A DNA stretch of 64,000 nucleotides from a virus. Each line of letters begins with the position of its first letter. Positions within the stretch are counted from its first letter, which is position 1. The stretch covers positions 36,341-100,340 of the IMG/VR virus record IMGVR_UViG_3300029915_000731; one strand, given 5' to 3'. Positions 1 to 64,000 of the stretch are shown here, piece by piece. The notes under the pieces are model-generated. The model did not search any database, was not told the origin of the DNA, and was given only the letters and a program-made list of their open reading frames with translations. The translations under genes and the position numbers were made by a program.

Positions 1-1521
1 CACGCTTTTCTCTACCGCACGTGGATTCTTCTGCGAGAAGAACTGAAAGGGGGCTTCAAGCATATTGGCCTGTACGTGGCGGATATAACGCTTCGAGTGG
101 TGGGCATGGATTCCGCTTGAAGTTCCAAGAATGCAGGAGGTTGATCCGGCGGGTTTCACGCAGGTGCAGCGTGCCGCTTGCCTGATGCCGATCTTAGCTG
201 CGATTTCCTTGTTGGTTGCAACCACAAGAGCAGCAATCTCACGCTGGATTTCAGGGTTGAATAGAATCTCTGGTGAATCCATCATACCTGTAATGGAAAC
301 CCCGATGAGAGCCTCGCGTTCGGCAATATGTTTCGTAGTTTCGCCCAGATATTCGAAGTCAGTGTAACCCGCCTGTGCAGTGCCGATAATAGCAGCGGCT
401 CTGGCGGCGATTGCAAAGTCTTCCTTGGTCTTGCACTTCTTACCATTGATTTCGCAAAGATTACAGAAGGCCCAACCAGACTCACCCGTGGTTACATCCA
501 CTGGATACATGCCGATCTCGACGCAGGGGTTGAACATCATCTCCAGTGAGTCTGACCACACAAAACCGGGCTCACCAAAGTCATGGACAGACTTAATCAA
601 TTCATGAAACTGCTCACGAGTTGTGGTGGAACGAAGGAGCATGGCGGAGTTGTTGGAGCGACCCCGCTGTGGGTTGGTGTAGTACCAATCTCCAGTCTTA
701 GCCCCCAACATCAAAGGATCATCAGGAGAGAAAATACAAATAGTCGCGGAACGACGCACGCCGCCCGATAGCACGGCATCGGAGGCGTGCATCACCACGT
801 CATAAGCGTCAATAGAACGCAGACGCCGCTGACCACGAGCTACGCACTCATCCAACAATTTGCGAATAGCTTCAAGGGACTTCTTCAATGGCTCTGGGCC
901 GGGAGCCTTGCCAACGCCAGATGAAAGCTTAGACCCCTTCTCGCGGATGAGACTGTAGTTGAACTTCACTTCCTTACCCGCCCATTGAGGATAGTTTGGG
1001 TGTGGTAAATAGGTGGCCACCAAAACGCCAAGTGCATCAGCCCAACCTTCAATATCATCGGGAATAAAAAATTCTTCAATTGGAAATCCGCTATAAAATT
1101 CCCCAGTTTTTACACCATCATGGTGTGCCTGAATTTGTTCGGGAAGAAAGTCAGGAAGCTTTGCAATGTGGTGTTTTTGAACGGAGAACCCAACTCCGCT
1201 ACCGCAGAGCAACAACCAGAGGGCTTCCTGAAAGAAACGTGGGCGGTCACAGTACGCAGTGCAACAGTTGTAAACCCGGGCATGTTTACGAAGCACTGGA
1301 GTACCCGCATACTGGAGAGCACGCTGACTGCCTAAAACTCGCTTAGCTTTGGCTTGTTCAAATGCCCAATCCAGCTCTTCCGCAATTTGCGGATAACGGC
1401 CTTGGTGCATGGTGAGGACACGGTTGTTGGCTTCCTGCCAAGTGTCGCGTCGTTTGAGTTGCGAATTGTAACGAGCGTACTTCGAGTGGAAAGTATAGTC
1501 TTGTAGAGCTTTGATTGACAT
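1..1521 (-). CDS. nrdJ: Ribonucleotide reductase, class II (monomeric, B12-dependent type); runs off the left edge of the window
   Basis: Absent from the ORF track because it has no stop in the window. Hand translation from ATG 1521: MSIKALQDYTFHSKYARY...RVYNC...LLLCGSGVGFSVQ...GGVRRSA...GEPG...FNPCVEI...FCNLCEIN...CVKPAGSTS, the RNR catalytic motifs. Confidence 0.85.
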   Translation of the reverse strand, partial: MSIKALQDYTFHSKYARYNSQLKRRDTWQEANNRVLTMHQGRYPQIAEELDWAFEQAKAKRVLGSQRALQYAGTPVLRKHARVYNCCTAYCDRPRFFQEALWLLLCGSGVGFSVQKHHIAKLPDFLPEQIQAHHDGVKTGEFYSGFPIEEFFIPDDIEGWADALGVLVATYLPHPNYPQWAGKEVKFNYSLIREKGSKLSSGVGKAPGPEPLKKSLEAIRKLLDECVARGQRRLRSIDAYDVVMHASDAVLSGGVRRSATICIFSPDDPLMLGAKTGDWYYTNPQRGRSNNSAMLLRSTTTREQFHELIKSVHDFGEPGFVWSDSLEMMFNPCVEIGMYPVDVTTGESGWAFCNLCEINGKKCKTKEDFAIAARAAAIIGTAQAGYTDFEYLGETTKHIAEREALIGVSITGMMDSPEILFNPEIQREIAALVVATNKEIAAKIGIRQAARCTCVKPAGSTSCILGTSSGIHAHHSKRYIRHVQANMLEAPFQFFSQKNPRAVEKSV

Positions 1522-1608
1522 CGGTGTTTGGGTTCCTATGATTTGATTAATACTGCGAGGTGGTTCTGGTCGCGTAATTAGATTTTGGTATTGGAAAGTC
1601 GGAGTAAC

Positions 1609-1638
1609 TGGTGGTTCGAGCCCCGAACCACCATTTTT
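1609..1638 (+). terminator. Intrinsic-terminator-like hairpin
   Basis: TGGTGGTTCG-agccc-CGAACCACCA perfect 10-bp stem followed by TTTTT on the plus strand. Confidence 0.45.
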
Positions 1639-1725
1639 GCAGCACCGATGATGAAATTCAGATTGCAGTTTAGTTGCAGGGGAGTAATTTTTTCAGTACC
1701 ACTGAGGTTTCTATTTAGAGGATAC

Positions 1726-2715
1726 TTAGTCCTTCTCATACTTGAGGTTGGCAAGGTTGTAGTAATCGCGAGTGTCACACATTTCTTTCACTCGGCGATA
1801 GATTGGTTCTCCAAAGGCTTCTTCAAATTCACCGACGGTGAGGTTGCTTGAGAGAATAAGGGTGCCCTCGTTCTCATAGACACCGTCAATGACATCGAAC
1901 AACTTATCAAGACGAAACTTACTCGCCTTCAGCTTGTCAATCTCCTCCAGAATTACGACAGGTTTAACACCATACTTCTTGCGGAGGTGATTCAATTTCG
2001 GTTTGGTGACATCAGGCTCAGGGGCTGTATTGTCTGTGGACTTGGTCTGGAATTGTTCGAGCAAGTTCTGTGCGTCCACCCGCCAGATAAACTTGACGTT
2101 TTCCTTGAATGGGTCACGAAGAGACTCCACGTTCTCTTCGAGAGCATGACGGTAGAGCGCAGTGATAAACGTGGTTTTACTTGACCCTGCAGGACCGACA
2201 AAAAAATAACTCTTGAGTGAGTTTTTGCGGAGGTGTTCGATTTCGTTATCCTGCAACGCCAAGCGGAGTTCCAACCCTTTGCTGCTGTTGTCCTTCCCGC
2301 CCAAGGTAGAAAGTACGTCGGCTTCGAGGGTGTCCAAATCGGTGTTACGGTAGCGAGGCGGCAGCTCATTGTCCAGCAGCTTATGCAGGAACACCCAATT
2401 GCGGCACTCACACTCCACGAAGAATGTGCGCTGAAGCCCTGTGTCCAACCCAACCTCGCGGGTCTTCACACGATGGTTATTCTCGCCCTTGCAGACAGGA
2501 CAAACCTTCTCCCCCTTAGCTATTTCGTAGCCCGTAGGTTTGGACACAGTGAGTTCGACCTCACCCAACTCTCTCCATACCCCATCCCGTGAAATCAGGA
2601 TGCGTTGCCAATGCTTTTCTAGTGAGTTGAGAGCCATCAACTCGGGGTAGGGTAGTTCTTTTATTTGCTCCGGGGTTAGAGGAAGTTTAAGTCGGTTTTT
2701 CTTGTTGTCTTTCAT
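1726..2715 (-). CDS. DnaC/IstB-like AAA+ helicase loader
   Basis: Zn motif CPVC...CEC, Walker A GPAGSSKT, Walker B ILEEID, ILSSNL and RRV motifs; lies near the helicase gene. Confidence 0.8.
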   Translation of the reverse strand: MKDNKKNRLKLPLTPEQIKELPYPELMALNSLEKHWQRILISRDGVWRELGEVELTVSKPTGYEIAKGEKVCPVCKGENNHRVKTREVGLDTGLQRTFFVECECRNWVFLHKLLDNELPPRYRNTDLDTLEADVLSTLGGKDNSSKGLELRLALQDNEIEHLRKNSLKSYFFVGPAGSSKTTFITALYRHALEENVESLRDPFKENVKFIWRVDAQNLLEQFQTKSTDNTAPEPDVTKPKLNHLRKKYGVKPVVILEEIDKLKASKFRLDKLFDVIDGVYENEGTLILSSNLTVGEFEEAFGEPIYRRVKEMCDTRDYYNLANLKYEKD

Positions 2716-2718
2716 GTG

Positions 2719-3240
2719 CTACTCCTGTTTTTGTGCGGCCATGGCTTTCTTGGCAGCTCTTTCCGCTCGAACCCGCTTAGCGGTCTCAATCCAATCGTCG
2801 CCGAGTTGATGTTGCGGTTTATTAACCTCGGCAACCGGCGAGTAGTTGTCGGAGGTTGGGGTTGCGTTCACCTTACGGGCTCGGATATCCTCCTTGCGTT
2901 TCTTGGCGGCATACTCACTGCCAAGCTTGGCGAACTCATCGGTGAAGCGGTGGAATGGGCTAGTATAGCCATCCTTTGCGTACCACTCCATCAAGCGGCT
3001 GACCCAGTAGATGCGCTCACAGAGCGCATAGTCGATAACCCCGTTCAACTCATCTTCCGACCAGTCTTTCAACATGTTCAGAAAAAATAATTTCCAACTT
3101 GATATCACGGTAAGCGGCTCAGCTATAACTTTTGGGTCTTTCCCACTCAACTCCCAAAACTTACGGGAGAGTCGGGCGGCGGCTTTGCGTTGCTCCAGCG
3201 GAAATTCCTTGATAGCTTCGATGGGAGGTTTGTAGGCCAT
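2719..3240 (-). CDS. Hypothetical protein in the replication module
   Basis: 173-aa ORF translationally coupled between the initiator-like gene and the loader. Confidence 0.6.
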   Translation of the reverse strand: MAYKPPIEAIKEFPLEQRKAAARLSRKFWELSGKDPKVIAEPLTVISSWKLFFLNMLKDWSEDELNGVIDYALCERIYWVSRLMEWYAKDGYTSPFHRFTDEFAKLGSEYAAKKRKEDIRARKVNATPTSDNYSPVAEVNKPQHQLGDDWIETAKRVRAERAAKKAMAAQKQE

Positions 3241-3818
3241 CAGTCATCCCCCTCTTCAGCGAAAGCGAGGTCTGCCCGTTCTGAAAGCGAGAGCGAGGTT
3301 GAGGAGCCCTCTCCCAAGCCAGAACCAAAGCCAAGACCCTCTCCAAAGCCAAAGCCAAAGCCATGGTCGCCCTCTGCTACCTCTTTGCTACCCTGAGGGT
3401 ACCCTTCTGTTAACCCAATCCCAGATACAATATCACCCGCAAGGAACTGCTTGAGTAACAAGCGGGGAACTGGCTCCCCCATTTTCTCTTTTTCTTTGCG
3501 GCTGGGAGCGGGCAGTCTACCCGGTTTATCCATACCTACCCAATGACCCCACACTTTACCGTCTGTGCCAATCCAACGGAAGAGTAACTTGACACGTTCG
3601 TAGTCTTTCAACATATTCTCCACGTCAGTTACTTTGTAGGAAGGCCGATTATAGCTGTATACGATTGACCATATCCGTTTGGGGTTACATTCAAACGTGC
3701 CATTGGCGTATGCAAGTGGGATGAGGTTGGCAAACTCCGCCCTGAATTTCTCAGGTTGGACTTCAGCCAATTTGTCGGAACGCCATAGCGACTCCCCATC
3801 AACAATTCTCTTAGGCAT
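3240..3818 (-). CDS. Putative phage replication initiator (N-terminal domain type)
   Basis: MPKRIVDGESLWRSDK N-terminus and a (G-x)n tract GFGFGFGEGLGFGSGLGEG, as seen in phage initiators; sits between helicase and loader. SD-like GAAGAGGG before ATG 3818. Confidence 0.5.
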   Translation of the reverse strand: MPKRIVDGESLWRSDKLAEVQPEKFRAEFANLIPLAYANGTFECNPKRIWSIVYSYNRPSYKVTDVENMLKDYERVKLLFRWIGTDGKVWGHWVGMDKPGRLPAPSRKEKEKMGEPVPRLLLKQFLAGDIVSGIGLTEGYPQGSKEVAEGDHGFGFGFGEGLGFGSGLGEGSSTSLSLSERADLAFAEEGDD

Positions 3819-3872
3819 CAAACCCTCTTCTCGTGGTACCCGTAGGCTACCCTGCTGCTACCCTAATACTCA

Positions 3873-5375
3873 CTATTCAATGTAACCGTCTGTTGGGTAC
3901 AGCAGATAGTTGGCCTCACTGTCTGTCATGTTGCTCGTGATATTCTCAGAAGAGACCTTGATAGTAGTGCCTTTGTCACAGATATACCCCAAAGTTTCGT
4001 TCAACTCCACCTTGTGTGCAGCGAATAACGGGCCACCACGAGCCTTCATGCACCGGAGCATCAGGTTAGGCGGGGTTACCTCTTTAAGGTTGTCTCCCTC
4101 GAACCACACTGATATCACCATGTCCATATCTTGTGCGGCCTGCGTGTACCAGTCGATGGCACCAAGAGATTGGTACTCACCGATTTTATCCCCCTCCTGT
4201 TTCGCCGCCTCGTCATGTCCCTTCTTGTTTGCTTGTAGTGGGGTGACGATGACCAACCCAGACTTATCGTTACGGATACCGTTACGGGTCAACATTTGGG
4301 CTTTACGGAAATCCTTTTTGTGCTCTTCTACCTCATCTCGGCCTTTTACCATTAAGTGGGTAAAGTAGTCGATGGCGAGAACGTCGTAGTCCACTTGGTC
4401 TACCGTGGCTTGCATGTACTCTTCAATTTCACCCCAACTCTCTAACGGCTCAACAATAATTTTACCTTGGAGAAGTGTTCCATTCTTCAGGTCACGTATT
4501 ACTTTCTTCATGTTGGTGTCAAACTTCGGATCGAGAGTGCTGCCCGCCTCAATCCATTTGACACGACTGCACAACTCAAGCTCTGGGAAGTTTGAGGCAT
4601 GGAGATATGCTAGTTGCATATACGCTTCATCCACGGAGACTTCTCGGGGGACAAGCAGTACATTCTTCCCGGACATGGCCATGTTGTAAATGAGAGACAG
4701 CAGTAAGAGCGACTTTCCATGGTTGGTGTAACCGAGGATGCCAATCCAGCGATTGGGCTGGCGGCGTCCTATGACACAGGTATCAATAGTGCCAAACTTC
4801 GTAAAGATGCGAGAACTATCAGAGAGTATATAACTGTCGAAAATATTTTGGATATGGTCGGCGTTGGTTTTCAGGTCACCGGAGATCACCTTCGGGCCTT
4901 TGATGACCATCTTTTCCTTTTCTTCGTGTAAATATTGTTCAGCAGCTAGCTTACCTTTCTCCTTTGTCTTCGGGTGCTCCATACCCCCAGAGACAATTTG
5001 AGCCGCCACCATATAGGCGTTGGAGCTGTGCGCCTCAAGTCCTTGCTGGTAGACAGCCTCCATCAGGATAGCGACCTCCCCTACCGGGGTTTTGTCGGAC
5101 TGAAGTTCAGTAATTTCCTCCTCAATTATTTTTCCCTTCTGTTCGAAGTATTCTTTCTTATCGAAGTTGCTCTGAACAAACTGGAGTAGGGAGACTAGGG
5201 TATCGGGGCACTTCCCAAGCCGTTGGTCATAGTAGAGGATGGAACGCATGGTGTCTGCAAAGGGTTCATCTCGAAGGTGCTTATAGGCGTATTCGAGAAA
5301 TTTTCGGTCACGGGTTAAAGTCTCATGTGGGTTGTCGCGAATCAAAGCTTGTATAAGTAGACCTATTTCATTCAT
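3873..5375 (-). CDS. DnaB-like (SF4) replicative helicase
   Basis: Walker A GYTNHGKS, LAIDYF Walker B, PLQANK, AQDMDMV and KAR motifs. Confidence 0.85.
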   Translation of the reverse strand: MNEIGLLIQALIRDNPHETLTRDRKFLEYAYKHLRDEPFADTMRSILYYDQRLGKCPDTLVSLLQFVQSNFDKKEYFEQKGKIIEEEITELQSDKTPVGEVAILMEAVYQQGLEAHSSNAYMVAAQIVSGGMEHPKTKEKGKLAAEQYLHEEKEKMVIKGPKVISGDLKTNADHIQNIFDSYILSDSSRIFTKFGTIDTCVIGRRQPNRWIGILGYTNHGKSLLLLSLIYNMAMSGKNVLLVPREVSVDEAYMQLAYLHASNFPELELCSRVKWIEAGSTLDPKFDTNMKKVIRDLKNGTLLQGKIIVEPLESWGEIEEYMQATVDQVDYDVLAIDYFTHLMVKGRDEVEEHKKDFRKAQMLTRNGIRNDKSGLVIVTPLQANKKGHDEAAKQEGDKIGEYQSLGAIDWYTQAAQDMDMVISVWFEGDNLKEVTPPNLMLRCMKARGGPLFAAHKVELNETLGYICDKGTTIKVSSENITSNMTDSEANYLLYPTDGYIE

Positions 5376-5526
5376 ACCGTCCTAATACCCCTTCATTGGG
5401 CAACCCGCCCGATTTTTAATCCCCGTTCCACTGACTTTCCAAAGTATTGATAGGTAGGCGAGGAAGTGATGTGCGTCTTAATCTCTTTGTCGGCTGAAGA
5501 GAGGGAGTTCAAGACGGGGGAGAAGT

Positions 5527-6009
5527 ATGGGTAATATCGAAGTTAAACTCTTACATTACACCTTCACTTTTCGAAGATTAAAATGGAGAGAAGAGTTCGC
5601 TATCAAGCAGATTCCCTTGAAAGACCCGATACGGGTCTATCTCGCTCACGCCCTGAACGAGGTGTCCGGGCTCAAACCTAAAGACTTCCTAGAGGCTATG
5701 CGGGTCATAGACGCTGTTCCTAAGGCCATCATCAACCGGGTCTGGAAGATTTACAAAGGGGGGTTTCCCGCCTCCCGCCGCTTCCTTACTGGGGGTCTGT
5801 ACAGCGCACCAGATACCCGAGTTTTCATGGGTAGGGTAGCAGAGGATAGTGGAGGTAAGAAGGCTAACGACGCCCACGCTTCAGCGATGTCGGCCATGGA
5901 GGCGAAGTACACGGAGGAGGAGTTAAGAACTGAGCGGGAGAATGATAGGAAGATTTTTGATGCCATAAAAAAACGTGACGGTCTCATAAAGGCTACCCAA
6001 AATGAATAA
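5527..6009 (+). CDS. Hypothetical protein, possible tail assembly chaperone
   Basis: 160-aa ORF at the head of the plus-strand operon upstream of the tape-measure-like gene; call is positional. Confidence 0.55.
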   Translation: MGNIEVKLLHYTFTFRRLKWREEFAIKQIPLKDPIRVYLAHALNEVSGLKPKDFLEAMRVIDAVPKAIINRVWKIYKGGFPASRRFLTGGLYSAPDTRVFMGRVAEDSGGKKANDAHASAMSAMEAKYTEEELRTERENDRKIFDAIKKRDGLIKATQNE

Positions 6010-7072
6010 GACAGCCCTGAACTTACCCTCCGGGGTAGACCTAATGATGAGAATTAACGACGGGTTGGCCGTCAAGGCTCCCACTGAGTACGTTCAGAAA
6101 ATCAAAGCCGAAGTTACCGACGCTTGTGATGAGCTACTTGATTTTGGGGCGAGGATTCGTCCTCTCATTGTAGATAAGACACAGATTGGGTGGGTGCGTG
6201 GATTCCATGGTAGTGAACGCCGCATACTGAATCGGTGGGTTTATAGTTCGAATGACTACATTGCCAAGTCACTAGCCATCACCACAACTTTAACGACGGA
6301 GGAGATTGAAGACCTCACCGCCTTAGAGATAAAGAACCTTGTAGAGTTGGTACGGAACATGACCGACTACGACTTCTCTCTCTACCCATATTTGTCAGCG
6401 TTCTCCACCACCTCAGCGTCGGAGAACCTGTGGAACGGGAAGGGGGGTCAAATAGCTTCATTTGAAAATCGTAAGGTTGAGATGCCAGACGGCAAGGTAA
6501 TGACCATCATGGCTCCTTCTGACCACGCTCGGTTATGGTCTACCTTATGTGTTTACCGGGAGCAAGCTAAGCGTCGGCTGGATGCCAATTTCAATGCGGT
6601 ACTTATTATCCGCCCATGGGCAGGGAAAAGTGTAGACCCCCTTAACGCGGAACTGAAGGGCATCGCAAGGCAGCTCCGTTCCGACAGTATGGAAGCGTGG
6701 GAGAACCTCATCACCGTAGAAGATAAGCGAAACCTTGATGACGGTTGGGCCCACCCAGACAACCTCGATACCCGAGAAGGTATGTTGAAGGAACTCCATG
6801 GGATGCTGAATAACGACAAGCACGAGCAGTTGATGGGTGAATTCTACCGCAAGCAAGTAGAAGAGGCTGAGGCTCAGAAGCGGCAGATAGAGGAGTCAGT
6901 GAATCGGCGTGGAGGGATAGGTATCAACGAAGAGACAATAGTGGTGGAGACAGAGGAGGCAGTTTTACAACGGGAGCGTGACCTCAAACAGGGGCGGGTG
7001 AACATCCCTGTCAACCGCGACACGGAGAAGTCCACCAACCCGAGAGATAGGATGAATCGGTATAACACCTAA
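6002..7072 (+). CDS. Hypothetical protein, possible tail assembly chaperone
   Basis: 356-aa ORF overlapping the previous stop; call is positional. Confidence 0.6.
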   Translation: MNKTALNLPSGVDLMMRINDGLAVKAPTEYVQKIKAEVTDACDELLDFGARIRPLIVDKTQIGWVRGFHGSERRILNRWVYSSNDYIAKSLAITTTLTTEEIEDLTALEIKNLVELVRNMTDYDFSLYPYLSAFSTTSASENLWNGKGGQIASFENRKVEMPDGKVMTIMAPSDHARLWSTLCVYREQAKRRLDANFNAVLIIRPWAGKSVDPLNAELKGIARQLRSDSMEAWENLITVEDKRNLDDGWAHPDNLDTREGMLKELHGMLNNDKHEQLMGEFYRKQVEEAEAQKRQIEESVNRRGGIGINEETIVVETEEAVLQRERDLKQGRVNIPVNRDTEKSTNPRDRMNRYNT

Positions 7073-7079
7073 CCATTAG

Positions 7080-7664
7080 CTAGTCGGGCAAGGGTAGCGG
7101 CTTCACCTTACGGACTTCCTCGGCGAGTTCTGGGTCTTCTATGCGATAGCTTATCCCACAAAGACACCCCCACCCACGCTCGGCTGCCCGCTCCCGCTCC
7201 CGACGATGGCGAATGGGAGGGAGGCATACGAAGAGGAGGTATCCAAGGCATAGAAAGCAAATCATCATCACAGCAAGGTGGCCGAGTCCGATCTCTCCCG
7301 CACCAAGTCTTTGGCACCAAGCCTTCTCGGTTAAGCCGGTTGAGTCCCCATGGGGCATGTGCCGGTGGGCGTAGCCGATCCATAAAGCCCATGAAACCCC
7401 CACCCCGATAGACCCTAAAACTGTGTAAAACGGAGCTTTAAAAAATAGTATTACGGTGAACAAGACGATGAGCCAAGTGAGGACGGCATCGCCGCTGACC
7501 GCCGCGCCAGTGAATAGCAGGTAGAAGGGGTAGCAAAGGAGGGCGAGAATCGCCGCCAAGAGCAGCAATACGCCCACAACCACGTCGGCAGCGATCTGGA
7601 CGGGTTTTGTGATAATGTCTAAGGCTCCGAAGACTCTCTGCTGCACTTCCCGCTCGTTGCTCAT
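7080..7664 (-). CDS. Multi-pass membrane protein
   Basis: About four hydrophobic segments; GGAGG SD at 7670-7674 before ATG 7664; own promoter upstream. Confidence 0.7.
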   Translation of the reverse strand: MSNEREVQQRVFGALDIITKPVQIAADVVVGVLLLLAAILALLCYPFYLLFTGAAVSGDAVLTWLIVLFTVILFFKAPFYTVLGSIGVGVSWALWIGYAHRHMPHGDSTGLTEKAWCQRLGAGEIGLGHLAVMMICFLCLGYLLFVCLPPIRHRRERERAAERGWGCLCGISYRIEDPELAEEVRKVKPLPLPD

Positions 7665-7680
7665 AATTACCTCCACTTTT

Positions 7681-7710
7681 AGTATACCAGCCGTTCCGTG
7701 GAATTGTCTA
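7681..7710 (-). promoter_or_regulatory. Sigma70-like early promoter TAGACA-N18-TATACT
   Basis: Same motif and spacing recur at 61168-61197, 61626-61655 and 61827-61856. Confidence 0.7.
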
Positions 7711-7775
7711 GTTTTTTTGTTTTTGCTAGTGATTTTAAGTTTGTAAAGTTGTCAACTATTCTTAGAGAGGTGTTT

Positions 7776-8360
7776 ATGGAAGGGTCACCAGTAGATATTG
7801 AGCAACCCCAATCGCTTGAAGACGTTATTGCGGGGCTGCGCGGATTCGGTATTGAAGAGAACGAGGAGATTCTGACGTTCGTAGGTAAGGACGGCAAAGC
7901 GGTACGCCTCCGCATCACCAACCTACCTACCGACGATGAGATTAAGGCGTTAATAGTTTGTGATGAATATAAAGGGTATGCGTGGGTGCAGCGGATTCGA
8001 GTTGAGGTGTTATCTCATTCAATCTCTTGGATTAACGGCTTCGATATCCGTAGTCTTACCGGGGCTGACCGCTTCATTGTAGACCCCACAGATGGCGTGA
8101 AAAAGGATGTTCAGGTTGTCCTTCGAAACATCCTCATGGGTTGGGGGGAGCAGCTCCTGACCACCCTCTGGAAAATTGCCATGGTTCACTCTGACAAGAT
8201 TGAAAAGCGGTACCAAGCGGATTTCCCTGACTCCACCATCATGACCGACGCCGAGCGACGTTTCATGGACACAGTCATTAAAGAACTGGAAGATCAAGGA
8301 AAGAACGTCATTCAAGACACTGTACAGAAAGTTTTTGAATCTGAAGCCCCTGAGGAGTAA
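7776..8360 (+). CDS. Putative tail assembly chaperone
   Basis: Acidic ORF immediately upstream of the tape-measure-like gene; start moved to ATG 7776 behind GAGAGG. Confidence 0.55.
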   Translation: MEGSPVDIEQPQSLEDVIAGLRGFGIEENEEILTFVGKDGKAVRLRITNLPTDDEIKALIVCDEYKGYAWVQRIRVEVLSHSISWINGFDIRSLTGADRFIVDPTDGVKKDVQVVLRNILMGWGEQLLTTLWKIAMVHSDKIEKRYQADFPDSTIMTDAERRFMDTVIKELEDQGKNVIQDTVQKVFESEAPEE

Positions 8361-8364
8361 CTAA

Positions 8365-11300
8365 ATGCCCAACGACCCAATCAACCCGGACGTTGCAAAG
8401 AAGCTATTGGAAGCCATGACCGCGTTGCTTAATGTAACCACCCTCCTTGGTGAAGGGTTGGGGGTGGTTGATGGACACATTAAAAAGGCCACTGATGAGG
8501 TGGATGATTTGGGGCGTTCTTTCAAAAATGTGATTAGTCTTGCTGACTCAGCCAAGGAACAGATGAAGGATATGCTGGGCTTTCTAAGGAAGACCGTAGA
8601 TGCCAACCGAATGGGGATACGGACACTTGCTGATGCTAAGAAACACTATGAGGATATTGCGGCCTTCGCTAGGAAAGCATTAACCACCGCTAAAGAAAAC
8701 TCTACTGAAGCCCTTGTTTTTAGACGGACATTGGAGGAGTGCGAACACACCCTGGAGGGGATTTCTAAGATTGCCAGTCAGGTAGGTAAGGGGTTGAGCA
8801 CTTCCCTGAAAGAGTGTAGTAGCGAATTCGATCCACTAGAGAAGGGTATGAAGCGTACTCTTGCGTTAATCGAGCAGATTTCCGATTCTGTGAAGGGGAT
8901 TAAGTTCGATAAGTTCACTCGTGGATTTCAATCAATTAACAATATGTTTGGACGGAGCGGCGGGCGAGTTGAAAAGTACACCCGTATGGCACGCAATGCA
9001 GATGATATTAAAGAGACAGCCACTGCAAGAGGGAAGACTAAATCGGCTGAGTTTGAATTGAAGAAAGCCAGGTTTGACAAGATACTGAATCACCACAGCG
9101 TGAGGAAGAAGTTAGAAGAAGAAAGCCCTGAGATTTTTAAAAATGGGGAGATTCTCCAACCCGATAAGATATTTGAAAATGACCGCGTACGTAAAGCCGC
9201 CATGAAAATACTTAACCCAAAGGCAGGTTTTTTTGACAGGAGAGCTACCGAGGGTCTTCTTCGTAAGGGGGGAATGAGTGCGTTAGACCCTGGTGGGCGT
9301 TTAGCTTTAGGTGGTGGCTCCGCTACCGAGGCAATGTTTGGCGAGGGTGAAGCTGCTCTGGCGGGGGGTCTCTCCACGTTAATGGGGAGAGCCGCACTTC
9401 CACTCGCTATTGGGGGTGCTGCCTTCTCAGGTGTTAAAAAAGTTGTAGATGCCTCAGCTCAGCAGAGTAAGGGGATAGAAAAGGACCTTGGAAAGGGGGG
9501 GATTTTTACCGGAAGTGACTCTGGTGGGGACAGCATGCAGAATGTGAAGAACAACCTACGTGCGTGGGGATTTAACGGTGGCAGGGTTACCACCGAGCGG
9601 CAGCAAGCCGTAGCGGCAGCTATGGTCAATAACGGAATGGCGGTCACTAACTTAGGTCACGCGGGTAACACTATGGCCGATGGACACGCCGGGGCGATAT
9701 CCGACATCGGCGACATCGCCATGAACCACGCCCGTGAGTTTGGACTAACTGATACCGAAGGTACCGAAGCAATTATCAAGCTTCTCCACGGTTACCAAAT
9801 GACCATGCAAGGAACCCAGCGGTTCTTCCAGCAAATGGGTAAGTCAATTGCCTCATCTGGTATCAGTACGATGAAATACCTACAAATTATTGATGATGTA
9901 ACCAGTCAGTTCGACCGAATGGGTAAGTCGATTGGTAATACCACCTCAATTCTCCGTGTACTTGGTCAGTCAGGTACCTCTACTTTTGATGATTTGAAGG
10001 ATGAGTTGAGTGCTTTGATTGGTACAGAGAAGTCCCACGAGCAGAAGGCGTTCCTCACCCAAAGTATGACCCCATGGGAGAGGGAGGGACTTGGAAAGGA
10101 GTTGGATGCCACTGCGGACAACGCGGCTGAGAATTTTCGTGAAGCTCTCAAAAACGCCGCAGGTTCTATCCTCAAAGACAAAGAAGGGGATAGTGACGAG
10201 AAGAAAGCGGACAATTTGGCAAAACGGAACGCCCTTGAGAATGCCCCCCTATCCACCGCAGAGGAAATCAACAAAGCGATGATTATGTACTCCAATGCGG
10301 GGGGAAATAAAGAGGGGGATGCCAACACCAACCAGTTATCTAGTTTGCAGAAGATTGCTATCGCTTCGCGGGTAAATGCTAATGGTATAAAGGGAGACGC
10401 TGTCAACGCATCCTTCCTGAACGACTTCATGCCCACAACGAATGAGAGCAAGATGGCAATGCAGCTACAGGCGTACAGAGTATCCGCGAAAGCGGCGGGG
10501 TTGAATCTCGGGGATGTTGCGAATAATGAGAATTTACTTACCCACGGGCACGCCGCCGCTGTTATGAGTTCAACCGCCTCGGCTTTAGGTGTGACTGATG
10601 CTGAGAAGAAGAATATCCTCCCGATGATGCAGGGTATTCAGAAGATCGCCAACTCCACCTTTGATGAAGTCTCCCAACACGGGGAGGAAGCTACAGGGAA
10701 GGACAAGGAAGAGTTTGAACGCCTCGCAGAGGCGATGTTGAAGAATGCCGAAGGTGGTCCAATAGCGAAGGATAAGGATAAAACTGCGATACAAACCCTA
10801 AAAAACAACCCTGGTTACTGGATGGCTGTCAAACAAGGGTATAACAGGTATATTGCAAACACCCCCGCCGAACTTCAGAAGGTGGTGGGGGAGAACTCAG
10901 TCGTTAGTCGGTCTCAGAAGGCACATAATGAAGAGACAGCAGGAGAGCAATACGCCAAAGTCGTGGGGATCGCCAACTCTGTCGAAAGTTCGGAAGACCT
11001 CTTGAAGGGGATTAAGGAAGCATTAACTGGATCAATAAGTAATGTGCTTACCGATACATATGAGGTCTTACGTAAGCAATTCGGCGATGCTGAACCAGAG
11101 TTAGACAAGCGACTGAAAAACCAAGACTACCGGAAAGATGAGGATTTCCTGAGCGCCATGGCGGGTAGTAAATTGAAAGACATTATGGTGGAGATGAGTC
11201 CGGCCATAGAGGGTCATGCAGGAGACGAGGGCGGCAATGGAGCAATCGAAAAACGCGCTGCGGTTAACGAGAGCGTCGGGGACATCGTCAAAGAACTCAT

Positions 11301-11721
11301 GAATTTGAAAGAAAAATACAAGAGCGGACATGCTAGCGATGCGGAGACAGCTAGGCTCAAGGAGTTAACCTCCCCTGAGTTCATCAACCGTATTGTGGGT
11401 TCCTTCAAAGGACTAGGGAAGGCAGGTGACGAAATCGCCGAGGCTTTGCGTAAGCAATTTGTGGACGCGGGGGGAGTAATTAAAAAGGATGCACTTCCAG
11501 ATGTGCAGGACCCTGTAGCTAATGAAAGCCAAGGCACTAAGGCGGTTAATGCGGCGGCGCTTGCGATCAAACGGCGGAAACTATTGGGGGAGGTCGCTGC
11601 GGTGGGAGATACTATTACTAATAATACTACTACTTATCAGGGTCCACAGCCGCTTCGCGCATCTCACCCCCAAACACTCAAAGACCCAAGCGAGACGGTT
11701 GTTCAATGGTGGCCGAATTGA
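8365..11721 (+). CDS. Tape-measure-like protein
   Basis: 1118 aa, Ala/Gly/Lys-rich and helical-looking, with a hydrophobic Gly/Ala stretch; precedes hub/baseplate genes. Confidence 0.65.
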   Translation: MPNDPINPDVAKKLLEAMTALLNVTTLLGEGLGVVDGHIKKATDEVDDLGRSFKNVISLADSAKEQMKDMLGFLRKTVDANRMGIRTLADAKKHYEDIAAFARKALTTAKENSTEALVFRRTLEECEHTLEGISKIASQVGKGLSTSLKECSSEFDPLEKGMKRTLALIEQISDSVKGIKFDKFTRGFQSINNMFGRSGGRVEKYTRMARNADDIKETATARGKTKSAEFELKKARFDKILNHHSVRKKLEEESPEIFKNGEILQPDKIFENDRVRKAAMKILNPKAGFFDRRATEGLLRKGGMSALDPGGRLALGGGSATEAMFGEGEAALAGGLSTLMGRAALPLAIGGAAFSGVKKVVDASAQQSKGIEKDLGKGGIFTGSDSGGDSMQNVKNNLRAWGFNGGRVTTERQQAVAAAMVNNGMAVTNLGHAGNTMADGHAGAISDIGDIAMNHAREFGLTDTEGTEAIIKLLHGYQMTMQGTQRFFQQMGKSIASSGISTMKYLQIIDDVTSQFDRMGKSIGNTTSILRVLGQSGTSTFDDLKDELSALIGTEKSHEQKAFLTQSMTPWEREGLGKELDATADNAAENFREALKNAAGSILKDKEGDSDEKKADNLAKRNALENAPLSTAEEINKAMIMYSNAGGNKEGDANTNQLSSLQKIAIASRVNANGIKGDAVNASFLNDFMPTTNESKMAMQLQAYRVSAKAAGLNLGDVANNENLLTHGHAAAVMSSTASALGVTDAEKKNILPMMQGIQKIANSTFDEVSQHGEEATGKDKEEFERLAEAMLKNAEGGPIAKDKDKTAIQTLKNNPGYWMAVKQGYNRYIANTPAELQKVVGENSVVSRSQKAHNEETAGEQYAKVVGIANSVESSEDLLKGIKEALTGSISNVLTDTYEVLRKQFGDAEPELDKRLKNQDYRKDEDFLSAMAGSKLKDIMVEMSPAIEGHAGDEGGNGAIEKRAAVNESVGDIVKELMNLKEKYKSGHASDAETARLKELTSPEFINRIVGSFKGLGKAGDEIAEALRKQFVDAGGVIKKDALPDVQDPVANESQGTKAVNAAALAIKRRKLLGEVAAVGDTITNNTTTYQGPQPLRASHPQTLKDPSETVVQWWPN

Positions 11722-11816
11722 AAGCTTCACTGGCCAACAAGAAGGCTGCAAAGGCTGGTAAGTAACGACATCGTGGGTTTGGCTCCGGCGGTTCCGCCGT
11801 GGGCATCGGAGGGTAA

Positions 11817-13217
11817 ATGGCTAAATCGACTTACACAGGAACGCAGTATAACTACCAGCAGCTTCAGAAGCTCTGGACAGATAACGGGGGAGATGAGAGT
11901 GTAGCCCCACTGATGGCTTCAATTGCATTGGCAGAGTCTAGCAATGGAAGCCCAAATGGTAGTTATTCAGGTGCCTTCAACCCCAATGATGCACATGGGG
12001 GCTCTACCGGGATATGGCAAATCAATAGCTACGGGAGCACAGACCCAAATGTCAACGCCACGCAGGCCGTTGCCAAATACAATACGCAAGGATTGAATGC
12101 TTGGGGGTCATACACCAACGGCTCCTATATGAAGTTTGACCCCAATGGAGTGGGGCAGTCAGAGGCTGCGACGGCCTCAAATAACAATGCCAGCGGCACC
12201 GCAATAAACCCCGGCTCGGATTTTAAAACAGCGGATGGGTACCAAACACTTACTGAAAATGGTGCCAGTGCAACAGTGGTGGAACCCACTGTGGTTGTAA
12301 ACACAGGTTTGGATGTCACTCCTTGGTATAATGACACCGCTTTGATAACCGGGAACCCTCGCCTTAGAAAAGAAGTGGTTCCTGTGGTATTCGAGATTGT
12401 GCTGCATGACAACCACACCGGGAGTGACTTCACGTTATCAAGTCAGGGGAAGACGGGGAATGCTATCGACATTCAGTTGAACGCCTCGATGACTAGTTTC
12501 AGCATCAACTCGAAGCACATATTCCACAATCAGCGAACGCGAACAGGGTTTCATATCACTCTGTGGGGTATGCAAGCTGACATGATTGAGGGCAAGTGCT
12601 CGACAGGAGTGTTCATGAATCAACTCGGGTTGACTGATTTTTTTAGCACCTCAACCATGAGTGACCAAATGAAGAAGTTGGTGACCAGTGGGTTCTCCCT
12701 AAGAGAGAACCCCAGCACGTATAACAAAACTACCAAGCAGACGGCACTTCTTAAGGCTGGGGGAGACCTCGGGGGCACATTTGTGGGCGGTGCTGTTAAT
12801 AAGGGGGACTATGACACCATCGTCAACAAGCAGACTAAACAACCACAGGAGGCCTTCCGCGTGGCTGCACAGGATGCATTCCAAGAGTTCCTATCTCTAT
12901 TCAAGAATAATGGAATTGTGTGGAATACAGGGGGGAAGGTACCAACGGGGGGAAATGGTAGTACAACAAATCCCGGGAGTGTCGTTCAGTCATGGTCGGC
13001 TAGCAACGGGGTATCCTCCGCTCAATTACTGGCAAGAAACAACGACGTTCTTAGCCGTGGTCATGTACTCATGAAATTTAAAAACACAGCGTACTCAGGG
13101 TACTTCAAAACTTTGAGTTGGCAAATAGACGCCAGCAAACCGTATTCTTTTGATTTTTCATTTACTTTTCAGGTAGAGAGTACAATGAGCATTCTCTATA
13201 CCCCAAAGAATGGGTAA
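11817..13217 (+). CDS. Tail/baseplate protein with N-terminal lytic-transglycosylase (SLT/lysozyme-like) domain
   Basis: SIALAESS...GIWQIN...DPNVNA...GLNAW pattern with the catalytic Glu in ES. Confidence 0.7.
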   Translation: MAKSTYTGTQYNYQQLQKLWTDNGGDESVAPLMASIALAESSNGSPNGSYSGAFNPNDAHGGSTGIWQINSYGSTDPNVNATQAVAKYNTQGLNAWGSYTNGSYMKFDPNGVGQSEAATASNNNASGTAINPGSDFKTADGYQTLTENGASATVVEPTVVVNTGLDVTPWYNDTALITGNPRLRKEVVPVVFEIVLHDNHTGSDFTLSSQGKTGNAIDIQLNASMTSFSINSKHIFHNQRTRTGFHITLWGMQADMIEGKCSTGVFMNQLGLTDFFSTSTMSDQMKKLVTSGFSLRENPSTYNKTTKQTALLKAGGDLGGTFVGGAVNKGDYDTIVNKQTKQPQEAFRVAAQDAFQEFLSLFKNNGIVWNTGGKVPTGGNGSTTNPGSVVQSWSASNGVSSAQLLARNNDVLSRGHVLMKFKNTAYSGYFKTLSWQIDASKPYSFDFSFTFQVESTMSILYTPKNG

Positions 13218-13220
13218 ATT

Positions 13221-14189
13221 ATGGCCATTAACCCCGCTCCCCCTAACGACGTGATACAACTCCCATTACGGGGAGAGAAACGGTTCGCCCCGTTTAGCGT
13301 CGATGTCAATTCCCTAAATAAAACGATAGGCACCCCTGACAATTCTGTAGAGTCGGGTGACTTTCTTGTTACCGCCGCGAAGAAGTCTTTTTTCTCTGAC
13401 TACATCAAAGTTAGGATTCCCCATCGTGGTGTGGATTCTAACGGCAAGAGTAGCACCTCGCTTGACGCAATCTACCATTTCCTTATCAACCCTGCCACCC
13501 TTAATGTAACCCGGCAGACTGTGGATGCACAGGCATTCACTCGCGGCGGCTGGCAGTTTGGTGTTTGGGGTGAGGATGTAGTTACCATTTCGATGACCGG
13601 GCAGTCGGCGGGGCAATATTTTACTCTCGGTCTCACTGATGAGTTCCAACCGTACGCTAAGTCGTACAGAAATCTTCAGCAATTGGTTATTTTCTATGAA
13701 AATAATGGGTATTGGTTTGAAGGGGAGGAAGCAAACGAAGGACCGCTAGCTCCCGGATTCACTCGTCGTCGGATTAAATCACACCAAGATGTGGAACTAA
13801 CAGTGGGGAACTCAGTGTGGTCAGGGATGTTTGATACCCTTACGGTGTCGCAGGATGCCACACGACCATTTGTGGTGAACTTTACTATCAGTTTTGTTGC
13901 GTGGAAGGAGCGCTTCCTCACCAGCTCTCCTTACAAAAACACGATAATGAATGGTGTCCAGAGGGGGCATTTTTACCAAGTACCCCCGACGACTCCCCCA
14001 GTTCCACCTAGTATCCCACCCACTCCGGTAGCTACTTCTCAACCCCCCTCGAATGTGAATTCAAGTAGCACCGCAGTTCAAGTAGCTGCGGCAGGTAATT
14101 CAAACACACTGGGTAATTATGGTGCGGGGACGCTGGGAGACTATGAAACCAACCCTTTGATTACCCCATTCGATTCTGGAGGTAGTTAA
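13221..14189 (+). CDS. Putative baseplate/tail-tube initiator protein
   Basis: FLINPATLNV...TRGGW...WGED...ISMTG pattern resembling the C-terminal domain of the previous gene; position in the operon. Confidence 0.5.
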   Translation: MAINPAPPNDVIQLPLRGEKRFAPFSVDVNSLNKTIGTPDNSVESGDFLVTAAKKSFFSDYIKVRIPHRGVDSNGKSSTSLDAIYHFLINPATLNVTRQTVDAQAFTRGGWQFGVWGEDVVTISMTGQSAGQYFTLGLTDEFQPYAKSYRNLQQLVIFYENNGYWFEGEEANEGPLAPGFTRRRIKSHQDVELTVGNSVWSGMFDTLTVSQDATRPFVVNFTISFVAWKERFLTSSPYKNTIMNGVQRGHFYQVPPTTPPVPPSIPPTPVATSQPPSNVNSSSTAVQVAAAGNSNTLGNYGAGTLGDYETNPLITPFDSGGS

Positions 14190-17188
14190 TGTTAACTTCA
14201 GTGACTCGCAACATTAGTCAGACGGTACAGGAGCGGGAGATAGTTAAAACCTGCCCGGATATCATCGTGTACATCAAGGGCACTCCATACCTTCAAAACC
14301 CGTATATTTACAATGCCAACCAACCCAAGAATAAACAATTCACGGTTGTTCCTTTTAACGACCATGTGGTGGCATTCTCAGCCTCTTTTGATGTTGACCA
14401 GCTTACGCCCTCGGCCATGCTAACCTTGACCGTCCCTAACCACTCAAAGCATCTATATCAATCACCGGGCGGCAACAACCTTATTGAGACGATGCAGCCA
14501 ATTCAGGTTTTTGCAAAGGGGTACTTTCCCTCGTCCAACGGAAATACCGTGTATCGCAGAATCTTCAAAGGGCTGATTTCTAGTGTATCCCACACGGATA
14601 ATGGGACTATTTTGGACATCTCAATTCAGTGTCTTGGGATTATGCACCTACTTGAGTTGACCCAAATAGAACTCAATGCTGCGTTACTCTCTAACTCTGC
14701 AAAGGAAGTAACCCCCAACTCCACAAACCAAGCCGGGTTGACCCCATACCTCGCGTTAGCTGACACGTTTCTACGTGCAGTCGGTTTTGATGGTTTTCAA
14801 ATTGCTAGTTTAAGCGGTGCGACAAGCAACGGTAACGGCAGTGTCAATCCAAACAGTCAGAATCCAAATTTGGGCTCTACGTCCGGGGATGGGAACAAGA
14901 GCGACTGGGTTGACTCAGTTAAGGCTAACTACATTTCGGCGTGGCAGAAGATGTTGTCTGACCTCCAAAAGGATGTCTATATTTTAGGCATCCGCCCCTT
15001 TGATGTTGCCACAATGGGCACCAACGGTCTTGCAGCCCCAGTCGAACAAGGAAAAATGGGGCCTGACAGTGCGGCTTCGAGGGGGGTGGTCACAGCTAAA
15101 ATCTCGGCAATTGACCAAGCCAATCAAGGGGATTACTACGTCGATGTTATCCGCAGTTACCTCCCCGAGATGTCAATAGGTTCCATTAAGTTGATGGATG
15201 GTAGCACCACCTCACGACTGGAGAGAATTCGAACTCTCACTAATCTCCTCAACTACGAGGGGTATCAGGACGTGGATGGAGCCATTGTGTTTAAGCCACC
15301 ATTTTACAACCTTGATGTTACTGAGGTTGGAAACATCAATTTGGATGGAACCAACTTTCCCTCCCCTGGCTCTGTCACAATCACGAATGACACCAATCCG
15401 TTTGTGATAAATCTGAGCGAGATCGAAACTGAGTCGGAGACTGAAGACCAGTCAGCGATTAAAGAGACCAGCGTGGTGGTTCAACCCGACTGGCTGCCTA
15501 ATTTTCATTTCGACGGAGATAAGAAGAAGCTCCCATGGTCGCGTCACATCGACGTTTTCAAATTGGCTAAGTTTGGGCTCAGAGAACAACCCGCCCGTCA
15601 GTTGCCATTCCTTGGAGTAAACGACAAGATGGTGTTGTATACCTATGCGGTAAGTGAGCTGAATAGAGCCAACCGTGGGTACCGTCAATACACCATGACT
15701 ATACCGCTTCGTCCTGAATTGAAACTCGGATTTCCGATGTACATCCCGCATAAGGATATGTATGGGTATATCAAAACCATCAGCTTCAGCTACAATTTTG
15801 GAGCGGCGGCAACGACAACAGTGATGTTGGATACCATCCGTAAACGTCCGATGTTTCCGGCTACCGATGCCAGCGGAAATACCATCTACACCACACAGAA
15901 GAATTTGGTAATGAAGTGGACAACCCCACCCCCACCCGCTGCCACTTCCTTGAGCACGGCTCTTAGTTTGGCAGGAGTGAGTCAATACTCGTACAGTTCA
16001 TTAGGCACTAACCCATCTTCTTCGGGGTGTACTACATCAGACGACCCACAGGCAAATTGGTTAGGGAATCCGGCGACCTCTCGGCAACCCTCATCTAAGC
16101 CTGTCTACTCTGAAGAGTGGGAGGTAATCGACAACCGCCGCACGCAGATGGGCACTACTTGGTCAACTCGCATTGATACACGTACTAATAGTTTCAGGCC
16201 TCAGAATGATAAGGCGACGGCTGAGGACGCCACATTTACAGGCACCGGACCAACAGGGGCAAAAGTGACCATCTCGACACAAATTGAAGTTGGGAAACCC
16301 TTCTTCTCCGCAGATAATTGGGCAAAAGCAAAAGATACAACGACCACGGTCGGCGGAGGCAGCGACCCAACCACCAACTCAGCCACTGTAGCTCAACTTA
16401 CTACCAATTTGGCCGCAGCTCAGAAAAGGTCTGATGATGCTATAGCTGCTTTGGCGGTTAACTCCATGCAGTCTTCACATGCGGTTGGAACGACAAACAG
16501 CAGCGCCCAGAAAGCGGCTCAAACAGAGGTAGCAGCAGCAGCGGCAGACCTAGCTACAGTTCAAGCGGCTCTTGCCAAGGCACAGGCTACGCCTTCTGAT
16601 ACGACTCAAGGAGTTAAAGCGGGAACCAAGACAGCCACTGGGGTCAACGTCGTATACATGCAGAAAATTTTGAACTGCCAGCCGCTTACCGATGAGAAGG
16701 GGTACGAGGTTGTAACCCCATTCCCTTGGGGTCGTTGGAAGTCCCTGACTCAGGCTATCCATGAGACTCGACTTGGTCAGATTGCATATAGTACGGATGC
16801 TAATGGGGTTTCAACCGACGTTTCAAACCCACAAGGTGCGACAACTATATCCGGGGTGAACACTTTCATTTTTGCTGGGGCGGATATGACCGGACTCTCC
16901 AGTATGGACCCATCCACTTTGATGAGTCAGGCTCTCAATAACACTGGAACCACAGCACAGGATGCTATTTTTGAATTGGTAACCCCCACCCTTGGAGGGA
17001 CTGACTCCTCATTGAGTACATCAGCGCAACCCGACTTACAGGCTCTGCAAACCTCGCTCACTGATGACGAGGCAAATAGAACTAAGATGTTTATTAGTGG
17101 TCAAGCCCCAGTGTCAGATACCCTTGACGCTAGCTTGAACACGATCACCGACGCTCAAACCGGGAAGTCCTCGGTGTATGGTCACTAA
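14189..17188 (+). CDS. Putative baseplate hub protein
   Basis: RIFKGLISSVSH, EGYQDVDGAIVFKPPFYN, KFGLR and PLRPELKLGFP motifs typical of gp27/gpD-like hubs; precedes the spike-like gene. Confidence 0.6.
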   Translation: MLTSVTRNISQTVQEREIVKTCPDIIVYIKGTPYLQNPYIYNANQPKNKQFTVVPFNDHVVAFSASFDVDQLTPSAMLTLTVPNHSKHLYQSPGGNNLIETMQPIQVFAKGYFPSSNGNTVYRRIFKGLISSVSHTDNGTILDISIQCLGIMHLLELTQIELNAALLSNSAKEVTPNSTNQAGLTPYLALADTFLRAVGFDGFQIASLSGATSNGNGSVNPNSQNPNLGSTSGDGNKSDWVDSVKANYISAWQKMLSDLQKDVYILGIRPFDVATMGTNGLAAPVEQGKMGPDSAASRGVVTAKISAIDQANQGDYYVDVIRSYLPEMSIGSIKLMDGSTTSRLERIRTLTNLLNYEGYQDVDGAIVFKPPFYNLDVTEVGNINLDGTNFPSPGSVTITNDTNPFVINLSEIETESETEDQSAIKETSVVVQPDWLPNFHFDGDKKKLPWSRHIDVFKLAKFGLREQPARQLPFLGVNDKMVLYTYAVSELNRANRGYRQYTMTIPLRPELKLGFPMYIPHKDMYGYIKTISFSYNFGAAATTTVMLDTIRKRPMFPATDASGNTIYTTQKNLVMKWTTPPPPAATSLSTALSLAGVSQYSYSSLGTNPSSSGCTTSDDPQANWLGNPATSRQPSSKPVYSEEWEVIDNRRTQMGTTWSTRIDTRTNSFRPQNDKATAEDATFTGTGPTGAKVTISTQIEVGKPFFSADNWAKAKDTTTTVGGGSDPTTNSATVAQLTTNLAAAQKRSDDAIAALAVNSMQSSHAVGTTNSSAQKAAQTEVAAAAADLATVQAALAKAQATPSDTTQGVKAGTKTATGVNVVYMQKILNCQPLTDEKGYEVVTPFPWGRWKSLTQAIHETRLGQIAYSTDANGVSTDVSNPQGATTISGVNTFIFAGADMTGLSSMDPSTLMSQALNNTGTTAQDAIFELVTPTLGGTDSSLSTSAQPDLQALQTSLTDDEANRTKMFISGQAPVSDTLDASLNTITDAQTGKSSVYGH

Positions 17189-17257
17189 GGAAAACACCCA
17201 ACCACCATCAGCAAAGTTTGTTAGATAGGTTATTTTGAAAAGGCAGTAATTAAAAGT

Positions 17258-19591
17258 ATGAGTTCTCATGATGACTACACCGTCTATAAGATGCCGATGT
17301 CGGCACCGACCCGGAATGATGCTATGTACCGGGTATTCCTCGCCACGGTTCTCACCGTGGATTACGAGCGAAAGGTGCTTACCCTTGAGAATACCAGCAC
17401 AGGGGTAGTTTACACTGAAGTTGCAGCCCTTCCGGCAAACGCTGATTCTTTCGAGTCCACCGATATTCAAATGCCGGAACAAGGCACAAACTGTCTAGCT
17501 GTCCCCCTTTTTTATCAGGGTGGTTATGTGCAGGTGGCCATCATCAATTACATGGCCTCGCAGACTACGAGAGCCATCGACAACATCGCCATGAAGTCGC
17601 TGCAAAATGTGGAAGGTTACAACGAGCGTAAGCGTGGTAACTACCGCAAGGCGTACCCCGGCCAGAAGACTGTTACCATGTCGCAGGGGTACACAGAGAA
17701 AATCGACATTGGTTGGGATAGGTCTTCTCAAGATTTATCCCGTGATAAATTGGACACCCACCGTCGTACTTGGACGCAGATTACCGGGCGTCGGGTTTCC
17801 TATACTGATGCAGGGTTGGTATTTCAGGGAGCGGTTAATCGCCCCGATGCTACGGGCGTCACCGGGGTCATACTCCCAGACGGCTCTAAGGAATTCGTAG
17901 TATACCTCACGCCGGGGGCTCAACCCACAGACCGTTACGTCTCAGGCAAGCAGGATGTTATCCCCTTCGTTGAGAACACAACTCGCGTGCAGGAGTTCGC
18001 CCTAGACTACCCACTTCCGAACGAGATTCTCCAGACCGATTTACTGGACACCGTGCTGGGCACGACAGCCAACCCGTGGAACCGCACCGTAGTGAAGACT
18101 CTAGGTGGGGTTTCCTACGACGACAACGCCTATCTCATCAACCAGACTTGGGATCATCCAACGCAGGGTAAGCCACTCGGGCCGACTATCGCAGAGGGAA
18201 TCACCCCTAAACGTCGCGGCTTCATGATTGAGAAGTCAGAAGGAACGCTGGTAGGTTACAACCGCTTCGACAAGGGAACTTACGGCAAGGTGCTGAAACC
18301 CGTCTACACCTCCATGGACGTTGCCGGGAGATTCGGAGCCAACTTCGACACAGGCTACAATGGCTGCACGGAGTCCACCGACCATGCGGAAGCCCGACTT
18401 GCGGCCTCGGCTTACTCAGTCCGTTTCGCCTACGAGTACAACACCACTCGCTGGGACATCACCAAGGAGGGATTGGTTCAGTTTGAAATTGGTGCAACCC
18501 TCCCCAAGGAAAACATCAAACTTCAGGGTGGATACGAGCACCCACATGGAGCAGGTCGCTCCATGGAAGGACACCTCGTTGGCTCACTGAAGCTAGTTGT
18601 TGGAAAGAATCGGGATGAGGAAGATGCAATTGATTTGCAAGCCCTTGGTCAGACAGTCCTCCGCCTTGGTGCGGATGATAGGTCGCTACCTGATAGGGGC
18701 CGCGTCGTCCATACCCAGAGTCGGGCTCAAGGGGACGCTTCAACTCCCCGTTCGCTCCAGTATTGGACTTCGCCAAAACTGAAGGCTGCCACGGGCTCCG
18801 ATAGTTACACGCTCGATGCCGGGAGTAAGACAGTGGGGGAGGGAATCTCCCTTCGTCTTGCTACGGATGGGGCTTTAGTGGGTCGTCTCGGGGCTCGTGA
18901 CCCCTTGGTAAAACGCCGCCATTTGATGAACGGTTATTCAGATGGACAGGGAACCCAAAAGGTGGATGTAAACTCAACTACACGGCAAGACTCACATTCC
19001 CCGGGTCGTCCAGCCTACCCAGCCGGGGACACGAACTACGTTTTCAATAAGCGGGACTTTACTCAGGTGGGTTCCCCGCAGATTAAGCCGAACCCGATGA
19101 TTCCCTACCAGCAATGGATGGGCGACCCACTCGCGGGTAAGGGGATGGATGCTCACGGGCTCTCGCTCGATTTACATCTTGTGAGTGACGCTCTTCTTCG
19201 CATCGGACAAAACCCAGCCAGCGGACAATCACTCATTCTCGACCTTGCAGGTGGTGTGGTTCTTGCGGCGGGAGTAGATAAGCAGGGACGCTCTCTAACG
19301 GCGCAACTCGATGGTGGGGTGGAAATGACCATCGGTTCTAACAAATCCAGCCGGGGACTTCGTATCGAAGTGAATGGGGATGTCGATTTTATGGTCAAAG
19401 GCAATCGTCACGACCATGTCACTGGGGTCTACACGCTGGAGTGCTCCGATTTCCGCCAGATTTCAAAAGTAAATCATATCGTTACGGCACAGAATGTCAG
19501 AACGATGGCTTTGGGGAGCATCTACAATGAGTCGCCTGATAACAGTTCGCACAGTGGTGGTTATGGTAATGGCGGGGGGAGTGTTCTCTAA
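17258..19591 (+). CDS. Putative baseplate central spike (gp5/gpV-like)
   Basis: N-terminal OB-fold-like ATVLTVDYERKVLTL...MPEQGTNC and C-terminal beta-repeat (IEVNGDVDFMVKGNRHDHVTG). Confidence 0.6.
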   Translation: MSSHDDYTVYKMPMSAPTRNDAMYRVFLATVLTVDYERKVLTLENTSTGVVYTEVAALPANADSFESTDIQMPEQGTNCLAVPLFYQGGYVQVAIINYMASQTTRAIDNIAMKSLQNVEGYNERKRGNYRKAYPGQKTVTMSQGYTEKIDIGWDRSSQDLSRDKLDTHRRTWTQITGRRVSYTDAGLVFQGAVNRPDATGVTGVILPDGSKEFVVYLTPGAQPTDRYVSGKQDVIPFVENTTRVQEFALDYPLPNEILQTDLLDTVLGTTANPWNRTVVKTLGGVSYDDNAYLINQTWDHPTQGKPLGPTIAEGITPKRRGFMIEKSEGTLVGYNRFDKGTYGKVLKPVYTSMDVAGRFGANFDTGYNGCTESTDHAEARLAASAYSVRFAYEYNTTRWDITKEGLVQFEIGATLPKENIKLQGGYEHPHGAGRSMEGHLVGSLKLVVGKNRDEEDAIDLQALGQTVLRLGADDRSLPDRGRVVHTQSRAQGDASTPRSLQYWTSPKLKAATGSDSYTLDAGSKTVGEGISLRLATDGALVGRLGARDPLVKRRHLMNGYSDGQGTQKVDVNSTTRQDSHSPGRPAYPAGDTNYVFNKRDFTQVGSPQIKPNPMIPYQQWMGDPLAGKGMDAHGLSLDLHLVSDALLRIGQNPASGQSLILDLAGGVVLAAGVDKQGRSLTAQLDGGVEMTIGSNKSSRGLRIEVNGDVDFMVKGNRHDHVTGVYTLECSDFRQISKVNHIVTAQNVRTMALGSIYNESPDNSSHSGGYGNGGGSVL

Positions 19592-22500
19592 TGGGTACAA
19601 TCGCAGCAGCAATTGTTAATCTCGATTCACAGGTAATGTCGGCGGTTAGGTCGTTGACGACGGCCACACCCCCCTCTATATCGGGCTCAGGCGGTCCAGT
19701 CCCTCTGCCCAACGAACTATGGCCGATTCAGGTTCAAAAGGACATCAATACACTTCGCAAGAAGCTCAATCCGATGGGCGACCCCGCGATTGAGAAATAC
19801 TACCATGAGGCACTTGAACAAGGTCGTTTATGTGAGAAGTCAATTGCCGACGCCCAGCATTGGCTTAATCAGAAACAAGCGCTCCTTTTTAAACATATTC
19901 AGCACTGGCTCGGGTTGAATACCCTTGCGGTGGACGGCAAACTTTCAGACAAACCGAGAGCCGTCAGATATACTGCCGACAGCCTCCGGTTCCTTCAGCA
20001 GATTAACCAATTTCAGAAGGAGATCGTCGGTCTCATCCAAGCGGTGACGACCAATATCGGGATTCTTGTCTCGATGATGAACAACATGGTGGGTATGATT
20101 CAGGCAAACCTGAACGCACTCGCTGCATTGATGGCTGAAATTTGTAACTGGGGTCTCCCTAAGATACCCGCACTTCCCAACTTTTTCAAAGACACTATCT
20201 GGCATTTCAACGGATTTAATTTTTTCCCCTTGGCTATGTTTAAGATGCCGCACCTGTCTTTAGCCAACTTCTCCAACTTTTCTTTTGCTCAATGCAATAT
20301 GGGTTTACCTAGTTCACCAAATGGCACGCCAGCTATCAATACGCTAACTCCTCCTGATTCAATGACCACGCAGGATGGGCTTACTTTCGGTACCCCGCTG
20401 TTCGTCCCCCCACTGGGTGGGCTTACCACCGACGCCGCAGCAGCCTCTACTCCTGCGGTTCCCTTGAGTAATACCACCATTCCAATTATCGACCCTACGG
20501 TGTGGAACGCCGATGCGACCCCGATGTGGGGTGCTGTCCCCGACCCGGCAACTATTGTGTCGGCCTACGAGATGCCAGCGGCTGTATATTCAGAAAATAT
20601 TGTTTCAATTGTTCCTTCGTTGCGGAGCAATACCATCGAATCAACTGACAGTGACTATAGCAACCCGAACTACACGACTCGAAACGCAGCTCTACGGGTT
20701 GCATTAGTTGAGAACATCACCCTTGCCAACGTCGTAGCATCCAACTATGACCCCTACATTACTTCAGCGTGGTTGATTTACTTGAATACCACTCGCACTT
20801 CACGACTAGGGAATTGGATTCAGAATTTTGAAGTGCAATATGCGACCTCTATCTCCCCCTCCTTGGTGGCATTGAGTAATGTGGTTCCTTGGAATAACAC
20901 GGTATCAGTGCCGACCCCGGTGCTGCCGTTGGTGTCTACCCTCACCACCATGGAAACCCCCGCGAAAGGGAACTTACTGTGGCGGTTGTCTTACATTGAA
21001 GCCGCTCTGTTAGGCTATACCCGCTGCCAGCTTTGGGACGGGTATGCCGATACGACTTACCTCTCTGGATACACGGGAGCGAATCTGGATTATGTTGCCT
21101 CGACCATTTCGAGTGCCACCACCACGGTTCTTTTAGGTGACGGTCAGGCAGAATACCCGGTAAGCTGTACATACCCTTCATCCATCAGTGGGGCGCTGCA
21201 ACAGGTCATTACGATGGCCAACACAAACATTGTGAATACTCTAGACTACCAGAGTAAGCAGCCGCGCTTCCGCTACATCTACAACCAGTTTGCAGAAGCA
21301 GTTGAAGTAGATCGCTTCAGTCAATTTTGGAGAGAGTTTAACTCCAACTTGCAGAGCCTGTTGGCGAAAGACCCTTATTTGGTACAGTTCGTTGTGACTT
21401 ATCCGGCCTCACTGGACTCGGCAATCGACCCACTAGGTAGCCCGGTGATATTCAACAACCTCAACGCCGATGCAGCCTCTCGTAATCGGACTTGGGTGCC
21501 GGGTTACTCCCTACTCAATCTCCCGATTGCCCCCCCGGTTGTTTACATGGGGGATGGTTCGGACGGAAGTAATGGGTACACCGGAAACGCCAGCGGGTGG
21601 AACGGTGACCTATTTGACCCGACCACATTTTTGGAACGTCCTGATGTTCAAGCACTCTCCATTCCAGAGCAGATGGCCATGGTCAGCACGAATCAAACCT
21701 ACGCCAGTCTCCTTTTGGCGAAGCAGGATATGCTGGATACCGCAGTTGCTCAGATTACAAACTCACAAGCAGTGCTCACCAGTTTGCTTAACATGGGATT
21801 CAAGGTGGAGTCCTCAGGGACAACTGTCATTCCTGTGGGCAGCATGACGACTTCAGTCGTGCTCGACGTTATCGACTATGACCTAACGAATAACGCCACC
21901 AGCCCCACCTCATTCACCATGCAAGCGGCAGGAAGCTACGCGGTTGCAGGACAGTTGAATTGGTCTTCTGGAGATGCAGGAACCCGGACGGTCACCGTTC
22001 TTCAGAATGGGGTGGCTATCATGACGGCCTCCATTGACACCAACACCGACCCCATTCAACTGCCGTTCTCTACGACGGCCAGCGTTGCTATTGGGGACAT
22101 CATCACATTGGAGGCAAGTCACAATCTGACGACGGCGCAGCAGATTACCACGGGGAGTTACCTCACTGTGATGCAGTACGACCCCGACCAATCCGCCGCC
22201 CAGCTCTCGACTTCCTCAAGCAACACCTTGACAGGCACGGTGACTTTTACCGCCGATGCCGCTATTCCAGCCCTCACCGCTGTTCAGGTGGGGCTTGATG
22301 GCAAGGTTACCATCCTCAACCCCACTGTAATCGCTACGGATAGCAACGGGGTCACTTTAGCCCCTCTAGTAGATGGAATCACTACCGCAGCCGTCGCCGC
22401 AGGCGGGCAGGTCTCCGCAGCTAATGCCTATGGCGGGGTGTATCAGGTCTCAGGTGCCTCATTCACTATTGGCGGCCTACTCTATGTCGGCTCGAATGGT

Positions 22501-22629
22501 GTGCTGACGCAGGATTTTACCAGTGTGCAGCAGGACTGCTCTTGGGTCATCTGTGTCGGAAGAGCCACGGCCACCGACACATTCATCTATACACCCCAAC
22601 TACCGAACCGGGTTGTCCTGACGTTCTAG
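19591..22629 (+). CDS. Large virion structural protein
   Basis: 1012 aa, Thr/Ser-rich; C-terminal beta-sandwich (C1q-like) and capsid-cement-like segments; coupled to the spike gene. Confidence 0.55.
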   Translation: MGTIAAAIVNLDSQVMSAVRSLTTATPPSISGSGGPVPLPNELWPIQVQKDINTLRKKLNPMGDPAIEKYYHEALEQGRLCEKSIADAQHWLNQKQALLFKHIQHWLGLNTLAVDGKLSDKPRAVRYTADSLRFLQQINQFQKEIVGLIQAVTTNIGILVSMMNNMVGMIQANLNALAALMAEICNWGLPKIPALPNFFKDTIWHFNGFNFFPLAMFKMPHLSLANFSNFSFAQCNMGLPSSPNGTPAINTLTPPDSMTTQDGLTFGTPLFVPPLGGLTTDAAAASTPAVPLSNTTIPIIDPTVWNADATPMWGAVPDPATIVSAYEMPAAVYSENIVSIVPSLRSNTIESTDSDYSNPNYTTRNAALRVALVENITLANVVASNYDPYITSAWLIYLNTTRTSRLGNWIQNFEVQYATSISPSLVALSNVVPWNNTVSVPTPVLPLVSTLTTMETPAKGNLLWRLSYIEAALLGYTRCQLWDGYADTTYLSGYTGANLDYVASTISSATTTVLLGDGQAEYPVSCTYPSSISGALQQVITMANTNIVNTLDYQSKQPRFRYIYNQFAEAVEVDRFSQFWREFNSNLQSLLAKDPYLVQFVVTYPASLDSAIDPLGSPVIFNNLNADAASRNRTWVPGYSLLNLPIAPPVVYMGDGSDGSNGYTGNASGWNGDLFDPTTFLERPDVQALSIPEQMAMVSTNQTYASLLLAKQDMLDTAVAQITNSQAVLTSLLNMGFKVESSGTTVIPVGSMTTSVVLDVIDYDLTNNATSPTSFTMQAAGSYAVAGQLNWSSGDAGTRTVTVLQNGVAIMTASIDTNTDPIQLPFSTTASVAIGDIITLEASHNLTTAQQITTGSYLTVMQYDPDQSAAQLSTSSSNTLTGTVTFTADAAIPALTAVQVGLDGKVTILNPTVIATDSNGVTLAPLVDGITTAAVAAGGQVSAANAYGGVYQVSGASFTIGGLLYVGSNGVLTQDFTSVQQDCSWVICVGRATATDTFIYTPQLPNRVVLTF

Positions 22630-22658
22630 TTTTACCAATATTGAACTCTAAGTAGAAG

Positions 22659-22694
22659 AACTAAGTGGGTTTAGATATAACCACTTAGTTTTTT
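22659..22694 (+). terminator. Intrinsic terminator
   Basis: AACTAAGTGG...CCACTTAGTT stem followed by a T run, just after the stop at 22629. Confidence 0.6.
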
Positions 22695-22697
22695 CTA

Positions 22698-22727
22698 TGG
22701 ACAAAAGAACCAACACCACCGTAGAAT
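22698..22727 (+). promoter_or_regulatory. Sigma70-like promoter TGGACA-N18-TAGAAT
   Basis: Directly after the terminator and upstream of 22800; same 18-nt spacing as the other early promoters. Confidence 0.5.
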
Positions 22728-22799
22728 TAAGGTATTAGAAGTAGGAAGAAACTACGGTCAAAAGGAGCTATACGAGCACTCAATTCATTTGCAACCAAA

Positions 22800-23402
22800 A
22801 TGAAACCACTCGCTATGAAGAATTCAAAGCTACTTGTAGCCTTACTCATTTCTATTGTCTTTGGGACGACGGTTAGCGTCCTCGTGCATCAAAACCGGAG
22901 CCTCGCCCATCGACTCCACCAAAGAGATACTCAGAGGGACGAGGAACTTACCAGAACCAAAACCGAGTTAGTCCAGACCAAGAAACTCCTCGCACTGGCT
23001 CAACAGAAACTCGGATACCTCGACAAGCATAAGACTGATGTGCAGTTGACAGCATTTACTGCCATGCCCGGAAGTACCCAGTTTGCCAGTGGCCGCTCTA
23101 TCCATCATGCTTACGCTGTACAGAAGCCAGCACTGCCGGGGGATGCTATTGTGAATGTGGCTCTCTCCCCCAGCGCTCGACTCAGGTTGAACGCAAAATT
23201 CAACGACTTGTTGGTGATTACGGATAAGCGGAGCCATCAGAGGACGGTTGCAAGGTTTGTGGATACCACAGTTTCCACTGAGAGCCGCTCAGTCATCGAC
23301 GTTTTCTTTGCCGACCAAAGGACGGCTCAACGATGGGGACGCCGTCACGATTATGTTGCAGTTAACATTTCTGCGGCGGATTCCCCATTTAAAGGGTACT
23401 AG
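22800..23402 (+). CDS. Membrane-anchored 3D-domain (MltA-like) protein
   Basis: N-terminal TM/signal, coiled coil, then LTAFT...ASGR...VALS...DT...IDVFF...AQRWGRR. Confidence 0.65.
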   Translation: MKPLAMKNSKLLVALLISIVFGTTVSVLVHQNRSLAHRLHQRDTQRDEELTRTKTELVQTKKLLALAQQKLGYLDKHKTDVQLTAFTAMPGSTQFASGRSIHHAYAVQKPALPGDAIVNVALSPSARLRLNAKFNDLLVITDKRSHQRTVARFVDTTVSTESRSVIDVFFADQRTAQRWGRRHDYVAVNISAADSPFKGY

Positions 23403-23452
23403 TAGGTTATAATCTCTTCGTTGGTTGAAGAGGGGTCAGGTAGGAGACCAAA

Positions 23453-23698
23453 GTGCGTATCATAATCATGCAGGACGAGCTGTACCTCTATCTTAAGAAC
23501 GTAGTCAAGAACTACGCCAACAGCGGCATTGACCCGGAAGAGGGTCTTGCTCTCTACCACCTTAATCAGGTCGTCAAGAATGCTCAGTCGGTGGATGACT
23601 CACAGGCGGCGAAGGTCGCCATCTCTGAGGACGAGTCAAAGGCGATGGTCAGTGTAGTCCCAGCAGCGGCTGACACTGACCCACAGGGGATCGCTTAA
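23453..23698 (+). CDS. Hypothetical protein
   Basis: 81-aa ORF with AGGAG SD. Confidence 0.6.
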   Translation: MRIIIMQDELYLYLKNVVKNYANSGIDPEEGLALYHLNQVVKNAQSVDDSQAAKVAISEDESKAMVSVVPAAADTDPQGIA

Positions 23699-24474
23699 TC
23701 CAGTAACTTGGTTAGGTCTATAGGGGTTTCATGGACTATACCACGTCTACACGCCACTGCGCCCCTCCTAGAGAGGGCGTCCCAAACGTATTGAGGGTTG
23801 GATAGCACACTCCTCTCGTAAGCGTAATAAAGGAGAAGTCTGGCCATCGGGTCAGTCTGGGTAACTACCTCCCACATACCTGCACATTTTAGGTTGTTGT
23901 TATGAGTGAAATCGAGAACCCCCGTGATGTCAGGGTCTGCCCCGGCTGGTAGCGGTTTGACTTTCCCCCGCGTGTTTTGCATTCCGCCAGATTGATTTAC
24001 TGTATCGAAAAAAAAGGCCTGTACACGGGTGCTGTCAGTGTGGTCTGGGACATACTCAGCGGCCAGTACCTTCGCCCGCTGCAAAATCGTTGTAATTGCC
24101 AACTGTGTCTGAGCTGCAATTGATTCTGGCTGGTTGAGTAGATTCTTCCAGCAAACCTCAGCGGCTGGGTCTACCTGAGTGGAGCCTGCGGCGATGTAGT
24201 GGTCTAGGCACCATTGGATAGCCTCGGCGGGTTTGAGCACCGCGAAGTGGTGAATATCGGAACGGAAGAAAGTCTGCATTTTATCCCACCCCATTAAGGC
24301 GGCGATACTCTGCAATAACTGTTGCAAGGTTCCTTGGCCAGCATTCCACTGTAAAATCCCTGCGCTCAACCCCTGCCCATCACTTGCTCCAGTGAGGCCG
24401 TCATATTTTGGGGTTCCGTTTTCAAACACCCCTGTTACATTCAAGCATATATCCAACATTGTTTTGTCATCCAT
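23695..24474 (-). CDS. Putative endolysin (lysozyme-fold glycoside hydrolase)
   Basis: TGVFENG...DGQGLSAGILQWNAGQGTLQQLL and FFDTVNQSG motifs of lysozyme/chitosanase-like muramidases. Confidence 0.65.
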   Translation of the reverse strand: MDDKTMLDICLNVTGVFENGTPKYDGLTGASDGQGLSAGILQWNAGQGTLQQLLQSIAALMGWDKMQTFFRSDIHHFAVLKPAEAIQWCLDHYIAAGSTQVDPAAEVCWKNLLNQPESIAAQTQLAITTILQRAKVLAAEYVPDHTDSTRVQAFFFDTVNQSGGMQNTRGKVKPLPAGADPDITGVLDFTHNNNLKCAGMWEVVTQTDPMARLLLYYAYERSVLSNPQYVWDALSRRGAVACRRGIVHETPIDLTKLLD

Positions 24475-24491
24475 AACACCCCCCAAATAAG

Positions 24492-25463
24492 TTACCTATT
24501 ACCCTCGTTCAGAAATTTACTTTTCCATCGGTCTTGAGTTTCGGCCCCACCAAACTGTAGTGGCTGTTGCTTCCAAGCTTTGATTCGAGATTCAATTTCA
24601 GGGATGGTAGCTTTGATTCCCCCAATGTCGCGGCGTAGTAGTGCTTGGGCGGTCACAAGAGCCTTTTCAAAGCCGTCCTCGCCCCGTTTGTAGACGCAGG
24701 GGACATCGTGGCTGTAACCGAAACGCTGCTCTTTCTCCCGCTTTGTGCCGTTCACTGAATTCACCTTGCCAGCTTCCATATTAGCGAGGGTTTCTTTGGC
24801 ACGTTGGAGACTGTGCTTCAAGGCGGCGACAAACTCAACAGCCCCCTCGGGCGATAGCTCCCACGCTGTGCATCCAGCCCCGAAGCAGATGCCGTTTCTC
24901 ATACCCCACTTCAGCTCATAGCCATGGGCGACCATCTTCCCATCGAAGGTCAACTTCTGCCGACGCATGCAGACCGGGCATACTCCCGTGTTCTGTTTGT
25001 CACGTTCAATCTGAATCTTTTGTTTGTCGGTGAGGACTGGTGGTTTGCGGCCTTTGACAATGTATGGCTTTGCGTTCTTAACCATCTCAGCTAGGGCTGC
25101 GCCCTCTTCCATCACTTGGAGAACAACGTCGATGTAACCTTCACCCTTAAATTTCTGGAGCTTCTTGACGGCACCCGGAAGATTGTTAAATTGCGGAGTG
25201 TAGATGATACTCCAACGGGGATCAGTGTTATCCCATGTTGGGTGGCCTTCACCCTCGCCGCGACGGATACCCCGCGAGGTCTCTTGTGCATACTCAATGG
25301 CCTCACCTACAACCCGTGAAATGTTCTCCCTAGCGGCCACAAAATCTTGGTTGAAGATTTGCTGGTTGGCGACCCCGGAAGTGAGTGCATTCTTAGCTGC
25401 GGGGAAGTTCTTAGCGTGACGGCTGCTGGCGGCGAAAGCGTCAATCTTGGGTGTTTCAATCAT
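24492..25463 (-). CDS. Hypothetical protein with Zn-binding motif
   Basis: GVCPVC...HGY...CFG; 323 aa. Confidence 0.65.
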   Translation of the reverse strand: MIETPKIDAFAASSRHAKNFPAAKNALTSGVANQQIFNQDFVAARENISRVVGEAIEYAQETSRGIRRGEGEGHPTWDNTDPRWSIIYTPQFNNLPGAVKKLQKFKGEGYIDVVLQVMEEGAALAEMVKNAKPYIVKGRKPPVLTDKQKIQIERDKQNTGVCPVCMRRQKLTFDGKMVAHGYELKWGMRNGICFGAGCTAWELSPEGAVEFVAALKHSLQRAKETLANMEAGKVNSVNGTKREKEQRFGYSHDVPCVYKRGEDGFEKALVTAQALLRRDIGGIKATIPEIESRIKAWKQQPLQFGGAETQDRWKSKFLNEGNR

Positions 25464-25470
25464 GATAATC

Positions 25471-25998
25471 CTATACGGGCACTACTGTTTCAAGGTATAC
25501 CCGGTCTTGGGCGAGGTCTAAATTCACGACGAGAGTACCGTTAATAGCGATAGAGCCAGGATCAGGGTTATAGATGACTGAGATAACGCCGTTAGCATAG
25601 GTCAAACCCCGTGGCTGAAACCCTTGAAGCGTCTGGCTGTACGAGTGGGCGATGCTCCCTAATGCAAAATTGTTGGACAAAGCGTAACTGTCTGAGAGTA
25701 AGGCCAGTAGCCAAAGGTTCAAATTGTGTGATGTTTCATCTAAAACGGCTAAAGAGGTATTTGAAAGTAGGAGGAGTACGGAATTTGGAAACGCCGCACT
25801 ACTTCCTCGATAGCTCCCGAAGGGCTCAGTTGCCCACGAGGCGGAGGCGGGGGTTACTTGGCCGTTGGAATAGAGAAACCCATCAGCGGCGTAGCCATTA
25901 TATGACGGCTGCAACTCAGGGTTGTAAAACACATCATTGTTTTTTTTCTCGATGCTTAGGGTAGCAATGATGCTTTGACTTAGGTAGTTGAATGGCAT
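25471..25998 (-). CDS. Hypothetical protein, possibly structural
   Basis: 175-aa ORF with Ser/Asn/Leu-rich composition like the virion proteins. Confidence 0.6.
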   Translation of the reverse strand: MPFNYLSQSIIATLSIEKKNNDVFYNPELQPSYNGYAADGFLYSNGQVTPASASWATEPFGSYRGSSAAFPNSVLLLLSNTSLAVLDETSHNLNLWLLALLSDSYALSNNFALGSIAHSYSQTLQGFQPRGLTYANGVISVIYNPDPGSIAINGTLVVNLDLAQDRVYLETVVPV

Positions 25999-26175
25999 TT
26001 TGACCTCAAATTTTCCGTGCTCCGCAGTTTTGAATACGTGGACAAGAAATTGGTCAACATATGGTTTTCATCCAATTGCAGGTACCACCTATGAAGCGGT
26101 TAGTCTAAAAACTGAACAAACAATTGCATACCTTTTGACTACCAAACCCATTAAAGAAGACCACAGGACTCATCT

Positions 26176-29100
26176 ATGTCAATCAATTTTCCAAATGTAG
26201 TTTCTAGAACGTTAGACCCATCGGGAAAGTCCCTCCTAACTGTGGTCGGTCTTCATGACCGACAGCTTTCTGATGCCGACCTCAACCTGATTCAATCTCT
26301 TCAGGATTCGAAGCGACAGAAGCTAGTCAGCAACATGGCGACCTCTGGATGTTTGACCTATGCTCCTTTTCAGTTTGTCCCCAGTATCGACAACACGTTC
26401 TTGATTCCCCAATTCGACGTGCTCTTCAACGGTGAAGTCGTCACCATTGCAGGTCACCTGTCGGACGACCCCACCCTCAACCGGGTTGTGATTCCTCAGC
26501 CGACCTCTTGGATAGCGGGTCAGACTTCTGAACCAGCGGCTATATACGTTGTTTTCTTGGAGATGTGGTATCAGAACCTCGACCCATCAACGGGCGAGGG
26601 GTATCTCCTAGACCCCTTTGATTCCACTCAATATTTCTACTACCCCTACGGGTGTGTGAACCCCGATTTGAACTCCGCCATTGCGGGGCCGAATGCCATG
26701 CCGGATGATGCCATCGACATCTTCGACAGCGGTCTTCAGACCACTCAGCGTGCCCAGATTCAGTGGCGTTTCAACGTCCAGCGGGTCGCCCTGACCTATG
26801 ATTTCACCCAGTATAGCTTCGGCCTTCAACCAGGAGCCCGCCCAACTGAGATAGTGTATGCACAAGCTCAGCCACAAGGCGGCTCAACTCCCATCATTGA
26901 TTCTGGATACACGTATTGGAACCAAGGAGATACGAGTTCATCCAACCCTCATTTCACAGGAGATACGGGGCTATGGGCGGCTGGTGATGTCACTCAAGGG
27001 ACAATTAACTCCCTCAACACGTTAGACGGCTTGAGCTATGCCCTCCCGATGGCCATTGTCTGCCAGAAAAACACGGGGAACTTTAATGTTCAGACCAACC
27101 CATTCGGCTGTGGAAATTCATCAAACGCCTCGCTTTCCGGGAGATACGACCAAAAGCTAGCTACTCAGATTTTTGCTGAGGATGTAGTCGATACCCGGCA
27201 GACAGTGAGCCTCAACGGCTGGGACTACGAAGACCTGCTGCGTGGCGGCTTCGTGGATGTCATCTCAGGGAACTGCCGTCTTGCCATCTCTCGCGGTATC
27301 TCACCGGGTATGGATAGTCGGGCGTTGGGTTCGGCTTTGGATTACTATGTTTCGGTGGCTCCTTCAACCTCCCCCGTACTCAACACAGATGAAATTGGAC
27401 AGTGGGACGGCTACGCCAATGGCTTCAGTTCCGATCAACGTACCTTCTATGTTACTCAGCAGGTGACCAAAGCGGGTAACAACCAGACATGGGTGACAGG
27501 GGGTTTCAATCCCGACACGTTCAACTTGAGTTTACCCGGCCAGAGTTCAGCCACCATCTCGTCCGCTGTAGTGCAAGCATTCAACACACAGGGTAACGTG
27601 AAGGTTCCAGTGACTCTACAGCCCGGTCAAATCACCATAACAGGCATAGGGTCTAAGCAGATTACGGTGACCCTATCCTCCCCCCTCACAGGCACCCCGT
27701 TCAATCCTGGAGCCAACCATCTTTACGTCACTTTGGGGGTGCAGTATCCGGCTGCTTTGAGTATGAATCTGAGGAACAGTCCCATTGCAATAGCTGGTGG
27801 CACTCTATCAGATACAGTTTCGAGCAAATACCTCCCGGTGTTCGGAGTATCTGAGTACCTCACTAAGACAACCCCGCCCGTACTTCAGAACGCTCTGTCT
27901 GGGGTGTCGGTAAGTAATGTGGTTTCAATTAACCCCAACTACTCTAACCTCATTTTCGGGACGAGAGTTACGTTGTCTTACTCGGTGGCAGCGGGGATTG
28001 CAGCCGGAAACATCATCACTCAAACTGTCAACAAGGCAACCACAACCACCTTTGTATTTGACCGCACCGGGGCTGGCTATGGCATCTACAGCTCTCCTAC
28101 TGGGGGTCAAGGAATCAATGGGCTCTATGTAATCAATTGCTGGGATGCAAGTACGGGCACAAATATCCCCTACACTATTACCTCACAACTTCTGAACGGG
28201 ACGAACTGCTTGGTTACTGTTTCAGGGGCTGTAACTGTGGGCGCTCAGCCGATGTTTACCTTCTTGGCTCAGGACACAACGCAACTCGTTTACAACGCTC
28301 CAGTCGGGGGAGTAACCGCGATTGAGGAGGTAGTTCTCTTCGGTACGTATACCAGCGACCCCACTCTTACCATGGAGCAGCGAATTGTTAAAGAATCGGT
28401 ATCGCTTGACTCTACGGGAGCTACCCCTGTTACTACAATGGTTTTTGCGGCGAATGGCTGTACGATAAAAGGCATCGCCGGAAACGATGTCAGTAAGTTG
28501 ATTTGGGTGAAAGACAACGTCGGAAACCTCAACTCCGTGCCCGTAGCGAGTGCCAATTTCACCAACGGTTTGGTGACGGTCACCATTAACGGTGACTACT
28601 ACACCTCCTCGCCCCAATTTTTCTTTGTAGGCTCTATCCTCCCCGCTCTCTCGCCAACTTCGACCTTGGTGTTACAGGAGCGGTACGTTCCCTATCAAGG
28701 TGAGGGCACCACTACCCACCAATACGATGTTCTGTTGACGGGCGATTCAGCTCTGATTACCACAAATGGGACAGGCAAGGCCCCTGTGGTCGGACTGGCC
28801 GATGTATACCCATACAATCGCGAGATTCCAATCTCCACAACCCTTCCGTGCCAATTGGCTTGGAAAGACGCCACTTTGACTAACGCCGCCGTGGCCAGCT
28901 TCTTTGACTCGAACTATGAGGCGATGCGGCAGAACAACGTAGAGCACACTTTTGAAGCACCATTGCACACGAACGACTTCATCCCCCCGATGAACAAAGA
29001 CACCCGCAAGCAGGTTCAATTACTGTCTTCCGGCGGCGGGCGCGGCTTTTCTCAAGCTACGCCTCATCTTGGTTTTGCTATCCGCCCATTGGTATCACGT

Positions 29101-30039
29101 ACTGTGCTTGGTCAGAATCTTCAGGCCACCACAGCTCCCATTGTTCTGTACGTGAACAACCAGAATGGTAGTGACAACAACGACGGACTCTCTTTGCAGA
29201 CACCGAAGTTGACCATCACAGCGGCTCTGAATTTGCTGCCTCCAGTGTTACGTCACCCTTGCTCTATTCAGCTTGTGGATACAAAGACACCGTTCTCGAT
29301 TCTTTCCTCAGCATCCACCCTTGAGGTTATCGCTCTGGGAGATGGTGTAATTCGCTCCTCAGAATACTACGCCCTTGCCAACCTAGCTTTCACCATGCAG
29401 GAGAGCGGTCGTTTGGTGATTACTACAAACCGTACCGCTGGAGCTACCAATCGAGTCACCATTGATGCTACCGGGTACGTGGGAGATGGCACCCCAACCT
29501 CGGCCTTCTTCATTGATACTACACGAGTCATATTCAACGGCATTTCTTTCACTGGTTTTCAAGACCCAGCCATCAAAGGAATTAATTCTGATATTGAATT
29601 TGTAGATTGCAATTGGCAGAGTAATATTCAATGTGGGTCTTTCGAGCAGGGTTGTGGTGTAATCGTGGAGAACGGCAATATTACCTTACCTGACGGGGGT
29701 ACTGGCTTTGTTATGTCCTCCTCTGAGCTTACGGTATCGGGTACCACCCTTGGGGTGGTTGCGGGTGCAGACTCCGGTGCGTTCTTTACCGGAGAGCGGC
29801 AGTCCACGATTAATCTATCCAATCACGGTACTAGCACACTGCAAGAGACGAACATCATAGCAACGACGGTGGTCGCTGAGGTTCAACTGAACTCTAGCGT
29901 CGTAGTTGACCCCTCGTTCCAAACCAACGGTATGGCTGACTTAGCCGCTAACTCAGTATTATCACGTCAAGTGACTGTCAACCCCTTTGCTGGGGGGGTA
30001 ACAGTGGATGCTTCTTCAACCACGGTAACTTCACTCTGA
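26176..30039 (+). CDS. Large tail-fibre/baseplate-associated protein with C-terminal beta-helix-like domain
   Basis: 1287 aa; LYVNNQNGSDNNDGLS...TITAAL motif typical of the start of pectin-lyase-like beta-helices. Confidence 0.6.
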   Translation: MSINFPNVVSRTLDPSGKSLLTVVGLHDRQLSDADLNLIQSLQDSKRQKLVSNMATSGCLTYAPFQFVPSIDNTFLIPQFDVLFNGEVVTIAGHLSDDPTLNRVVIPQPTSWIAGQTSEPAAIYVVFLEMWYQNLDPSTGEGYLLDPFDSTQYFYYPYGCVNPDLNSAIAGPNAMPDDAIDIFDSGLQTTQRAQIQWRFNVQRVALTYDFTQYSFGLQPGARPTEIVYAQAQPQGGSTPIIDSGYTYWNQGDTSSSNPHFTGDTGLWAAGDVTQGTINSLNTLDGLSYALPMAIVCQKNTGNFNVQTNPFGCGNSSNASLSGRYDQKLATQIFAEDVVDTRQTVSLNGWDYEDLLRGGFVDVISGNCRLAISRGISPGMDSRALGSALDYYVSVAPSTSPVLNTDEIGQWDGYANGFSSDQRTFYVTQQVTKAGNNQTWVTGGFNPDTFNLSLPGQSSATISSAVVQAFNTQGNVKVPVTLQPGQITITGIGSKQITVTLSSPLTGTPFNPGANHLYVTLGVQYPAALSMNLRNSPIAIAGGTLSDTVSSKYLPVFGVSEYLTKTTPPVLQNALSGVSVSNVVSINPNYSNLIFGTRVTLSYSVAAGIAAGNIITQTVNKATTTTFVFDRTGAGYGIYSSPTGGQGINGLYVINCWDASTGTNIPYTITSQLLNGTNCLVTVSGAVTVGAQPMFTFLAQDTTQLVYNAPVGGVTAIEEVVLFGTYTSDPTLTMEQRIVKESVSLDSTGATPVTTMVFAANGCTIKGIAGNDVSKLIWVKDNVGNLNSVPVASANFTNGLVTVTINGDYYTSSPQFFFVGSILPALSPTSTLVLQERYVPYQGEGTTTHQYDVLLTGDSALITTNGTGKAPVVGLADVYPYNREIPISTTLPCQLAWKDATLTNAAVASFFDSNYEAMRQNNVEHTFEAPLHTNDFIPPMNKDTRKQVQLLSSGGGRGFSQATPHLGFAIRPLVSRTVLGQNLQATTAPIVLYVNNQNGSDNNDGLSLQTPKLTITAALNLLPPVLRHPCSIQLVDTKTPFSILSSASTLEVIALGDGVIRSSEYYALANLAFTMQESGRLVITTNRTAGATNRVTIDATGYVGDGTPTSAFFIDTTRVIFNGISFTGFQDPAIKGINSDIEFVDCNWQSNIQCGSFEQGCGVIVENGNITLPDGGTGFVMSSSELTVSGTTLGVVAGADSGAFFTGERQSTINLSNHGTSTLQETNIIATTVVAEVQLNSSVVVDPSFQTNGMADLAANSVLSRQVTVNPFAGGVTVDASSTTVTSL

Positions 30040-30058
30040 TGACGGGAAAAGGTAGACA

Positions 30059-33000
30059 ATGTCACTGACTCTTCAATCCAATTTCACAACGCAACCCAAT
30101 CTAGTGCTCCCGCTTGCTCAAAACACAAGCGGCCTCGCTGTTCGTCTGGTTTCACAGGGGTCGGGCACCATGGGCACTCTGACAGCGACAGGGGCACAGG
30201 GGACTCCTACCTTTACCCTGAATAACGCCCCATCTTTTGTCACTCTTGGCGTTGATCCGACCAACACAGTTGCCACGCTACAGTTCGTTGGGGCTACTTA
30301 CCAGCCCGACCCTTATGGCTTCTACGTGTCCTGCACGGATGGAAATTCGACTGTAAATTTCCCTATATTCTTGGAAATTCGCCAGCCTTTCTCATTGTTG
30401 GCAAGCACCCCCAGTCTTGCTTCTGGTGCCACCCCAGTCATCACCAGCCAGAGCCCCCTCACCCTTAACATCCCGTCGTACGACAGCACGGTGGCAGATG
30501 TTGAAATTCAAGGGATTGGTCTCTATAACGCTGTACAGAGTAACGTCAGCTTCATCCTCCCTTCTTCACTCCCGGAGGGGATGAGCTTTGTCACCTCAGA
30601 CAGGACTAAACTAGTCCTCCGAGTCGCTCCCGCGACCTATTCGGATATGTCAGGTGGCCTAAAAACCTTTGAAAACGCCCCAACTGCTCAGTCAGTTACT
30701 ATTTACGCCTATCAACCGAATTCGTTTTATGATAGCCCATCGAACCTATTTGTTTTGAACCTCTCGGTAGGCTCTCAGTCGGCTAAGGTGGGGACTCTTG
30801 ATATTGGTGTCGGGGCTTATTACGATACGGTTAGTGAACTTCTCCACGCTGACGCACAAGTTGATGTGTTGATGGGGGCTCTAAAATCAAGCGGTGCGGT
30901 CATCGACCCCTCCACATTCACATATACATGGACAGCTTCAGGCACGGCGGTTGTCACCCCCAATGGGGGAACAACCAGTCGCTCTGCAACTTATCAGATT
31001 CTTTCCCCGGGCAGCTTGACCCTCGCTCTCACTGTGTCTGCGAACGGTGTGACTATCGCAAATGGTTCCCAGACGGTAACTTTCAATCAGGTTGCCCAGA
31101 GCGGCGGCGCTTCTTGGCTTGCGACCAACGCTATCAAGGTTGGGGTTAGTGGAGACCGAGTTCAAGGGTACAGCGGGGACACAGTGAGCTTTGTGGTGTC
31201 CTCCCCTGAGTTTAATACAGGAGAGACCCTGACTTTCACCACAACCGTTAGCGCAGAGATGGGAGGAGCCTCCGTAGGTGGAGCGTTGGTTCCCCCTGCG
31301 GTTTTGAGTTCCAACACGTTTACCTTGAATGCCACTACAGTGTCTCAGGCGGTGAATGTTCAGATACCTTCGGTGGCACCTATTGGATGCAAGTGGGTGG
31401 TTGGCCTTACAGCCTCCAACGGTGCAACCCGCAGGGGCTACGCTCAGGTGCTCATCGAGTGCTCAGGCGCAGCGCCCCTAGCGGTCACGGTTCCGGTTGC
31501 CCTTAGTTCCAGCACAGGCACCGCCATTACCCCGATTCAATTGACCGCCACAAATGGAGACCCGCTTTCACCAAGTTATGGTCTGGCAGTGCCTTCAGCC
31601 ACTTTCGAGTTGCAGGGAGCCCCAGACGGGTTCTACATTAACAGCCAAAACCAACTGGTCGGAAACGCGACTACACCCGGAACCTACACATTTATTGTCA
31701 CTGCTAACGCAACCGGCTATGCGAGAGGCTACAGCAATACGATAACCGTCACGGTTAGCCGAGGTTTGGCTCCTCTGACGATTACTGGCTTTGTTCCTTC
31801 GGTAACCTCGATTCAGAACAACACCTCATTTAATTTAACTTGGGGCACCTCGGGTAACGCTACCGACTTGTACCTCCTCCAGACCCCGGCTCCAACCCCA
31901 ATTCGAGATGTCACAGGGGCAACCTCCACCAGCGTGCAGCAGGTGGGCTCTGACGTGTATTGCCTCTATGGGGATAGCTACTACGGGACAGCCTACTCTG
32001 TCCCCGTAGTGGTACTCTCCAGCTCGATTGGGACGGCGCAGGCTCTACTCCCCTCTCCGACGATTGCGCTCATTGACGATAGCAATCAGTTGACGGTGAA
32101 CTGGCAACCCTACGCGGTGAGCGGTGACTACACCGTTTACAAGGGATGGGACATAACAATAAATCAATTGGCTGTTGGAGCAGTAGCCAGCCAAAGTGAG
32201 ACTCTCCTCACTGATGGATTGAGTCTGGGTACAGTTTCCGCTCGTGAATTCCAAGAAGCCCTCACAGTGGTGGCTGATTACACATTGGACATGCAGGCAT
32301 TGTCCAACAATTACATGCTGGCTCTTGACTCGACATCATGGGATACGCCACACCAGTTCCCAGCCGTGTTTAGCTCGGCGAACGTCATCTTTGATAACAC
32401 CACTCTTTTGCTTGGTCAGCCGATGACCATCACCCTTCAGAATAGTTATTCGGGGGCGGATGCAGATTCATGGCAGGTGGTATACCCAGATAACACTTCC
32501 ACTGGGTGGCTCCCGCTGAGCACAACAGCAACGGTAAAGATTTTCAATACACCGGGAACATTCGATGTCATCATTCAAACCCAGAAGGATTATGGAACGA
32601 ATAACCCACCCGTCAAACTGCGTCGGCAATTGACGCAGCAAGTTCTGGTGATGAACCAACAGTACAACTCGCAATCTTCGATTGATGATGATTTGACCGG
32701 AACCCTGGGCGTTGCGGGTACCCAAGGATTCGAGATTATCAACGTCACTGGAGGGGCGACGACCCAGCCTTACGAAGTTGTAGTGAGAGCGATTGCTCGT
32801 GACACTATTACTAATGAATTGAAGCTAATGGTGGCCACCAGCCGCTACTCCAACGCCAGCTCCCTTTTGGGAACCATGGCTATTGATGTATTTCCAATCG
32901 GGGGTCGTCCACACGCTCCAGAGTTCATTGCTCCGGTGTTCGTTCTGGAGACTACAAACAGCACTTCATCAGTTCCGGTGGCTATCCAGAACAACGATCA

Positions 33001-36000
33001 GACTCTTCCGCTGCCGTCGAGTCCTTCAGTTATCGCAGTGGGTAAGCCGATGAGCACCGAGTTCAAAATGACCGCAGCGGGGGGAAACACCCCCTATAGC
33101 TGGTTTGCTCAGGGGCTACCACCGGGTCTTGTTATGAGCACAGACGGTACAATCTCAGGCACCCCGACATCACTTGGAACCTTCAGCACAACATTCTCCG
33201 TTATGGATAGCAGCACTCCCGCTTACATTGACGAAGCTACCTTGACGTTCGCCATTCCAACGGATTTGGTTATCACCACTACATCGGTGCCAGCAGCTCA
33301 AGTGGGTGTTCCTTACTCTACTCCAATTACCAATACCGGAGGTCTGGCTCCTTACTCTTGGAATATAGCCGCAGGACAGGTTCCAGTTGGACTTTCAATT
33401 GACACACTCCAGGGAACCCTCGGTGGGACGCCTTGCACCTATAACTCAACTACGGACTTCAAGAAAACCTACACTTTCACAGTGCAGGTCACGGACGCGA
33501 TTGGTTCATGCGCTTCTAAGACCTACAACACCACACTGAATCCGATGCCCCTTCAGTTTGGAACCCTCGACCAGCCTTCGATTGTGGCTCAGGAGGATTT
33601 TACCCTCTCAGTGCCCGTGTTTGGTGGCCAGTCCCCTTACACTTTTGTAAGCTTCGCAGACAGTGGGATTGTAGGCACAGGTCTTCAAATTGTGAACCCG
33701 TCGCAGGTCTCGGTTATCGGTAAACCAATCGTATCTTTGACGCTTAATACTAACGTTAACCAGACGGTGTACCCCGCCGCAGGGGGAACGATGACTGTGG
33801 TCATTCCTCTCTCGGCATCGGGTGGAATTCAGTCAACGGCTGGACTACCGAACGATGTTTGCTATAAGTTCTTGGTAGACCCGACAGCGGCTAACACTCT
33901 TCCGGGTGCTGTTTGCTACGGCTCCCTGCTGGTCGCATACCCCACTGCCAACGGAACCTACACCGTCACGGTGAAGGTGGTTGATATGGTCGGACACACT
34001 GCCTCGCAGACCTTGAACGTCACCGTAGTTCAACAGGGCACGGGGGAATACACGTTACAGGCATGTACCATCAACCTAAACGGAAGTGAATCCACTCCTA
34101 GCAATTGGATTGTCACCCCACTATCGGGGGGTCTCCCTGACCCTAAACTAGGGACAGTCTACGCCCCCAGTCCCGGTCAATACTATGCCATTGTGTTATT
34201 CGACAACGGAGTGGCTAAATTAAACAGTGGAACCAACCCCGCTATGACGTTCAGCATTGTGGACGGGGCGCTGCCCAACGGACTCAGCCAGACCAGTGCA
34301 AGCTCCGCTTTCAGTGCAGCAGCCGACGGGGTGATTTTGATTCAGGGTACTCCACTGACACTAGGTACCGCTCAGTTCGATGTGAATATTCAAGGAATCA
34401 CGAACAGCTCAAGCCAACTCGTCAGTGCAGGACAAAGCTTTACACAGGATGTCACCAACGCAGGTGGGGGCACCACCCCGGTGGTCGCTATTACCTCAAT
34501 AGCTGAAATGGATATTGACCTCAGCATGGTGACGGCGAACTCAATCAATGGGCTTTACTCATGGGCGCACCCGCTCACAGCGGCGGGGGGCACAGCCCCT
34601 TACACGTTCTCCATCGTGAGTGGTACAACCCTTCCGGGCTCGGCCATCATTTCCGCTAACGGGGCTCCCTCGCTGGTCTCGAACACTGGTCAGGTTTCCA
34701 ACTACATTGCTGCAATCCAAGCGACGGACGCCAATGGAACACAATCTAAAATTGTGCAGATTACGGTGAGGATTGTAGAATCGGCCACACAGCCAATTCA
34801 CATATTAAGTAGCAATCCCCCTCAGTACCTGTATGTTAACCAAGCCATCCCGGTTAACAGCTACTCGGTAACTTCAGATTTGATAGCCACATGGACTGCT
34901 ACAGGGTTGCCAACCGGAATGAGTTTGAGTACCACCATCGGTAATCAGGTGTATCTCATCGGCACCCCGACTACGGCGGGTCAGGTAGCGACAGTCACCA
35001 TCACGGCGACCTCGGTTGTTTTTGGAACCACCACATCCACATCATTCATTTTGACTACCAGACCACAAGCGGTTGCTATTCTCACCCTCGTGGGAGGTAA
35101 TTGGCAGGCGGCTACCAGCACAACGGCAACCATAGGAAGCGAGTATCGTGGGGTCAGCAACAGCGCCCTGATACAGGTTCAATACACCGGATTCCAACCC
35201 GGTGCCGCAAACCTCCCACTACTCCAGAACGACTCGTCTAAGGCATTCTTGGGCAGCCCAACTGGGGCTAATAGCAGCTTCAATGGACAACCCACCACAA
35301 GCGTTACAGGGGTCACGTTTGATGGGTTTTTTATGACCTACGACTACATTCCCAACTCACTGGATGCCAGCGGCACGTTGGACACCTTGACGTTTAATAA
35401 CGTGGCGTATCCCAACTCTCTCGTTATTAAGGAAGTTCCGTCACAACTGGTGGCCACCGCGCTGCCAACCACTCAGAACATCAGTGAGTACACGGTCGAG
35501 GCGAACTTGTCCCTGCCCGTGCAGATATCAGGAGGAGCCGCCCCTTATTCAATCAAGGTATCCTCAGTCTCTGATTCAAGATTTCAGCCGGTGGACGCTA
35601 ACGGTGATGTCGTATCGGGTACCACACCTTGCACGGGGTTGCAGATTTCGGTGTCCCAATTTACAGCCGGAAGCTCCTACTCATGTTTGGTGTCTATGAT
35701 GGTGTCCGACAGCAGCAACCAGACTGTAAGCGTGTCGGGAACGGTAACTGTCTTCATCACTCTTGAGACATCCATCACGGTAGATTTCTATGATCTGACA
35801 TGGGCAATCAGTTTGTCAGCACCAGTACAGTCAGGGAGTGTGGTTTTGAACGAGTCCATGAGCGTTCCAATTGTTGGTCACAGCCCTTATCAATTTTACG
35901 TGGACAGTGTAACGATCCCGGTCACTTGCACTGCAATTAAAGCATCACCGTCAGATAGAGTGTTAGCGTTTAACCTGACTAGTGCTTCCATAAGTGTGCC

Positions 36001-36163
36001 GGATGTCAGCTCGACACTCACATCCAATGGGACTTTCCCGGTAGCATCAACGACTTCAGTGGTGCCTAACACCTACGTCATCCCCGTTACTCTACGGGTT
36101 GTCGATAGTAAGGGAATCACATCTACATCAAACCGAACTGTAAATGTCACGATTAGTGCGTAA
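30059..36163 (+). CDS. Giant Ig-repeat (He_PIG/cadherin-like) virion protein
   Basis: 2034 aa; repeated GGxxPYxW...GLPxGL...GxISGTPT...FTVxVTD units. Confidence 0.75.
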   Translation: MSLTLQSNFTTQPNLVLPLAQNTSGLAVRLVSQGSGTMGTLTATGAQGTPTFTLNNAPSFVTLGVDPTNTVATLQFVGATYQPDPYGFYVSCTDGNSTVNFPIFLEIRQPFSLLASTPSLASGATPVITSQSPLTLNIPSYDSTVADVEIQGIGLYNAVQSNVSFILPSSLPEGMSFVTSDRTKLVLRVAPATYSDMSGGLKTFENAPTAQSVTIYAYQPNSFYDSPSNLFVLNLSVGSQSAKVGTLDIGVGAYYDTVSELLHADAQVDVLMGALKSSGAVIDPSTFTYTWTASGTAVVTPNGGTTSRSATYQILSPGSLTLALTVSANGVTIANGSQTVTFNQVAQSGGASWLATNAIKVGVSGDRVQGYSGDTVSFVVSSPEFNTGETLTFTTTVSAEMGGASVGGALVPPAVLSSNTFTLNATTVSQAVNVQIPSVAPIGCKWVVGLTASNGATRRGYAQVLIECSGAAPLAVTVPVALSSSTGTAITPIQLTATNGDPLSPSYGLAVPSATFELQGAPDGFYINSQNQLVGNATTPGTYTFIVTANATGYARGYSNTITVTVSRGLAPLTITGFVPSVTSIQNNTSFNLTWGTSGNATDLYLLQTPAPTPIRDVTGATSTSVQQVGSDVYCLYGDSYYGTAYSVPVVVLSSSIGTAQALLPSPTIALIDDSNQLTVNWQPYAVSGDYTVYKGWDITINQLAVGAVASQSETLLTDGLSLGTVSAREFQEALTVVADYTLDMQALSNNYMLALDSTSWDTPHQFPAVFSSANVIFDNTTLLLGQPMTITLQNSYSGADADSWQVVYPDNTSTGWLPLSTTATVKIFNTPGTFDVIIQTQKDYGTNNPPVKLRRQLTQQVLVMNQQYNSQSSIDDDLTGTLGVAGTQGFEIINVTGGATTQPYEVVVRAIARDTITNELKLMVATSRYSNASSLLGTMAIDVFPIGGRPHAPEFIAPVFVLETTNSTSSVPVAIQNNDQTLPLPSSPSVIAVGKPMSTEFKMTAAGGNTPYSWFAQGLPPGLVMSTDGTISGTPTSLGTFSTTFSVMDSSTPAYIDEATLTFAIPTDLVITTTSVPAAQVGVPYSTPITNTGGLAPYSWNIAAGQVPVGLSIDTLQGTLGGTPCTYNSTTDFKKTYTFTVQVTDAIGSCASKTYNTTLNPMPLQFGTLDQPSIVAQEDFTLSVPVFGGQSPYTFVSFADSGIVGTGLQIVNPSQVSVIGKPIVSLTLNTNVNQTVYPAAGGTMTVVIPLSASGGIQSTAGLPNDVCYKFLVDPTAANTLPGAVCYGSLLVAYPTANGTYTVTVKVVDMVGHTASQTLNVTVVQQGTGEYTLQACTINLNGSESTPSNWIVTPLSGGLPDPKLGTVYAPSPGQYYAIVLFDNGVAKLNSGTNPAMTFSIVDGALPNGLSQTSASSAFSAAADGVILIQGTPLTLGTAQFDVNIQGITNSSSQLVSAGQSFTQDVTNAGGGTTPVVAITSIAEMDIDLSMVTANSINGLYSWAHPLTAAGGTAPYTFSIVSGTTLPGSAIISANGAPSLVSNTGQVSNYIAAIQATDANGTQSKIVQITVRIVESATQPIHILSSNPPQYLYVNQAIPVNSYSVTSDLIATWTATGLPTGMSLSTTIGNQVYLIGTPTTAGQVATVTITATSVVFGTTTSTSFILTTRPQAVAILTLVGGNWQAATSTTATIGSEYRGVSNSALIQVQYTGFQPGAANLPLLQNDSSKAFLGSPTGANSSFNGQPTTSVTGVTFDGFFMTYDYIPNSLDASGTLDTLTFNNVAYPNSLVIKEVPSQLVATALPTTQNISEYTVEANLSLPVQISGGAAPYSIKVSSVSDSRFQPVDANGDVVSGTTPCTGLQISVSQFTAGSSYSCLVSMMVSDSSNQTVSVSGTVTVFITLETSITVDFYDLTWAISLSAPVQSGSVVLNESMSVPIVGHSPYQFYVDSVTIPVTCTAIKASPSDRVLAFNLTSASISVPDVSSTLTSNGTFPVASTTSVVPNTYVIPVTLRVVDSKGITSTSNRTVNVTISA

Positions 36164-36174
36164 TAGAGGATTGA

Positions 36175-39100
36175 ATGCCTAATATAACAACAATACAACT
36201 CGTTGGAGTGGGGGGAACGGCACCTTATAGTTTTTCAGCCCCCTCCGGTGACCCACAAACCACTTTGACTATGGGCACCTATGCTATCGTCGCCAGTTCC
36301 GGTAGCGCTGTTTTCGATACACTTCAGATTACCTCTGACACCCTTGCTCCGGGAAACTACACGGTGCGGGTTATCCTCAACGACTCTAACGGTGGCAGCG
36401 CAAGCAAACTCATTGGTGTGACAGTTAACGACCCAGCATCCTTCGTCATTTTGAACGAAAGCCAAGAGTTTGAGCCGACATCTTATCCTAGTGTGGCGAC
36501 CATACCACTTCTCTCCAATGGACAAAGTGGTACTGTGACTTGGTCTCTTCTACCCAATGTTACCTCACTTCCTAGTGCAACCATCGACTCGAATAACAAT
36601 CTGGTCTTCATCATGAGTGGGTTGGGTTCTTGGTCAGTGGGTCTCCAAGCGACAGACTCTGTCTCGAATGTGGTGTACAAGGTTATTCAGATTCAGGCAG
36701 TGTCTGCCCAAGCATATCAACTTGTGGATGGCCAGCTACAAATTAAAATAAACGCCCCGGCGACTAAAGTCGGGTTTCAAAATTTCACGGTTTCGGTGAG
36801 TGACGCAGCTCAGACAACAATTTCAACCCCGTTCACCTATAAGGTGAACACCCCCGTCAGCAGTGTGGAACTTGAGGCCGCAGTTTTCGATCACGAATGG
36901 GCAGCGGGAGACACCACCTCCTTGATTCTCCCCATTGCGGGGGACTTGTCGGGGTACTCTCTTGGAAGTGTTGCCCCAGTGACTCTATCAAACGGGTTGA
37001 CGGTGACCGTGGATGGTACTGATAGTGTGGTGAAAGTGTCAGGCCCTCCTTCTAATTTTCAGAACGTGGAGTTTCCTATATCGTTGGTTATTCTTCAAGG
37101 GGGAAACGCCGCCGCCACAGTTACGCGCACCTACACCCTTGTCTCGCACGACACGGCTACGGGTGAAACATTCACCTGTAACACCCTCCCCTATATTGTA
37201 GGGAATCAGGTGGCCTTAAACCCAGTTAAGCCCTACTTCAACTCCCCCAGTATATTCAAGGCATCGAATGTCACTGTTCGAGTAAAGAGCGGATCGTCTC
37301 TTCCCCTTGGCTTATCTCTTGATGCCAACACAGGACTCATCTATGGGACAGTGTTAGATTCAACTATCACGGCTAGTACCCTTGAGTATGTGGACAACCA
37401 AGGTACGATACAGGGGGTTGTCACCATTGCTTGGGATATCAAAAAGAACACATTCAGCCTCACCCCAAACATCACTGTTGGTCAGCTTCAGCAGGTGTAT
37501 GCCGGGACGATTACCACAAATTCTATCAGCCCCCTTACGGCTGTGACCATCTACCGGGGTCGGGTTCCGGCAGGTATGTCCGCTACCATCAACACCGTAG
37601 CCAATTCAGTGGTGTTTTCTGGGGCTCCCACTGAAGCGGGCTACTTTGATATTTGGTTTCAAGTCACAAACCAACTCGGGCAAAGCTCTTTCATTTACTC
37701 CCGGCTTATCATCGACTACATCAACCCACTAACCATTATGACTACCTCGCTCCCGTCAGCGACGAGTGGACTGCCCTACTCTGTAGTATTGAGGGGATTT
37801 GGTGGTGTGGGACAATACACTTGGTCAACCCCGACAGCATTGCCGAACTCATCGTGGTCGCTAAACTCAGCAGGTCTCCTATCTGGAACCGCCACTTCAG
37901 CAGATTCCAATTACGACTCGCAGATAGTGGTGAACCTCACCGATTCTCGTTCTGTTACGGTCTCAGCCTCTCTTGAATTAAAGGTAGATGACACCCTAAA
38001 AATTGTGACAAGTGCGCTCCCGAACATCATCCCCGGAGAAGCTTACGGTTCTGGGTGGGGTATGCAAGCACAGGGCGGAGTCGCCCCCTACACTTGGAGC
38101 ATTTCAGGCACCGCACTACCTTCAGGGATAAACTTTTCAGCGGTAACGCCTCTGTTTGGTACTGGTACGTTTTCGGGAAGAGTCAACACAACCGGAATTA
38201 ATCAGAGCGTGACCATCACTGTGAAAGACTCGGCGGGGAATCAGGTGTCACAGCCGTTCACACTACAGACTGGAGCAGCCTCGGGGATGTTGATCGACCC
38301 CTCCGGTGTCGGGATGATTGACAGAGGGGCTCCCTATCAGGGACTGCTTCGTGTCACCGGGACATTCATTGCTCCGATTACGTGGCCACAACCCGCACTT
38401 CTTCCAACTGGATTGACCCTCACTCCGACAGACAGTAGTGGGATCACTGCAACCATCTCAGGCTCATGCACGAGAGTGTTGAATGCTGTTTCGGTGCTGA
38501 TAACCGCCATTGATAGCGTGGGTAACTCAGCACAGGCCAACGCCATTCTTCAGTCGATGTCGAGTCTGGCTGTCGCTGCCACCCCACTGCCGCAGGGAAC
38601 GACCACGGCGTCTTACAACTATCAACTCACTACAGCTTCTACGGCCTACAACCCGCCGTTAGTCTGGACATTGGACTCCACTTCGCCAGCAATTCCCTAC
38701 AGCCTATCGACTAGCGGATTGCTATCGGGAAGCACCCCCTTGGCCTACAACCAGAACATTGTAGTTCGAGTTACTGATAATCTCGGGAACGTCAGCCCGG
38801 ATAATGTTGCTGATACAGCGGTGGGTACGTTGAATCTGGTTGTCCAGAATTCTACGTTGGCAATTCCATCCTTTACCTTACCCCACGCTATTGCAGGTCG
38901 GCCATATACCGCAACCCTCGTCGCCACAGGTGGGATAGGCGGGTATACTTGGAGTGTCTCAACTAACTCCCAGAATCAACCACCGTTTAACCTTACCTTG
39001 AACTCAACCACGGGAGTTCTTTCTGGTACAACGAGTATAGCGGGCTGGACGGAGCCAATCATCTTCCATGTTACCGATTCAAGCGGGGCTAATGTAGACT

Positions 39101-39531
39101 CGTTCCCAACTACTTTGACCGTGATTAGCGGTTTGGGTCTGGTAACGGGTATTGATTATACAGACGGTACCTCCTTCAACTACTTGGGGTACGTATCTGC
39201 TGGCACCGTGGATTCCATTTCTCCACGAACGAACTACTCTTTCTATGTTGTAGCGACAGGTGTGGTCACGACCTCGGTTGCCACCCTACAAGCGAACATT
39301 ACGGTGAACTCAAACTTCACAGCGACGGTCATAAGCATCACCAACGGGGTGGCGTTAATTCAACTTTCAGGTCCGTTCTCCTCGGGGATTGCAGGGGACA
39401 ACAGTTTTAGTATTTCAGTAGTGGATGGTACCGTAAGTGCAAGTAGCAGCTTTAAGTGGTATGTCTACAGTGAGTCCACCTTACGTCTCTCCACCACCAA
39501 TAGTTTTCCGCAGAGATTATTGCTTAACTAG
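36175..39531 (+). CDS. Ig-repeat (He_PIG-like) virion protein
   Basis: 1118 aa; repeated TTSLPxA...GGxxxYTWS...GLLSGT...VTDS units. Confidence 0.75.
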   Translation: MPNITTIQLVGVGGTAPYSFSAPSGDPQTTLTMGTYAIVASSGSAVFDTLQITSDTLAPGNYTVRVILNDSNGGSASKLIGVTVNDPASFVILNESQEFEPTSYPSVATIPLLSNGQSGTVTWSLLPNVTSLPSATIDSNNNLVFIMSGLGSWSVGLQATDSVSNVVYKVIQIQAVSAQAYQLVDGQLQIKINAPATKVGFQNFTVSVSDAAQTTISTPFTYKVNTPVSSVELEAAVFDHEWAAGDTTSLILPIAGDLSGYSLGSVAPVTLSNGLTVTVDGTDSVVKVSGPPSNFQNVEFPISLVILQGGNAAATVTRTYTLVSHDTATGETFTCNTLPYIVGNQVALNPVKPYFNSPSIFKASNVTVRVKSGSSLPLGLSLDANTGLIYGTVLDSTITASTLEYVDNQGTIQGVVTIAWDIKKNTFSLTPNITVGQLQQVYAGTITTNSISPLTAVTIYRGRVPAGMSATINTVANSVVFSGAPTEAGYFDIWFQVTNQLGQSSFIYSRLIIDYINPLTIMTTSLPSATSGLPYSVVLRGFGGVGQYTWSTPTALPNSSWSLNSAGLLSGTATSADSNYDSQIVVNLTDSRSVTVSASLELKVDDTLKIVTSALPNIIPGEAYGSGWGMQAQGGVAPYTWSISGTALPSGINFSAVTPLFGTGTFSGRVNTTGINQSVTITVKDSAGNQVSQPFTLQTGAASGMLIDPSGVGMIDRGAPYQGLLRVTGTFIAPITWPQPALLPTGLTLTPTDSSGITATISGSCTRVLNAVSVLITAIDSVGNSAQANAILQSMSSLAVAATPLPQGTTTASYNYQLTTASTAYNPPLVWTLDSTSPAIPYSLSTSGLLSGSTPLAYNQNIVVRVTDNLGNVSPDNVADTAVGTLNLVVQNSTLAIPSFTLPHAIAGRPYTATLVATGGIGGYTWSVSTNSQNQPPFNLTLNSTTGVLSGTTSIAGWTEPIIFHVTDSSGANVDSFPTTLTVISGLGLVTGIDYTDGTSFNYLGYVSAGTVDSISPRTNYSFYVVATGVVTTSVATLQANITVNSNFTATVISITNGVALIQLSGPFSSGIAGDNSFSISVVDGTVSASSSFKWYVYSESTLRLSTTNSFPQRLLLN

Positions 39532-39536
39532 GATTA

Positions 39537-41756
39537 ATGATGCCACTAGAAACTATCTCATACACGATTACTGGAGCCAACGGCCCGGTCACCAAGACAG
39601 TACAGGTGGACGTGGACTTGACCTCAGGCTCAGGCTCGGCACAGATTACCTATACGGGAACAAACGCCGGAACACCGGATACAGTAACGGCGACGGCGAC
39701 CATTGCAGGTAACTCGTATACATCCAATTCAGCTCAGGTTAACTGGCAACCGACTAATGGCACTGTACAAATTGGAGATGAGGTAAAATTTTACGGGTGG
39801 TCCGACTCCCCTCACAATACAGGTGAGAGCTGCTATCCACGTAAAAATGCAAATGATCCAGCGACGGCGACCTTCAGCGGTGATGGTCTAGGCAGTCTTA
39901 CCGTGATGAACCTCTCGACGGCGGCTTGCACCGCTACGGGGAGTTCCTTGGTGATTGATGACCTTGCAGCTTGGCCGGGTCTCTCGACTGGCCCTGGTTC
40001 TAGTTCTGGGGCACCTCGGTGGTGTGTGTATACAGCGGCGGGGGTGTATTCAACCTACACCAGTCCCACCCCAGGGGCAGTCTCTAGCTCCTCAATTTGG
40101 TCACAGAACGACAACTACGCATTACTCGGTTGGTTGGTAGTACCGAAAGCGGGGCAATATACCTTTAGCTGTGGTCATGCTACAGAAGCTATTTGGGGTA
40201 TCGGTGGTGGAGCCACCCGTATCTCAGGGTCTTCCTCAGGTACAATTAGGGGGCAACTCGGACAGGTTATGACAGCCGCCAATGGTTATCCCCTGCTTGA
40301 TGCAGGTTGGTATTCTGGTTGCAATGTTTCAAATTGGCTATCCGGTACTTGTACTGTCAGCTTCCCCAGCCCCGGCCTGTACCCGATTGAAGTTGACTGG
40401 GATGTTTGGTACCACAGTGGGCGCGGCCTTAACGTTTCGCTAAACACCGGAGTTATAACTCCAGTTGGTATTGTCTCAGCCCCTCCACTTAATGATGGAA
40501 CAGGTAATCTAACCATCACCCCCTCGGGCGGCAACGCAAACCTAGTATTTCAGGGAAACCAAGTTACCTTGACGGTTAATGTTTCAGGGATTGAATATTC
40601 TCAGACCCCCTACCTCCCAATATTGGAAGGGACACCCGCGTCGTTGAATATTTACAACTCCACTCAGAATACGTTTACTTTCCCGACTTTCCCGGCGTCG
40701 GCGAACTCCTTCTCGCTCACCAGCTCCGCTGGGGCACAGGAGGTATTTCAGCTCTCAGGGACTGACAATTCAAAATGGATGGGGAGGTTCGCTGTTTCCT
40801 ATAGTGACTCGGCTTTTGTGTTGGGATACAACGGGAACCCATTCGACATACCAATGCCAGCGGTCACCAACCTCACTATTCAGTGCGATGACGTGGCTTG
40901 GTTCGACGCCGCGAATGGCAGCGTGGATTTGTACACCCCCTCCTCACCGGGAATTGGGGGTGCCCTTGCTCAAGTCGAGGTGGATTGGATGCCGATTCCG
41001 AAGGTCACTTCGGTTTCAAACACCACCAACTTAACCGCAAACGGGGCAACTGTAAGTTTCGGTATCTCTTTGGATAAGGGGTTCACCCCCCAGCAACAGG
41101 GAACCTATAACACGGGTAACACTGTAGTTTCTTCGGTCTCCTTGCCGGGTTGCGTTGGAACGCCGACCCTATCTCCAACCTATGACGGAAGTGGTAATTT
41201 GACGGGGTGGACGGTGACTGCTCAACTGCCAACCTCGTCTACCCCCGTTACCTTGTCGCTTAACCTCACTGTAACTGGAAACTTGACTTATTTGAGTGGG
41301 AACACCTTTGTAACTCAGACAGTCAACTACATCAGTGGGCAGATTGCCACTATTCCTCTAGCGGGAGCCGGTCTGGTGGCACCGACGCACGTTTCCTTCA
41401 CGGTAAGCCCAGCGACTGTAGCTGAGACAGGAACGGTCACTTTGACTGCTCAGGTATTTTCCGCCAATGCTACTGCACCTAGTTGTGTGATGCAAGGTAT
41501 CGACTCGACAGGCTCCATTTTCACTATTGGAACCCCCACGGCTACCACGACAGCGGGAACCATCAATGGGCAGAGTGGATTCATTACCACATATACTTTA
41601 TCGTTCCCCGCTGTCAGTGGATTGAACGCAATCCCGGGGGATTATCTAGGCTATACGGCAACCGCAAATGGGTTAAAGGTCAGCTACACAACAACAACCC
41701 GTTATTACCGCAACAACCCGTCATTACCACAACAACCCGTTATTCCCACAAGTTAA
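39537..41756 (+). CDS. Ig-like plus PA14-like adhesin/receptor-binding candidate
   Basis: GWLVVPKAGQYTF...FPSPGLYPIEVDW pattern of PA14-type domains flanked by Ig-like segments. Confidence 0.55.
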   Translation: MMPLETISYTITGANGPVTKTVQVDVDLTSGSGSAQITYTGTNAGTPDTVTATATIAGNSYTSNSAQVNWQPTNGTVQIGDEVKFYGWSDSPHNTGESCYPRKNANDPATATFSGDGLGSLTVMNLSTAACTATGSSLVIDDLAAWPGLSTGPGSSSGAPRWCVYTAAGVYSTYTSPTPGAVSSSSIWSQNDNYALLGWLVVPKAGQYTFSCGHATEAIWGIGGGATRISGSSSGTIRGQLGQVMTAANGYPLLDAGWYSGCNVSNWLSGTCTVSFPSPGLYPIEVDWDVWYHSGRGLNVSLNTGVITPVGIVSAPPLNDGTGNLTITPSGGNANLVFQGNQVTLTVNVSGIEYSQTPYLPILEGTPASLNIYNSTQNTFTFPTFPASANSFSLTSSAGAQEVFQLSGTDNSKWMGRFAVSYSDSAFVLGYNGNPFDIPMPAVTNLTIQCDDVAWFDAANGSVDLYTPSSPGIGGALAQVEVDWMPIPKVTSVSNTTNLTANGATVSFGISLDKGFTPQQQGTYNTGNTVVSSVSLPGCVGTPTLSPTYDGSGNLTGWTVTAQLPTSSTPVTLSLNLTVTGNLTYLSGNTFVTQTVNYISGQIATIPLAGAGLVAPTHVSFTVSPATVAETGTVTLTAQVFSANATAPSCVMQGIDSTGSIFTIGTPTATTTAGTINGQSGFITTYTLSFPAVSGLNAIPGDYLGYTATANGLKVSYTTTTRYYRNNPSLPQQPVIPTS

Positions 41757-41776
41757 CAACCGGGAAGGAGTAACCT

Positions 41777-42457
41777 ATGGCCTATAAATATGCATATCCG
41801 GGACCACCGTTCCACTTTCTTGGCCATCTAAGCGCTAGTCAGTGGGCGGCGTTCAAGAAGTGGCAAGCGAAGCGTCAAAACTTCGATGCCATCTCTATGC
41901 ACCACCGTATCCGGGCTCAACAGCTACGGAAGACTGCGGGGGTGTTGGAGCAGTTTTACTCCACGGTGAATGACCAAGCCCTCACCCCAAGCCCCGCCGT
42001 CTGGATGCCAGACGGGACGAAGCCTATTTGGAAACCGGGTCCAGCAGGTCACTTCAATTACGCTTATGGGAATGACCACATCCCGATGGTCACCATGAGC
42101 AAAATCAAGAATCAGTACAAGGAACAGCTTCAGCGGGATGAAGAGGGTGTCTTTGCCATGAATCAGGTTCGTTGCTTGATTGAGAAGCATGAGGATGCGG
42201 GTCAGTATAGCTACGAGTTTACCCATCCACAGGACGCCGCCAAAGGATTGACAGGACTGTTGTCCAAAATTGATAGTCTTTTCGCAAAACCAGAGTACAG
42301 GACTGTTCTAGTGAGCGACCTGACAGATTTGAATAACGGGCTGCCACAAGCTCGTGTAAATCAGGCTGACGACATGGTTCCGGCTGAGCTTGATAATTTC
42401 AACCACTCGAAATCCTACCCATATGGTGGGATGGAGCAGGGGGATTTTCAACCATGA
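41777..42457 (+). CDS. Hypothetical protein in the baseplate cluster
   Basis: 226-aa ORF with AAGGAG SD. Confidence 0.65.
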   Translation: MAYKYAYPGPPFHFLGHLSASQWAAFKKWQAKRQNFDAISMHHRIRAQQLRKTAGVLEQFYSTVNDQALTPSPAVWMPDGTKPIWKPGPAGHFNYAYGNDHIPMVTMSKIKNQYKEQLQRDEEGVFAMNQVRCLIEKHEDAGQYSYEFTHPQDAAKGLTGLLSKIDSLFAKPEYRTVLVSDLTDLNNGLPQARVNQADDMVPAELDNFNHSKSYPYGGMEQGDFQP

Positions 42458-43230
42458 GCTACGATTTTTCTACAAAACTTATGCCATGCTCACACGAACA
42501 GAGTTTTGAACGGTACGTGGTGGACTATAAAGACTTCTCGACCCTACACCTAGCGGCAAATACGTCGCTCAACATGCGTGCCCCAATCAATGGACAGTCG
42601 CTGGTCAGGTTGTATATTCGAGGGAAGTTGGTCAGTTCCAATGACCGGGTGTATGGATACAGTATCAGTACGGACACCAATCGGTTACAAACCACTGATG
42701 CGTTTTATAAGATTAAGTTTAACCGTCCGGTGCGCTCCTACATCCCTTTGATTGAGGTCAGCTACCTCACTCTAGCCCCCTACTGCATGAAGTGCGGTGG
42801 GCAGGGACAACTCAATGACTACCATAAAGTCGCCAACGGGGGTATTCAGCGGGTAGTTGGGACGGACAAGCTGGTGCAGCGAGTGCTGAAGATGATCTTA
42901 ACCTCCCGCTGCCCTTATTACCCAGCGTTCACATGCAAAATTCGGGACTACATTGGGAAAAAGTGGGGAGTACAAATCACGGACGCGGATGTTGCTAACG
43001 AGATTATCAACTCCCTGTCGAACCTAAAACAGATTCAATCCGCCCAGAAGACGGTGCATCGGCTTGATCCTGCGGAGATGTTGAAGGACGTTACAGACAT
43101 CATTACGGCTACGCCAGACCCGACATCAGTTAGTGTTTCGGCTCAGATTTCCTCATATGCGACTTCTTCGAACCAAACGGTTCCGGTCAGCTTTTCTATA
43201 ACCACGACTAGACAGTTAGTAGGTAACTAA
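42454..43230 (+). CDS. gp25/gpW-like baseplate wedge protein
   Basis: DKLVQRVLKMILT...YIGKK motif, directly upstream of baseplate J-like gene. Confidence 0.6.
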   Translation: MSYDFSTKLMPCSHEQSFERYVVDYKDFSTLHLAANTSLNMRAPINGQSLVRLYIRGKLVSSNDRVYGYSISTDTNRLQTTDAFYKIKFNRPVRSYIPLIEVSYLTLAPYCMKCGGQGQLNDYHKVANGGIQRVVGTDKLVQRVLKMILTSRCPYYPAFTCKIRDYIGKKWGVQITDADVANEIINSLSNLKQIQSAQKTVHRLDPAEMLKDVTDIITATPDPTSVSVSAQISSYATSSNQTVPVSFSITTTRQLVGN

Positions 43231-46200
43231 TGCCAACACCGATTACTGGAAAAAACCCACTCGTCTCGCTTGTCCCCTCGCTCCCTTCGACGTTGACTGA
43301 CCTGTCCGTTGATTCGACCACGCTCCCTTACCAGATTCAAGCAGACTCGGTTTATAGTCAGTTGGTCATCACCGCCTACAATACCACCATGGTCAACTAT
43401 AACCCGGTGATCGCAGGGGACAATGCCACGTTTTCAGGCACCCTCAGCATAGACCCCGCTCAGGGTAACTCAACTGTTCAGATTGTGGCCTATAACTACA
43501 ATCCAAATCAAATGACTTGGACACCGGGAACTCAATATCCTTCTGGCTACCGTTTGGTGGATTCAAATGGGAATGTGCAGGTCTCAAGCGGGGGCGTCTC
43601 GGCTCCGTCTCAATTGGTTAACATCACAGGTGTTTCAGTGGCATCTGGGGTTCTCACAATCATTGCTTCAAATGGATTCACAGAAGGAACCCCGGTGGCT
43701 TTCACCAATGTCGCCATAGCCACCTTTTTGAACGGCGTCGCAGTAAAGATTTTGTCAGCCAATGCTTTGCAATTTACGGCGGCAACCTCTCACGCTGATT
43801 ACCCATTTCAGAGTGATTCAGGGGTAGGAACCGCAGTTTGGGCAACAGGCACTGGAAGCACCACGATTGATGGCACAGTCACATGGACGAATGCGGGGAC
43901 GCTCCAAATATCCCCGATGATTAAGTTCAACTTGATTTTCTTCCAGAGTAACTTAGGCACATTAATCGGCCCCCCATCTGCCCTTAGTGCCTATAAGACA
44001 CAAGATGTGTGCCGGATTGAGTGGCAGCAGCCAACCTATCCTGGAGTTATAGGAACGAGGGTCATGCTTTCGACCGACCCCTCCGGCATCAGCCCGAATT
44101 TTGTTCAATATGGGGATTTGATAACCCCCAGCACAATTAGTCGAACAGCCGTTGGAGTGATTTCTTCAAATACAACCACCGCGTACGACCCCACGACTGG
44201 GCAGCAGGTGATAACGACGTACAATAACACCCAAACGACAAATTACAACTCGGTTGACATCCCTTCATCAGCTCTTAATGGGGCTCAGCAATTCTATGCA
44301 ATGTTGTCAACGGTTGTTCAAGACCAGCCCACCAACGCTATTTTTGAGTCTCAACAAAACGGCCCATTGCTTTGTGGCTTCGTCAATTTGAAATTGACCA
44401 ACCCCACGGATTTTCTCGCGCTACAGCGCAGAGAAGATATTACCGCTCGGCTCATCACCCAGATGACCAGGTATTACCCAAATCTTGATCTGACCCCCCG
44501 CTCGGAGATTCGAGATTTGATGGTAGACCCGGTCTCCATCGAGATTGCCAACATGTCGGTTCGCGAGTGGTTTGCTCGCATGAGTCAGTCTGTCTCGGCG
44601 ATTTGTCAGGTGGACGATTCGAACGATGATGGGTTTAGCGATGCTTTTGATGCATCTCCTGTCAAGCAGCAGCTCTCCCGTGCGTTCAATCTCAGCCCCA
44701 GTGACACTCAGACTTTGATTGACAATCAATTCGACATTCTAGGAGAGCAAGCGGGGCTCGTTCGCAACAGTTCCTCACCTTCTGTAGTTACTTTGACTTT
44801 CTACACGTACGTGAAACCTGTGGCCTCCGTGGCATTTACGCAGGGGACAATCTGTTCCACGCTGCCCGACACTCAGACTCCGTCGCTAAACTTCATCACG
44901 ACAGGGTCAGCTACGGTGAATATATCCGCCGTAAACTCGTTTTACGACCCTATCAACGGCTGGTGGTCAGTTACAGTCCCCGCGTCTTGTCAATCGAGCG
45001 GGAGCACCACTAATGTGGGTGCTGGTACCATCCAGAAAGTTTCCTCAGGCACACCCGCTGGTTGGAACGTGATTAATCTTGCGGCTTCAGCCTTTGGTCA
45101 GGATGATGAAATCAATTCAGCTTTCGCGGCTAGAATCATGAACCGTATGGTTACGGGTGTAGATTCCGGGACACGGAACGGATACCTCACAACCGCCCTC
45201 GCTACACCGGGGATTGTTTCTGCCTCCGTAGTGGCCGCTGGTGATACTGAAATGCTCCGTGACTGGGATTCGCTTCGACAGAAGCATGTCTACGGGTGCG
45301 TGGACATCTATGCCCAAGGAACAACATCCTCAGAACAGAACGAGATTATCTCATACACTTATGGAAACTCAGGGACATTTGGCTCCCTCTCCTCTTATCT
45401 GACCCTCAATTTGACATCTAACCCAACAACGCTGGGGAGTAACAGCCTTATTGTGTTTCAAGTTGTGGGGTTCAATACACTTGAATACCCACTATACCAA
45501 GGGCTCCAGTTGGCGGTATCCCGCCAGTCGAGTAGCATCATTTACTACCTTGGGCTCACAAATGCCCAGTTTGATAACACCAACGGGTATATCCTCGTCA
45601 GCCCAACTGATATGGCATATCAGATTGTCGGGGATTCATTCACCCAGACTCCAACTCCTGCAATGTTTTCTGGGGTGGCCGTTAACAATCAGCAACTCCT
45701 CGCAAAGCTCGGGAGCACTGCGACTTATCAGTTAATCAGTCGTTACCACTCACCCCTTAGCCTGACTCCTGATCTTCAACCAATTACTTCAGTCAATTCG
45801 GTGACCGGACAACCTAACCTCACGGGTTCGGTGAACTCCTCCATTATTACTTTAGTACACACCTCCGACTTTTTGCTAAACGGTTCCTCCAATAAGGCTG
45901 GAGATGAGGTGCAAGTCTCAGCCACAGCCAGTGCCTCAACTACTGCAACCGTTACCGCATCTCTGGGTAACTACGTCACCGTAGACACCAACATGGATGT
46001 TCCCTTGATTAGCGGTGCTCCGGGGGCGATGCTATCAGTCCTATCAAGCGACCAGTCGGAGAGTTATGGCTGGGGGGTGGATTACACCACGGCATCCACA
46101 GGGGTTTACCACAGCTATGGGATTCAACCAAAACAGGTCACCTGCGAGGTCACTAACATTTTGATTTCAGGTGGTGTCCTGACAGCCACTTGCAACAATC

Positions 46201-47645
46201 GTTTTGGAGTCAATGCTCCAGTCACATTCAATGACCTCACAGGGGCTAGTTTCCTTAGTGGCCAAACAGTGGTAGTGTCTGGTTCGGATACATTGTCCTT
46301 CACGGCTCCTTACCAATATAACGATTACCCCTCGACCCCAGACACCGGGACGGTAGTCGGATACACCATATTGGATGGTCAGCAGCTTCTGGTCAGCTAT
46401 AACAAGTTCCAACTTATGGAGAATCTCAACTTCGCAAGTGGCGAGCCTCAACAGCTCAACGGTACTATTCCCTCCACGCTGAGTAATCAAGGGTTTGTTT
46501 ACAACACGTGGCTCCCTGAGAGCTATGGACGCACCGACCTCACGTTAGATGGTTGGGGTGGGAACTACACCACGGATGTGAACGGGGCGGTGACGGGGTT
46601 AGACCTCTCCACCTCAACCGGGCTGGTTGAGGCGTTAGTCCCCCGCACTTCACGCTACATCAAGGTGACCTATAACGGGAAGGTGATGAAAGAGGGGTCT
46701 GATTTTATTCTCACGGTTGACTCAGTCTCGGGTACAGCGAGTATTTCACGGAACGTGAGTAACGTAGCAAATATCCCGGATGGTGGCTCGGTGTTGGTCT
46801 CTTATTTTTACACTGAGGCATTTACGGTTTCAACCCAATACCCCGCTTTTGTGGAGTCCTTGGTGGGTGCGCTCTCGAATACCAAGCACGCAGCAGCGGA
46901 TGTTCTGGTGAAGGCGAAGATTTCCAACCCAGTAGACATTACCATGTCGATTGTGCTGGAGTCCAATGCCTCTTCGGATACTCTCGACCCAATTATCCGT
47001 ACGACCATTGACCTTGTCCTTGATAACGCTTCGGGTACACTCTACCAGAGTGAGATAGTTCGTCAGGTAAAGGCCATCACGGGGGTGCAGAGTGTGGTTC
47101 TGCCTCTAGTTAAGTGTGCCAAGAGTGACGGTGCTTACAATGTGGGCAGCATCATCCCGACTAACACATCTTGGACTGCTTTAGCATCTGACCCGGCAAT
47201 TATTGCGGAGAGACTCGTTACCCCCGCGAACAGTTACATCACCTCAACCCCGGTACTAACAGACAGCACTATCCCTTCAGGGGGCACAGCAAATGCGTTC
47301 GTAGGGCTCCTTTTCCAAGGGCAGTCCTACACTCGTTGCATGTCAATACAGGAATTCCTGAATTTGGCCAGCTCTCCCGTTGACTCTACGCAATCGGGGT
47401 TCTTCTACATCTGCGGCGGAAATGACCCCTTGGTGGTGAACCCCTCGGCGACAACAGATTACCTCAGCTATTCGTATGCAGGTAAGGTAATTCTATGCGT
47501 TCCACAGGATGTCAAGAATCCGAGTATTAATTCATACACGGTGACTTATCAAGTGTGGGGAGAGGGCTCGGCTGGAGATGTTACGATGAGCAGTACGGAG
47601 TATTTTTCTCCTGGGCGCATTACCCTAAATTACCTCAGTAACTGA
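43230..47645 (+). CDS. Baseplate J-like wedge protein (extended)
   Basis: PRSEIRDLMVDP, GQDDEINSAFAARI, GYLTTALATPGIVSASVV and GCVDIY motifs. Confidence 0.7.
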   Translation: MPTPITGKNPLVSLVPSLPSTLTDLSVDSTTLPYQIQADSVYSQLVITAYNTTMVNYNPVIAGDNATFSGTLSIDPAQGNSTVQIVAYNYNPNQMTWTPGTQYPSGYRLVDSNGNVQVSSGGVSAPSQLVNITGVSVASGVLTIIASNGFTEGTPVAFTNVAIATFLNGVAVKILSANALQFTAATSHADYPFQSDSGVGTAVWATGTGSTTIDGTVTWTNAGTLQISPMIKFNLIFFQSNLGTLIGPPSALSAYKTQDVCRIEWQQPTYPGVIGTRVMLSTDPSGISPNFVQYGDLITPSTISRTAVGVISSNTTTAYDPTTGQQVITTYNNTQTTNYNSVDIPSSALNGAQQFYAMLSTVVQDQPTNAIFESQQNGPLLCGFVNLKLTNPTDFLALQRREDITARLITQMTRYYPNLDLTPRSEIRDLMVDPVSIEIANMSVREWFARMSQSVSAICQVDDSNDDGFSDAFDASPVKQQLSRAFNLSPSDTQTLIDNQFDILGEQAGLVRNSSSPSVVTLTFYTYVKPVASVAFTQGTICSTLPDTQTPSLNFITTGSATVNISAVNSFYDPINGWWSVTVPASCQSSGSTTNVGAGTIQKVSSGTPAGWNVINLAASAFGQDDEINSAFAARIMNRMVTGVDSGTRNGYLTTALATPGIVSASVVAAGDTEMLRDWDSLRQKHVYGCVDIYAQGTTSSEQNEIISYTYGNSGTFGSLSSYLTLNLTSNPTTLGSNSLIVFQVVGFNTLEYPLYQGLQLAVSRQSSSIIYYLGLTNAQFDNTNGYILVSPTDMAYQIVGDSFTQTPTPAMFSGVAVNNQQLLAKLGSTATYQLISRYHSPLSLTPDLQPITSVNSVTGQPNLTGSVNSSIITLVHTSDFLLNGSSNKAGDEVQVSATASASTTATVTASLGNYVTVDTNMDVPLISGAPGAMLSVLSSDQSESYGWGVDYTTASTGVYHSYGIQPKQVTCEVTNILISGGVLTATCNNRFGVNAPVTFNDLTGASFLSGQTVVVSGSDTLSFTAPYQYNDYPSTPDTGTVVGYTILDGQQLLVSYNKFQLMENLNFASGEPQQLNGTIPSTLSNQGFVYNTWLPESYGRTDLTLDGWGGNYTTDVNGAVTGLDLSTSTGLVEALVPRTSRYIKVTYNGKVMKEGSDFILTVDSVSGTASISRNVSNVANIPDGGSVLVSYFYTEAFTVSTQYPAFVESLVGALSNTKHAAADVLVKAKISNPVDITMSIVLESNASSDTLDPIIRTTIDLVLDNASGTLYQSEIVRQVKAITGVQSVVLPLVKCAKSDGAYNVGSIIPTNTSWTALASDPAIIAERLVTPANSYITSTPVLTDSTIPSGGTANAFVGLLFQGQSYTRCMSIQEFLNLASSPVDSTQSGFFYICGGNDPLVVNPSATTDYLSYSYAGKVILCVPQDVKNPSINSYTVTYQVWGEGSAGDVTMSSTEYFSPGRITLNYLSN

Positions 47646-47699
47646 TCCACGAAAACTCCGAAGCTAGGGGTCTTGTAAAAAAAAGGCAGAGGCGGAATA

Positions 47700-49964
47700 A
47701 TGGCAAACGCATTGTATACCCCCAAGGGGGTGTGGTCAAAGGCCGTGAATTACAACTACCTCGACGAGGTACAGTACGCCAGGGTCTTCTATGTCTGCGT
47801 TTCCATTAGTTCACTGGGGGAGCAGCCTGACATTTCCCAGTCTTGGGTTGCCATCCCCACCATCTCTACGCAGGATGAGCTTTACCTGAAGTCCCGTGAA
47901 GACCTCCTTTATTTTGAAGATAACCGTTTCAACTCGTTGCTCAAGGGGGTGGCAAACTTCTATTCCATAGCCAACGACCAGAGCCTATGGGGAAACTTCC
48001 TCAGGGCGGTGGCCATGGAGTTAGCACGTTTGGACTACTTGTATCAGTACGATATCATTAACAAGCAACCCAAATACATGACGCCCACCGACATTCGGCG
48101 CAAGTATGCTGACGTTCTTTTTATTGACAAAACGTATCCTCAACGTGACCAGTTTGATTTGGGGGACTTCTCAGGCACCTCCTCAGCCCCCACTGCCCCA
48201 GTGGGTTATCGAGACATGCTTATCGACCTCCTCGCTGCCTATCACAAAGGGGCAACTCCGGCTGCAATTGAAGCAGTCATTTACGCCTACACGGGGAAGA
48301 CAATTACGGTAGAGGAGTTGTACACCCAGATTGGTCTTCCGGGAAGCATTTACGACCAATCAGACCGAAATTCGGTAAAGGTGAGTGTTAACGTAGGGGG
48401 TGATGACCCCCTGACCGACATTCAAAATCTCCAACAACTTCAGGACATCACCGAGTCACTCTATGGAGCAATCGACCTCACAAAACCAGCTCATGTGGGG
48501 CTTGAGTTCACAACAGTTTTTGGCACAGGGGAATCCGCCGACCAGCTCATCAGTCCTCGCTACCTTTCACAGTATCAACTGAACACGTTAACTGTAGCTC
48601 AGCAAACCTATTATGCCCTAATTACCTATGTATTGAAAGTTTCTCCATTCTCAGGTTGGGTTAAGGGGGTGGCAGTGCCCCTTTCGGTAACCCTCCCGGT
48701 CATAGGGACTGTACCTACTTTGATTCAAGACAGCAACGGCAACATCCAAATGGCTGTTGTCCCCGGAAACTCAGGTGCCACATTACCAGAGTGGAGCACA
48801 GAGCTTCAGGGGGTTACGGTTGATGGCACAGTTCAATGGGCTAACATCGGCACGGCGCAAATTAGCATTGCAGCTTACTCCGCCTTAACTCCGGCTCAAC
48901 AGGCTCTTTATCAAGGCTATTACTACAACTCATCTGGTATTGACGACACACTGAGAGTCATCATCCAGCAGTTCGAGGAGCCACCCTTCGACCCGATGCT
49001 CTGGCAAGCACCCATCATCAATATCGCACACCCGACGACAACCTTGGCGGCGTATGGTGTGAAACTTCAAAATAACATTACAGCCATGCAGTGGCAGCAA
49101 CTTCAGTCGAGCCCCGCTCCTTGGGATGCCACCGTGACTTATAAGCGGGGTGCCTTGACTCGCGGCCTCACTTACATGGTTTCACAGGGGTCGGGCACCA
49201 TGGGCACGATGACAGACACCATTTCGTGGATTATGTACCGCGCAACAAAGAAGAATGTAGGACAGAACCCAGTAACGGATGGAGCCGGGATATACTGGAA
49301 GCCCATTTCCAGCCCCTCTGCTTACCAAGCCTACTACTGGAATGGAAATGCTTATTCTCTAGGGATTCAGAAATGGGCACCTGAAACCGTGTTTTACGCG
49401 GGGCAATATGTTTCAGACCCCAATGGCAACCTTCAGATTGCCTTAGCTGGTGGCACATCGGGCAGTTCGACTACGGTATTAGGGGTATCTGTGACTGATG
49501 TAAGTCTGGCTACGGGTGTGCCCCTTGGGACTTTGACAGTCATGGTGCCTTCTACGGTGGGGCTACCCATCGTTGGCACAGGGCAAACTGCTTCGGTGAC
49601 TTTCTATGATCTCACCAACGCTACTTTCCTAAATGGGCAGACCCTCGCCATCACGTCCCTCACCCCCACCTCGATTGTGATAAATAATTTTCAGCATCTG
49701 GCTTACACGGCCACCAGTGATACGGGAAACGTACAAGCAGGGTTTGCGGCCACAGGCAAAACGAATGACGGAGGAGTAGAGTGGCAGTGTGTCACTTCTG
49801 GCCTCACCGACCCATCGAAGTGGATTGGGATCACGGATAACGGGGTGATGACGGGTGAGGTTTCGAACTGGGACGCCGCCCACCCTTATGGGCTACTCGC
49901 ACCAAGACAGGATTTGGTGTGGGAAGTCAGTGGTGACACGTTTAATGGTTATGAGTACGATTAG
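47700..49964 (+). CDS. Baseplate wedge (gpI/gp7-like) protein with carbohydrate-binding-like repeats
   Basis: YRDMLIDLLAAYHKGAT and KPAHVG motifs; W...YxxG repeats; follows the J-like gene. Confidence 0.6.
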   Translation: MANALYTPKGVWSKAVNYNYLDEVQYARVFYVCVSISSLGEQPDISQSWVAIPTISTQDELYLKSREDLLYFEDNRFNSLLKGVANFYSIANDQSLWGNFLRAVAMELARLDYLYQYDIINKQPKYMTPTDIRRKYADVLFIDKTYPQRDQFDLGDFSGTSSAPTAPVGYRDMLIDLLAAYHKGATPAAIEAVIYAYTGKTITVEELYTQIGLPGSIYDQSDRNSVKVSVNVGGDDPLTDIQNLQQLQDITESLYGAIDLTKPAHVGLEFTTVFGTGESADQLISPRYLSQYQLNTLTVAQQTYYALITYVLKVSPFSGWVKGVAVPLSVTLPVIGTVPTLIQDSNGNIQMAVVPGNSGATLPEWSTELQGVTVDGTVQWANIGTAQISIAAYSALTPAQQALYQGYYYNSSGIDDTLRVIIQQFEEPPFDPMLWQAPIINIAHPTTTLAAYGVKLQNNITAMQWQQLQSSPAPWDATVTYKRGALTRGLTYMVSQGSGTMGTMTDTISWIMYRATKKNVGQNPVTDGAGIYWKPISSPSAYQAYYWNGNAYSLGIQKWAPETVFYAGQYVSDPNGNLQIALAGGTSGSSTTVLGVSVTDVSLATGVPLGTLTVMVPSTVGLPIVGTGQTASVTFYDLTNATFLNGQTLAITSLTPTSIVINNFQHLAYTATSDTGNVQAGFAATGKTNDGGVEWQCVTSGLTDPSKWIGITDNGVMTGEVSNWDAAHPYGLLAPRQDLVWEVSGDTFNGYEYD

Positions 49965-49992
49965 TAACTTTTTTGACTACGGACTCCTTGAA

Positions 49993-51150
49993 CGGATTTA
50001 ATGAGCGCAATCCCAGACTTTAGTCTGGGTTAGCGAATGCCTTTAGGCGGTATTAGACATTATGCTTCAATACCAACTCAAACTTCGACCTTGCAGGGCG
50101 CAAGAGCAAACCTGCGACCAGTGGCTCTACCATCTGGCGTCAGTCTACAACTTTGCCGTCCGCAAGATAGAGCTAAACGCCAAGGATAAAATCTACTTTT
50201 CCAAAAACGATTTCCAAAACATCTTGGCGAATCACGGCGCGAAGCTGGGAATACCAAGCCATACGATTCAGGGTGTGCTGTGCACCGTCTTTGATGCGTG
50301 GAAGCGATGTTTCAAGAAAATTGGGGGCAAGCCACGTCTTAAAGGAATGCGGAACAAACTCACCAGCATTCCGTTCCCTGACCCTATCAAGGCTCCGAAA
50401 GGCAACCGCATTACGCTTCCGGGCCTAGGCAGTGTACGCTTCCACAAGCAGGAAATCCCGGAGGGAAAGATCAAGTGCGGGCGTCTAGTCAAAAGAGCTT
50501 CGGGATGGTATCTGTGCCTCTTTATCGACGCGCAGCCGAAGGTCATCGAGCGGTTAGCGTTTGGTCAGATTGGTATAGACCCCGGATTCTCCCACTTGCT
50601 GACTACTTCGGATGGGGAAGTCATCGAACATCCGCGAGAGTTAGAAGCAGCAGCACAACGTCTTGCACAAGCACAAAGAGGGCACGACAAGAAGTTGGCA
50701 GCACGGATTCAGGAGCGCATTGCCAACCGCAAAAAAGACAGAAACCACAAGATTACAACGAAGTTGGTGTCGGAGAATGCGCTCATAGTTTGGAGCAAGG
50801 ACAATCACCGAGGTATAGCAAAGAGATTTGGGAAGAGCGTGAGCAGTTCGGCGCACGCACAGATTCGACAACAACTGTCCTACAAGATGCCCATAAGCGG
50901 TGGGACGTTTATCGAAGTTGCTTCCAAGGATTCCACCAAGACTTGTAATCAATGCGGGAGCCCATTTGGTCCTTCAGGGTTTGCAGGATTGTCGGTAAGG
51001 CAATGGCGATGTTCTGCCTGTGGAGCAGATCACGACCGTGATGTCAATGCGGCTCGTAACACGCTATTCGCCGGGGCAGGATGTGCCCACGAGGAGTTGG
51101 CTTATGTCTAACTCAGACAGGAATCCCAGAGCTTGCTCTGGGAGCATCAA
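49993..51150 (+). mobile_element. IS200/IS605-family non-autonomous element (tnpB only)
   Basis: Left hairpin CCCAGACT-TT-AGTCTGGG (50012-50029); right hairpin CCCAGAGC-TT-GCTCTGGG ending ...GCATCAA at 51150; no tnpA. Left boundary approximate. Confidence 0.75.
50062..51111 (+). CDS. tnpB: TnpB RNA-guided endonuclease-family protein
   Basis: N-terminal HTH (YQLKLRP...VYN), RuvC-I IGIDPG, Zn finger CNQCG...CSACG, RuvC-III HDRDVNAARN. Confidence 0.9.
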   Translation: MLQYQLKLRPCRAQEQTCDQWLYHLASVYNFAVRKIELNAKDKIYFSKNDFQNILANHGAKLGIPSHTIQGVLCTVFDAWKRCFKKIGGKPRLKGMRNKLTSIPFPDPIKAPKGNRITLPGLGSVRFHKQEIPEGKIKCGRLVKRASGWYLCLFIDAQPKVIERLAFGQIGIDPGFSHLLTTSDGEVIEHPRELEAAAQRLAQAQRGHDKKLAARIQERIANRKKDRNHKITTKLVSENALIVWSKDNHRGIAKRFGKSVSSSAHAQIRQQLSYKMPISGGTFIEVASKDSTKTCNQCGSPFGPSGFAGLSVRQWRCSACGADHDRDVNAARNTLFAGAGCAHEELAYV

Positions 51151-51178
51151 AGTTGAGACTACTCAATCTATGTATAGT

Positions 51179-53452
51179 ATGGAAAAAGTCTCTTATTTAA
51201 GTCCAAGTGCAGGCCAACTCGAAGTCACTGTCATCCGCGACTCTCGCCCGTATGTGGCGATTACCCTCGACCTCGGAATTCCCAATTTTACTGTGTTTTC
51301 TTTGAAACTACCCCTCATTGAAGACAAACCGAATTCTATGAGCACTTTGGTTGCCGAAGCCATCCACGTCCTCATGGATGAGGTGTCTGCGTTCATGATT
51401 TCTATGGACTACAAGGAAGGGGTTATCGTCCAGCTCTATTCTGAAGTGATTGGTTGTTACAAGGGCATGTCTAGCGAAACCGACTCGAACAAATCGAAGT
51501 CCCCGGCCAGCAAAGACCCTATAGTGAAGAGTTTTGAGGGTTCCTTTAGGTTGCCATTAGCCTTCATTAACGAAACCTACGACAAGGTGGTCACCGCCAA
51601 GAAGGCGGGTAAGGTCATCCAAGTTGGCCCGAAGACTCGACACATTGAGTTCAAATATGAGAAACCCAACAAGCCCACGATGACCGACGCTCAGAAGGTC
51701 ATCAAAATGTATAAGACCCGCAGCCTCAAATCCCAACCAAACCCACTCTACATTGTAGTGTATGACCAGACAGGTAAACCCTATACGACCATCCCCTTGA
51801 ACACCGGGTTCAAGAACAAACTCCTCAAGGTCATCTACAAAAAGGGAGCCCATAGCCCCGAGTTTTCTCCCTCAGTGAAGTTCAACAGCGACATTGAAAT
51901 GAAGCTGACGAATGTGGTGGGCATCCCCCAAGACATTTCAGTAGGAAAGCAGGAGTTCAAAATTGAAGCATACACTGGGGACGATATGGCTCTCTATAGC
52001 TGCCATAAGGGTGGCTGGATTGTCAAGTTCCCCGATGGCCGCTGCGTGCCTTTTGAGTTCCGCCCCTCCATCCAGAGGCTGCGTTCGACCAATTATCCCG
52101 TTCCTTCCTCCTACCCTCGCTGGAAAATTATTCACGAGGATGAGGTAGAGGATAAGAGCAAGGAAGTCGATGCGGAAGGTAACGAGGTAAACGAGGCTGA
52201 CGCTGAGAAGCAGGCCGACAATACCGATGTTCTACCCACCGAGACCCCGGCTGAGGTGGACACCGTTGCCGACACGCCCATGGCCAGCCCGGAAGGAGTA
52301 AAAACTTCCTCCGATGATTTTCATCAAAGTCTAAAAGCGGCAATAGGAGCTTTTGATGAAGAGAAGACTGCGTCAGCCGCCCCTAAGTTGCGTAGGGACA
52401 ACCCCGGCGGGGAGTGGCTTGCAAGAAAGAAGCAGATTTCCATTGATGATGGTCGCGACCAGTGGGGTGGCTACTCCCGTCTCGGGGTGGTCACTGGGTA
52501 CTATAGCGGCACAGTCATGGTGCCCGTTCCTCTACTCGCAAAAGTCCCCGGATGCCGTGGAGAGCAGTCGAACCCCCGGCTCAACGCTCTTGAGGGCATT
52601 AAGCAGGTATTTCAGGAGACGGGGAGGCTTCCTCAAGGCCACGGTGGAGAAGACTATGCCCCTTTCATTATGGTTGACCAAGATGGCAAGCCGTGGGTGA
52701 ATGAAGGAAACCACCGCATCATGGCGGCGAAAGAGTTAGGCATCGAGTATCTCCCAGTTGAGGTGCGTTACTTCAACGGGGGAGAAGAGGTTGAGGGTGA
52801 GTTTAGCCCAAGCCACATTCAGCAGATGCACCAAGATGCGACCCAGCGGGGATTCTCCCCGGAGCACTACTTTAACAAAAAGACTGCCGCCGATGCCATG
52901 CGTTGCAGTTCCTGTGGACACGTGTTGGAAACAGGGGCGCAGGAGTCCTGCCCGGAGTGTGGCGAGCCCGTGTTTTGGTCTAGCTCGAACTCAGGAGCGT
53001 CAGGCATCCTCCCCATCTGCTCTTCTACAGGACGCATCTGTCTTGCATGGCGTTCGGCGAATGTACATAAGGGAAACTGCTGGGGTGTGTTAGGTGGGGC
53101 GGTCAAAGAAGGAATGACACCGGAACTTAGTGCTCGTAAGGAGATGGAGGAGGAGGTTGGTTATAAGGAGATGATTAAGCTCTTCCCTGCTTTTGTTTTT
53201 ACATCGGGGGACTTCAAATATTATAACTACCTCGGGCTCGTTAATCAAGAGTTCGGTTTTCACCCAACACAGAGTGCTACATGGGAGAACGATGGATTGG
53301 AGTGGTTTTCTCTGGAAGAGGTTGACGAGATGATGCGGATGGAGCCGGGGATGTTCCATCAGGGGGTTATCGCATTATTTAAGAACTCTAGAGAATTAAT
53401 TGAGCGAATGGTTGAAAAGTCAAGTAATAAACAATCTGAGAGGGCAAAATGA
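51179..53452 (+). CDS. Multidomain protein: ParB/Srx-like domain, Zn ribbon, NUDIX hydrolase
   Basis: PFIMVD...EGNHRIMAAKELG (ParB-like), CSSCG...CPECG, GGAVKEGMTPELSARKEMEEEVG (NUDIX box). Start moved downstream of the IS right end. Confidence 0.75.
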   Translation: MEKVSYLSPSAGQLEVTVIRDSRPYVAITLDLGIPNFTVFSLKLPLIEDKPNSMSTLVAEAIHVLMDEVSAFMISMDYKEGVIVQLYSEVIGCYKGMSSETDSNKSKSPASKDPIVKSFEGSFRLPLAFINETYDKVVTAKKAGKVIQVGPKTRHIEFKYEKPNKPTMTDAQKVIKMYKTRSLKSQPNPLYIVVYDQTGKPYTTIPLNTGFKNKLLKVIYKKGAHSPEFSPSVKFNSDIEMKLTNVVGIPQDISVGKQEFKIEAYTGDDMALYSCHKGGWIVKFPDGRCVPFEFRPSIQRLRSTNYPVPSSYPRWKIIHEDEVEDKSKEVDAEGNEVNEADAEKQADNTDVLPTETPAEVDTVADTPMASPEGVKTSSDDFHQSLKAAIGAFDEEKTASAAPKLRRDNPGGEWLARKKQISIDDGRDQWGGYSRLGVVTGYYSGTVMVPVPLLAKVPGCRGEQSNPRLNALEGIKQVFQETGRLPQGHGGEDYAPFIMVDQDGKPWVNEGNHRIMAAKELGIEYLPVEVRYFNGGEEVEGEFSPSHIQQMHQDATQRGFSPEHYFNKKTAADAMRCSSCGHVLETGAQESCPECGEPVFWSSSNSGASGILPICSSTGRICLAWRSANVHKGNCWGVLGGAVKEGMTPELSARKEMEEEVGYKEMIKLFPAFVFTSGDFKYYNYLGLVNQEFGFHPTQSATWENDGLEWFSLEEVDEMMRMEPGMFHQGVIALFKNSRELIERMVEKSSNKQSERAK

Positions 53453-53682
53453 TTACTAGAGTGACTCAGGTTGAACTGCAATCAGGTAGTGACATCCAAG
53501 TGTACTGGTTGAAACATGATCTGTACGAGCAGGTACTTAAAGCAGGTAGTCAGGTTAGATTGGGTGAAAGCGACAAGTATTGGGTTGTCCGTACTGCATG
53601 CGTCACCGTCTCAAGTGATGCTCACCTTCCACCTCACGCCCGAGTTGGCACGATTGACTACCTATATAACCCGGAAAAATAG
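53449..53682 (+). CDS. Hypothetical protein
   Basis: 77-aa ORF overlapping the previous stop. Confidence 0.55.
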   Translation: MITRVTQVELQSGSDIQVYWLKHDLYEQVLKAGSQVRLGESDKYWVVRTACVTVSSDAHLPPHARVGTIDYLYNPEK

Positions 53683-53773
53683 CGACGTGTAGCAATAAGG
53701 AGATGTATCCGTATGGTTCCACCAGTTGTACTACACAACTCGGCATCTAAGCCTAATTGTGAGGGGGATAGAA

Positions 53774-54433
53774 ATGCAATTTGAAGATTTAACCCAGTAT
53801 AAGCCCACAGCCAACATCAACATCCGTCGTGAAGATACCGGCGAAGTGTTATTTAGTGGGCACAATGTAATGACGAACACGGTTAAGTGGTTATTTGCCC
53901 GGTTACTCGCCAACGCCAATCCCACCGACCCCAATCCCCCTTACCCGCAAGGGCACGAACCCGCTTACGGTATCTGGGGCTTAGCCCTTGGCTCAGGGTC
54001 GCCGACGTGGCCAGCAGAGACGCAGCCGCAGGAAACTCCTGTTCAAACGGCTCTTGTTCAAGAGTTCGCCCGTAAGAAACTCTCACGTATCAACTATGTT
54101 ATCCCTGATGCTACAGGCACCTCATTCAACCCAGTGAATACGCTCTCCACTTACGTTGATTTTGAAGTGGTAGTAAACGCTACGACAGACAACATCACCC
54201 AGAGCATTCGAGAGATGGGTTTGATTGGCGGCGGAACGGTGAAGACCACCAACCCAGCCACCTACACCTCGATGGGGAACACCACCACCAACTACTTCGT
54301 CCCGGATATGACTCAGTACAGTACCGTGGCTGAAGCCGAGGATACAATCGTGTTAGTCAACTATAAGACTTTACCCCCTTTATTGCTCCCCCCTGGAATA
54401 AATGTGATTTTTTCTTGGGTTATAAGCTTCTGA
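53774..54433 (+). CDS. Putative tail-fibre attachment/baseplate protein
   Basis: HNVMTN...LALGSG...ALVQEFARK...IREMGLIGG...FSWVISF pattern resembling tail-collar/fibre N-terminal domains; GAGGGG SD before ATG 53774. Confidence 0.55.
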   Translation: MQFEDLTQYKPTANINIRREDTGEVLFSGHNVMTNTVKWLFARLLANANPTDPNPPYPQGHEPAYGIWGLALGSGSPTWPAETQPQETPVQTALVQEFARKKLSRINYVIPDATGTSFNPVNTLSTYVDFEVVVNATTDNITQSIREMGLIGGGTVKTTNPATYTSMGNTTTNYFVPDMTQYSTVAEAEDTIVLVNYKTLPPLLLPPGINVIFSWVISF

Positions 54434-54466
54434 TTCTAAAGGGTTTAACTCAACAATCAACCAAGT

Positions 54467-54493
54467 TACCGTTATCTATTACAGGAGCCGTAA
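54467..54493 (+). repeat. 27-bp direct repeat, copy 1 (promoter/RBS cassette)
   Basis: TACCGTTATCTATTACAGGAGCCGTAA, identical to 55082-55108. Confidence 0.9.
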
Positions 54494-54495
54494 CA

Positions 54496-54957
54496 ATGCC
54501 CTATAAGTGCTTCCTAATTGAACAGGACGGTGAGTGGAGGGAAGGCGAGTTGTGCAATTGTGGGTGTGGCACCTCTCTAGACTACAGCGGGTCATGGTGG
54601 GTTCGGAAAGACACTGGGGAACGCCATAAGCACATTCGAGATTTCGCAGTAGGCGCAATGTGGTTCGCCGACTGGCTTAAGCAGGGTAAAGGCGGCTACG
54701 GGTGGGACTGGGACAATCAGGATACGCCCCCACTTGTTGTAAAAACACCGGGCGGCGACTGGGTGATTGATAGTCGGGCAAGTAACTGCACGATGAAAGA
54801 CGATAAGTTACACCGTTGCTGGGTTCGTCACGGAGAGCCACCCATTATTACCGTTGATAAATCAGGGAATACCTGTGCGGCGGGAGCTGGTTCAATAATG
54901 TGCGGAAGTTATCACGGGTTTTTACGCGATGGGCACTTGACGGATGGTAACGGATAG
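54496..54957 (+). CDS. Hypothetical Cys/His/Trp-rich protein
   Basis: ATG 54496 behind AGGAG; C-terminal SI...HGFLRDG motif. Confidence 0.65.
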   Translation: MPYKCFLIEQDGEWREGELCNCGCGTSLDYSGSWWVRKDTGERHKHIRDFAVGAMWFADWLKQGKGGYGWDWDNQDTPPLVVKTPGGDWVIDSRASNCTMKDDKLHRCWVRHGEPPIITVDKSGNTCAAGAGSIMCGSYHGFLRDGHLTDGNG

Positions 54958-54993
54958 GACTTACGCTCACCTGCGGCTTGCCGCAGGCTCGTT

Positions 54994-55024
54994 AAGCTGC
55001 TGTGCTCACGTACAGCAGCTTTTC
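54994..55024 (+). terminator. Intrinsic terminator
   Basis: AAGCTGCTGT...ACAGCAGCTT stem plus T run after the stop at 54957. Confidence 0.55.
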
Positions 55025-55081
55025 GCATTTTGGGTAATTTCATTTGGCGTTCGAACAGGCAGTTCAGTCACTTTTATCCCC

Positions 55082-55108
55082 TACCGTTATCTATTACAGG
55101 AGCCGTAA
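55082..55108 (+). repeat. 27-bp direct repeat, copy 2
   Basis: Identical to 54467-54493; its last base is the A of ATG 55108. Confidence 0.9.
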
Positions 55109-55278
55109 TGGAAATCAAGTCGGTAGAGAAAAGGGACGACCTTTATTATTACACCATCACGGACGATGCTGGACGTGACCGGGTGATGGAATGTTGGCAC
55201 CCCGTGGGGATGCCTTCAAGGGAACGAGAAGCAGAAGCCCTTAAGTACGCTGCGGAGCTGTTCGATGAAATTGTGTGA
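55108..55278 (+). CDS. Small hypothetical protein
   Basis: MEIKSVEKRDD..., ATG behind AGGAG. Confidence 0.6.
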   Translation: MEIKSVEKRDDLYYYTITDDAGRDRVMECWHPVGMPSREREAEALKYAAELFDEIV

Positions 55279-55495
55279 GCTAGAGCCGGATGATCCCAAC
55301 TGGAAGCAATACATCGACCCCAATCTGCTCACCGAGGAGAAGGCCACTCTCATCTATAAATATAAAGCTGCGGGGACTCACCGGGAAGAAGAGTACATTG
55401 AAGAGATGGCCTACGCTCGTTGTTATTACATCCAAATCTACAACGAGCTAAAGGAACTAGAGACGCTGGATAGTCGAGGGTGGGAGCGCACGTAA
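55265..55495 (+). CDS. Hypothetical protein
   Basis: 76-aa ORF overlapping both neighbours. Confidence 0.6.
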   Translation: MKLCELEPDDPNWKQYIDPNLLTEEKATLIYKYKAAGTHREEEYIEEMAYARCYYIQIYNELKELETLDSRGWERT

Positions 55496-55968
55496 TGGCA
55501 TATATTTTGGCGGTTCAACTTTCGTTGCCCCAAGAGATGGGCGGCGGGGTAGAGAACACAGGCTACCGCCCGGTTCTCTCCGTGCGCTTCATTGAGACCC
55601 TCGTTCAAACCTTCCGTGTCTGCGGCGACACACTCTACCAGCTAGGTGCCACTGACTCGGGAAGTATCAACAACATTGTCCGTTGGAACCTTTTTCTGAT
55701 GCAATTCACCAAACCTATGAAGTGGGCGGAGTTGGATGCTGTTCCCATGAACCCAACCACGGCCTCCTCCCGTCTATTTACCGGACCACTACCCTCCGTT
55801 GACCCTCCGGTGTCTGAGGGGTTGCTCACGGTGACCGCCGCTGACTATGACCCCATCAAGGGGTGGTGGATTGAGTTCGCTGGGAACTACGACATTGCGT
55901 GTCCGATTTTCCGCGACTTCCCGCGAGTTCGTAGGCTCACCCCTAACTATCGCATTCGCATAGGCTAA
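55495..55968 (+). CDS. Hypothetical protein
   Basis: TAATG coupling with the previous gene. Confidence 0.6.
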   Translation: MAYILAVQLSLPQEMGGGVENTGYRPVLSVRFIETLVQTFRVCGDTLYQLGATDSGSINNIVRWNLFLMQFTKPMKWAELDAVPMNPTTASSRLFTGPLPSVDPPVSEGLLTVTAADYDPIKGWWIEFAGNYDIACPIFRDFPRVRRLTPNYRIRIG

Positions 55969-56001
55969 AAATCAAATTCCAAACTCATAATAGAGGCCAC
56001 T

Positions 56002-58278
56002 ATGAAGAACCCCCTATTAAAGACTGCCACACCCCGCCGTCCCCAATGGGAGCCGTGGAGTACCGACACTGATTTTTTGGCTGAGCTGGCTCGTTATCAA
56101 CAACCTATGCTTACTCAGCCTACCGGGGATTCCCAGTCTCGCATAAACGCTAATCCTCAGAATTCTTTTGGTGCCAAACACAACGTCAAGAAGTGGCTGA
56201 CGACGGCCTCCCTGTTGCAGAAAAAAGTAGCAGGGGTGCCCCCCTTTAACCCTGAAGAGCTGTGTAAGTGCGACCACCCGCGCAAAGGACATAACATGTT
56301 TGGGTGCCAGTACCGCAGAAAGGATTCCAACACGATGTGCGGGTGCTCCGGGTTTCGTCCTAATAAGCCGGGAAACCCGGAGACTGGGCCTTGGCACCCC
56401 ACAGAGGAAGAGCAACTTGCAGAGTGTGTGCATTGCGGACAGGACGCCACAACGGTATGCCCAGAGTGCGACTCTACCTTCTGCAAAAAGTGCTGGCCTC
56501 GGCACTACAAGGATAGTCCCGAGTGTTTGGTCTATCAGCCGGGTCAACCCCTCGACCCTAATAAGAAAGCGTTCAAAGGGATAAGAGAACAGAATGAATT
56601 GGCAGAGAGGTTCCGTAGAAAGCATGACAGGTTTCCCACCGAAGCCGAGTTTAGTGAGATGGAAAATGCGATGGCAAGAAAAAAGCCGAATACCCTCTCT
56701 CTAGACCAGCGGAATGAGTTGCTATCCAAAGGCTACTCCCGCGATACCCTCGACGCCATACCTCAAGGGGACACATACACTCAATCGGAGTTGGCAGTAC
56801 AACGAGGCCGTAGGAAACACCAGTCTCCACCTAATATGTCCCCCGCGAGCCCAGCGCAACCCGCCGTGACCTGTCCGAGGTGCGGCCATTCGATTAAGGC
56901 AAAAGACACCTATTGTAAGGCTTGTGGTGTGACTTTGAAAAAAGCCCCGGCACCAGCAGCTCCTACCCCGGCACCAGCAGAAGCGGCACCCGCTGTGGCT
57001 CAAAAAGCTCGTATCGACGCGGTGACTAAAAACGACCTGCTCACACTCGGATACCACTTTGATGATTTCTCCAATATGACACAGGATGAGGTTGACAAAA
57101 TCCTGAAAGAGGGGATTTTTGCGGGTGGAAGGAGACCACTCAGAACGAGTAGCCTCGCCGAGAAACTTGGGTGGAAGAAGGTACAAGGTGGGTATAAGCA
57201 CCCGAAGCTGGGCTCCCTTGCTGTCAAAGGTAAGGCGTGGCAGCTACAGCAGGGGGGTAAGGTTGTGGCTTCAGGTAGCAGTGACACCAGTTGGAGGGTC
57301 GCCGCTCGTAAGCTGGCACGTGAGAACAAGCCCCCCATGCCCTACCACACCCCATCGGGTGAGTGTCAGTGTGAGAACAACCACGGTGAGCATGATGACC
57401 ACTCCTGCCCGAATGGTGCGTGCAACATTGTGGAGACCACCTATGGCAACTTCGATATGTGCTACGACTGCGCCCAAGCCGTGTCCCCAGAATTCCTAAA
57501 GGGGCATCAGCAGCAGTGGGTATTGAAGCGGGATGGGACTATTGTTCTCGGTCCTTGCACGGACATAGAAATTACACAGTACATTCACCGGAATCACTCC
57601 TACTCCATGTCGCACGCTCTCGCTCATGAGGGCTACTCTATTGCGAAAGCACAACCCGGAGACGCGGTGGGCAACCCGACCTTCAGCAAAGACGACCAAG
57701 AGATGATGAAACGGATGGGGATTCAGGCAAATAAGGCTTGGAAGATGAGACCCCCGACTGGTGATGCACCGAAGCTGTTGAAAGAGCGGATCGGCAAAAC
57801 TGAGTGGCACAGCCACGACATGAGCCTAGCTCAGCACCACCCTAAGTGTCAATGTGCCCGATGTGAACCCATGGGTCGTCCGTGCGATTGTAAGCACTGT
57901 CGTGCCCTTCGTGTATCTCAGGGGAAGAGGGCGGGTTGGCAGAATCCACTCCTAAAAAAAGCTGACGAGACAGCACTGGCTCGTGTCTCGAAGATGGAAA
58001 CAGTAGGTCGCCAGATGGTAGAAAAGCTTCGCGAGGAGAATTCGAGGAAGCGCAACTCCATGCCAGAAGGTTTCGACTTTGTCGGCCCCGCTGTGAGCTG
58101 TAGCGATTGGCTCACTGCTATGCTGAGAAGCATCCCGAACCTCATGTCGATGAACATCGACTATGATTTGCTCCTCAAAGAACTAGGCAAGGTCTGGGAG
58201 AAGGTCAAACCCGGTGACGATGAAGAGATTCCTGAACCCCCAGCCAAGATGGACAGCCCACTGATTGTTGGAGAGTAG
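56002..58278 (+). CDS. Multidomain Cys/His-rich protein (several Zn-finger modules)
   Basis: Multiple CxC/CxxC clusters separated by low-complexity linkers; NPLLKTA and NPLLKKA motifs. Confidence 0.75.
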   Translation: MKNPLLKTATPRRPQWEPWSTDTDFLAELARYQQPMLTQPTGDSQSRINANPQNSFGAKHNVKKWLTTASLLQKKVAGVPPFNPEELCKCDHPRKGHNMFGCQYRRKDSNTMCGCSGFRPNKPGNPETGPWHPTEEEQLAECVHCGQDATTVCPECDSTFCKKCWPRHYKDSPECLVYQPGQPLDPNKKAFKGIREQNELAERFRRKHDRFPTEAEFSEMENAMARKKPNTLSLDQRNELLSKGYSRDTLDAIPQGDTYTQSELAVQRGRRKHQSPPNMSPASPAQPAVTCPRCGHSIKAKDTYCKACGVTLKKAPAPAAPTPAPAEAAPAVAQKARIDAVTKNDLLTLGYHFDDFSNMTQDEVDKILKEGIFAGGRRPLRTSSLAEKLGWKKVQGGYKHPKLGSLAVKGKAWQLQQGGKVVASGSSDTSWRVAARKLARENKPPMPYHTPSGECQCENNHGEHDDHSCPNGACNIVETTYGNFDMCYDCAQAVSPEFLKGHQQQWVLKRDGTIVLGPCTDIEITQYIHRNHSYSMSHALAHEGYSIAKAQPGDAVGNPTFSKDDQEMMKRMGIQANKAWKMRPPTGDAPKLLKERIGKTEWHSHDMSLAQHHPKCQCARCEPMGRPCDCKHCRALRVSQGKRAGWQNPLLKKADETALARVSKMETVGRQMVEKLREENSRKRNSMPEGFDFVGPAVSCSDWLTAMLRSIPNLMSMNIDYDLLLKELGKVWEKVKPGDDEEIPEPPAKMDSPLIVGE

Positions 58279-58280
58279 CT

Positions 58281-59036
58281 GTGTTTAAATCTAGATTTCT
58301 GAATAAGGTAGCTGCCGACGAACTGAGCACCCTCCAAGCTAAGCTGGATAAGGTACGAATTCAGGCCGATGAAAACGAGGAGCGGACTGAGCTGGCTTGG
58401 ACGGCGGCTGGAAAAGAGGCGGAACGACTGGGGTTGCGGTCTGTTGCTGCGTTAAGGGCTCAGGAGCCCACTAATCAATTTGTGAAAAACCTCGATGCGT
58501 TGCAGAAGGCGTGGAAGACCCTCGACATAGAGAGGTACCATCTTGAGGGAGAGGTTCGAGCTGCAAAGGTGCCATCGGTACCCCATATCATCAACCCAAA
58601 GGAAATTAAACAACTGGTTGACAAGGCCACTATCTTGGTCACACGGGGCGGCAAAGTCTACGCCTATCCAGACTATGACCCGGACAGCGAACACTACACG
58701 CACTCAAGTCTGTTCAATCAGGTACACTCGGAGCTGGAGACTGAAGAGACCGGGGACTACGTGAAAGTCGATGATGTCCGCCCCAGCCAGTTTCTTGATA
58801 TTGGGGGTATAACGGCGTTTTCGGAAGGCAACGATTCAGCCTCCATCCGCATCGGCCTCCGCGCCCCAGATGTTATTTCTCGCGTACTCGATTTAATGGA
58901 GTACCTCAATCGGGGAACCATTGAGTTTGAGTACGAGAATACAGATGACCAGAAAGACAGATTCTACACTATAGGGCCACAGAACCGGGTTCGCCAAGAG
59001 CTGCGTAACTGGCGGGATGAGCTAGATGAAGTATAA
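58281..59036 (+). CDS. Hypothetical protein
   Basis: 251 aa, GTG start behind GGAG; begins MFKSRFLNKVAA. Confidence 0.7.
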   Translation: MFKSRFLNKVAADELSTLQAKLDKVRIQADENEERTELAWTAAGKEAERLGLRSVAALRAQEPTNQFVKNLDALQKAWKTLDIERYHLEGEVRAAKVPSVPHIINPKEIKQLVDKATILVTRGGKVYAYPDYDPDSEHYTHSSLFNQVHSELETEETGDYVKVDDVRPSQFLDIGGITAFSEGNDSASIRIGLRAPDVISRVLDLMEYLNRGTIEFEYENTDDQKDRFYTIGPQNRVRQELRNWRDELDEV

Positions 59037-59376
59037 CCTAGAACAACACGACAGTAGCTGGTACCTCATGGGGCTCCCGGAAGACCTAGCCCTCTCCAGT
59101 GATGGGGAGGGGGTTGAGTTCGAAGAGCCCCCTGAGCCTGAGCCCAACACGTGGCTTTGGATTCCCCGCTTCCATGACAGGCTGGACTTCTTCGAGGGAG
59201 TCTACGCTGCCCTCTACACGAAAATCCACCGCAATCTGGCCATCCGTGAGGGCGACATCTTCTCCACCCCAGTTGGTCAGCTCGTCTACAAGAATAGCGA
59301 CCTCTTCCCGTTTGATGAAACAGCCGAAGAATACTATACCAAAATCCAGGGGGCCGTGGCTGTATCAGAGGTGTAG
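59026..59376 (+). CDS. Hypothetical acidic protein (gene X)
   Basis: 116 aa; its 3' end has a degenerate paralog at 63282-63363. Confidence 0.65.
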   Translation: MKYNLEQHDSSWYLMGLPEDLALSSDGEGVEFEEPPEPEPNTWLWIPRFHDRLDFFEGVYAALYTKIHRNLAIREGDIFSTPVGQLVYKNSDLFPFDETAEEYYTKIQGAVAVSEV

Positions 59377-59447
59377 CTCAGCCAAGACCTGTGTAAACCA
59401 AGTCCCTGCTGCTTTCAAATGCATCCAGTGGGAGCGAGGGGCAGTGA
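59351..59447 (+). pseudogene. 5' fragment of a SAM-methyltransferase paralog
   Basis: GPWLYQRCSSAKTCVNQVPAAFKCIQW aligns with GPWMYQQYTSAMTCVNQVPATFKTIDW of the gene at 63374. Confidence 0.8.
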
Positions 59448-59600
59448 GTTCATCTGCCTATCTTGTGGGCATCGGGATAATGCAGACCACAATGGAGCAA
59501 TCAACATCTTGGGACGGAGCGTCCCACTAGACGTTAACGTGAGCGGAGTAACGCTGTGCGTAGTCTAGGAATCCACCCCATTCATGGGGTGGAGGTTCAA
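59446..59600 (+). mobile_element. Truncated tnpB 3' end with omegaRNA scaffold and IS200/IS605 right end
   Basis: Frame EFICLSCGHRDNADHNGAINILG...stop 59568 (Zn finger/RuvC-III); CTAGAC...GTCTAG stem; hairpin CCACCCCAT-TC-ATGGGGTGG; ends GGTTCAA at 59600. Confidence 0.85.
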
Positions 59601-59700
59601 GTTCGACAGTTGCGATGGTGTCGTTGTTCGACGGTTACGATGGTGTCGTTGTTCAAACGGTTCCGACGTTTTTACGTTCGACGGTTACGATGGTGTCGTT
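59601..59700 (+). repeat. 25-nt periodic repeat (three near-identical units plus one degenerate)
   Basis: 59626-59650 and 59676-59700 are GTTCGACGGTTACGATGGTGTCGTT; 59601-59625 has 2 mismatches; 59651-59675 is degenerate. Confidence 0.9.
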
Positions 59701-60174
59701 GTGAGCCGCACCGTGCGTAACGAGAAGTATCTCTTTGAGTTCGTACCCTCGTGTCAAGCCGAAGCCCATAGAGTTCCAGCCGAAGCAAATGGCGATACCG
59801 CCCGGTTTGAGCATTCTATCGAGGCCGTCTTTCACCCGCTTGTAGAGCCGCCCGTTTTGAGTGTCCTGTGTACCACACTTCCGTCCAATTTGCTGATAGC
59901 ATTCGGAAATTTGTCTGGGACTATAAGGCGGGTCGAAAAGCACCACGTCGGCACTAACAATAACCTGCTCTACAAAATCCTCGGCAAGCATGTGATATTG
60001 AGCAGTCGTGGCGGGGTTGAGGTCATTCGTCACCGTACCCCTAGTGGAGTTTCTGGCAAAGGGGTCAACAATTACTTGCCCTTCAGTGAGCCATCTGTCA
60101 AGTAACCGCTTGACCGGGGGCAGAGAGAACGTCTCCGCGTTGCCCATCGCAAACTCACGGTTCCATGAAATCAT
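59653..60174 (-). CDS. Small DNA adenine methyltransferase
   Basis: VDPFARNS (SAM-binding) and LFDPPY (amino-MTase catalytic motif). Confidence 0.75.
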   Translation of the reverse strand: MISWNREFAMGNAETFSLPPVKRLLDRWLTEGQVIVDPFARNSTRGTVTNDLNPATTAQYHMLAEDFVEQVIVSADVVLFDPPYSPRQISECYQQIGRKCGTQDTQNGRLYKRVKDGLDRMLKPGGIAICFGWNSMGFGLTRGYELKEILLVTHGAAHNDTIVTVERKNVGTV

Positions 60175-60985
60175 ACTTTCGCTTTAGCTGCTGATTGACA
60201 TGACCGAGGTCACCCAACTTAATATACGGTATTTGTTGGACTCCGAGTTGAGACGCGGCGTGGATACGGTGCCGACCATCAGCAATATGCCCCTTTTCAT
60301 CCACGATTGCCGGGGGCATACGCTCTCCCTGTTGCATGGACTTCTTCATCTCATCCACATGGGGTTGCCCCCGGTTATCTCCAGCATCATCCCCCAGTCC
60401 CCAACCAGATATGTGCTTCATAGCGGTAGCGGTGGGCATCAGGTACACTGAAATGGGCGCGTCCCAATCAGGGTCGTCTTCGACCGGGGGTTCCATTGCT
60501 TCCGCCAAGTCGCTTACTAATTGAACAAAGTCGGGAAAATCACCCTCTAGGGAGCTAAGAACGACGGAGCCAACTGCTGGATGAGCCCAGTCACAACCAT
60601 TCTGCAAGTCTGCGGTCTTCTTCAAAAACTTAGATTCAAACCCCGTTTTGCCTTTCCCTCGCAGAGCAATCAACTCATCTTTGCCGCTGGCAAACTTGCC
60701 CTTCTTCTTAGAGTAGGGGGTTGGAATCTCAATCCCTCGCTTGAACATCCCGTAGTCGAGGACGGAGCTGAGGCTCTTCCCATGCCCCACCAGCCAGAAG
60801 GTGCCAAAGTCGGCGTACCAATCCTTGCGGGGTGCCATCTGGGGCTCAGCGCACCATTTGCGGCACACCACGACGCCCTCAAGGTTGTAGACCCGTTGCT
60901 TGAGGCGAAGTATGATGTGAGCCATGATGTGCTCAGGAACTTGGGTAAAATTAATCGGGCAGGAGAATACCGGGAGGGACGGCAT
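60155..60985 (-). CDS. Two-domain protein with C-terminal ParB/Srx-like domain
   Basis: PPAIVD...DGRHRIHAASQLG; linker FESKFLKKTA. Confidence 0.7.
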   Translation of the reverse strand: MPSLPVFSCPINFTQVPEHIMAHIILRLKQRVYNLEGVVVCRKWCAEPQMAPRKDWYADFGTFWLVGHGKSLSSVLDYGMFKRGIEIPTPYSKKKGKFASGKDELIALRGKGKTGFESKFLKKTADLQNGCDWAHPAVGSVVLSSLEGDFPDFVQLVSDLAEAMEPPVEDDPDWDAPISVYLMPTATAMKHISGWGLGDDAGDNRGQPHVDEMKKSMQQGERMPPAIVDEKGHIADGRHRIHAASQLGVQQIPYIKLGDLGHVNQQLKRKYDFMEP

Positions 60986-61161
60986 TAGACGAGTTCCGCA
61001 CCCTCTCCGAAGATGAACTTGGCGAACTCTGCCTCAGCAGCCTTGAGGTCTTCAGGGCTGGCGGCACGCTCGATGCGCGAGAGGTAACCCTCAATCGTCA
61101 GGGTGGCGGACTTCAGTTCAGAAGCGGTCACCATCTTCGAGGCTGTCTTAAGCTTGTCCAT
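60985..61161 (-). CDS. Small hypothetical protein (58 aa, leaderless)
   Basis: MDKLKTASKMVTASELK...GAELV; ATG 6 nt after the TATACT box; TAATG-coupled to the next gene. Confidence 0.7.
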   Translation of the reverse strand: MDKLKTASKMVTASELKSATLTIEGYLSRIERAASPEDLKAAEAEFAKFIFGEGAELV

Positions 61162-61167
61162 GTCTAT

Positions 61168-61197
61168 AGTATACTGGGGGAACCAAGATTTTGTCTA
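61168..61197 (-). promoter_or_regulatory. Early promoter TAGACA-N18-TATACT
   Basis: Repeated motif; ATG follows 6 nt after the -10 box. Confidence 0.75.
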
Positions 61198-61241
61198 GAG
61201 TTATTCCCTACTATGGGGCGGAAAGTCCTGTTTTGCACTGC

Positions 61242-61496
61242 TTAATCAGTGTCGAGGGTCTCCAAATGGTGGATTAGTGCAATTGCATCCCGCACAGTGA
61301 TATTCCTTACCACCAGAATATACTCCTTAAAGAGGAACCCATCATTCTCAAGGTCGAAGTCTAGACCCTGCATGAGGCAGTAACGTTTAATCATACCCAT
61401 CGGGTAGAGAAAACCTGCCTCTATGGTGACAGCCAGCCGCTTCACCTTGCCGGAGCTGCTCTGTAGCCGCCGTTTCGTTTCTTCCGTGGTCATCAC
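61242..61496 (-). CDS. Hypothetical protein
   Basis: 84-aa ORF with AGGAGG SD. Confidence 0.65.
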   Translation of the reverse strand: MMTTEETKRRLQSSSGKVKRLAVTIEAGFLYPMGMIKRYCLMQGLDFDLENDGFLFKEYILVVRNITVRDAIALIHHLETLDTD

Positions 61497-61502
61497 TACC
61501 TC

Positions 61503-61619
61503 CTAGTGGTTAAATATGAAGTAGCTCGCAAAGCACATCGCGTACGCTATGGCGAGCACGATGCCCAAGAAAACGAAACCCCTGAATCCATCTAGTGCGT
61601 GGTTCGCATGGTTTTTCAT
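61503..61619 (-). CDS. Small membrane protein (38 aa, leaderless)
   Basis: MKNHANHALDGFRGFVFLGIVLAIAYAMCFASYFIFNH; ATG 6 nt after TATACT. Confidence 0.6.
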   Translation of the reverse strand: MKNHANHALDGFRGFVFLGIVLAIAYAMCFASYFIFNH

Positions 61620-61625
61620 ACCAGT

Positions 61626-61655
61626 AGTATACCCGGAGGACCGCCTATTTGGCTA
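61626..61655 (-). promoter_or_regulatory. Early promoter TAGCCA-N18-TATACT
   Basis: Repeated motif with identical spacing. Confidence 0.7.
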
Positions 61656-61658
61656 GTA

Positions 61659-61820
61659 TTATTCCTGACTAACATGGCCGTTGCGGGCACACTTACAGGG
61701 AGTCTCCCACGGCGTGGTCTCTTCAGCAATCCCGGTGCAACGCTCGCACTGACCTAACTTGCAGTCAGTGCAGGTTTGGAGACGTTTGGGCTTCGGTTCA
61801 GTCGCTCTTGTAATCTTCAT
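61659..61820 (-). CDS. Small Cys-rich protein (53 aa, leaderless)
   Basis: MKITRATEPK...CTDC...CERC...CKC...H; ATG 6 nt after TATACT. Confidence 0.65.
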   Translation of the reverse strand: MKITRATEPKPKRLQTCTDCKLGQCERCTGIAEETTPWETPCKCARNGHVSQE

Positions 61821-61826
61821 ACTTGT

Positions 61827-61856
61827 AGTATACCAAGAGGGGTGGGATTTAGTCTA
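61827..61856 (-). promoter_or_regulatory. Early promoter TAGACT-N18-TATACT
   Basis: Repeated motif with identical spacing. Confidence 0.7.
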
Positions 61857-61862
61857 GAATAT

Positions 61863-62024
61863 TTATTTATTGTAGTAGCTTTTGCTGATTCTAAGGGGGC
61901 CGATGGCAATATTGAAATGCCAGCCGTCGTAGTAGAATTTACCCCATTCCAACATCCAGTATTTTGTAAAACAGACACCCCACGGGCCGTCTATCTCTGA
62001 CAATGGTGGTGGTTCTTTCATCAT
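61863..62024 (-). CDS. Small aromatic-rich protein (53 aa)
   Basis: MMKEPPPLSEIDGPWGVCFTKYWMLEWGKFYYDGWHF...; AGGAG SD. Confidence 0.55.
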   Translation of the reverse strand: MMKEPPPLSEIDGPWGVCFTKYWMLEWGKFYYDGWHFNIAIGPLRISKSYYNK

Positions 62025-62039
62025 AACTTTCTCCTAAAA

Positions 62040-62385
62040 ATCGGTAGGGGGAGCTTTTGGCTCCCCCATCCTAGCGACTGCGGGGCCGAAGCCCTGCTTG
62101 ATTTATAAGGGGTGTCACACCCCTCACGCTTCGCTTATTACTAAGCAGCAGCGGCCATAGCAAATTCATTGGCAGTTACTATTTTGCATGTCCGTTTAAC
62201 GAGAGCCATACAAACTCGGGTCGTCAGCAAATCCAGCACCAAATACCGTCGAATCTTTGACGAGCCCAAATAGGCGATTCAAGCCTAAGACTACCACTGC
62301 ATAATTTGGTGGACTCGGGGACATATGCTAGTCCCGTCCGATAATCAATGTAGACGCATCATCTCTTTCGAGGGGCACGACCATA
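62040..62385 (-). ncRNA. ssrA: tmRNA gene, circularly permuted (two-piece)
   Basis: Acceptor piece ends CGAGTCC-ACCA at 62307; coding piece starts GGGCTCG...GATTCGAC at 62267; 7-bp acceptor stem with G3.U70; pseudoknot 1; tag ORF ANEFAMAAAA at 62173-62144 then TAG TAA TAA. Outer ends approximate. Confidence 0.9.
62047..62067 (-). terminator. Terminator-like hairpin after the tmRNA
   Basis: GGGGGAGC-caaaa-GCTCCCCC followed shortly by a T run on the minus strand. Confidence 0.6.
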
Positions 62386-62390
62386 TAAAA

Positions 62391-62419
62391 ACAATACGCT
62401 AGTCTCCAGAATTTTGCAA
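62391..62419 (-). promoter_or_regulatory. Putative tmRNA promoter TTGCAA-N17-TATTGT
   Basis: Sigma70-like spacing; the predicted start (about 62385) coincides with the first paired segment of the acceptor piece. Confidence 0.55.
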
Positions 62420-62465
62420 CATGTTTTTGTGAGTTGAGGGTTTTCGAACTACCGTCTGCATTAGT

Positions 62466-63206
62466 ATGGCCCTCTACACTGTCTACAAAACAATCGACAC
62501 CCGAAATGAACACTACTACCTTGGCGTGCATAAAACCGCTAACCCCAACGATTCCTATTATGGGTCGGGCACCATTATCCGTAACCTCCTCGCCAAACAC
62601 GGGGAAGGCATTCTCCGAAAAGAAATTTTGTTCATCTACCCAACTGGAGAAGAAGCGTATGCCAAAGAGGATGAGTTGGTCGTGGTCTTTATCAACGACC
62701 CCCTCTGTTACAACCTGAGAAAAGGGGGACTCGGGGGGTTTGACTATATAAATAGAAATGGGTTACACAGGAGAGCACTTCCAGAAGTTGAAGCTGAAAA
62801 TGGAAAGCGGCTACAAAAATGGAGAGTGGGATTATCTCCCGAAGAACGACTTAAACTGAGCAGAGATGCGAATGCCCACTGGAGAGGAAAACACCACTCC
62901 CCCTCCTCGCTTGAAAAACTAAGTGCGGCTAGAAAAGGAAACAACAGTAGACAAGGGACTCGTTGGGTATACAACCTGAAATCAGGTCAAAAACGGCTAG
63001 TACCCGCCGATGAGGTAGACAGTCTCATTACGGAGGAGTGGGTGACCGGAAAGCTGAAAAAGAATAAATCTGCATCCAACTACGGGAAGCTGTGGATAAA
63101 TAACGGAACCATCAATAAGCTCATCAAACCCGCTGAATTAGCAGATTACACCGGGTGGGTGCGGGGTAGGCTCGACCCGTTTCAGCGTCATAACCGCTCT
63201 GTGTGA
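62466..63206 (+). CDS. Free-standing GIY-YIG (Seg-like) homing endonuclease
   Basis: YTVYKT...YYLGVH...YYGSG...E...YNL catalytic domain; NUMOD3-like GKHHS...KLSAARKG and WxxNG repeats. Confidence 0.85.
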   Translation: MALYTVYKTIDTRNEHYYLGVHKTANPNDSYYGSGTIIRNLLAKHGEGILRKEILFIYPTGEEAYAKEDELVVVFINDPLCYNLRKGGLGGFDYINRNGLHRRALPEVEAENGKRLQKWRVGLSPEERLKLSRDANAHWRGKHHSPSSLEKLSAARKGNNSRQGTRWVYNLKSGQKRLVPADEVDSLITEEWVTGKLKKNKSASNYGKLWINNGTINKLIKPAELADYTGWVRGRLDPFQRHNRSV

Positions 63207-63281
63207 GGATACGCGACTATCATTTTGCCCTTTATGGCAGCATCCGGGAACACCGCGTGAACTTCCTCCAAATAGGTGTAA
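63188..63281 (-). pseudogene. 3' fragment of a SAM-methyltransferase paralog
   Basis: TYLEEVHAVFPDAAIKGKMI aligns with TYLSEVQKVFPDAILSGRVI of the gene at 63374. Confidence 0.7.
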
Positions 63282-63363
63282 AAACTCATCTTCAAAGGCG
63301 GCGACCTTCTTCCCTTCGATGAAAAATCCAAAAATACTATACCCAAGTTCAGGATTCTGAGTA
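63282..63363 (+). pseudogene. Degenerate 3' fragment of a gene X paralog
   Basis: KLIFKGGDLLPFDEKS(frameshift)YYTQVQ versus QLVYKNSDLFPFDETAEEYYTKIQ in 59026-59376. Confidence 0.7.
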
Positions 63364-63373
63364 ATAATGGGGT

Positions 63374-64000
63374 ATGACCTCTACCAACTACTCTGGGCCT
63401 TGGATGTATCAACAGTACACCTCGGCCATGACATGCGTGAACCAAGTTCCAGCCACATTCAAGACTATCGACTGGGTGCCCGGAACTGTGAACCTTGACT
63501 ATGGTGGGGGAAGGTTTGAGACAGCCACGAAATACCTGAGGGCACATAGTGTCACCAACCTAGTCTACGACCCCTATAACCGCTCTGATGAGCATAACGC
63601 GGCTGTCCTAGCCTTGTTGTTGAACGTAAAGGCAGACACCGCAACCTTGTGCAATGTCCTCAACGTCATCAAAGAGTGGCAGATGCGGCAGCAGGTTCTC
63701 AGGAATATTCACGGTCTAGTCAAGCCGGGTGGGCTCATCTACATTAGTTGCTACCGTGGCCGGGATACCGAACCCTCGGTGACTAGCCACGGTTGGCAGG
63801 AGAATCGTCCTCCGGTCACCTATTTGTCTGAGGTACAAAAGGTATTCCCAGATGCGATACTCAGTGGTAGGGTGATCTACGGGAGAAACCTGCCGCTGGT
63901 CAACAAAACTGGTCACGACTTGTTCGTACAGGCAATAGGTGATCTCATCGCTGCCCACGCACCCTCCAGCGAGTACGAGAGTGCAGAAGAGTTCTTGGCA
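63374..64000 (+). CDS. Class I SAM-dependent methyltransferase; runs off the right edge
   Basis: Absent from the ORF track. Hand translation MTSTNYSGPW...LDYGGGRF...YDPYN...NVLNVI...VKPGG, open to the window end. Confidence 0.8.
   Translation, partial: MTSTNYSGPWMYQQYTSAMTCVNQVPATFKTIDWVPGTVNLDYGGGRFETATKYLRAHSVTNLVYDPYNRSDEHNAAVLALLLNVKADTATLCNVLNVIKEWQMRQQVLRNIHGLVKPGGLIYISCYRGRDTEPSVTSHGWQENRPPVTYLSEVQKVFPDAILSGRVIYGRNLPLVNKTGHDLFVQAIGDLIAAHAPSSEYESAEEFLA

Follow-up and report, generated by a model that had tools for sequence, protein, structure and literature searches.

A short piece of a transposon lies in the genome of a huge peat phage beside a DNA methyltransferase (MTase) gene, and the DNA directly after its end, i.e., at the place where a guide sequence would be read, matches that same gene. 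How did such a match arise, and does the piece still act on the gene or on anything else? The window, i.e., the whole stretch of 64,000 nucleotides analysed here, covers positions 36,341 to 100,340 of the 100-kb IMG/VR record IMGVR_UViG_3300029915_000731. The coordinates of the features discussed are collected in Table 1.

Table 1. Features of the locus and of the candidate nuclease gene, with coordinates in the window.
Feature	Coordinates	Strand	Basis or remark
Full-length tnpB, the only one in the record, of a different TnpB lineage	50062..51141	+	26% identity to P0001
N-terminal fragment, paralogue of the 63374 ORF	59351..59446	+	tblastx, blastn; forms the left junction of the stump
IS605-family tnpB 3' stump (by homology)	59446..59600	+	Last 41 tnpB codons, stop codon, right end
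Subterminal right-end hairpin	59572..59593	+	10 bp stem 59572-59581/59584-59593, 2-nt loop; GGAAT before, GGTTCAA after
TCAA tetranucleotide that closes the element (cleavage motif of the right end)	59597..59600	+	Ends of relatives, L090/L177 junction
Array unit 1, guide position	59601..59625	+	Copy of MTase 3' coding segment, two transitions at positions 8 and 12
Array unit 2	59626..59650	+	Identical to native unit 4; preceded by GTCGTT, no TTAC
Array unit 3, degenerate	59651..59675	+	Counted as a unit by TRF; terminal TTAC 59672-59675
Array unit 4, native part of the MTase coding sequence (encodes NDTIVTVE on the minus strand)	59676..59702	+	Directly 3' of TTAC
DNA methyltransferase gene, 173 aa, DPPY motif	59653..60174	-	phrog_11619 'DNA methyltransferase', E 3.1e-40

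The segment 59446-59600 is, on sequence grounds, a remnant of the IS200/IS605 family, IS605 group, in which the coding sequence for the C-terminal part of TnpB (Zn-finger / RuvC-III) is present. The earlier note had recognised here the omegaRNA-coding right end of an IS200/IS605-type tnpB element, and three results agree with it: (i) the plus-strand ORF 59419-59568 matches PF07282 of Pfam (profile positions 39-60 of 60, E 9.5e-7); (ii) 59443-59565 aligns to residues 323-363 of the full-length relative P0001 at 88% (tblastn); (iii) the covariance model R1, built from 40 relatives with the window left out, matches 59461-59600 over model positions 1-140 of 140 (153.8 bits, E 5.8e-40) and gives no other match. 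The surviving length, previously put at about 155 nt, is exactly 155 nt when it is defined by the DNA homology of the family, which spans 59446 to 59600 (91.6% for L090 and 87.1% for L065). Relatives carry a tnpA (151 aa) divergent from tnpB; at this locus no tnpA adjoins the stump, and the stump cannot transpose. No similarity was found among GenBank phages, Rfam gave no match at the stump at gathering thresholds, and the exact right-end pattern was not found in IMG/VR.

In intact relatives, the portion kept in the stump is the one that encodes the scaffold of the guide RNA (omegaRNA). Conservation at third codon positions (35 relatives) is about 0.65-0.75 and reaches 0.91-0.94 over the final ~128 nt; this jump at synonymous sites, the covarying stems and the model match lead to the same layout as that of the omegaRNA (reRNA) of ISDra2 and of Geobacillus ISGst, i.e., a scaffold extending over the tnpB 3' end and the right end, with the guide just outside. 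Unlike these systems, the stump is devoid of a nuclease gene, and the omegaRNA is here predicted from sequence. The 140-nt core model is fully matched. The stump also contains the ~128 nt under the strongest constraint, and has kept precisely that part of the RNA scaffold which is most constrained. The stems were said to be intact, which holds: the 10-bp hairpin is present, with compensatory changes in its stem across relatives, and the stump retains all three 3' stems of the family consensus. A long-range stem is also predicted, between alignment columns 64-76 and 163-174 (compensatory changes at one pair), and is localized partly outside the stump. The last 105 nt, i.e., the scaffold core, have 0 changes with reference to L090; there is thus no sign of decay, and retention would look alike.

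The right end itself is exact. Among 46 relatives aligned to the end, the terminus is TCAA in 41, TCGA in 3 and TCAC in 2, and the flanks diverge immediately beyond, in agreement with the right end TCAA at 59600 given before. IS608 inserts 3' of TTAC and has TCAA as its right end. The stump and its family share with IS608 and the IS605 group the GAAT-preceded subterminal hairpin and the TCAA end; the family also shares insertion 3' of TTAC or TTAT, a matching left-end guide (AAAG or AAAA, respectively) and the lack of target duplication. Unlike the intact elements, the stump comprises the last 155 nt only, with neither left end, nor tnpA, nor intact tnpB.

The base that follows TCAA is the first base of a 25-nt tandem array (59601-59702, 4.1 copies according to TRF). 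Within the 64-kb window, the only recurrences of the 20-mer at 59601 are those at 59626 (after GTCGTT) and at 59676 (after TTTTAC), in both cases with 2 mismatches, at positions 8 and 12, the sequences at 59626 and 59676 being exactly the same; no further site with <=4 mismatches to this 20-mer exists in the 64-kb window. The match of the guide at 59601 to 59676 with mismatches at positions 8 and 12, as first described, is thus confirmed and the flank is homologous to the MTase 3' end; in the same manner TTAC is found before the 59676 site and not before the 59626 copy. On the minus strand, unit 3 codes for the last residues of the MTase, RKNVGTV, and contains the stop codon of the gene (59653-59655); its similarity to unit 4 was equalled by 73 of 20000 shuffles and by none of 450 other 25-mers of the MTase gene. 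GTTCGA or GTTCAA stands at the start of the units, and the bases shared at the joints are GT or GTTC. The four 25-nt units stand head-to-tail, are of one sequence and are separated by no spacers, i.e., the array is not CRISPR-like. It can be added that the tandem nature of the copies and the non-tnpB sequence left of 59446 were both absent from the earlier note.

Short repeats beside the end of a multi-copy transposon are a classic trouble spot, and contigs of the sequencing runs X1 and X2 break inside the stump; the tandem copies might then come from mis-assembled reads, an outcome named in advance as a refutation. It is hardly credible that they do. One X1 contig (59465-59933) runs through the right end, the four units and the gene, and one X2 contig (59605-60400) covers the array from its fifth base (59605), after a hole at 59481-59604. 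Both carry the array without differences, and the identical stretch (27 nt) is shorter than the 31-mers assumed for the assembler. Run X1 may be the source sample.

The motif at which the family inserts was obtained from its distinct left-end junctions: TTAT with a left-end guide ending in AAAA in 21 of 26, and TTAC with AAAG in 3 of 26. TAM and left-end guide base-pair, according to the preprint of Meers et al. (2023; PMC10055086). For the closest relative the motif is directly visible, as the transposon-free allele L177 reads CACTTAC followed by CGGTGG and L090 joins TCAA to CGGTGG exactly; TTAC as insertion motif, which had been taken from IS608, is therefore established for that relative. 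No transposon-free site was found for L065. In the present locus, the TTAC before unit 4 comes from the 'ERK' codons of the MTase, and unit 4 and these codons are native. The MTase has no Pfam match at E <= 0.01, and MTase-related loci in IMG/VR number 55; an NDTI[V/C/I]TVE-like motif is present in all 55 homologues. The motif of L090 and the position of the native unit after TTAC suggest that here too the element inserted directly 3' of TTAC, in the MTase sequence; since the left end of the stump itself is lost, its motif is deduced in this way.

The following course of events can be proposed. An IS605-family element, with the Y1 transposase tnpA and the RNA-guided nuclease tnpB, would have inserted directly 3' of TTAC, at the boundary of a 25-nt unit in the 3' coding end of the MTase gene. 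By such an insertion, the DNA after TCAA, i.e., the omegaRNA guide position, would become a copy of the MTase segment. The extra copies would have been made by local 25-nt tandem duplication, either before the insertion, or afterwards in a way that left an intact gene end; the joints suit replication slippage or unequal exchange. Duplication of the flank is not a family trait, since a second copy of the own flank nearby occurs in 0 of 44 relatives; the guide match of the stump thus appears as a local accident. On this point the stump also differs from ISDra2 and ISGst: its guide has a match in its own genome at a distance of 75 nt, a situation that is avoided by intact elements of the family (0/44). 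The ancestral junction was sought in relatives, and these gave no order of duplication, insertion and deletion: L005 and L006 (MTase identity 77% and 71%, respectively) have different downstream genes, the related huge phage L084 has neither the MTase nor the ORF 59026-59376 in its 55-kb record, and for this upstream ORF IMG/VR gave no relative.

The left junction of the stump is apparently an illegitimate joint to a fragment of another gene. The segment 59351-59449 is similar to 63395-63493 (64% over 33 aa, E 3.6e-12, tblastx) and 59303-59350 to 63308-63353 (81%, blastn). The left-end motif of the transposon, i.e., hairpin plus DNA guide, is absent throughout the 64-kb window. Two other readings of this side were considered and rejected: (i) that 59377-59445 is degenerate tnpB, in which 'SAKTC' would resemble the TSQxC motif, because this stretch belongs to the fragment of the 63374-ORF paralogue and the family homology starts only at 59446; (ii) that a simple 3.8-kb inversion took place, because, although the paralogy is real, the N- and C-terminal fragments are non-contiguous in the paralogue and a single inversion restores no gene. 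Loss of the left side is also observed in three phage-borne relatives (L090, L065 and L084). In the course of events proposed above, a later illegitimate rearrangement would have joined 59446 to the fragment of the other gene and removed the left end, tnpA and ~88% of tnpB. What would be left over is the 155-nt scaffold-coding stump and its self-matching flank, with no cognate nuclease in that part of the genome which is known.

The locus is thus probably the inert scar of an old insertion, in which the match between guide and target is a by-product of insertion and duplication, and the stump is most likely functionless. Some points count against a scar: the part that was kept is the most constrained one of the scaffold, the guide changes hint at a non-neutral process (p = 0.036, see below), the stump may be transcribed (see below), and a cognate tnpB could sit in the remaining genome or in a co-infecting phage of the L090 type, which has the same scaffold core.

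The guide changes are central to an explanation put forward in the earlier note, i.e., selection against self-targeting. An active tnpB with the guide GTTCGACGGTTACGATGGTG and an identical, TTAC-flanked MTase site would have led to self-cutting, the survivors being those genomes which lost tnpB and acquired the guide changes at positions 8 and 12. In the closest relative TTAC does serve as target motif, so that the native unit was a genuine target; tnpB is indeed deleted. Only unit 1 is changed, by two transitions, while units 2 and 4 and the 105-nt scaffold core have 0 changes (2 in 25 nt for the guide copy vs. 0 in 105 nt for the core, L090 as reference, Fisher p = 0.036). Moreover, the Ala encoded by the guide version is found at this codon in 0 of 55 MTase homologues, which indicates a change that took place in the non-coding copy and does not reflect a natural allele. 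Positions 8 and 12 of the guide presumably fall in the seed. However, two substitutions are a very small sample, the deletion of tnpB alone ends the conflict, so that the guide changes need no selection, and the loss of tnpB belongs to a larger rearrangement. TnpB is moreover described, in the same preprint (PMC10055086), as strict on the TAM and permissive of guide-target mismatches, and two mismatches may then not protect. From this explanation the insertion at the MTase 3' end is retained as plausible; a self-targeting conflict, at which the p value hints, seems rather improbable.

The complete scaffold core raises the question of its use in trans, which had also been advanced. In this case, read-through from the upstream plus-strand genes would yield an orphan guide RNA. 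A same-family TnpB, coming from the unsequenced part of the genome, from a co-infecting phage or from the host, would load this RNA and cut or bind the MTase 3' ends of competitors. The 105 nt of the core are those of L090, whose TnpB (P0001) is intact, and full-length tnpB genes of the family of the stump are found in related huge phages and other phage contigs (L084, L090 and L065). By contrast, no cognate TnpB and no second copy of the scaffold exist in the 100-kb record (32% of the phage genome), where the search for a full cognate tnpB, suggested as a check, was negative. P0001 has only two matches in that record, i.e., the stump and the 50062 gene. The latter had been named as a possible partner and is rejected as such: beyond its distant lineage (Table 1), the invariant E257 of the family aligns to Ser, and the model R1 finds no match in its RNA region at E <= 10. 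On the host side, 121 genomes were sampled from the family to which the MAG of L065, the one named host-like MAG, belongs, and just 2 of them have the scaffold. The long-range 5' stem, which is possibly part of the family RNA, would also fall outside the stump.

The guide was thought to represent a competing phage allele (NDTIATVE); this is not borne out, as neither the 55 homologues nor the scan of IMG/VR gave an allele that matches the guide version. That scan, for the guide or the array consensus, gave one allele, in another phage (L170), which fits the consensus and not the guide: its MTase has the same 27 nt (TTTAC plus target, with a 20-nt match to the array consensus) without a transposon. 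It counts in favour of use in trans, but the present guide mismatches it as much as the own gene of the phage. The 27-nt identity was also considered as a footprint of gene conversion or homing, and this was rejected: L170 had been picked out by this pattern itself, and an identical stretch of 26 nt is shared with L041 at another conserved motif.

As for expression, contigs from the RNA libraries X15 and X16 (one study) cover 59253-59490 and 59350-59576, so that the stump may be transcribed; strand, ends and RNA template are not given by the contigs, which are thus no proof of transcription. These RNA contigs do not cover 59577-60400, an absence which is evidence neither way. No promoter-like or terminator-like site was found beside the stump, which favours a scar. 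A precedent for use in trans is offered by palindrome-associated transposable elements (PATEs), i.e., IS200/IS605 derivatives which carry no protein gene and are able to encode omegaRNAs; according to Meers et al. (PMC10055086), they would supply these to TnpB in trans. Like the PATEs, the stump is without tnpB and has a scaffold-coding right end; unlike them, as they keep both ends and are mobilisable in trans, it has no left end and is fused to a gene fragment. Derivatives made of left end, tnpB fragment and right end do exist in the family of the stump (L151-L153). On the whole, use in trans is unlikely.

A more specific form can be given to this reading, namely that the orphan omegaRNA is transcribed by read-through and loaded by a same-family TnpB (from a co-infecting phage of the L090 or L084 type, whose intact copies have the same scaffold core, from the unsequenced two thirds of the genome or from the host), guards against the conserved TTAC-flanked MTase 3' ends of rival phages, and spares its carrier through the two mismatches, which limit self-damage. 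It is just as doubtful. If true, intron-less homing, or superinfection exclusion between huge phages, would have an RNA-guided analogue here, and use in trans would amount to a new kind of phage-phage weapon; the present evidence gives it no support.

The plus-strand genes (56002-59376) converge with the minus-strand MTase, with no terminator-like site between them, and the RNA-library contigs reach 59576. The stump and the array could therefore be read through on the plus strand to give an RNA that pairs with the 3' end of the MTase mRNA and modulates the MTase. Such an antisense regulator is very improbable: no RNA contig lies over the array or the 3' end of the gene (which, as said for cover in general, weighs neither way), and any convergent gene pair gives the same arrangement, which has no tie to the transposon stump. 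The inert scar remains the preferred reading.

The locus can be compared, finally, with TldR, i.e., nuclease-dead TnpB-like repressors with guide RNAs, as presented in 10.64898/2026.09.22.753285. In both cases the guide is aimed at a resident gene and not at the empty donor site. In the stump, however, the match is at the 3' end of a coding region and not at a promoter, nor did a TldR-type partner belonging to the right family come to light. In a limited search of part of the TnpB/omegaRNA literature, no scaffold relic devoid of a left end and with a self-matching guide was described.

Read as a scar, the locus preserves in clean, natural form how an IS605-family element entered the 3' end of a phage gene at its target motif. 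It also records the loss of the left side, as in the three phage-borne relatives, and a guide position that matches the genome of its own carrier. The stump thereby offers a cheap test system for (i) the mismatch tolerance of TnpB at a real self-target and (ii) the in-trans loading of scaffold-only relics. The TnpB family to which it belongs circulates among huge peat phages, often without the left end.

The 59446-59600 segment (hereafter the stump) is the sharply bounded remnant of an IS605-family element that inserted at the 3' end of the phage DPPY methyltransferase (MTase) gene. The match between its guide position, i.e., the bases from 59601, and that gene is explained by the insertion together with a 25-nt tandem duplication. 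As a decayed IS200/IS605 end the stump has known counterparts; its one unusual trait is the self-matching flank.

The product of ORF 59419-59568 (+) aligns with the final third of Pfam PF07282 (E 9.5e-7), the profile for the TnpB/Cas12f zinc-finger and RuvC-III region, and a word-based protein search gave six longer TnpB relatives (306-363 aa, 76-88% identity across the last 41 residues). Comparison loci were fetched using the alignment of these six proteins (19 from genomes, 6 from IMG/VR and 80 from metagenomes) and yielded 62 blastn matches to the stump. Two loci, L090 and L065, have 91.6% and 87.1% identity, respectively, across all 155 nt, with no mismatch to L090 in the final 105 nt. In the alignments, 59446 is the first base homologous to the tnpB family. 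Segment 59351-59446 is ruled out as tnpB: it is a piece of the N-terminal coding part of a gene paralogous to the 63374 ORF (tblastx, 64% over 33 aa, E 3.6e-12). A larger rearrangement thus created the left border of the stump, as an illegitimate joint. The preceding 59303-59350 shares 81% DNA identity over 48 nt with 63308-63353. The tail of ORF 59026-59376 and the first ~33 codons of the paralogue recur at 63308-63493 (64% over 33 aa), and an inverted C-terminal piece of the paralogue lies at 63188-63282. One inversion is insufficient to produce this layout (59303-59449 and 63188-63493), since the two paralogue fragments are not contiguous in the gene.

The right end proposed at 59600 in the earlier note is borne out: in 46 relatives aligned to it the terminal bases are TCAA (41), TCGA (3) or TCAC (2), beyond which the flanks have nothing in common. 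The third-codon-position majority fraction, ~0.54-0.75 over most of tnpB, climbs to 0.91-0.94 in the ~128 nt that precede the right end (35 relatives). RNAalifold (41 sequences) gives three 3' stems. Compensatory changes occur in the terminal hairpin and a GGCUC/GAGCC stem, which is GGGAC/GUCCC in the window as well as in L090. RNAalifold also predicts a possible long-range stem, the 5' strand of which would fall outside the stump. A covariance model built from 40 relatives, the window being left out, has a single match in the window (59461-59600, 153.8 bits, E 5.8e-40, full model length), which is also its sole match in the whole 100-kb record. Rfam gives no match at the stump at gathering thresholds.

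At 21 of the 26 distinct junctions where the family keeps its left end, the sequences begin to differ immediately 5' of TTAT, behind which come CC..GAGCGTAAAA and a hairpin. TTAC is found at three junctions (L060, L079, L080), where the four bases before the hairpin are AAAG, not AAAA; this correspondence follows the base-pairing rule that a passage of PMC10055086 gives for IS608-type elements. The left ends of L090 and L065, the two loci closest to the stump, are gone. L177 is a transposon-free allele of L090 (99-99.8% identity on both sides); it reads CACTTAC, then CGGTGG, and homology resumes at the first base after the TCAA of L090. The lineage nearest the stump thus inserts 3' of TTAC. 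The TTAC at 59672-59675, before native unit 4, is what an insertion at the unit sequence would predict. It derives from codons CGT AAA of the conserved RK of the MTase, and another phage (L170, MTase 48% identical) has ATTTAC and the same 22 nt without transposon.

Positions of the features (window coordinates unless a locus is named)
Feature	Position	Remark
Stump	59446-59600 (+)	3' remnant of tnpB element
Unit 1	59601-59625	guide position
Unit 2	59626-59650
Unit 3	59651-59675
Unit 4	59676-59702
MTase gene	59653-60174 (-)	173 aa; no Pfam match at E <= 0.01; phrog_11619, E 3.1e-40; 55 IMG/VR relatives
Gene upstream of MTase	60155-60985	ends in ParB-like domain
Full tnpB element	50062-51141 (+)	hairpins at both ends: left AATCCCAGAC..GTCTGGGTT; right AATCCCAGAGC..GCTCTGGGAG, then CATCAA
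Permuted tmRNA (Rfam RF04321)	62141-62363 (-)	49.7 bits, gathering score 47
Phage-context copies without left end	L090:1518-2894; L065:2481-3624; L084:2443-3660	three of the stump's tnpB family
Left end joined to last third of tnpB and right end	L151:2455-2922	also L152, L153

The array begins at the first base after TCAA (TRF: 25-nt period, 4.1 copies, 59601-59702, 72% matches). Unit 4 (59676-59700) is native MTase coding sequence; its minus strand encodes NDTIVTVE, a motif present in 55/55 MTase homologues from IMG/VR (fifth residue V, C or I). Unit 2, preceded by GTCGTT, matches unit 4 base for base over 27 nt. Two substitutions set unit 1 apart from these two copies, G to A at position 8 and A to G at position 12. 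Apart from the array copies, the 64 kb contain no site within 4 mismatches of the guide 20-mer. Unit 3 encodes the MTase tail RKNVGTV plus the stop codon and ends in TTAC; as much similarity to unit 4 is seen in 73 of 20,000 shuffles and in none of 450 other 25-mers of the gene. The last seven codons and the stop resemble an older, diverged copy of the neighbouring unit (VGTV* beside IVTVE). Judged from these likenesses, the present tail may come from an older duplication, and the unit may have been duplicated more than once at this locus. Sampled words of 59200-59900 occur in 14 peat-metagenome runs (at least 45% of words each) and partly in RNA libraries. Only two of the runs were confirmed by contigs whose array agrees with the window: X1, possibly the source sample (59465-59933), and X2 (59605-60400).

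Insertion 3' of TTAC ahead of a unit of this sequence, with later loss of everything left of 59446, is firm; the timing of units 1 and 2 relative to the insertion is not. Two paths can be drawn: (i) 25-nt slippage would first have given extra units past the MTase stop codon, the element then landing at a unit boundary ending in TTAC; (ii) the element would have landed inside the gene, and unequal exchange or slippage would have rebuilt an intact gene end to its right. The rebuilding is supported by microhomology (GT at both joints; GTTC common to the unit starts and the TCAA end). MTase homologues have short and very variable C-terminal tails, thus replacement of the last seven residues may have been tolerated and a "rescue" need not be selected. 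No relative in the ancestral state was found among those compared for the MTase, the upstream ORF and L084.

Since TTAC is confirmed as the motif, any intact element whose guide was still unmutated would have met a perfect target within the genome that carried it. The nuclease gene has been lost and, among the copies, changes are confined to the guide copy (2 in 25 nt vs. 0 in 105 nt of scaffold core, p = 0.036), as escape from self-cutting by nuclease loss and guide mutation would leave them. However, the sample is tiny, deletion of the nuclease gene would be sufficient alone, and, according to a passage of Meers et al. (PMC10055086), mismatches in the guide are much better tolerated by TnpB than changes in the TAM. 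Of the earlier proposal, insertion at the MTase 3' end with a TTAC-preceded target stands, while selection on the guide is a possible refinement and not a finding.

That the stump is used in trans as an orphan guide RNA has a low probability. It retains just the constrained scaffold core, undecayed, and intact tnpB genes of its family exist in other phage contigs, e.g., L084; but the search for a cognate TnpB or a second scaffold gave none in the 100-kb record, which is 32% complete by CheckV. At 100,340 bp the record, whose last 64 kb form the window, is therefore a fragment of a very large phage. The TnpB encoded at 50062, suggested earlier as partner, does not fit: it is 26% identical to the stump's family, the 3' region of its gene has no covariance-model match at E <= 10, and BLASTP aligns its Ser245 with the RuvC-II Glu (E257) that is invariant in the stump's family. 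Nor was the competing-phage MTase allele found that the earlier note proposed as the guide's target: the guide version has no match in IMG/VR and encodes an Ala seen at that position in 0/55 homologues. Contigs from two RNA libraries, both of the same study, span 59253-59490 and 59350-59576 and would favour expression, though strand, ends and RNA template are not deducible from them (the template is not necessarily RNA) and their ends coincide with points where multi-copy transposon sequence would break assembly. Neither a promoter-like nor a terminator-like site was seen beside the stump, and the scaffold was found in just 2 of the 121 genomes sampled from the family to which the MAG holding L065 belongs.

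L084, a 55-kb IMG/VR record, comes from a huge phage related to this one (synteny with 20377-26604, 45-58% aa identity). Its full-length tnpB (2501-3586), of the stump's family, lies between homologues of 19591-22629 and 22800-23402; neither a tnpA nor a recognisable left end accompanies it, and the corresponding window site is empty. In L090, left-end loss was accompanied by loss of the 3' part of tnpA and of 944 nt of phage DNA present in L177. Such left-side loss may happen to these elements repeatedly, or may serve to fix the nuclease in phages. The protein-less L151-L153 derivatives, of the same tnpB family, keep both ends and in this resemble PATEs.

What the first reader, a model, noticed from the sequence alone, without database searches (positions are those of the whole stretch)
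62040..62385. Phage-encoded circularly permuted (two-piece) tmRNA
Seen, reading the minus strand: a promoter, then an acceptor piece (about 62385-62307) ending GGAC-GGGAC-loop-GTCCC-CGAGTCC-ACCA, a 39-nt intervening segment with its own hairpin (TAGGC/GCCTA), then a coding piece from 62267 (GGGCTCGTCAAAGATTCGAC). GGGCTCG pairs with CGAGTCC including the G3.U70 alanine determinant. ACGACC of the coding piece pairs with GGTCGT at the start of the acceptor piece. Pseudoknot 1 is intact (CGAG/CTCG, TTTGTATG/CATGCAAA), followed by tag ANEFAMAAAA and three stops. Known: permuted tmRNAs occur in Alphaproteobacteria and some cyanobacteria and betaproteobacteria; the phage tmRNAs I know are one-piece. 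Inference: a possibly independent permutation in a phage, giving it its own ribosome-rescue/tagging RNA, perhaps to replace host tmRNA cut by defence nucleases.
Basis: partly seen in the sequence, partly recalled or inferred. Interest (0 to 1): 0.85.

Follow-up and report, generated by a model that had tools for sequence, protein, structure and literature searches.

The report
Divergent two-piece tmRNA in huge phage
This is a real gene for a two-piece (back-to-front) ribosome-rescue RNA in a fragment of a very large phage; related huge phages carry the same gene family, so it is a divergent new member of an already known kind, not the first of its kind.

Summary
Rfam's permuted-tmRNA model hits 62141-62363 just above its cut-off (49.7 vs 47 bits). 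ARAGORN misses the gene at default settings.

The strongest evidence comes from relatives. The contig is about a third of a huge phage. Phages sharing its RecA-like protein (300-460 kb genomes) carry homologous permuted tmRNA genes, including all 3 complete genomes. Across 7 distinct family members the acceptor stem and T-stem are 100% paired with many compensatory changes, and G3.U70 is invariant. A covariance model built without the candidate finds it as top hit (70.1 bits, E 2e-16) at exactly 62215-62384.

The novelty premise fails. Phage two-piece tmRNAs are published (Buchholz 2022), huge-phage tmRNAs too (Al-Shayeb 2020), and this scan has noted the kind on other DNA many times.

The remaining points of interest:
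- The family reaches no alpha, beta or cyano lineage cut-off, although its layout is beta/cyano-like.
- The candidate has an odd 8-nt T-loop and lacks the GG of the D-loop analogue.
- Two relatives have tRNA-like domains identical to one-piece Acidobacteriota tmRNAs.

No bacterial near-identical copy and no phage SmpB were found. Expression is untested.

The parts
62391..62419 (-). Promoter-like site: TTGCAA (62419-62414), 17-nt spacer, TATTGT (62396-62391), about 7 nt before the RNA start
   Evidence: Read from the sequence. It is only an 8-of-12 consensus match and the scan did not call it. It aligns with high posterior probability to the promoter block of the beta_tmRNA model, and family members have stronger promoters at the same position. 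Function is inferred.
62307..62384 (-). Acceptor piece (78 nt): P2d 3'-side strand GGUCGU, small CUC-GAAA-GAG hairpin, P2 strand, GGAC, T-arm with 8-nt loop, acceptor 3' strand CGAGUCC, A73, encoded CCA
   Evidence: RF04321 alignment. Co-fold reproduces P1, the T-arm and P2. Family covariation. Leave-one-out model R1.
62323..62330 (-). Non-canonical 8-nt T-loop (UAGCAUAU) in place of the usual 7-nt UUCGAnU
   Evidence: Five of 7 family members have canonical loops. L176 also deviates. A nearly identical T-arm occurs in an alpha-type phage tmRNA, L054.
62268..62306 (-). Intervening segment (39 nt) with a UAGGC/GCCUA hairpin, presumed to be removed during maturation
   Evidence: Spacer length varies from 4 to 78 nt across the family. 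Removal is inferred from established two-piece tmRNA processing.
62219..62267 (-). Start of the coding piece: acceptor 5' strand GGGCUCG (G3 pairs with U70), D-loop analogue lacking the usual GG, UUCGAC, P2 5'-side strand, ACGACC closing P2
62183..62218 (-). Pseudoknot 1: stem 1 is 62218-62215 with 62203-62200 (4 bp); stem 2 is 62214-62207 with 62190-62183 (8 bp, one G.U)
   Evidence: Read from the sequence. The standard tmRNA model RF00023 aligns this region with high posterior probability. Stem 1 is 75% paired across the family.
62135..62173 (-). Tag reading frame: resume codon GCC, tag ANEFAMAAAA, then TAG TAA TAA
   Evidence: The AUAACU before the resume codon is shared with L172 and L173, and family tags end similarly in AM(A)AAAA.
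62036..62134 (-). 3' domain: stop codons in a small P5-like hairpin, hairpins at 62125-62107 and 62097-62080, a terminator-like hairpin at 62067-62047, and a U-run at 62040-62036. The exact 3' end of the coding piece is unknown.
   Evidence: Fold. The beta model aligns the first GC hairpin. The last hairpin and what follows are homologous to L172, with compensatory changes, and the motif occurs only here in this contig. Whether a pseudoknot forms here is unresolved.

Best explanation
The locus is a genuine two-piece (circularly permuted) tmRNA gene of a huge phage. It is a member of a divergent family conserved in that phage clade.

Likely mechanism; every step below is inferred from established tmRNA biology, none is shown here:
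1. A precursor of about 350 nt is made from its own promoter.
2. Host RNase P cuts at G1 of the coding piece (62267).
3. The 39-nt spacer is trimmed back to the encoded CCA (62307).
4. The 78-nt acceptor piece and the roughly 230-nt coding piece stay joined by the intermolecular helices P1 and P2.
5. Host alanyl-tRNA synthetase charges the RNA through G3.U70 and A73.
6. With host SmpB and EF-Tu, the RNA enters stalled ribosomes.
7. Translation resumes at GCC (62173) and adds (A)ANEFAMAAAA, freeing the ribosome and marking the product for host proteases.

The benefit to the phage is probably keeping ribosomes free during infection. On origin, the layout is the one shared by betaproteobacterial and cyanobacterial two-piece genes, so a shared origin with those is more likely than a fresh permutation.
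For: - Rfam: RF04321 scores 49.7 bits against a cut-off of 47, full length. The standard model RF00023 aligns the 5' tRNA-like half, PK1 and the resume region with high posterior probability.
- Intact elements in the candidate: P1 7 of 7 pairs with G3.U70, T-stem 5 of 5, P2a 5 of 5, P2d 6 of 6, PK1 4 + 8 bp, an intact tag frame and a triple stop.
- Phage context: the contig is an IMG/VR viral record of 100 kb, about 32% complete, with 21 tRNAs and baseplate and replication genes.
- Relatives: phages found through the RecA-like protein carry permuted tmRNAs, including 3 of 3 complete genomes of 332-463 kb.
- Covariation in 7 distinct members: T-arm and P1 are 100% paired, with 5 of 5 and 4 of 7 pairs changed on both sides. 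The U.G pair is invariant. P2d is 97.6% paired. The covariation score is 0.324 against 0.147 for shuffles (0 of 500 reach it) and at most 0.124 in slid registers.
- Leave-one-out model R1: the candidate is the top hit, 70.1 bits, E 2e-16, at 62215-62384.
- Related tags and identical pre-resume context in the family.
- R1 matches beta (53-66 bits) and cyano (47-57 bits) two-piece genes over their full length, but alpha-type genes only at 13-19 bits.
Against: - The T-loop is non-canonical (8 nt), and the GG of the D-loop analogue that normally contacts the T-loop is missing. Folding of the elbow, SmpB binding and charging are therefore uncertain.
- The Rfam score is only 2.7 bits above the cut-off, and ARAGORN fails at default settings.
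- The interaction energy of the two pieces is not better than for shuffled sequence.
- The middle of P2, taken from the candidate's own fold, is not supported by the family (56% paired).
- The promoter match is weak.
- No SmpB was found in this contig or in 5 relatives.
- There are no expression or processing data.
Confidence: 0.82

Rival explanations
1. The gene is homologous to tmRNA but no longer works as a tagging RNA. It would be either a decaying copy or an RNA that acts mainly through its altered tRNA-like domain, for example by soaking up host SmpB, as proposed for the tRNA-like-domain-only RNA of mycobacteriophage DS6A.
For: - Odd 8-nt T-loop and loss of the D-analogue GG.
- Among the lowest Rfam scores in the family: 49.7 bits, with L176 at 43.4 and the other full members at 70-85.
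- Missed by ARAGORN.
- Sits in a region with mobile-element remnants and a homing endonuclease gene (note e1-6021561).
- The DS6A precedent is described in PMC4131195 and PMC11915505.
Against: - Every helix, PK1, the resume context and the tag frame with its triple stop are intact. Random decay would break some of them.
- The candidate scores higher on the family model than the withheld member L173.
- A second member (L176) also has an odd T-loop and also lacks the GG, and an alpha-type phage gene scoring 88 bits has almost the same T-arm. This suggests a tolerated, remodelled elbow rather than damage.
Confidence: 0.12
2. On origin: the huge-phage family is a separate, fourth permutation event. 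It would have arisen from a one-piece tmRNA within phages or their hosts, and would not descend from the alpha, beta or cyano two-piece lineages.
For: - No member reaches the cut-off of any lineage model; the best is beta at 51 bits against 84.
- Ordinary one-piece tmRNAs of the beta order score the same 25-50 bits on that model, so the beta score carries no lineage signal.
- Both tRNA-like halves of L174 and L175 (22 and 33 nt) are identical to those of one-piece Acidobacteriota tmRNAs.
- The start of L172 matches one-piece Bacteroidota and Rhodothermales genes.
Against: - The family shares detailed layout with beta genes: promoter, then AUGGUYGU, which pairs with the strand just before PK1.
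- A hairpin sits right after that start, as in cyano genes.
- A post-tag pseudoknot with an AACAGAA-type linker occurs in L174 and L176, as in beta and alpha genes.
- The family model matches beta and cyano genes over their full length at 47-66 bits.
- Identity of the tRNA-like domain with hosts can arise by gene conversion or by selection for host enzymes.
Confidence: 0.18
3. The gene is a recent capture of a bacterial host's own permuted ssrA, for example through imprecise prophage excision.
For: ssrA is a common integration site, and fragments of it are known in prophages (discussed in PMC9004378).
Against: - No bacterial species representative carries the candidate's T-arm or its 5' tRNA-like signature in a tmRNA.
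- There are no DNA matches in the phage collection.
- The gene is conserved across a clade whose RecA-like proteins are only about 40-54% identical, so it is old in this lineage.
- True beta genes score 169-296 bits on their model against 30.7 for the candidate.
Confidence: 0.03

Closest known systems
Betaproteobacterial two-piece tmRNA (Rfam RF01850; the 'third lineage' of Sharkady and Williams 2004, as cited in PMC9004378)
   Same: - Permuted gene order.
- A promoter directly before an acceptor piece that starts AUGGUYGU and pairs with the strand just 5' of PK1.
- The spacer forms a hairpin.
- A single PK1 before the tag.
- Similar tag-coding stretch: ANDE.FAMAA-type consensus against ANEFAMAAAA.
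- A GC-rich hairpin after the tag.
- The family model matches beta genes over their full length at 53-66 bits.
   Different: - The candidate scores 30.7 bits on RF01850 (cut-off 84; true members score 169-296), no more than one-piece tmRNAs of that order.
- Its P2 3' strand is longer.
- Its T-loop has 8 nt.
- No clear post-tag pseudoknot was found.
- It sits in a phage.
Phage-encoded two-piece tmRNAs of marine myophages (OM43 phage Melnitz, pelagiphages, cyanophages; Buchholz et al. 2022, PMC9004378)
   Same: A complete permuted ssrA carried by a lytic-type phage with its own promoter and no phage SmpB reported. The proposed roles are the same: keeping the hijacked translation machinery running, or tagging proteins.
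   Different: Those genes are alpha-type or cyano-type and are found by ARAGORN. Alpha-type viral examples fetched here (L052, L054) score 88-92 bits on RF01849, whereas the candidate has no alpha match at all. No glutamine riboswitch was found here.
tmRNAs of huge phages (Al-Shayeb et al. 2020, PMC7162821)
   Same: Genomes above 200 kb with many tRNAs and translation-related genes, including tmRNA.
   Different: That study used ARAGORN, which misses this gene at default settings, and it also reported SmpB. No SmpB was found in this contig or in 5 relatives, 3 of them complete.
Cyanobacterial two-piece tmRNA (Rfam RF01851)
   Same: Permuted order, and a hairpin right after the first P2 strand. 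The family model matches cyano genes over their full length at 47-57 bits.
   Different: The candidate scores only 9.9 bits, partial, on RF01851. The cyano genes fetched here do not encode the CCA and have very short spacers, whereas the candidate encodes CCA.

Membership tests
tmRNA (general) | 7-bp acceptor stem with G3.U70, discriminator A73 and a 3' CCA | tested here: met
   GGGCUCG with CGAGUCC, then A and CCA. The U.G pair is invariant in all 7 family members, and 4 of 7 pairs are compensatory.
tmRNA (general) | T-arm with a canonical 7-nt T-loop (UUCGAnU type) | tested here: not met
   The 5-bp stem is present and covaries, but the loop is 8 nt, UAGCAUAU. This departs from the norm. It is shared in kind by family member L176 and by the alpha-type phage gene L054.
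tmRNA (general) | D-loop analogue with GG, followed by UUCGAC and helix P2a | tested here: inconclusive
   UUCGAC and P2a are present and conserved. The GG is absent in the candidate and in L176, the two members with odd T-loops.
tmRNA (general) | Pseudoknot 1 immediately upstream of the resume codon | tested here: met
   Stems of 4 bp and 8 bp. The RF00023 alignment of this region has high posterior probability.
tmRNA (general) | Tag frame that starts at an Ala codon without a start codon and ends in hydrophobic/Ala residues plus a stop | tested here: met
   GCC resume codon, tag ANEFAMAAAA, three stops.
tmRNA (general) | SmpB partner | not testable with these tools
   No phage SmpB in this contig or in 5 relatives. 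The host is unknown, so host SmpB cannot be examined.
tmRNA (general) | Expression, processing into two pieces, alanine charging, tagging | not testable with these tools
   No transcript or proteome data are available.
Permuted tmRNA (Rfam RF04321) | Score at or above the curated cut-off of 47 bits, over the full model | tested here: met
   49.7 bits, model positions 1-213.
Alphaproteobacterial two-piece tmRNA (RF01849) | Score at or above 50 bits | tested here: not met
   No match at E up to 10.
Betaproteobacterial two-piece tmRNA (RF01850) | Score at or above 84 bits | tested here: not met
   30.7 bits. One-piece tmRNAs of the same order score 25-50 bits.
Cyanobacterial two-piece tmRNA (RF01851) | Score at or above 70 bits | tested here: not met
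   9.9 bits, partial.
Huge-phage permuted tmRNA family (defined here) | Recognised by a covariance model built from the other members only | tested here: met
   R1 was built from 5 relatives. The candidate is the top hit: 70.1 bits, E 2e-16, full length, 62215-62384.
Huge-phage permuted tmRNA family (defined here) | Carried by phages of one clade (related RecA-like protein, genomes of 300-460 kb) | tested here: met
   The tmRNA is found in 3 of 3 complete relatives.

The most novel reading that the evidence does not exclude
The huge-phage genes form a fourth, phage-borne lineage of permuted tmRNA. It would keep its own permuted scaffold (P2, PK1, AM(A)AAAA-type tags) while swapping or re-tuning its tRNA-like domain to copy the one-piece tmRNA of whatever host it infects. 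In the candidate and in L176 the T-loop/D-loop elbow would have been rebuilt in a way no bacterial tmRNA in the collection shows.
Probability: 0.2. Interest if true: 0.6.

Novelty: new member of a known kind. Interest (0 to 1): 0.35.

Why it matters
Standard annotation misses this gene: ARAGORN finds nothing, and Rfam only barely passes it. Counts of tmRNA in huge phages are therefore probably too low, and the family model built here could recover more of them.

The family also offers a natural experiment on what the tRNA-like domain must look like. Relatives copy the domain of likely hosts exactly, while two members tolerate a rebuilt T-loop and D-loop elbow.

It does not change the picture that phages carry two-piece tmRNAs; that is already published.

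Tried and rejected
- **ARAGORN:** nothing at default or at an 80% threshold. It calls the gene only at 60%, amid obvious false positives.
- **DNA similarity to the deposited phage collection (near and distant modes):** no match.
- **Exact-pattern scans** for the T-arm, the T-loop plus acceptor strand, and the resume/tag region in viral, metagenome and genome collections: only chance hits in coding DNA, apart from L020/L024.
- **Close relatives through the helicase:** none found.
- **Thermodynamics:** the co-fold reproduces the canonical structure, but the interaction energy is not better than for shuffles (120 of 300 reach it), so energy is not evidence here.
- **Beta-lineage membership from the 30.7-bit hit:** rejected after the control showed one-piece tmRNAs scoring 25-50 bits.
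- **Host capture:** no bacterial tmRNA carries the candidate's 5' signature.
- **The odd T-loop as an allele immune to the neighbouring homing endonuclease:** the other two odd-T-loop genes (L054, L176) have no endonuclease neighbour within about 1.5 kb, so there is no support.
- **The 3' motif after the last hairpin as a recurrent phage signal:** it occurs only at this locus in the contig.
- **Mid-P2 pairing from the candidate's own fold:** not supported by the family.
- **Unpublished genome:** included one unpublished genome (G070) among 151. No claim here rests on it.

Full report
**What is there.** On the minus strand of 62036-62419 the sequence reads, in order:
- A weak promoter-like site: TTGCAA, 17 nt, TATTGT.
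- An acceptor piece, 62384-62307. It starts AUGGUCGU and ends with GGAC, a 5-bp T-stem around an 8-nt loop, the strand CGAGUCC, A, and CCA.
- A 39-nt spacer with a 5-bp hairpin.
- A coding piece starting at 62267 with GGGCUCG, a D-loop analogue, UUCGAC, the P2 strand and ACGACC.
- A pseudoknot with stems of 4 and 8 bp.
- AUAACU, then the frame GCC...GCU encoding ANEFAMAAAA, three stop codons, and three further hairpins, the last followed by a U-run.

**Detectors.**
- Rfam's merged permuted-tmRNA model RF04321 is the only family above its cut-off in the whole window: 49.7 bits against 47, full length, 62141-62363.
- The standard tmRNA model aligns the 5' tRNA-like half, PK1 and the resume region with high posterior probability.
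- ARAGORN finds nothing at default settings. At a 60% threshold it returns the same permuted layout and the same tag, along with false positives.
- An unconstrained co-fold of the two proposed pieces gives 31 intermolecular pairs: P1 with G3.U70, the T-arm, and a long P2 closed by GGUCGU/ACGACC. The interaction energy is no better than for shuffled sequence, so I do not count energy as evidence.

**Context.**
- The window is the last 64 kb of a 100,340-bp IMG/VR viral contig that CheckV puts at about 32% complete.
- The contig has 21 tRNA genes, a baseplate-J protein and large Ig-domain proteins, a DnaB-like helicase, and a RecA-like protein, an intein-bearing PhoH and a ribonucleotide reductase.
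- A homing endonuclease gene lies 81 nt upstream of the tmRNA on the other strand.
- No SmpB gene is present.

**Relatives and covariation.**
- No close DNA relative exists in any collection I could scan.
- The RecA-like protein has relatives at about 40-54% identity on contigs of 300-460 kb.
- Twenty-six related IMG/VR records were located and scanned whole with RF04321.
- All three complete genomes (332, 463 and 456 kb) have a permuted tmRNA at 70-79 bits. A 231-kb contig has one at 85 bits, two fragments share one at 43 bits, and a tag-pattern scan added one more. That makes 7 distinct sequences with the candidate.
- All seven share an acceptor piece that begins with GGUYGU (AUGGUYGU in six of them). 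This strand pairs with the strand just before PK1. A hairpin follows it directly, a short stem with a GCAA, GCAA, GUAA or GAAA loop in four members and a longer hairpin in the rest. Five share an upstream promoter. Most tags end in AM(A)AAAA or similar.
- On a MAFFT alignment with a structure I named:

| Helix | Cells paired | Variation |
|---|---|---|
| T-arm | 100% | 5 of 5 pairs changed on both sides |
| P1 | 100% | 4 of 7 pairs compensatory; U.G at 3:70 invariant |
| P2d | 97.6% | 1 pair compensatory |
| P2a | conserved | compensatory swaps |
| Middle of P2 (from the candidate's fold only) | 56.6% for the whole P2a-c helix | not supported |

- The covariation score is 0.324 against 0.147 for shuffles (0 of 500 reach it) and at most 0.124 in slid registers.
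- A covariance model built from five relatives without the candidate finds the candidate as its top hit: 70.1 bits, E 2e-16, full length, at 62215-62384. That is above the withheld member L173 at 63.8 bits.
- Homology and family membership are therefore secure.

**Which lineage.**

| Lineage model | Candidate's score | Cut-off |
|---|---|---|
| alpha (RF01849) | no match | 50 |
| cyano (RF01851) | 9.9 bits, partial | 70 |
| beta (RF01850) | 30.7 bits | 84 |

- A control showed that ordinary one-piece tmRNAs of the same bacterial order score 25-50 bits on the beta model, while true beta genes score 169-296. The beta score therefore says nothing about lineage.
- No family member reaches any lineage cut-off.
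- The layout nevertheless matches beta genes closely: a promoter, then AUGGUUGU pairing just before PK1, a similar tag-coding stretch, and a terminal GC hairpin.
- Cyano genes also have a hairpin after the first P2 strand.
- The family model matches beta genes at 53-66 bits and cyano genes at 47-57 bits over their full length. Alpha-type genes score only 13-19 bits, and one-piece genes match only in the tRNA-like core.
- I conclude that the family has the beta/cyano-style permuted layout. It is too divergent to assign, and an independent permutation is possible but not needed to explain the data.

**Host capture.**
- No bacterial species representative carries the candidate's T-arm or its 5' tRNA-like signature in a tmRNA.
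- Two relatives (L174, L175) have tRNA-like halves of 22 and 33 nt identical to those of one-piece tmRNAs of Acidobacteriaceae and related Acidobacteriota. L172's 5' half matches one-piece genes of a Bacteroidota MAG and a Rhodothermales MAG.
- The phage scaffold thus stays permuted while the tRNA-like domain copies likely hosts. That fits reliance on host AlaRS, RNase P and SmpB, and none of 5 relatives encodes SmpB.

**The odd elbow.**
- The candidate's T-loop has 8 nt and lacks the UUCG core.
- The candidate and L176 (loop AUGGCGA) are the only two members that lack the GG in the D-loop analogue.
- An alpha-type phage gene scoring 88 bits has nearly the same T-arm, with a compensatory change in the stem.
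- This looks like tolerated remodelling rather than decay, because every helix and the tag frame are intact. It is still the main reason for doubt about function.
- I tested whether the odd loop could be an allele immune to the neighbouring endonuclease. The other two odd-loop genes have no such neighbour, so the idea has no support.

**Literature.**
- A 2014 review lists only one-piece phage tmRNAs (PMC4131195).
- Buchholz et al. 2022 found 53 two-piece forms among 133 unique phage tmRNA structures, mostly marine (PMC9004378).
- Al-Shayeb et al. 2020 report tmRNA and SmpB in huge phages (PMC7162821).
- RF04321 itself was built in 2025 by merging the three bacterial lineage models (PMC11915505).
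- This scan's own notes already hold many phage two-piece tmRNAs on other DNA.

**Verdict.** This is a real and probably functional two-piece tmRNA gene. It is a new and divergent member of a known kind, and it belongs to a huge-phage family that standard tools under-detect. Expression, processing, charging and tagging are all inferred. One search included one unpublished genome (G070); no claim here depends on it.

Noticed in passing
window 62466-63206 (+): A homing endonuclease gene (phrog_314, E 8e-31) lies 81 nt upstream of the tmRNA on the opposite strand. The stretch was noted earlier as rearranged. Its target site is unknown.
   Followed up: partly
L174 and L175 (463-kb and 332-kb relatives) compared with L357, L338, L302 and L285: Both tRNA-like halves of these phage two-piece tmRNAs (22 nt and 33 nt) are identical to those of one-piece tmRNAs of Acidobacteriaceae and Vicinamibacterales. 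This hints at Acidobacteriota hosts and at copying or conversion of the tRNA-like domain.
   Followed up: partly
L200:543-780 (-), same gene as L281 (170-kb contig): In this family member only about 4 nt (CUGC) separate the encoded CCA from G1 of the coding piece, so the 'spacer' is little more than a loop that must be cut.
   Followed up: no
L183:1431-1950 (+) (128-kb relative, G198): A tRNA-like acceptor end with CCA is followed by a small open frame for a hydrophobic peptide of about 34 residues. RF04321 scores only 18 bits here, and I did not locate the coding piece. It may be a tmRNA with a gene in its spacer, as noted elsewhere in this scan.
   Followed up: no
L143:6677-8395 (-) (contig bases 6677-8395, upstream of the window): A PhoH gene (288 bits) is interrupted by a LAGLIDADG domain, probably an intein.
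   Followed up: no
contig 3234-4826 and 28886-32984 (upstream of the window; L143, L144): There are 21 tRNA genes in two clusters, including seven tRNA-Leu and two tRNA-Tyr in tandem. The family model R1 gives a weak full-length hit (21.7 bits) at L144:9131-9276, overlapping tRNA-Glu; this is probably just tRNA likeness.
   Followed up: no
L054 and L055 (IMG/VR records 3300048015_000034 and 3300048014_000057): An alpha-type phage two-piece tmRNA (88.6 bits on RF01849) has a T-arm almost identical to the candidate's (loop UAGCGUAU), although the rest of the RNA belongs to another lineage.
   Followed up: partly
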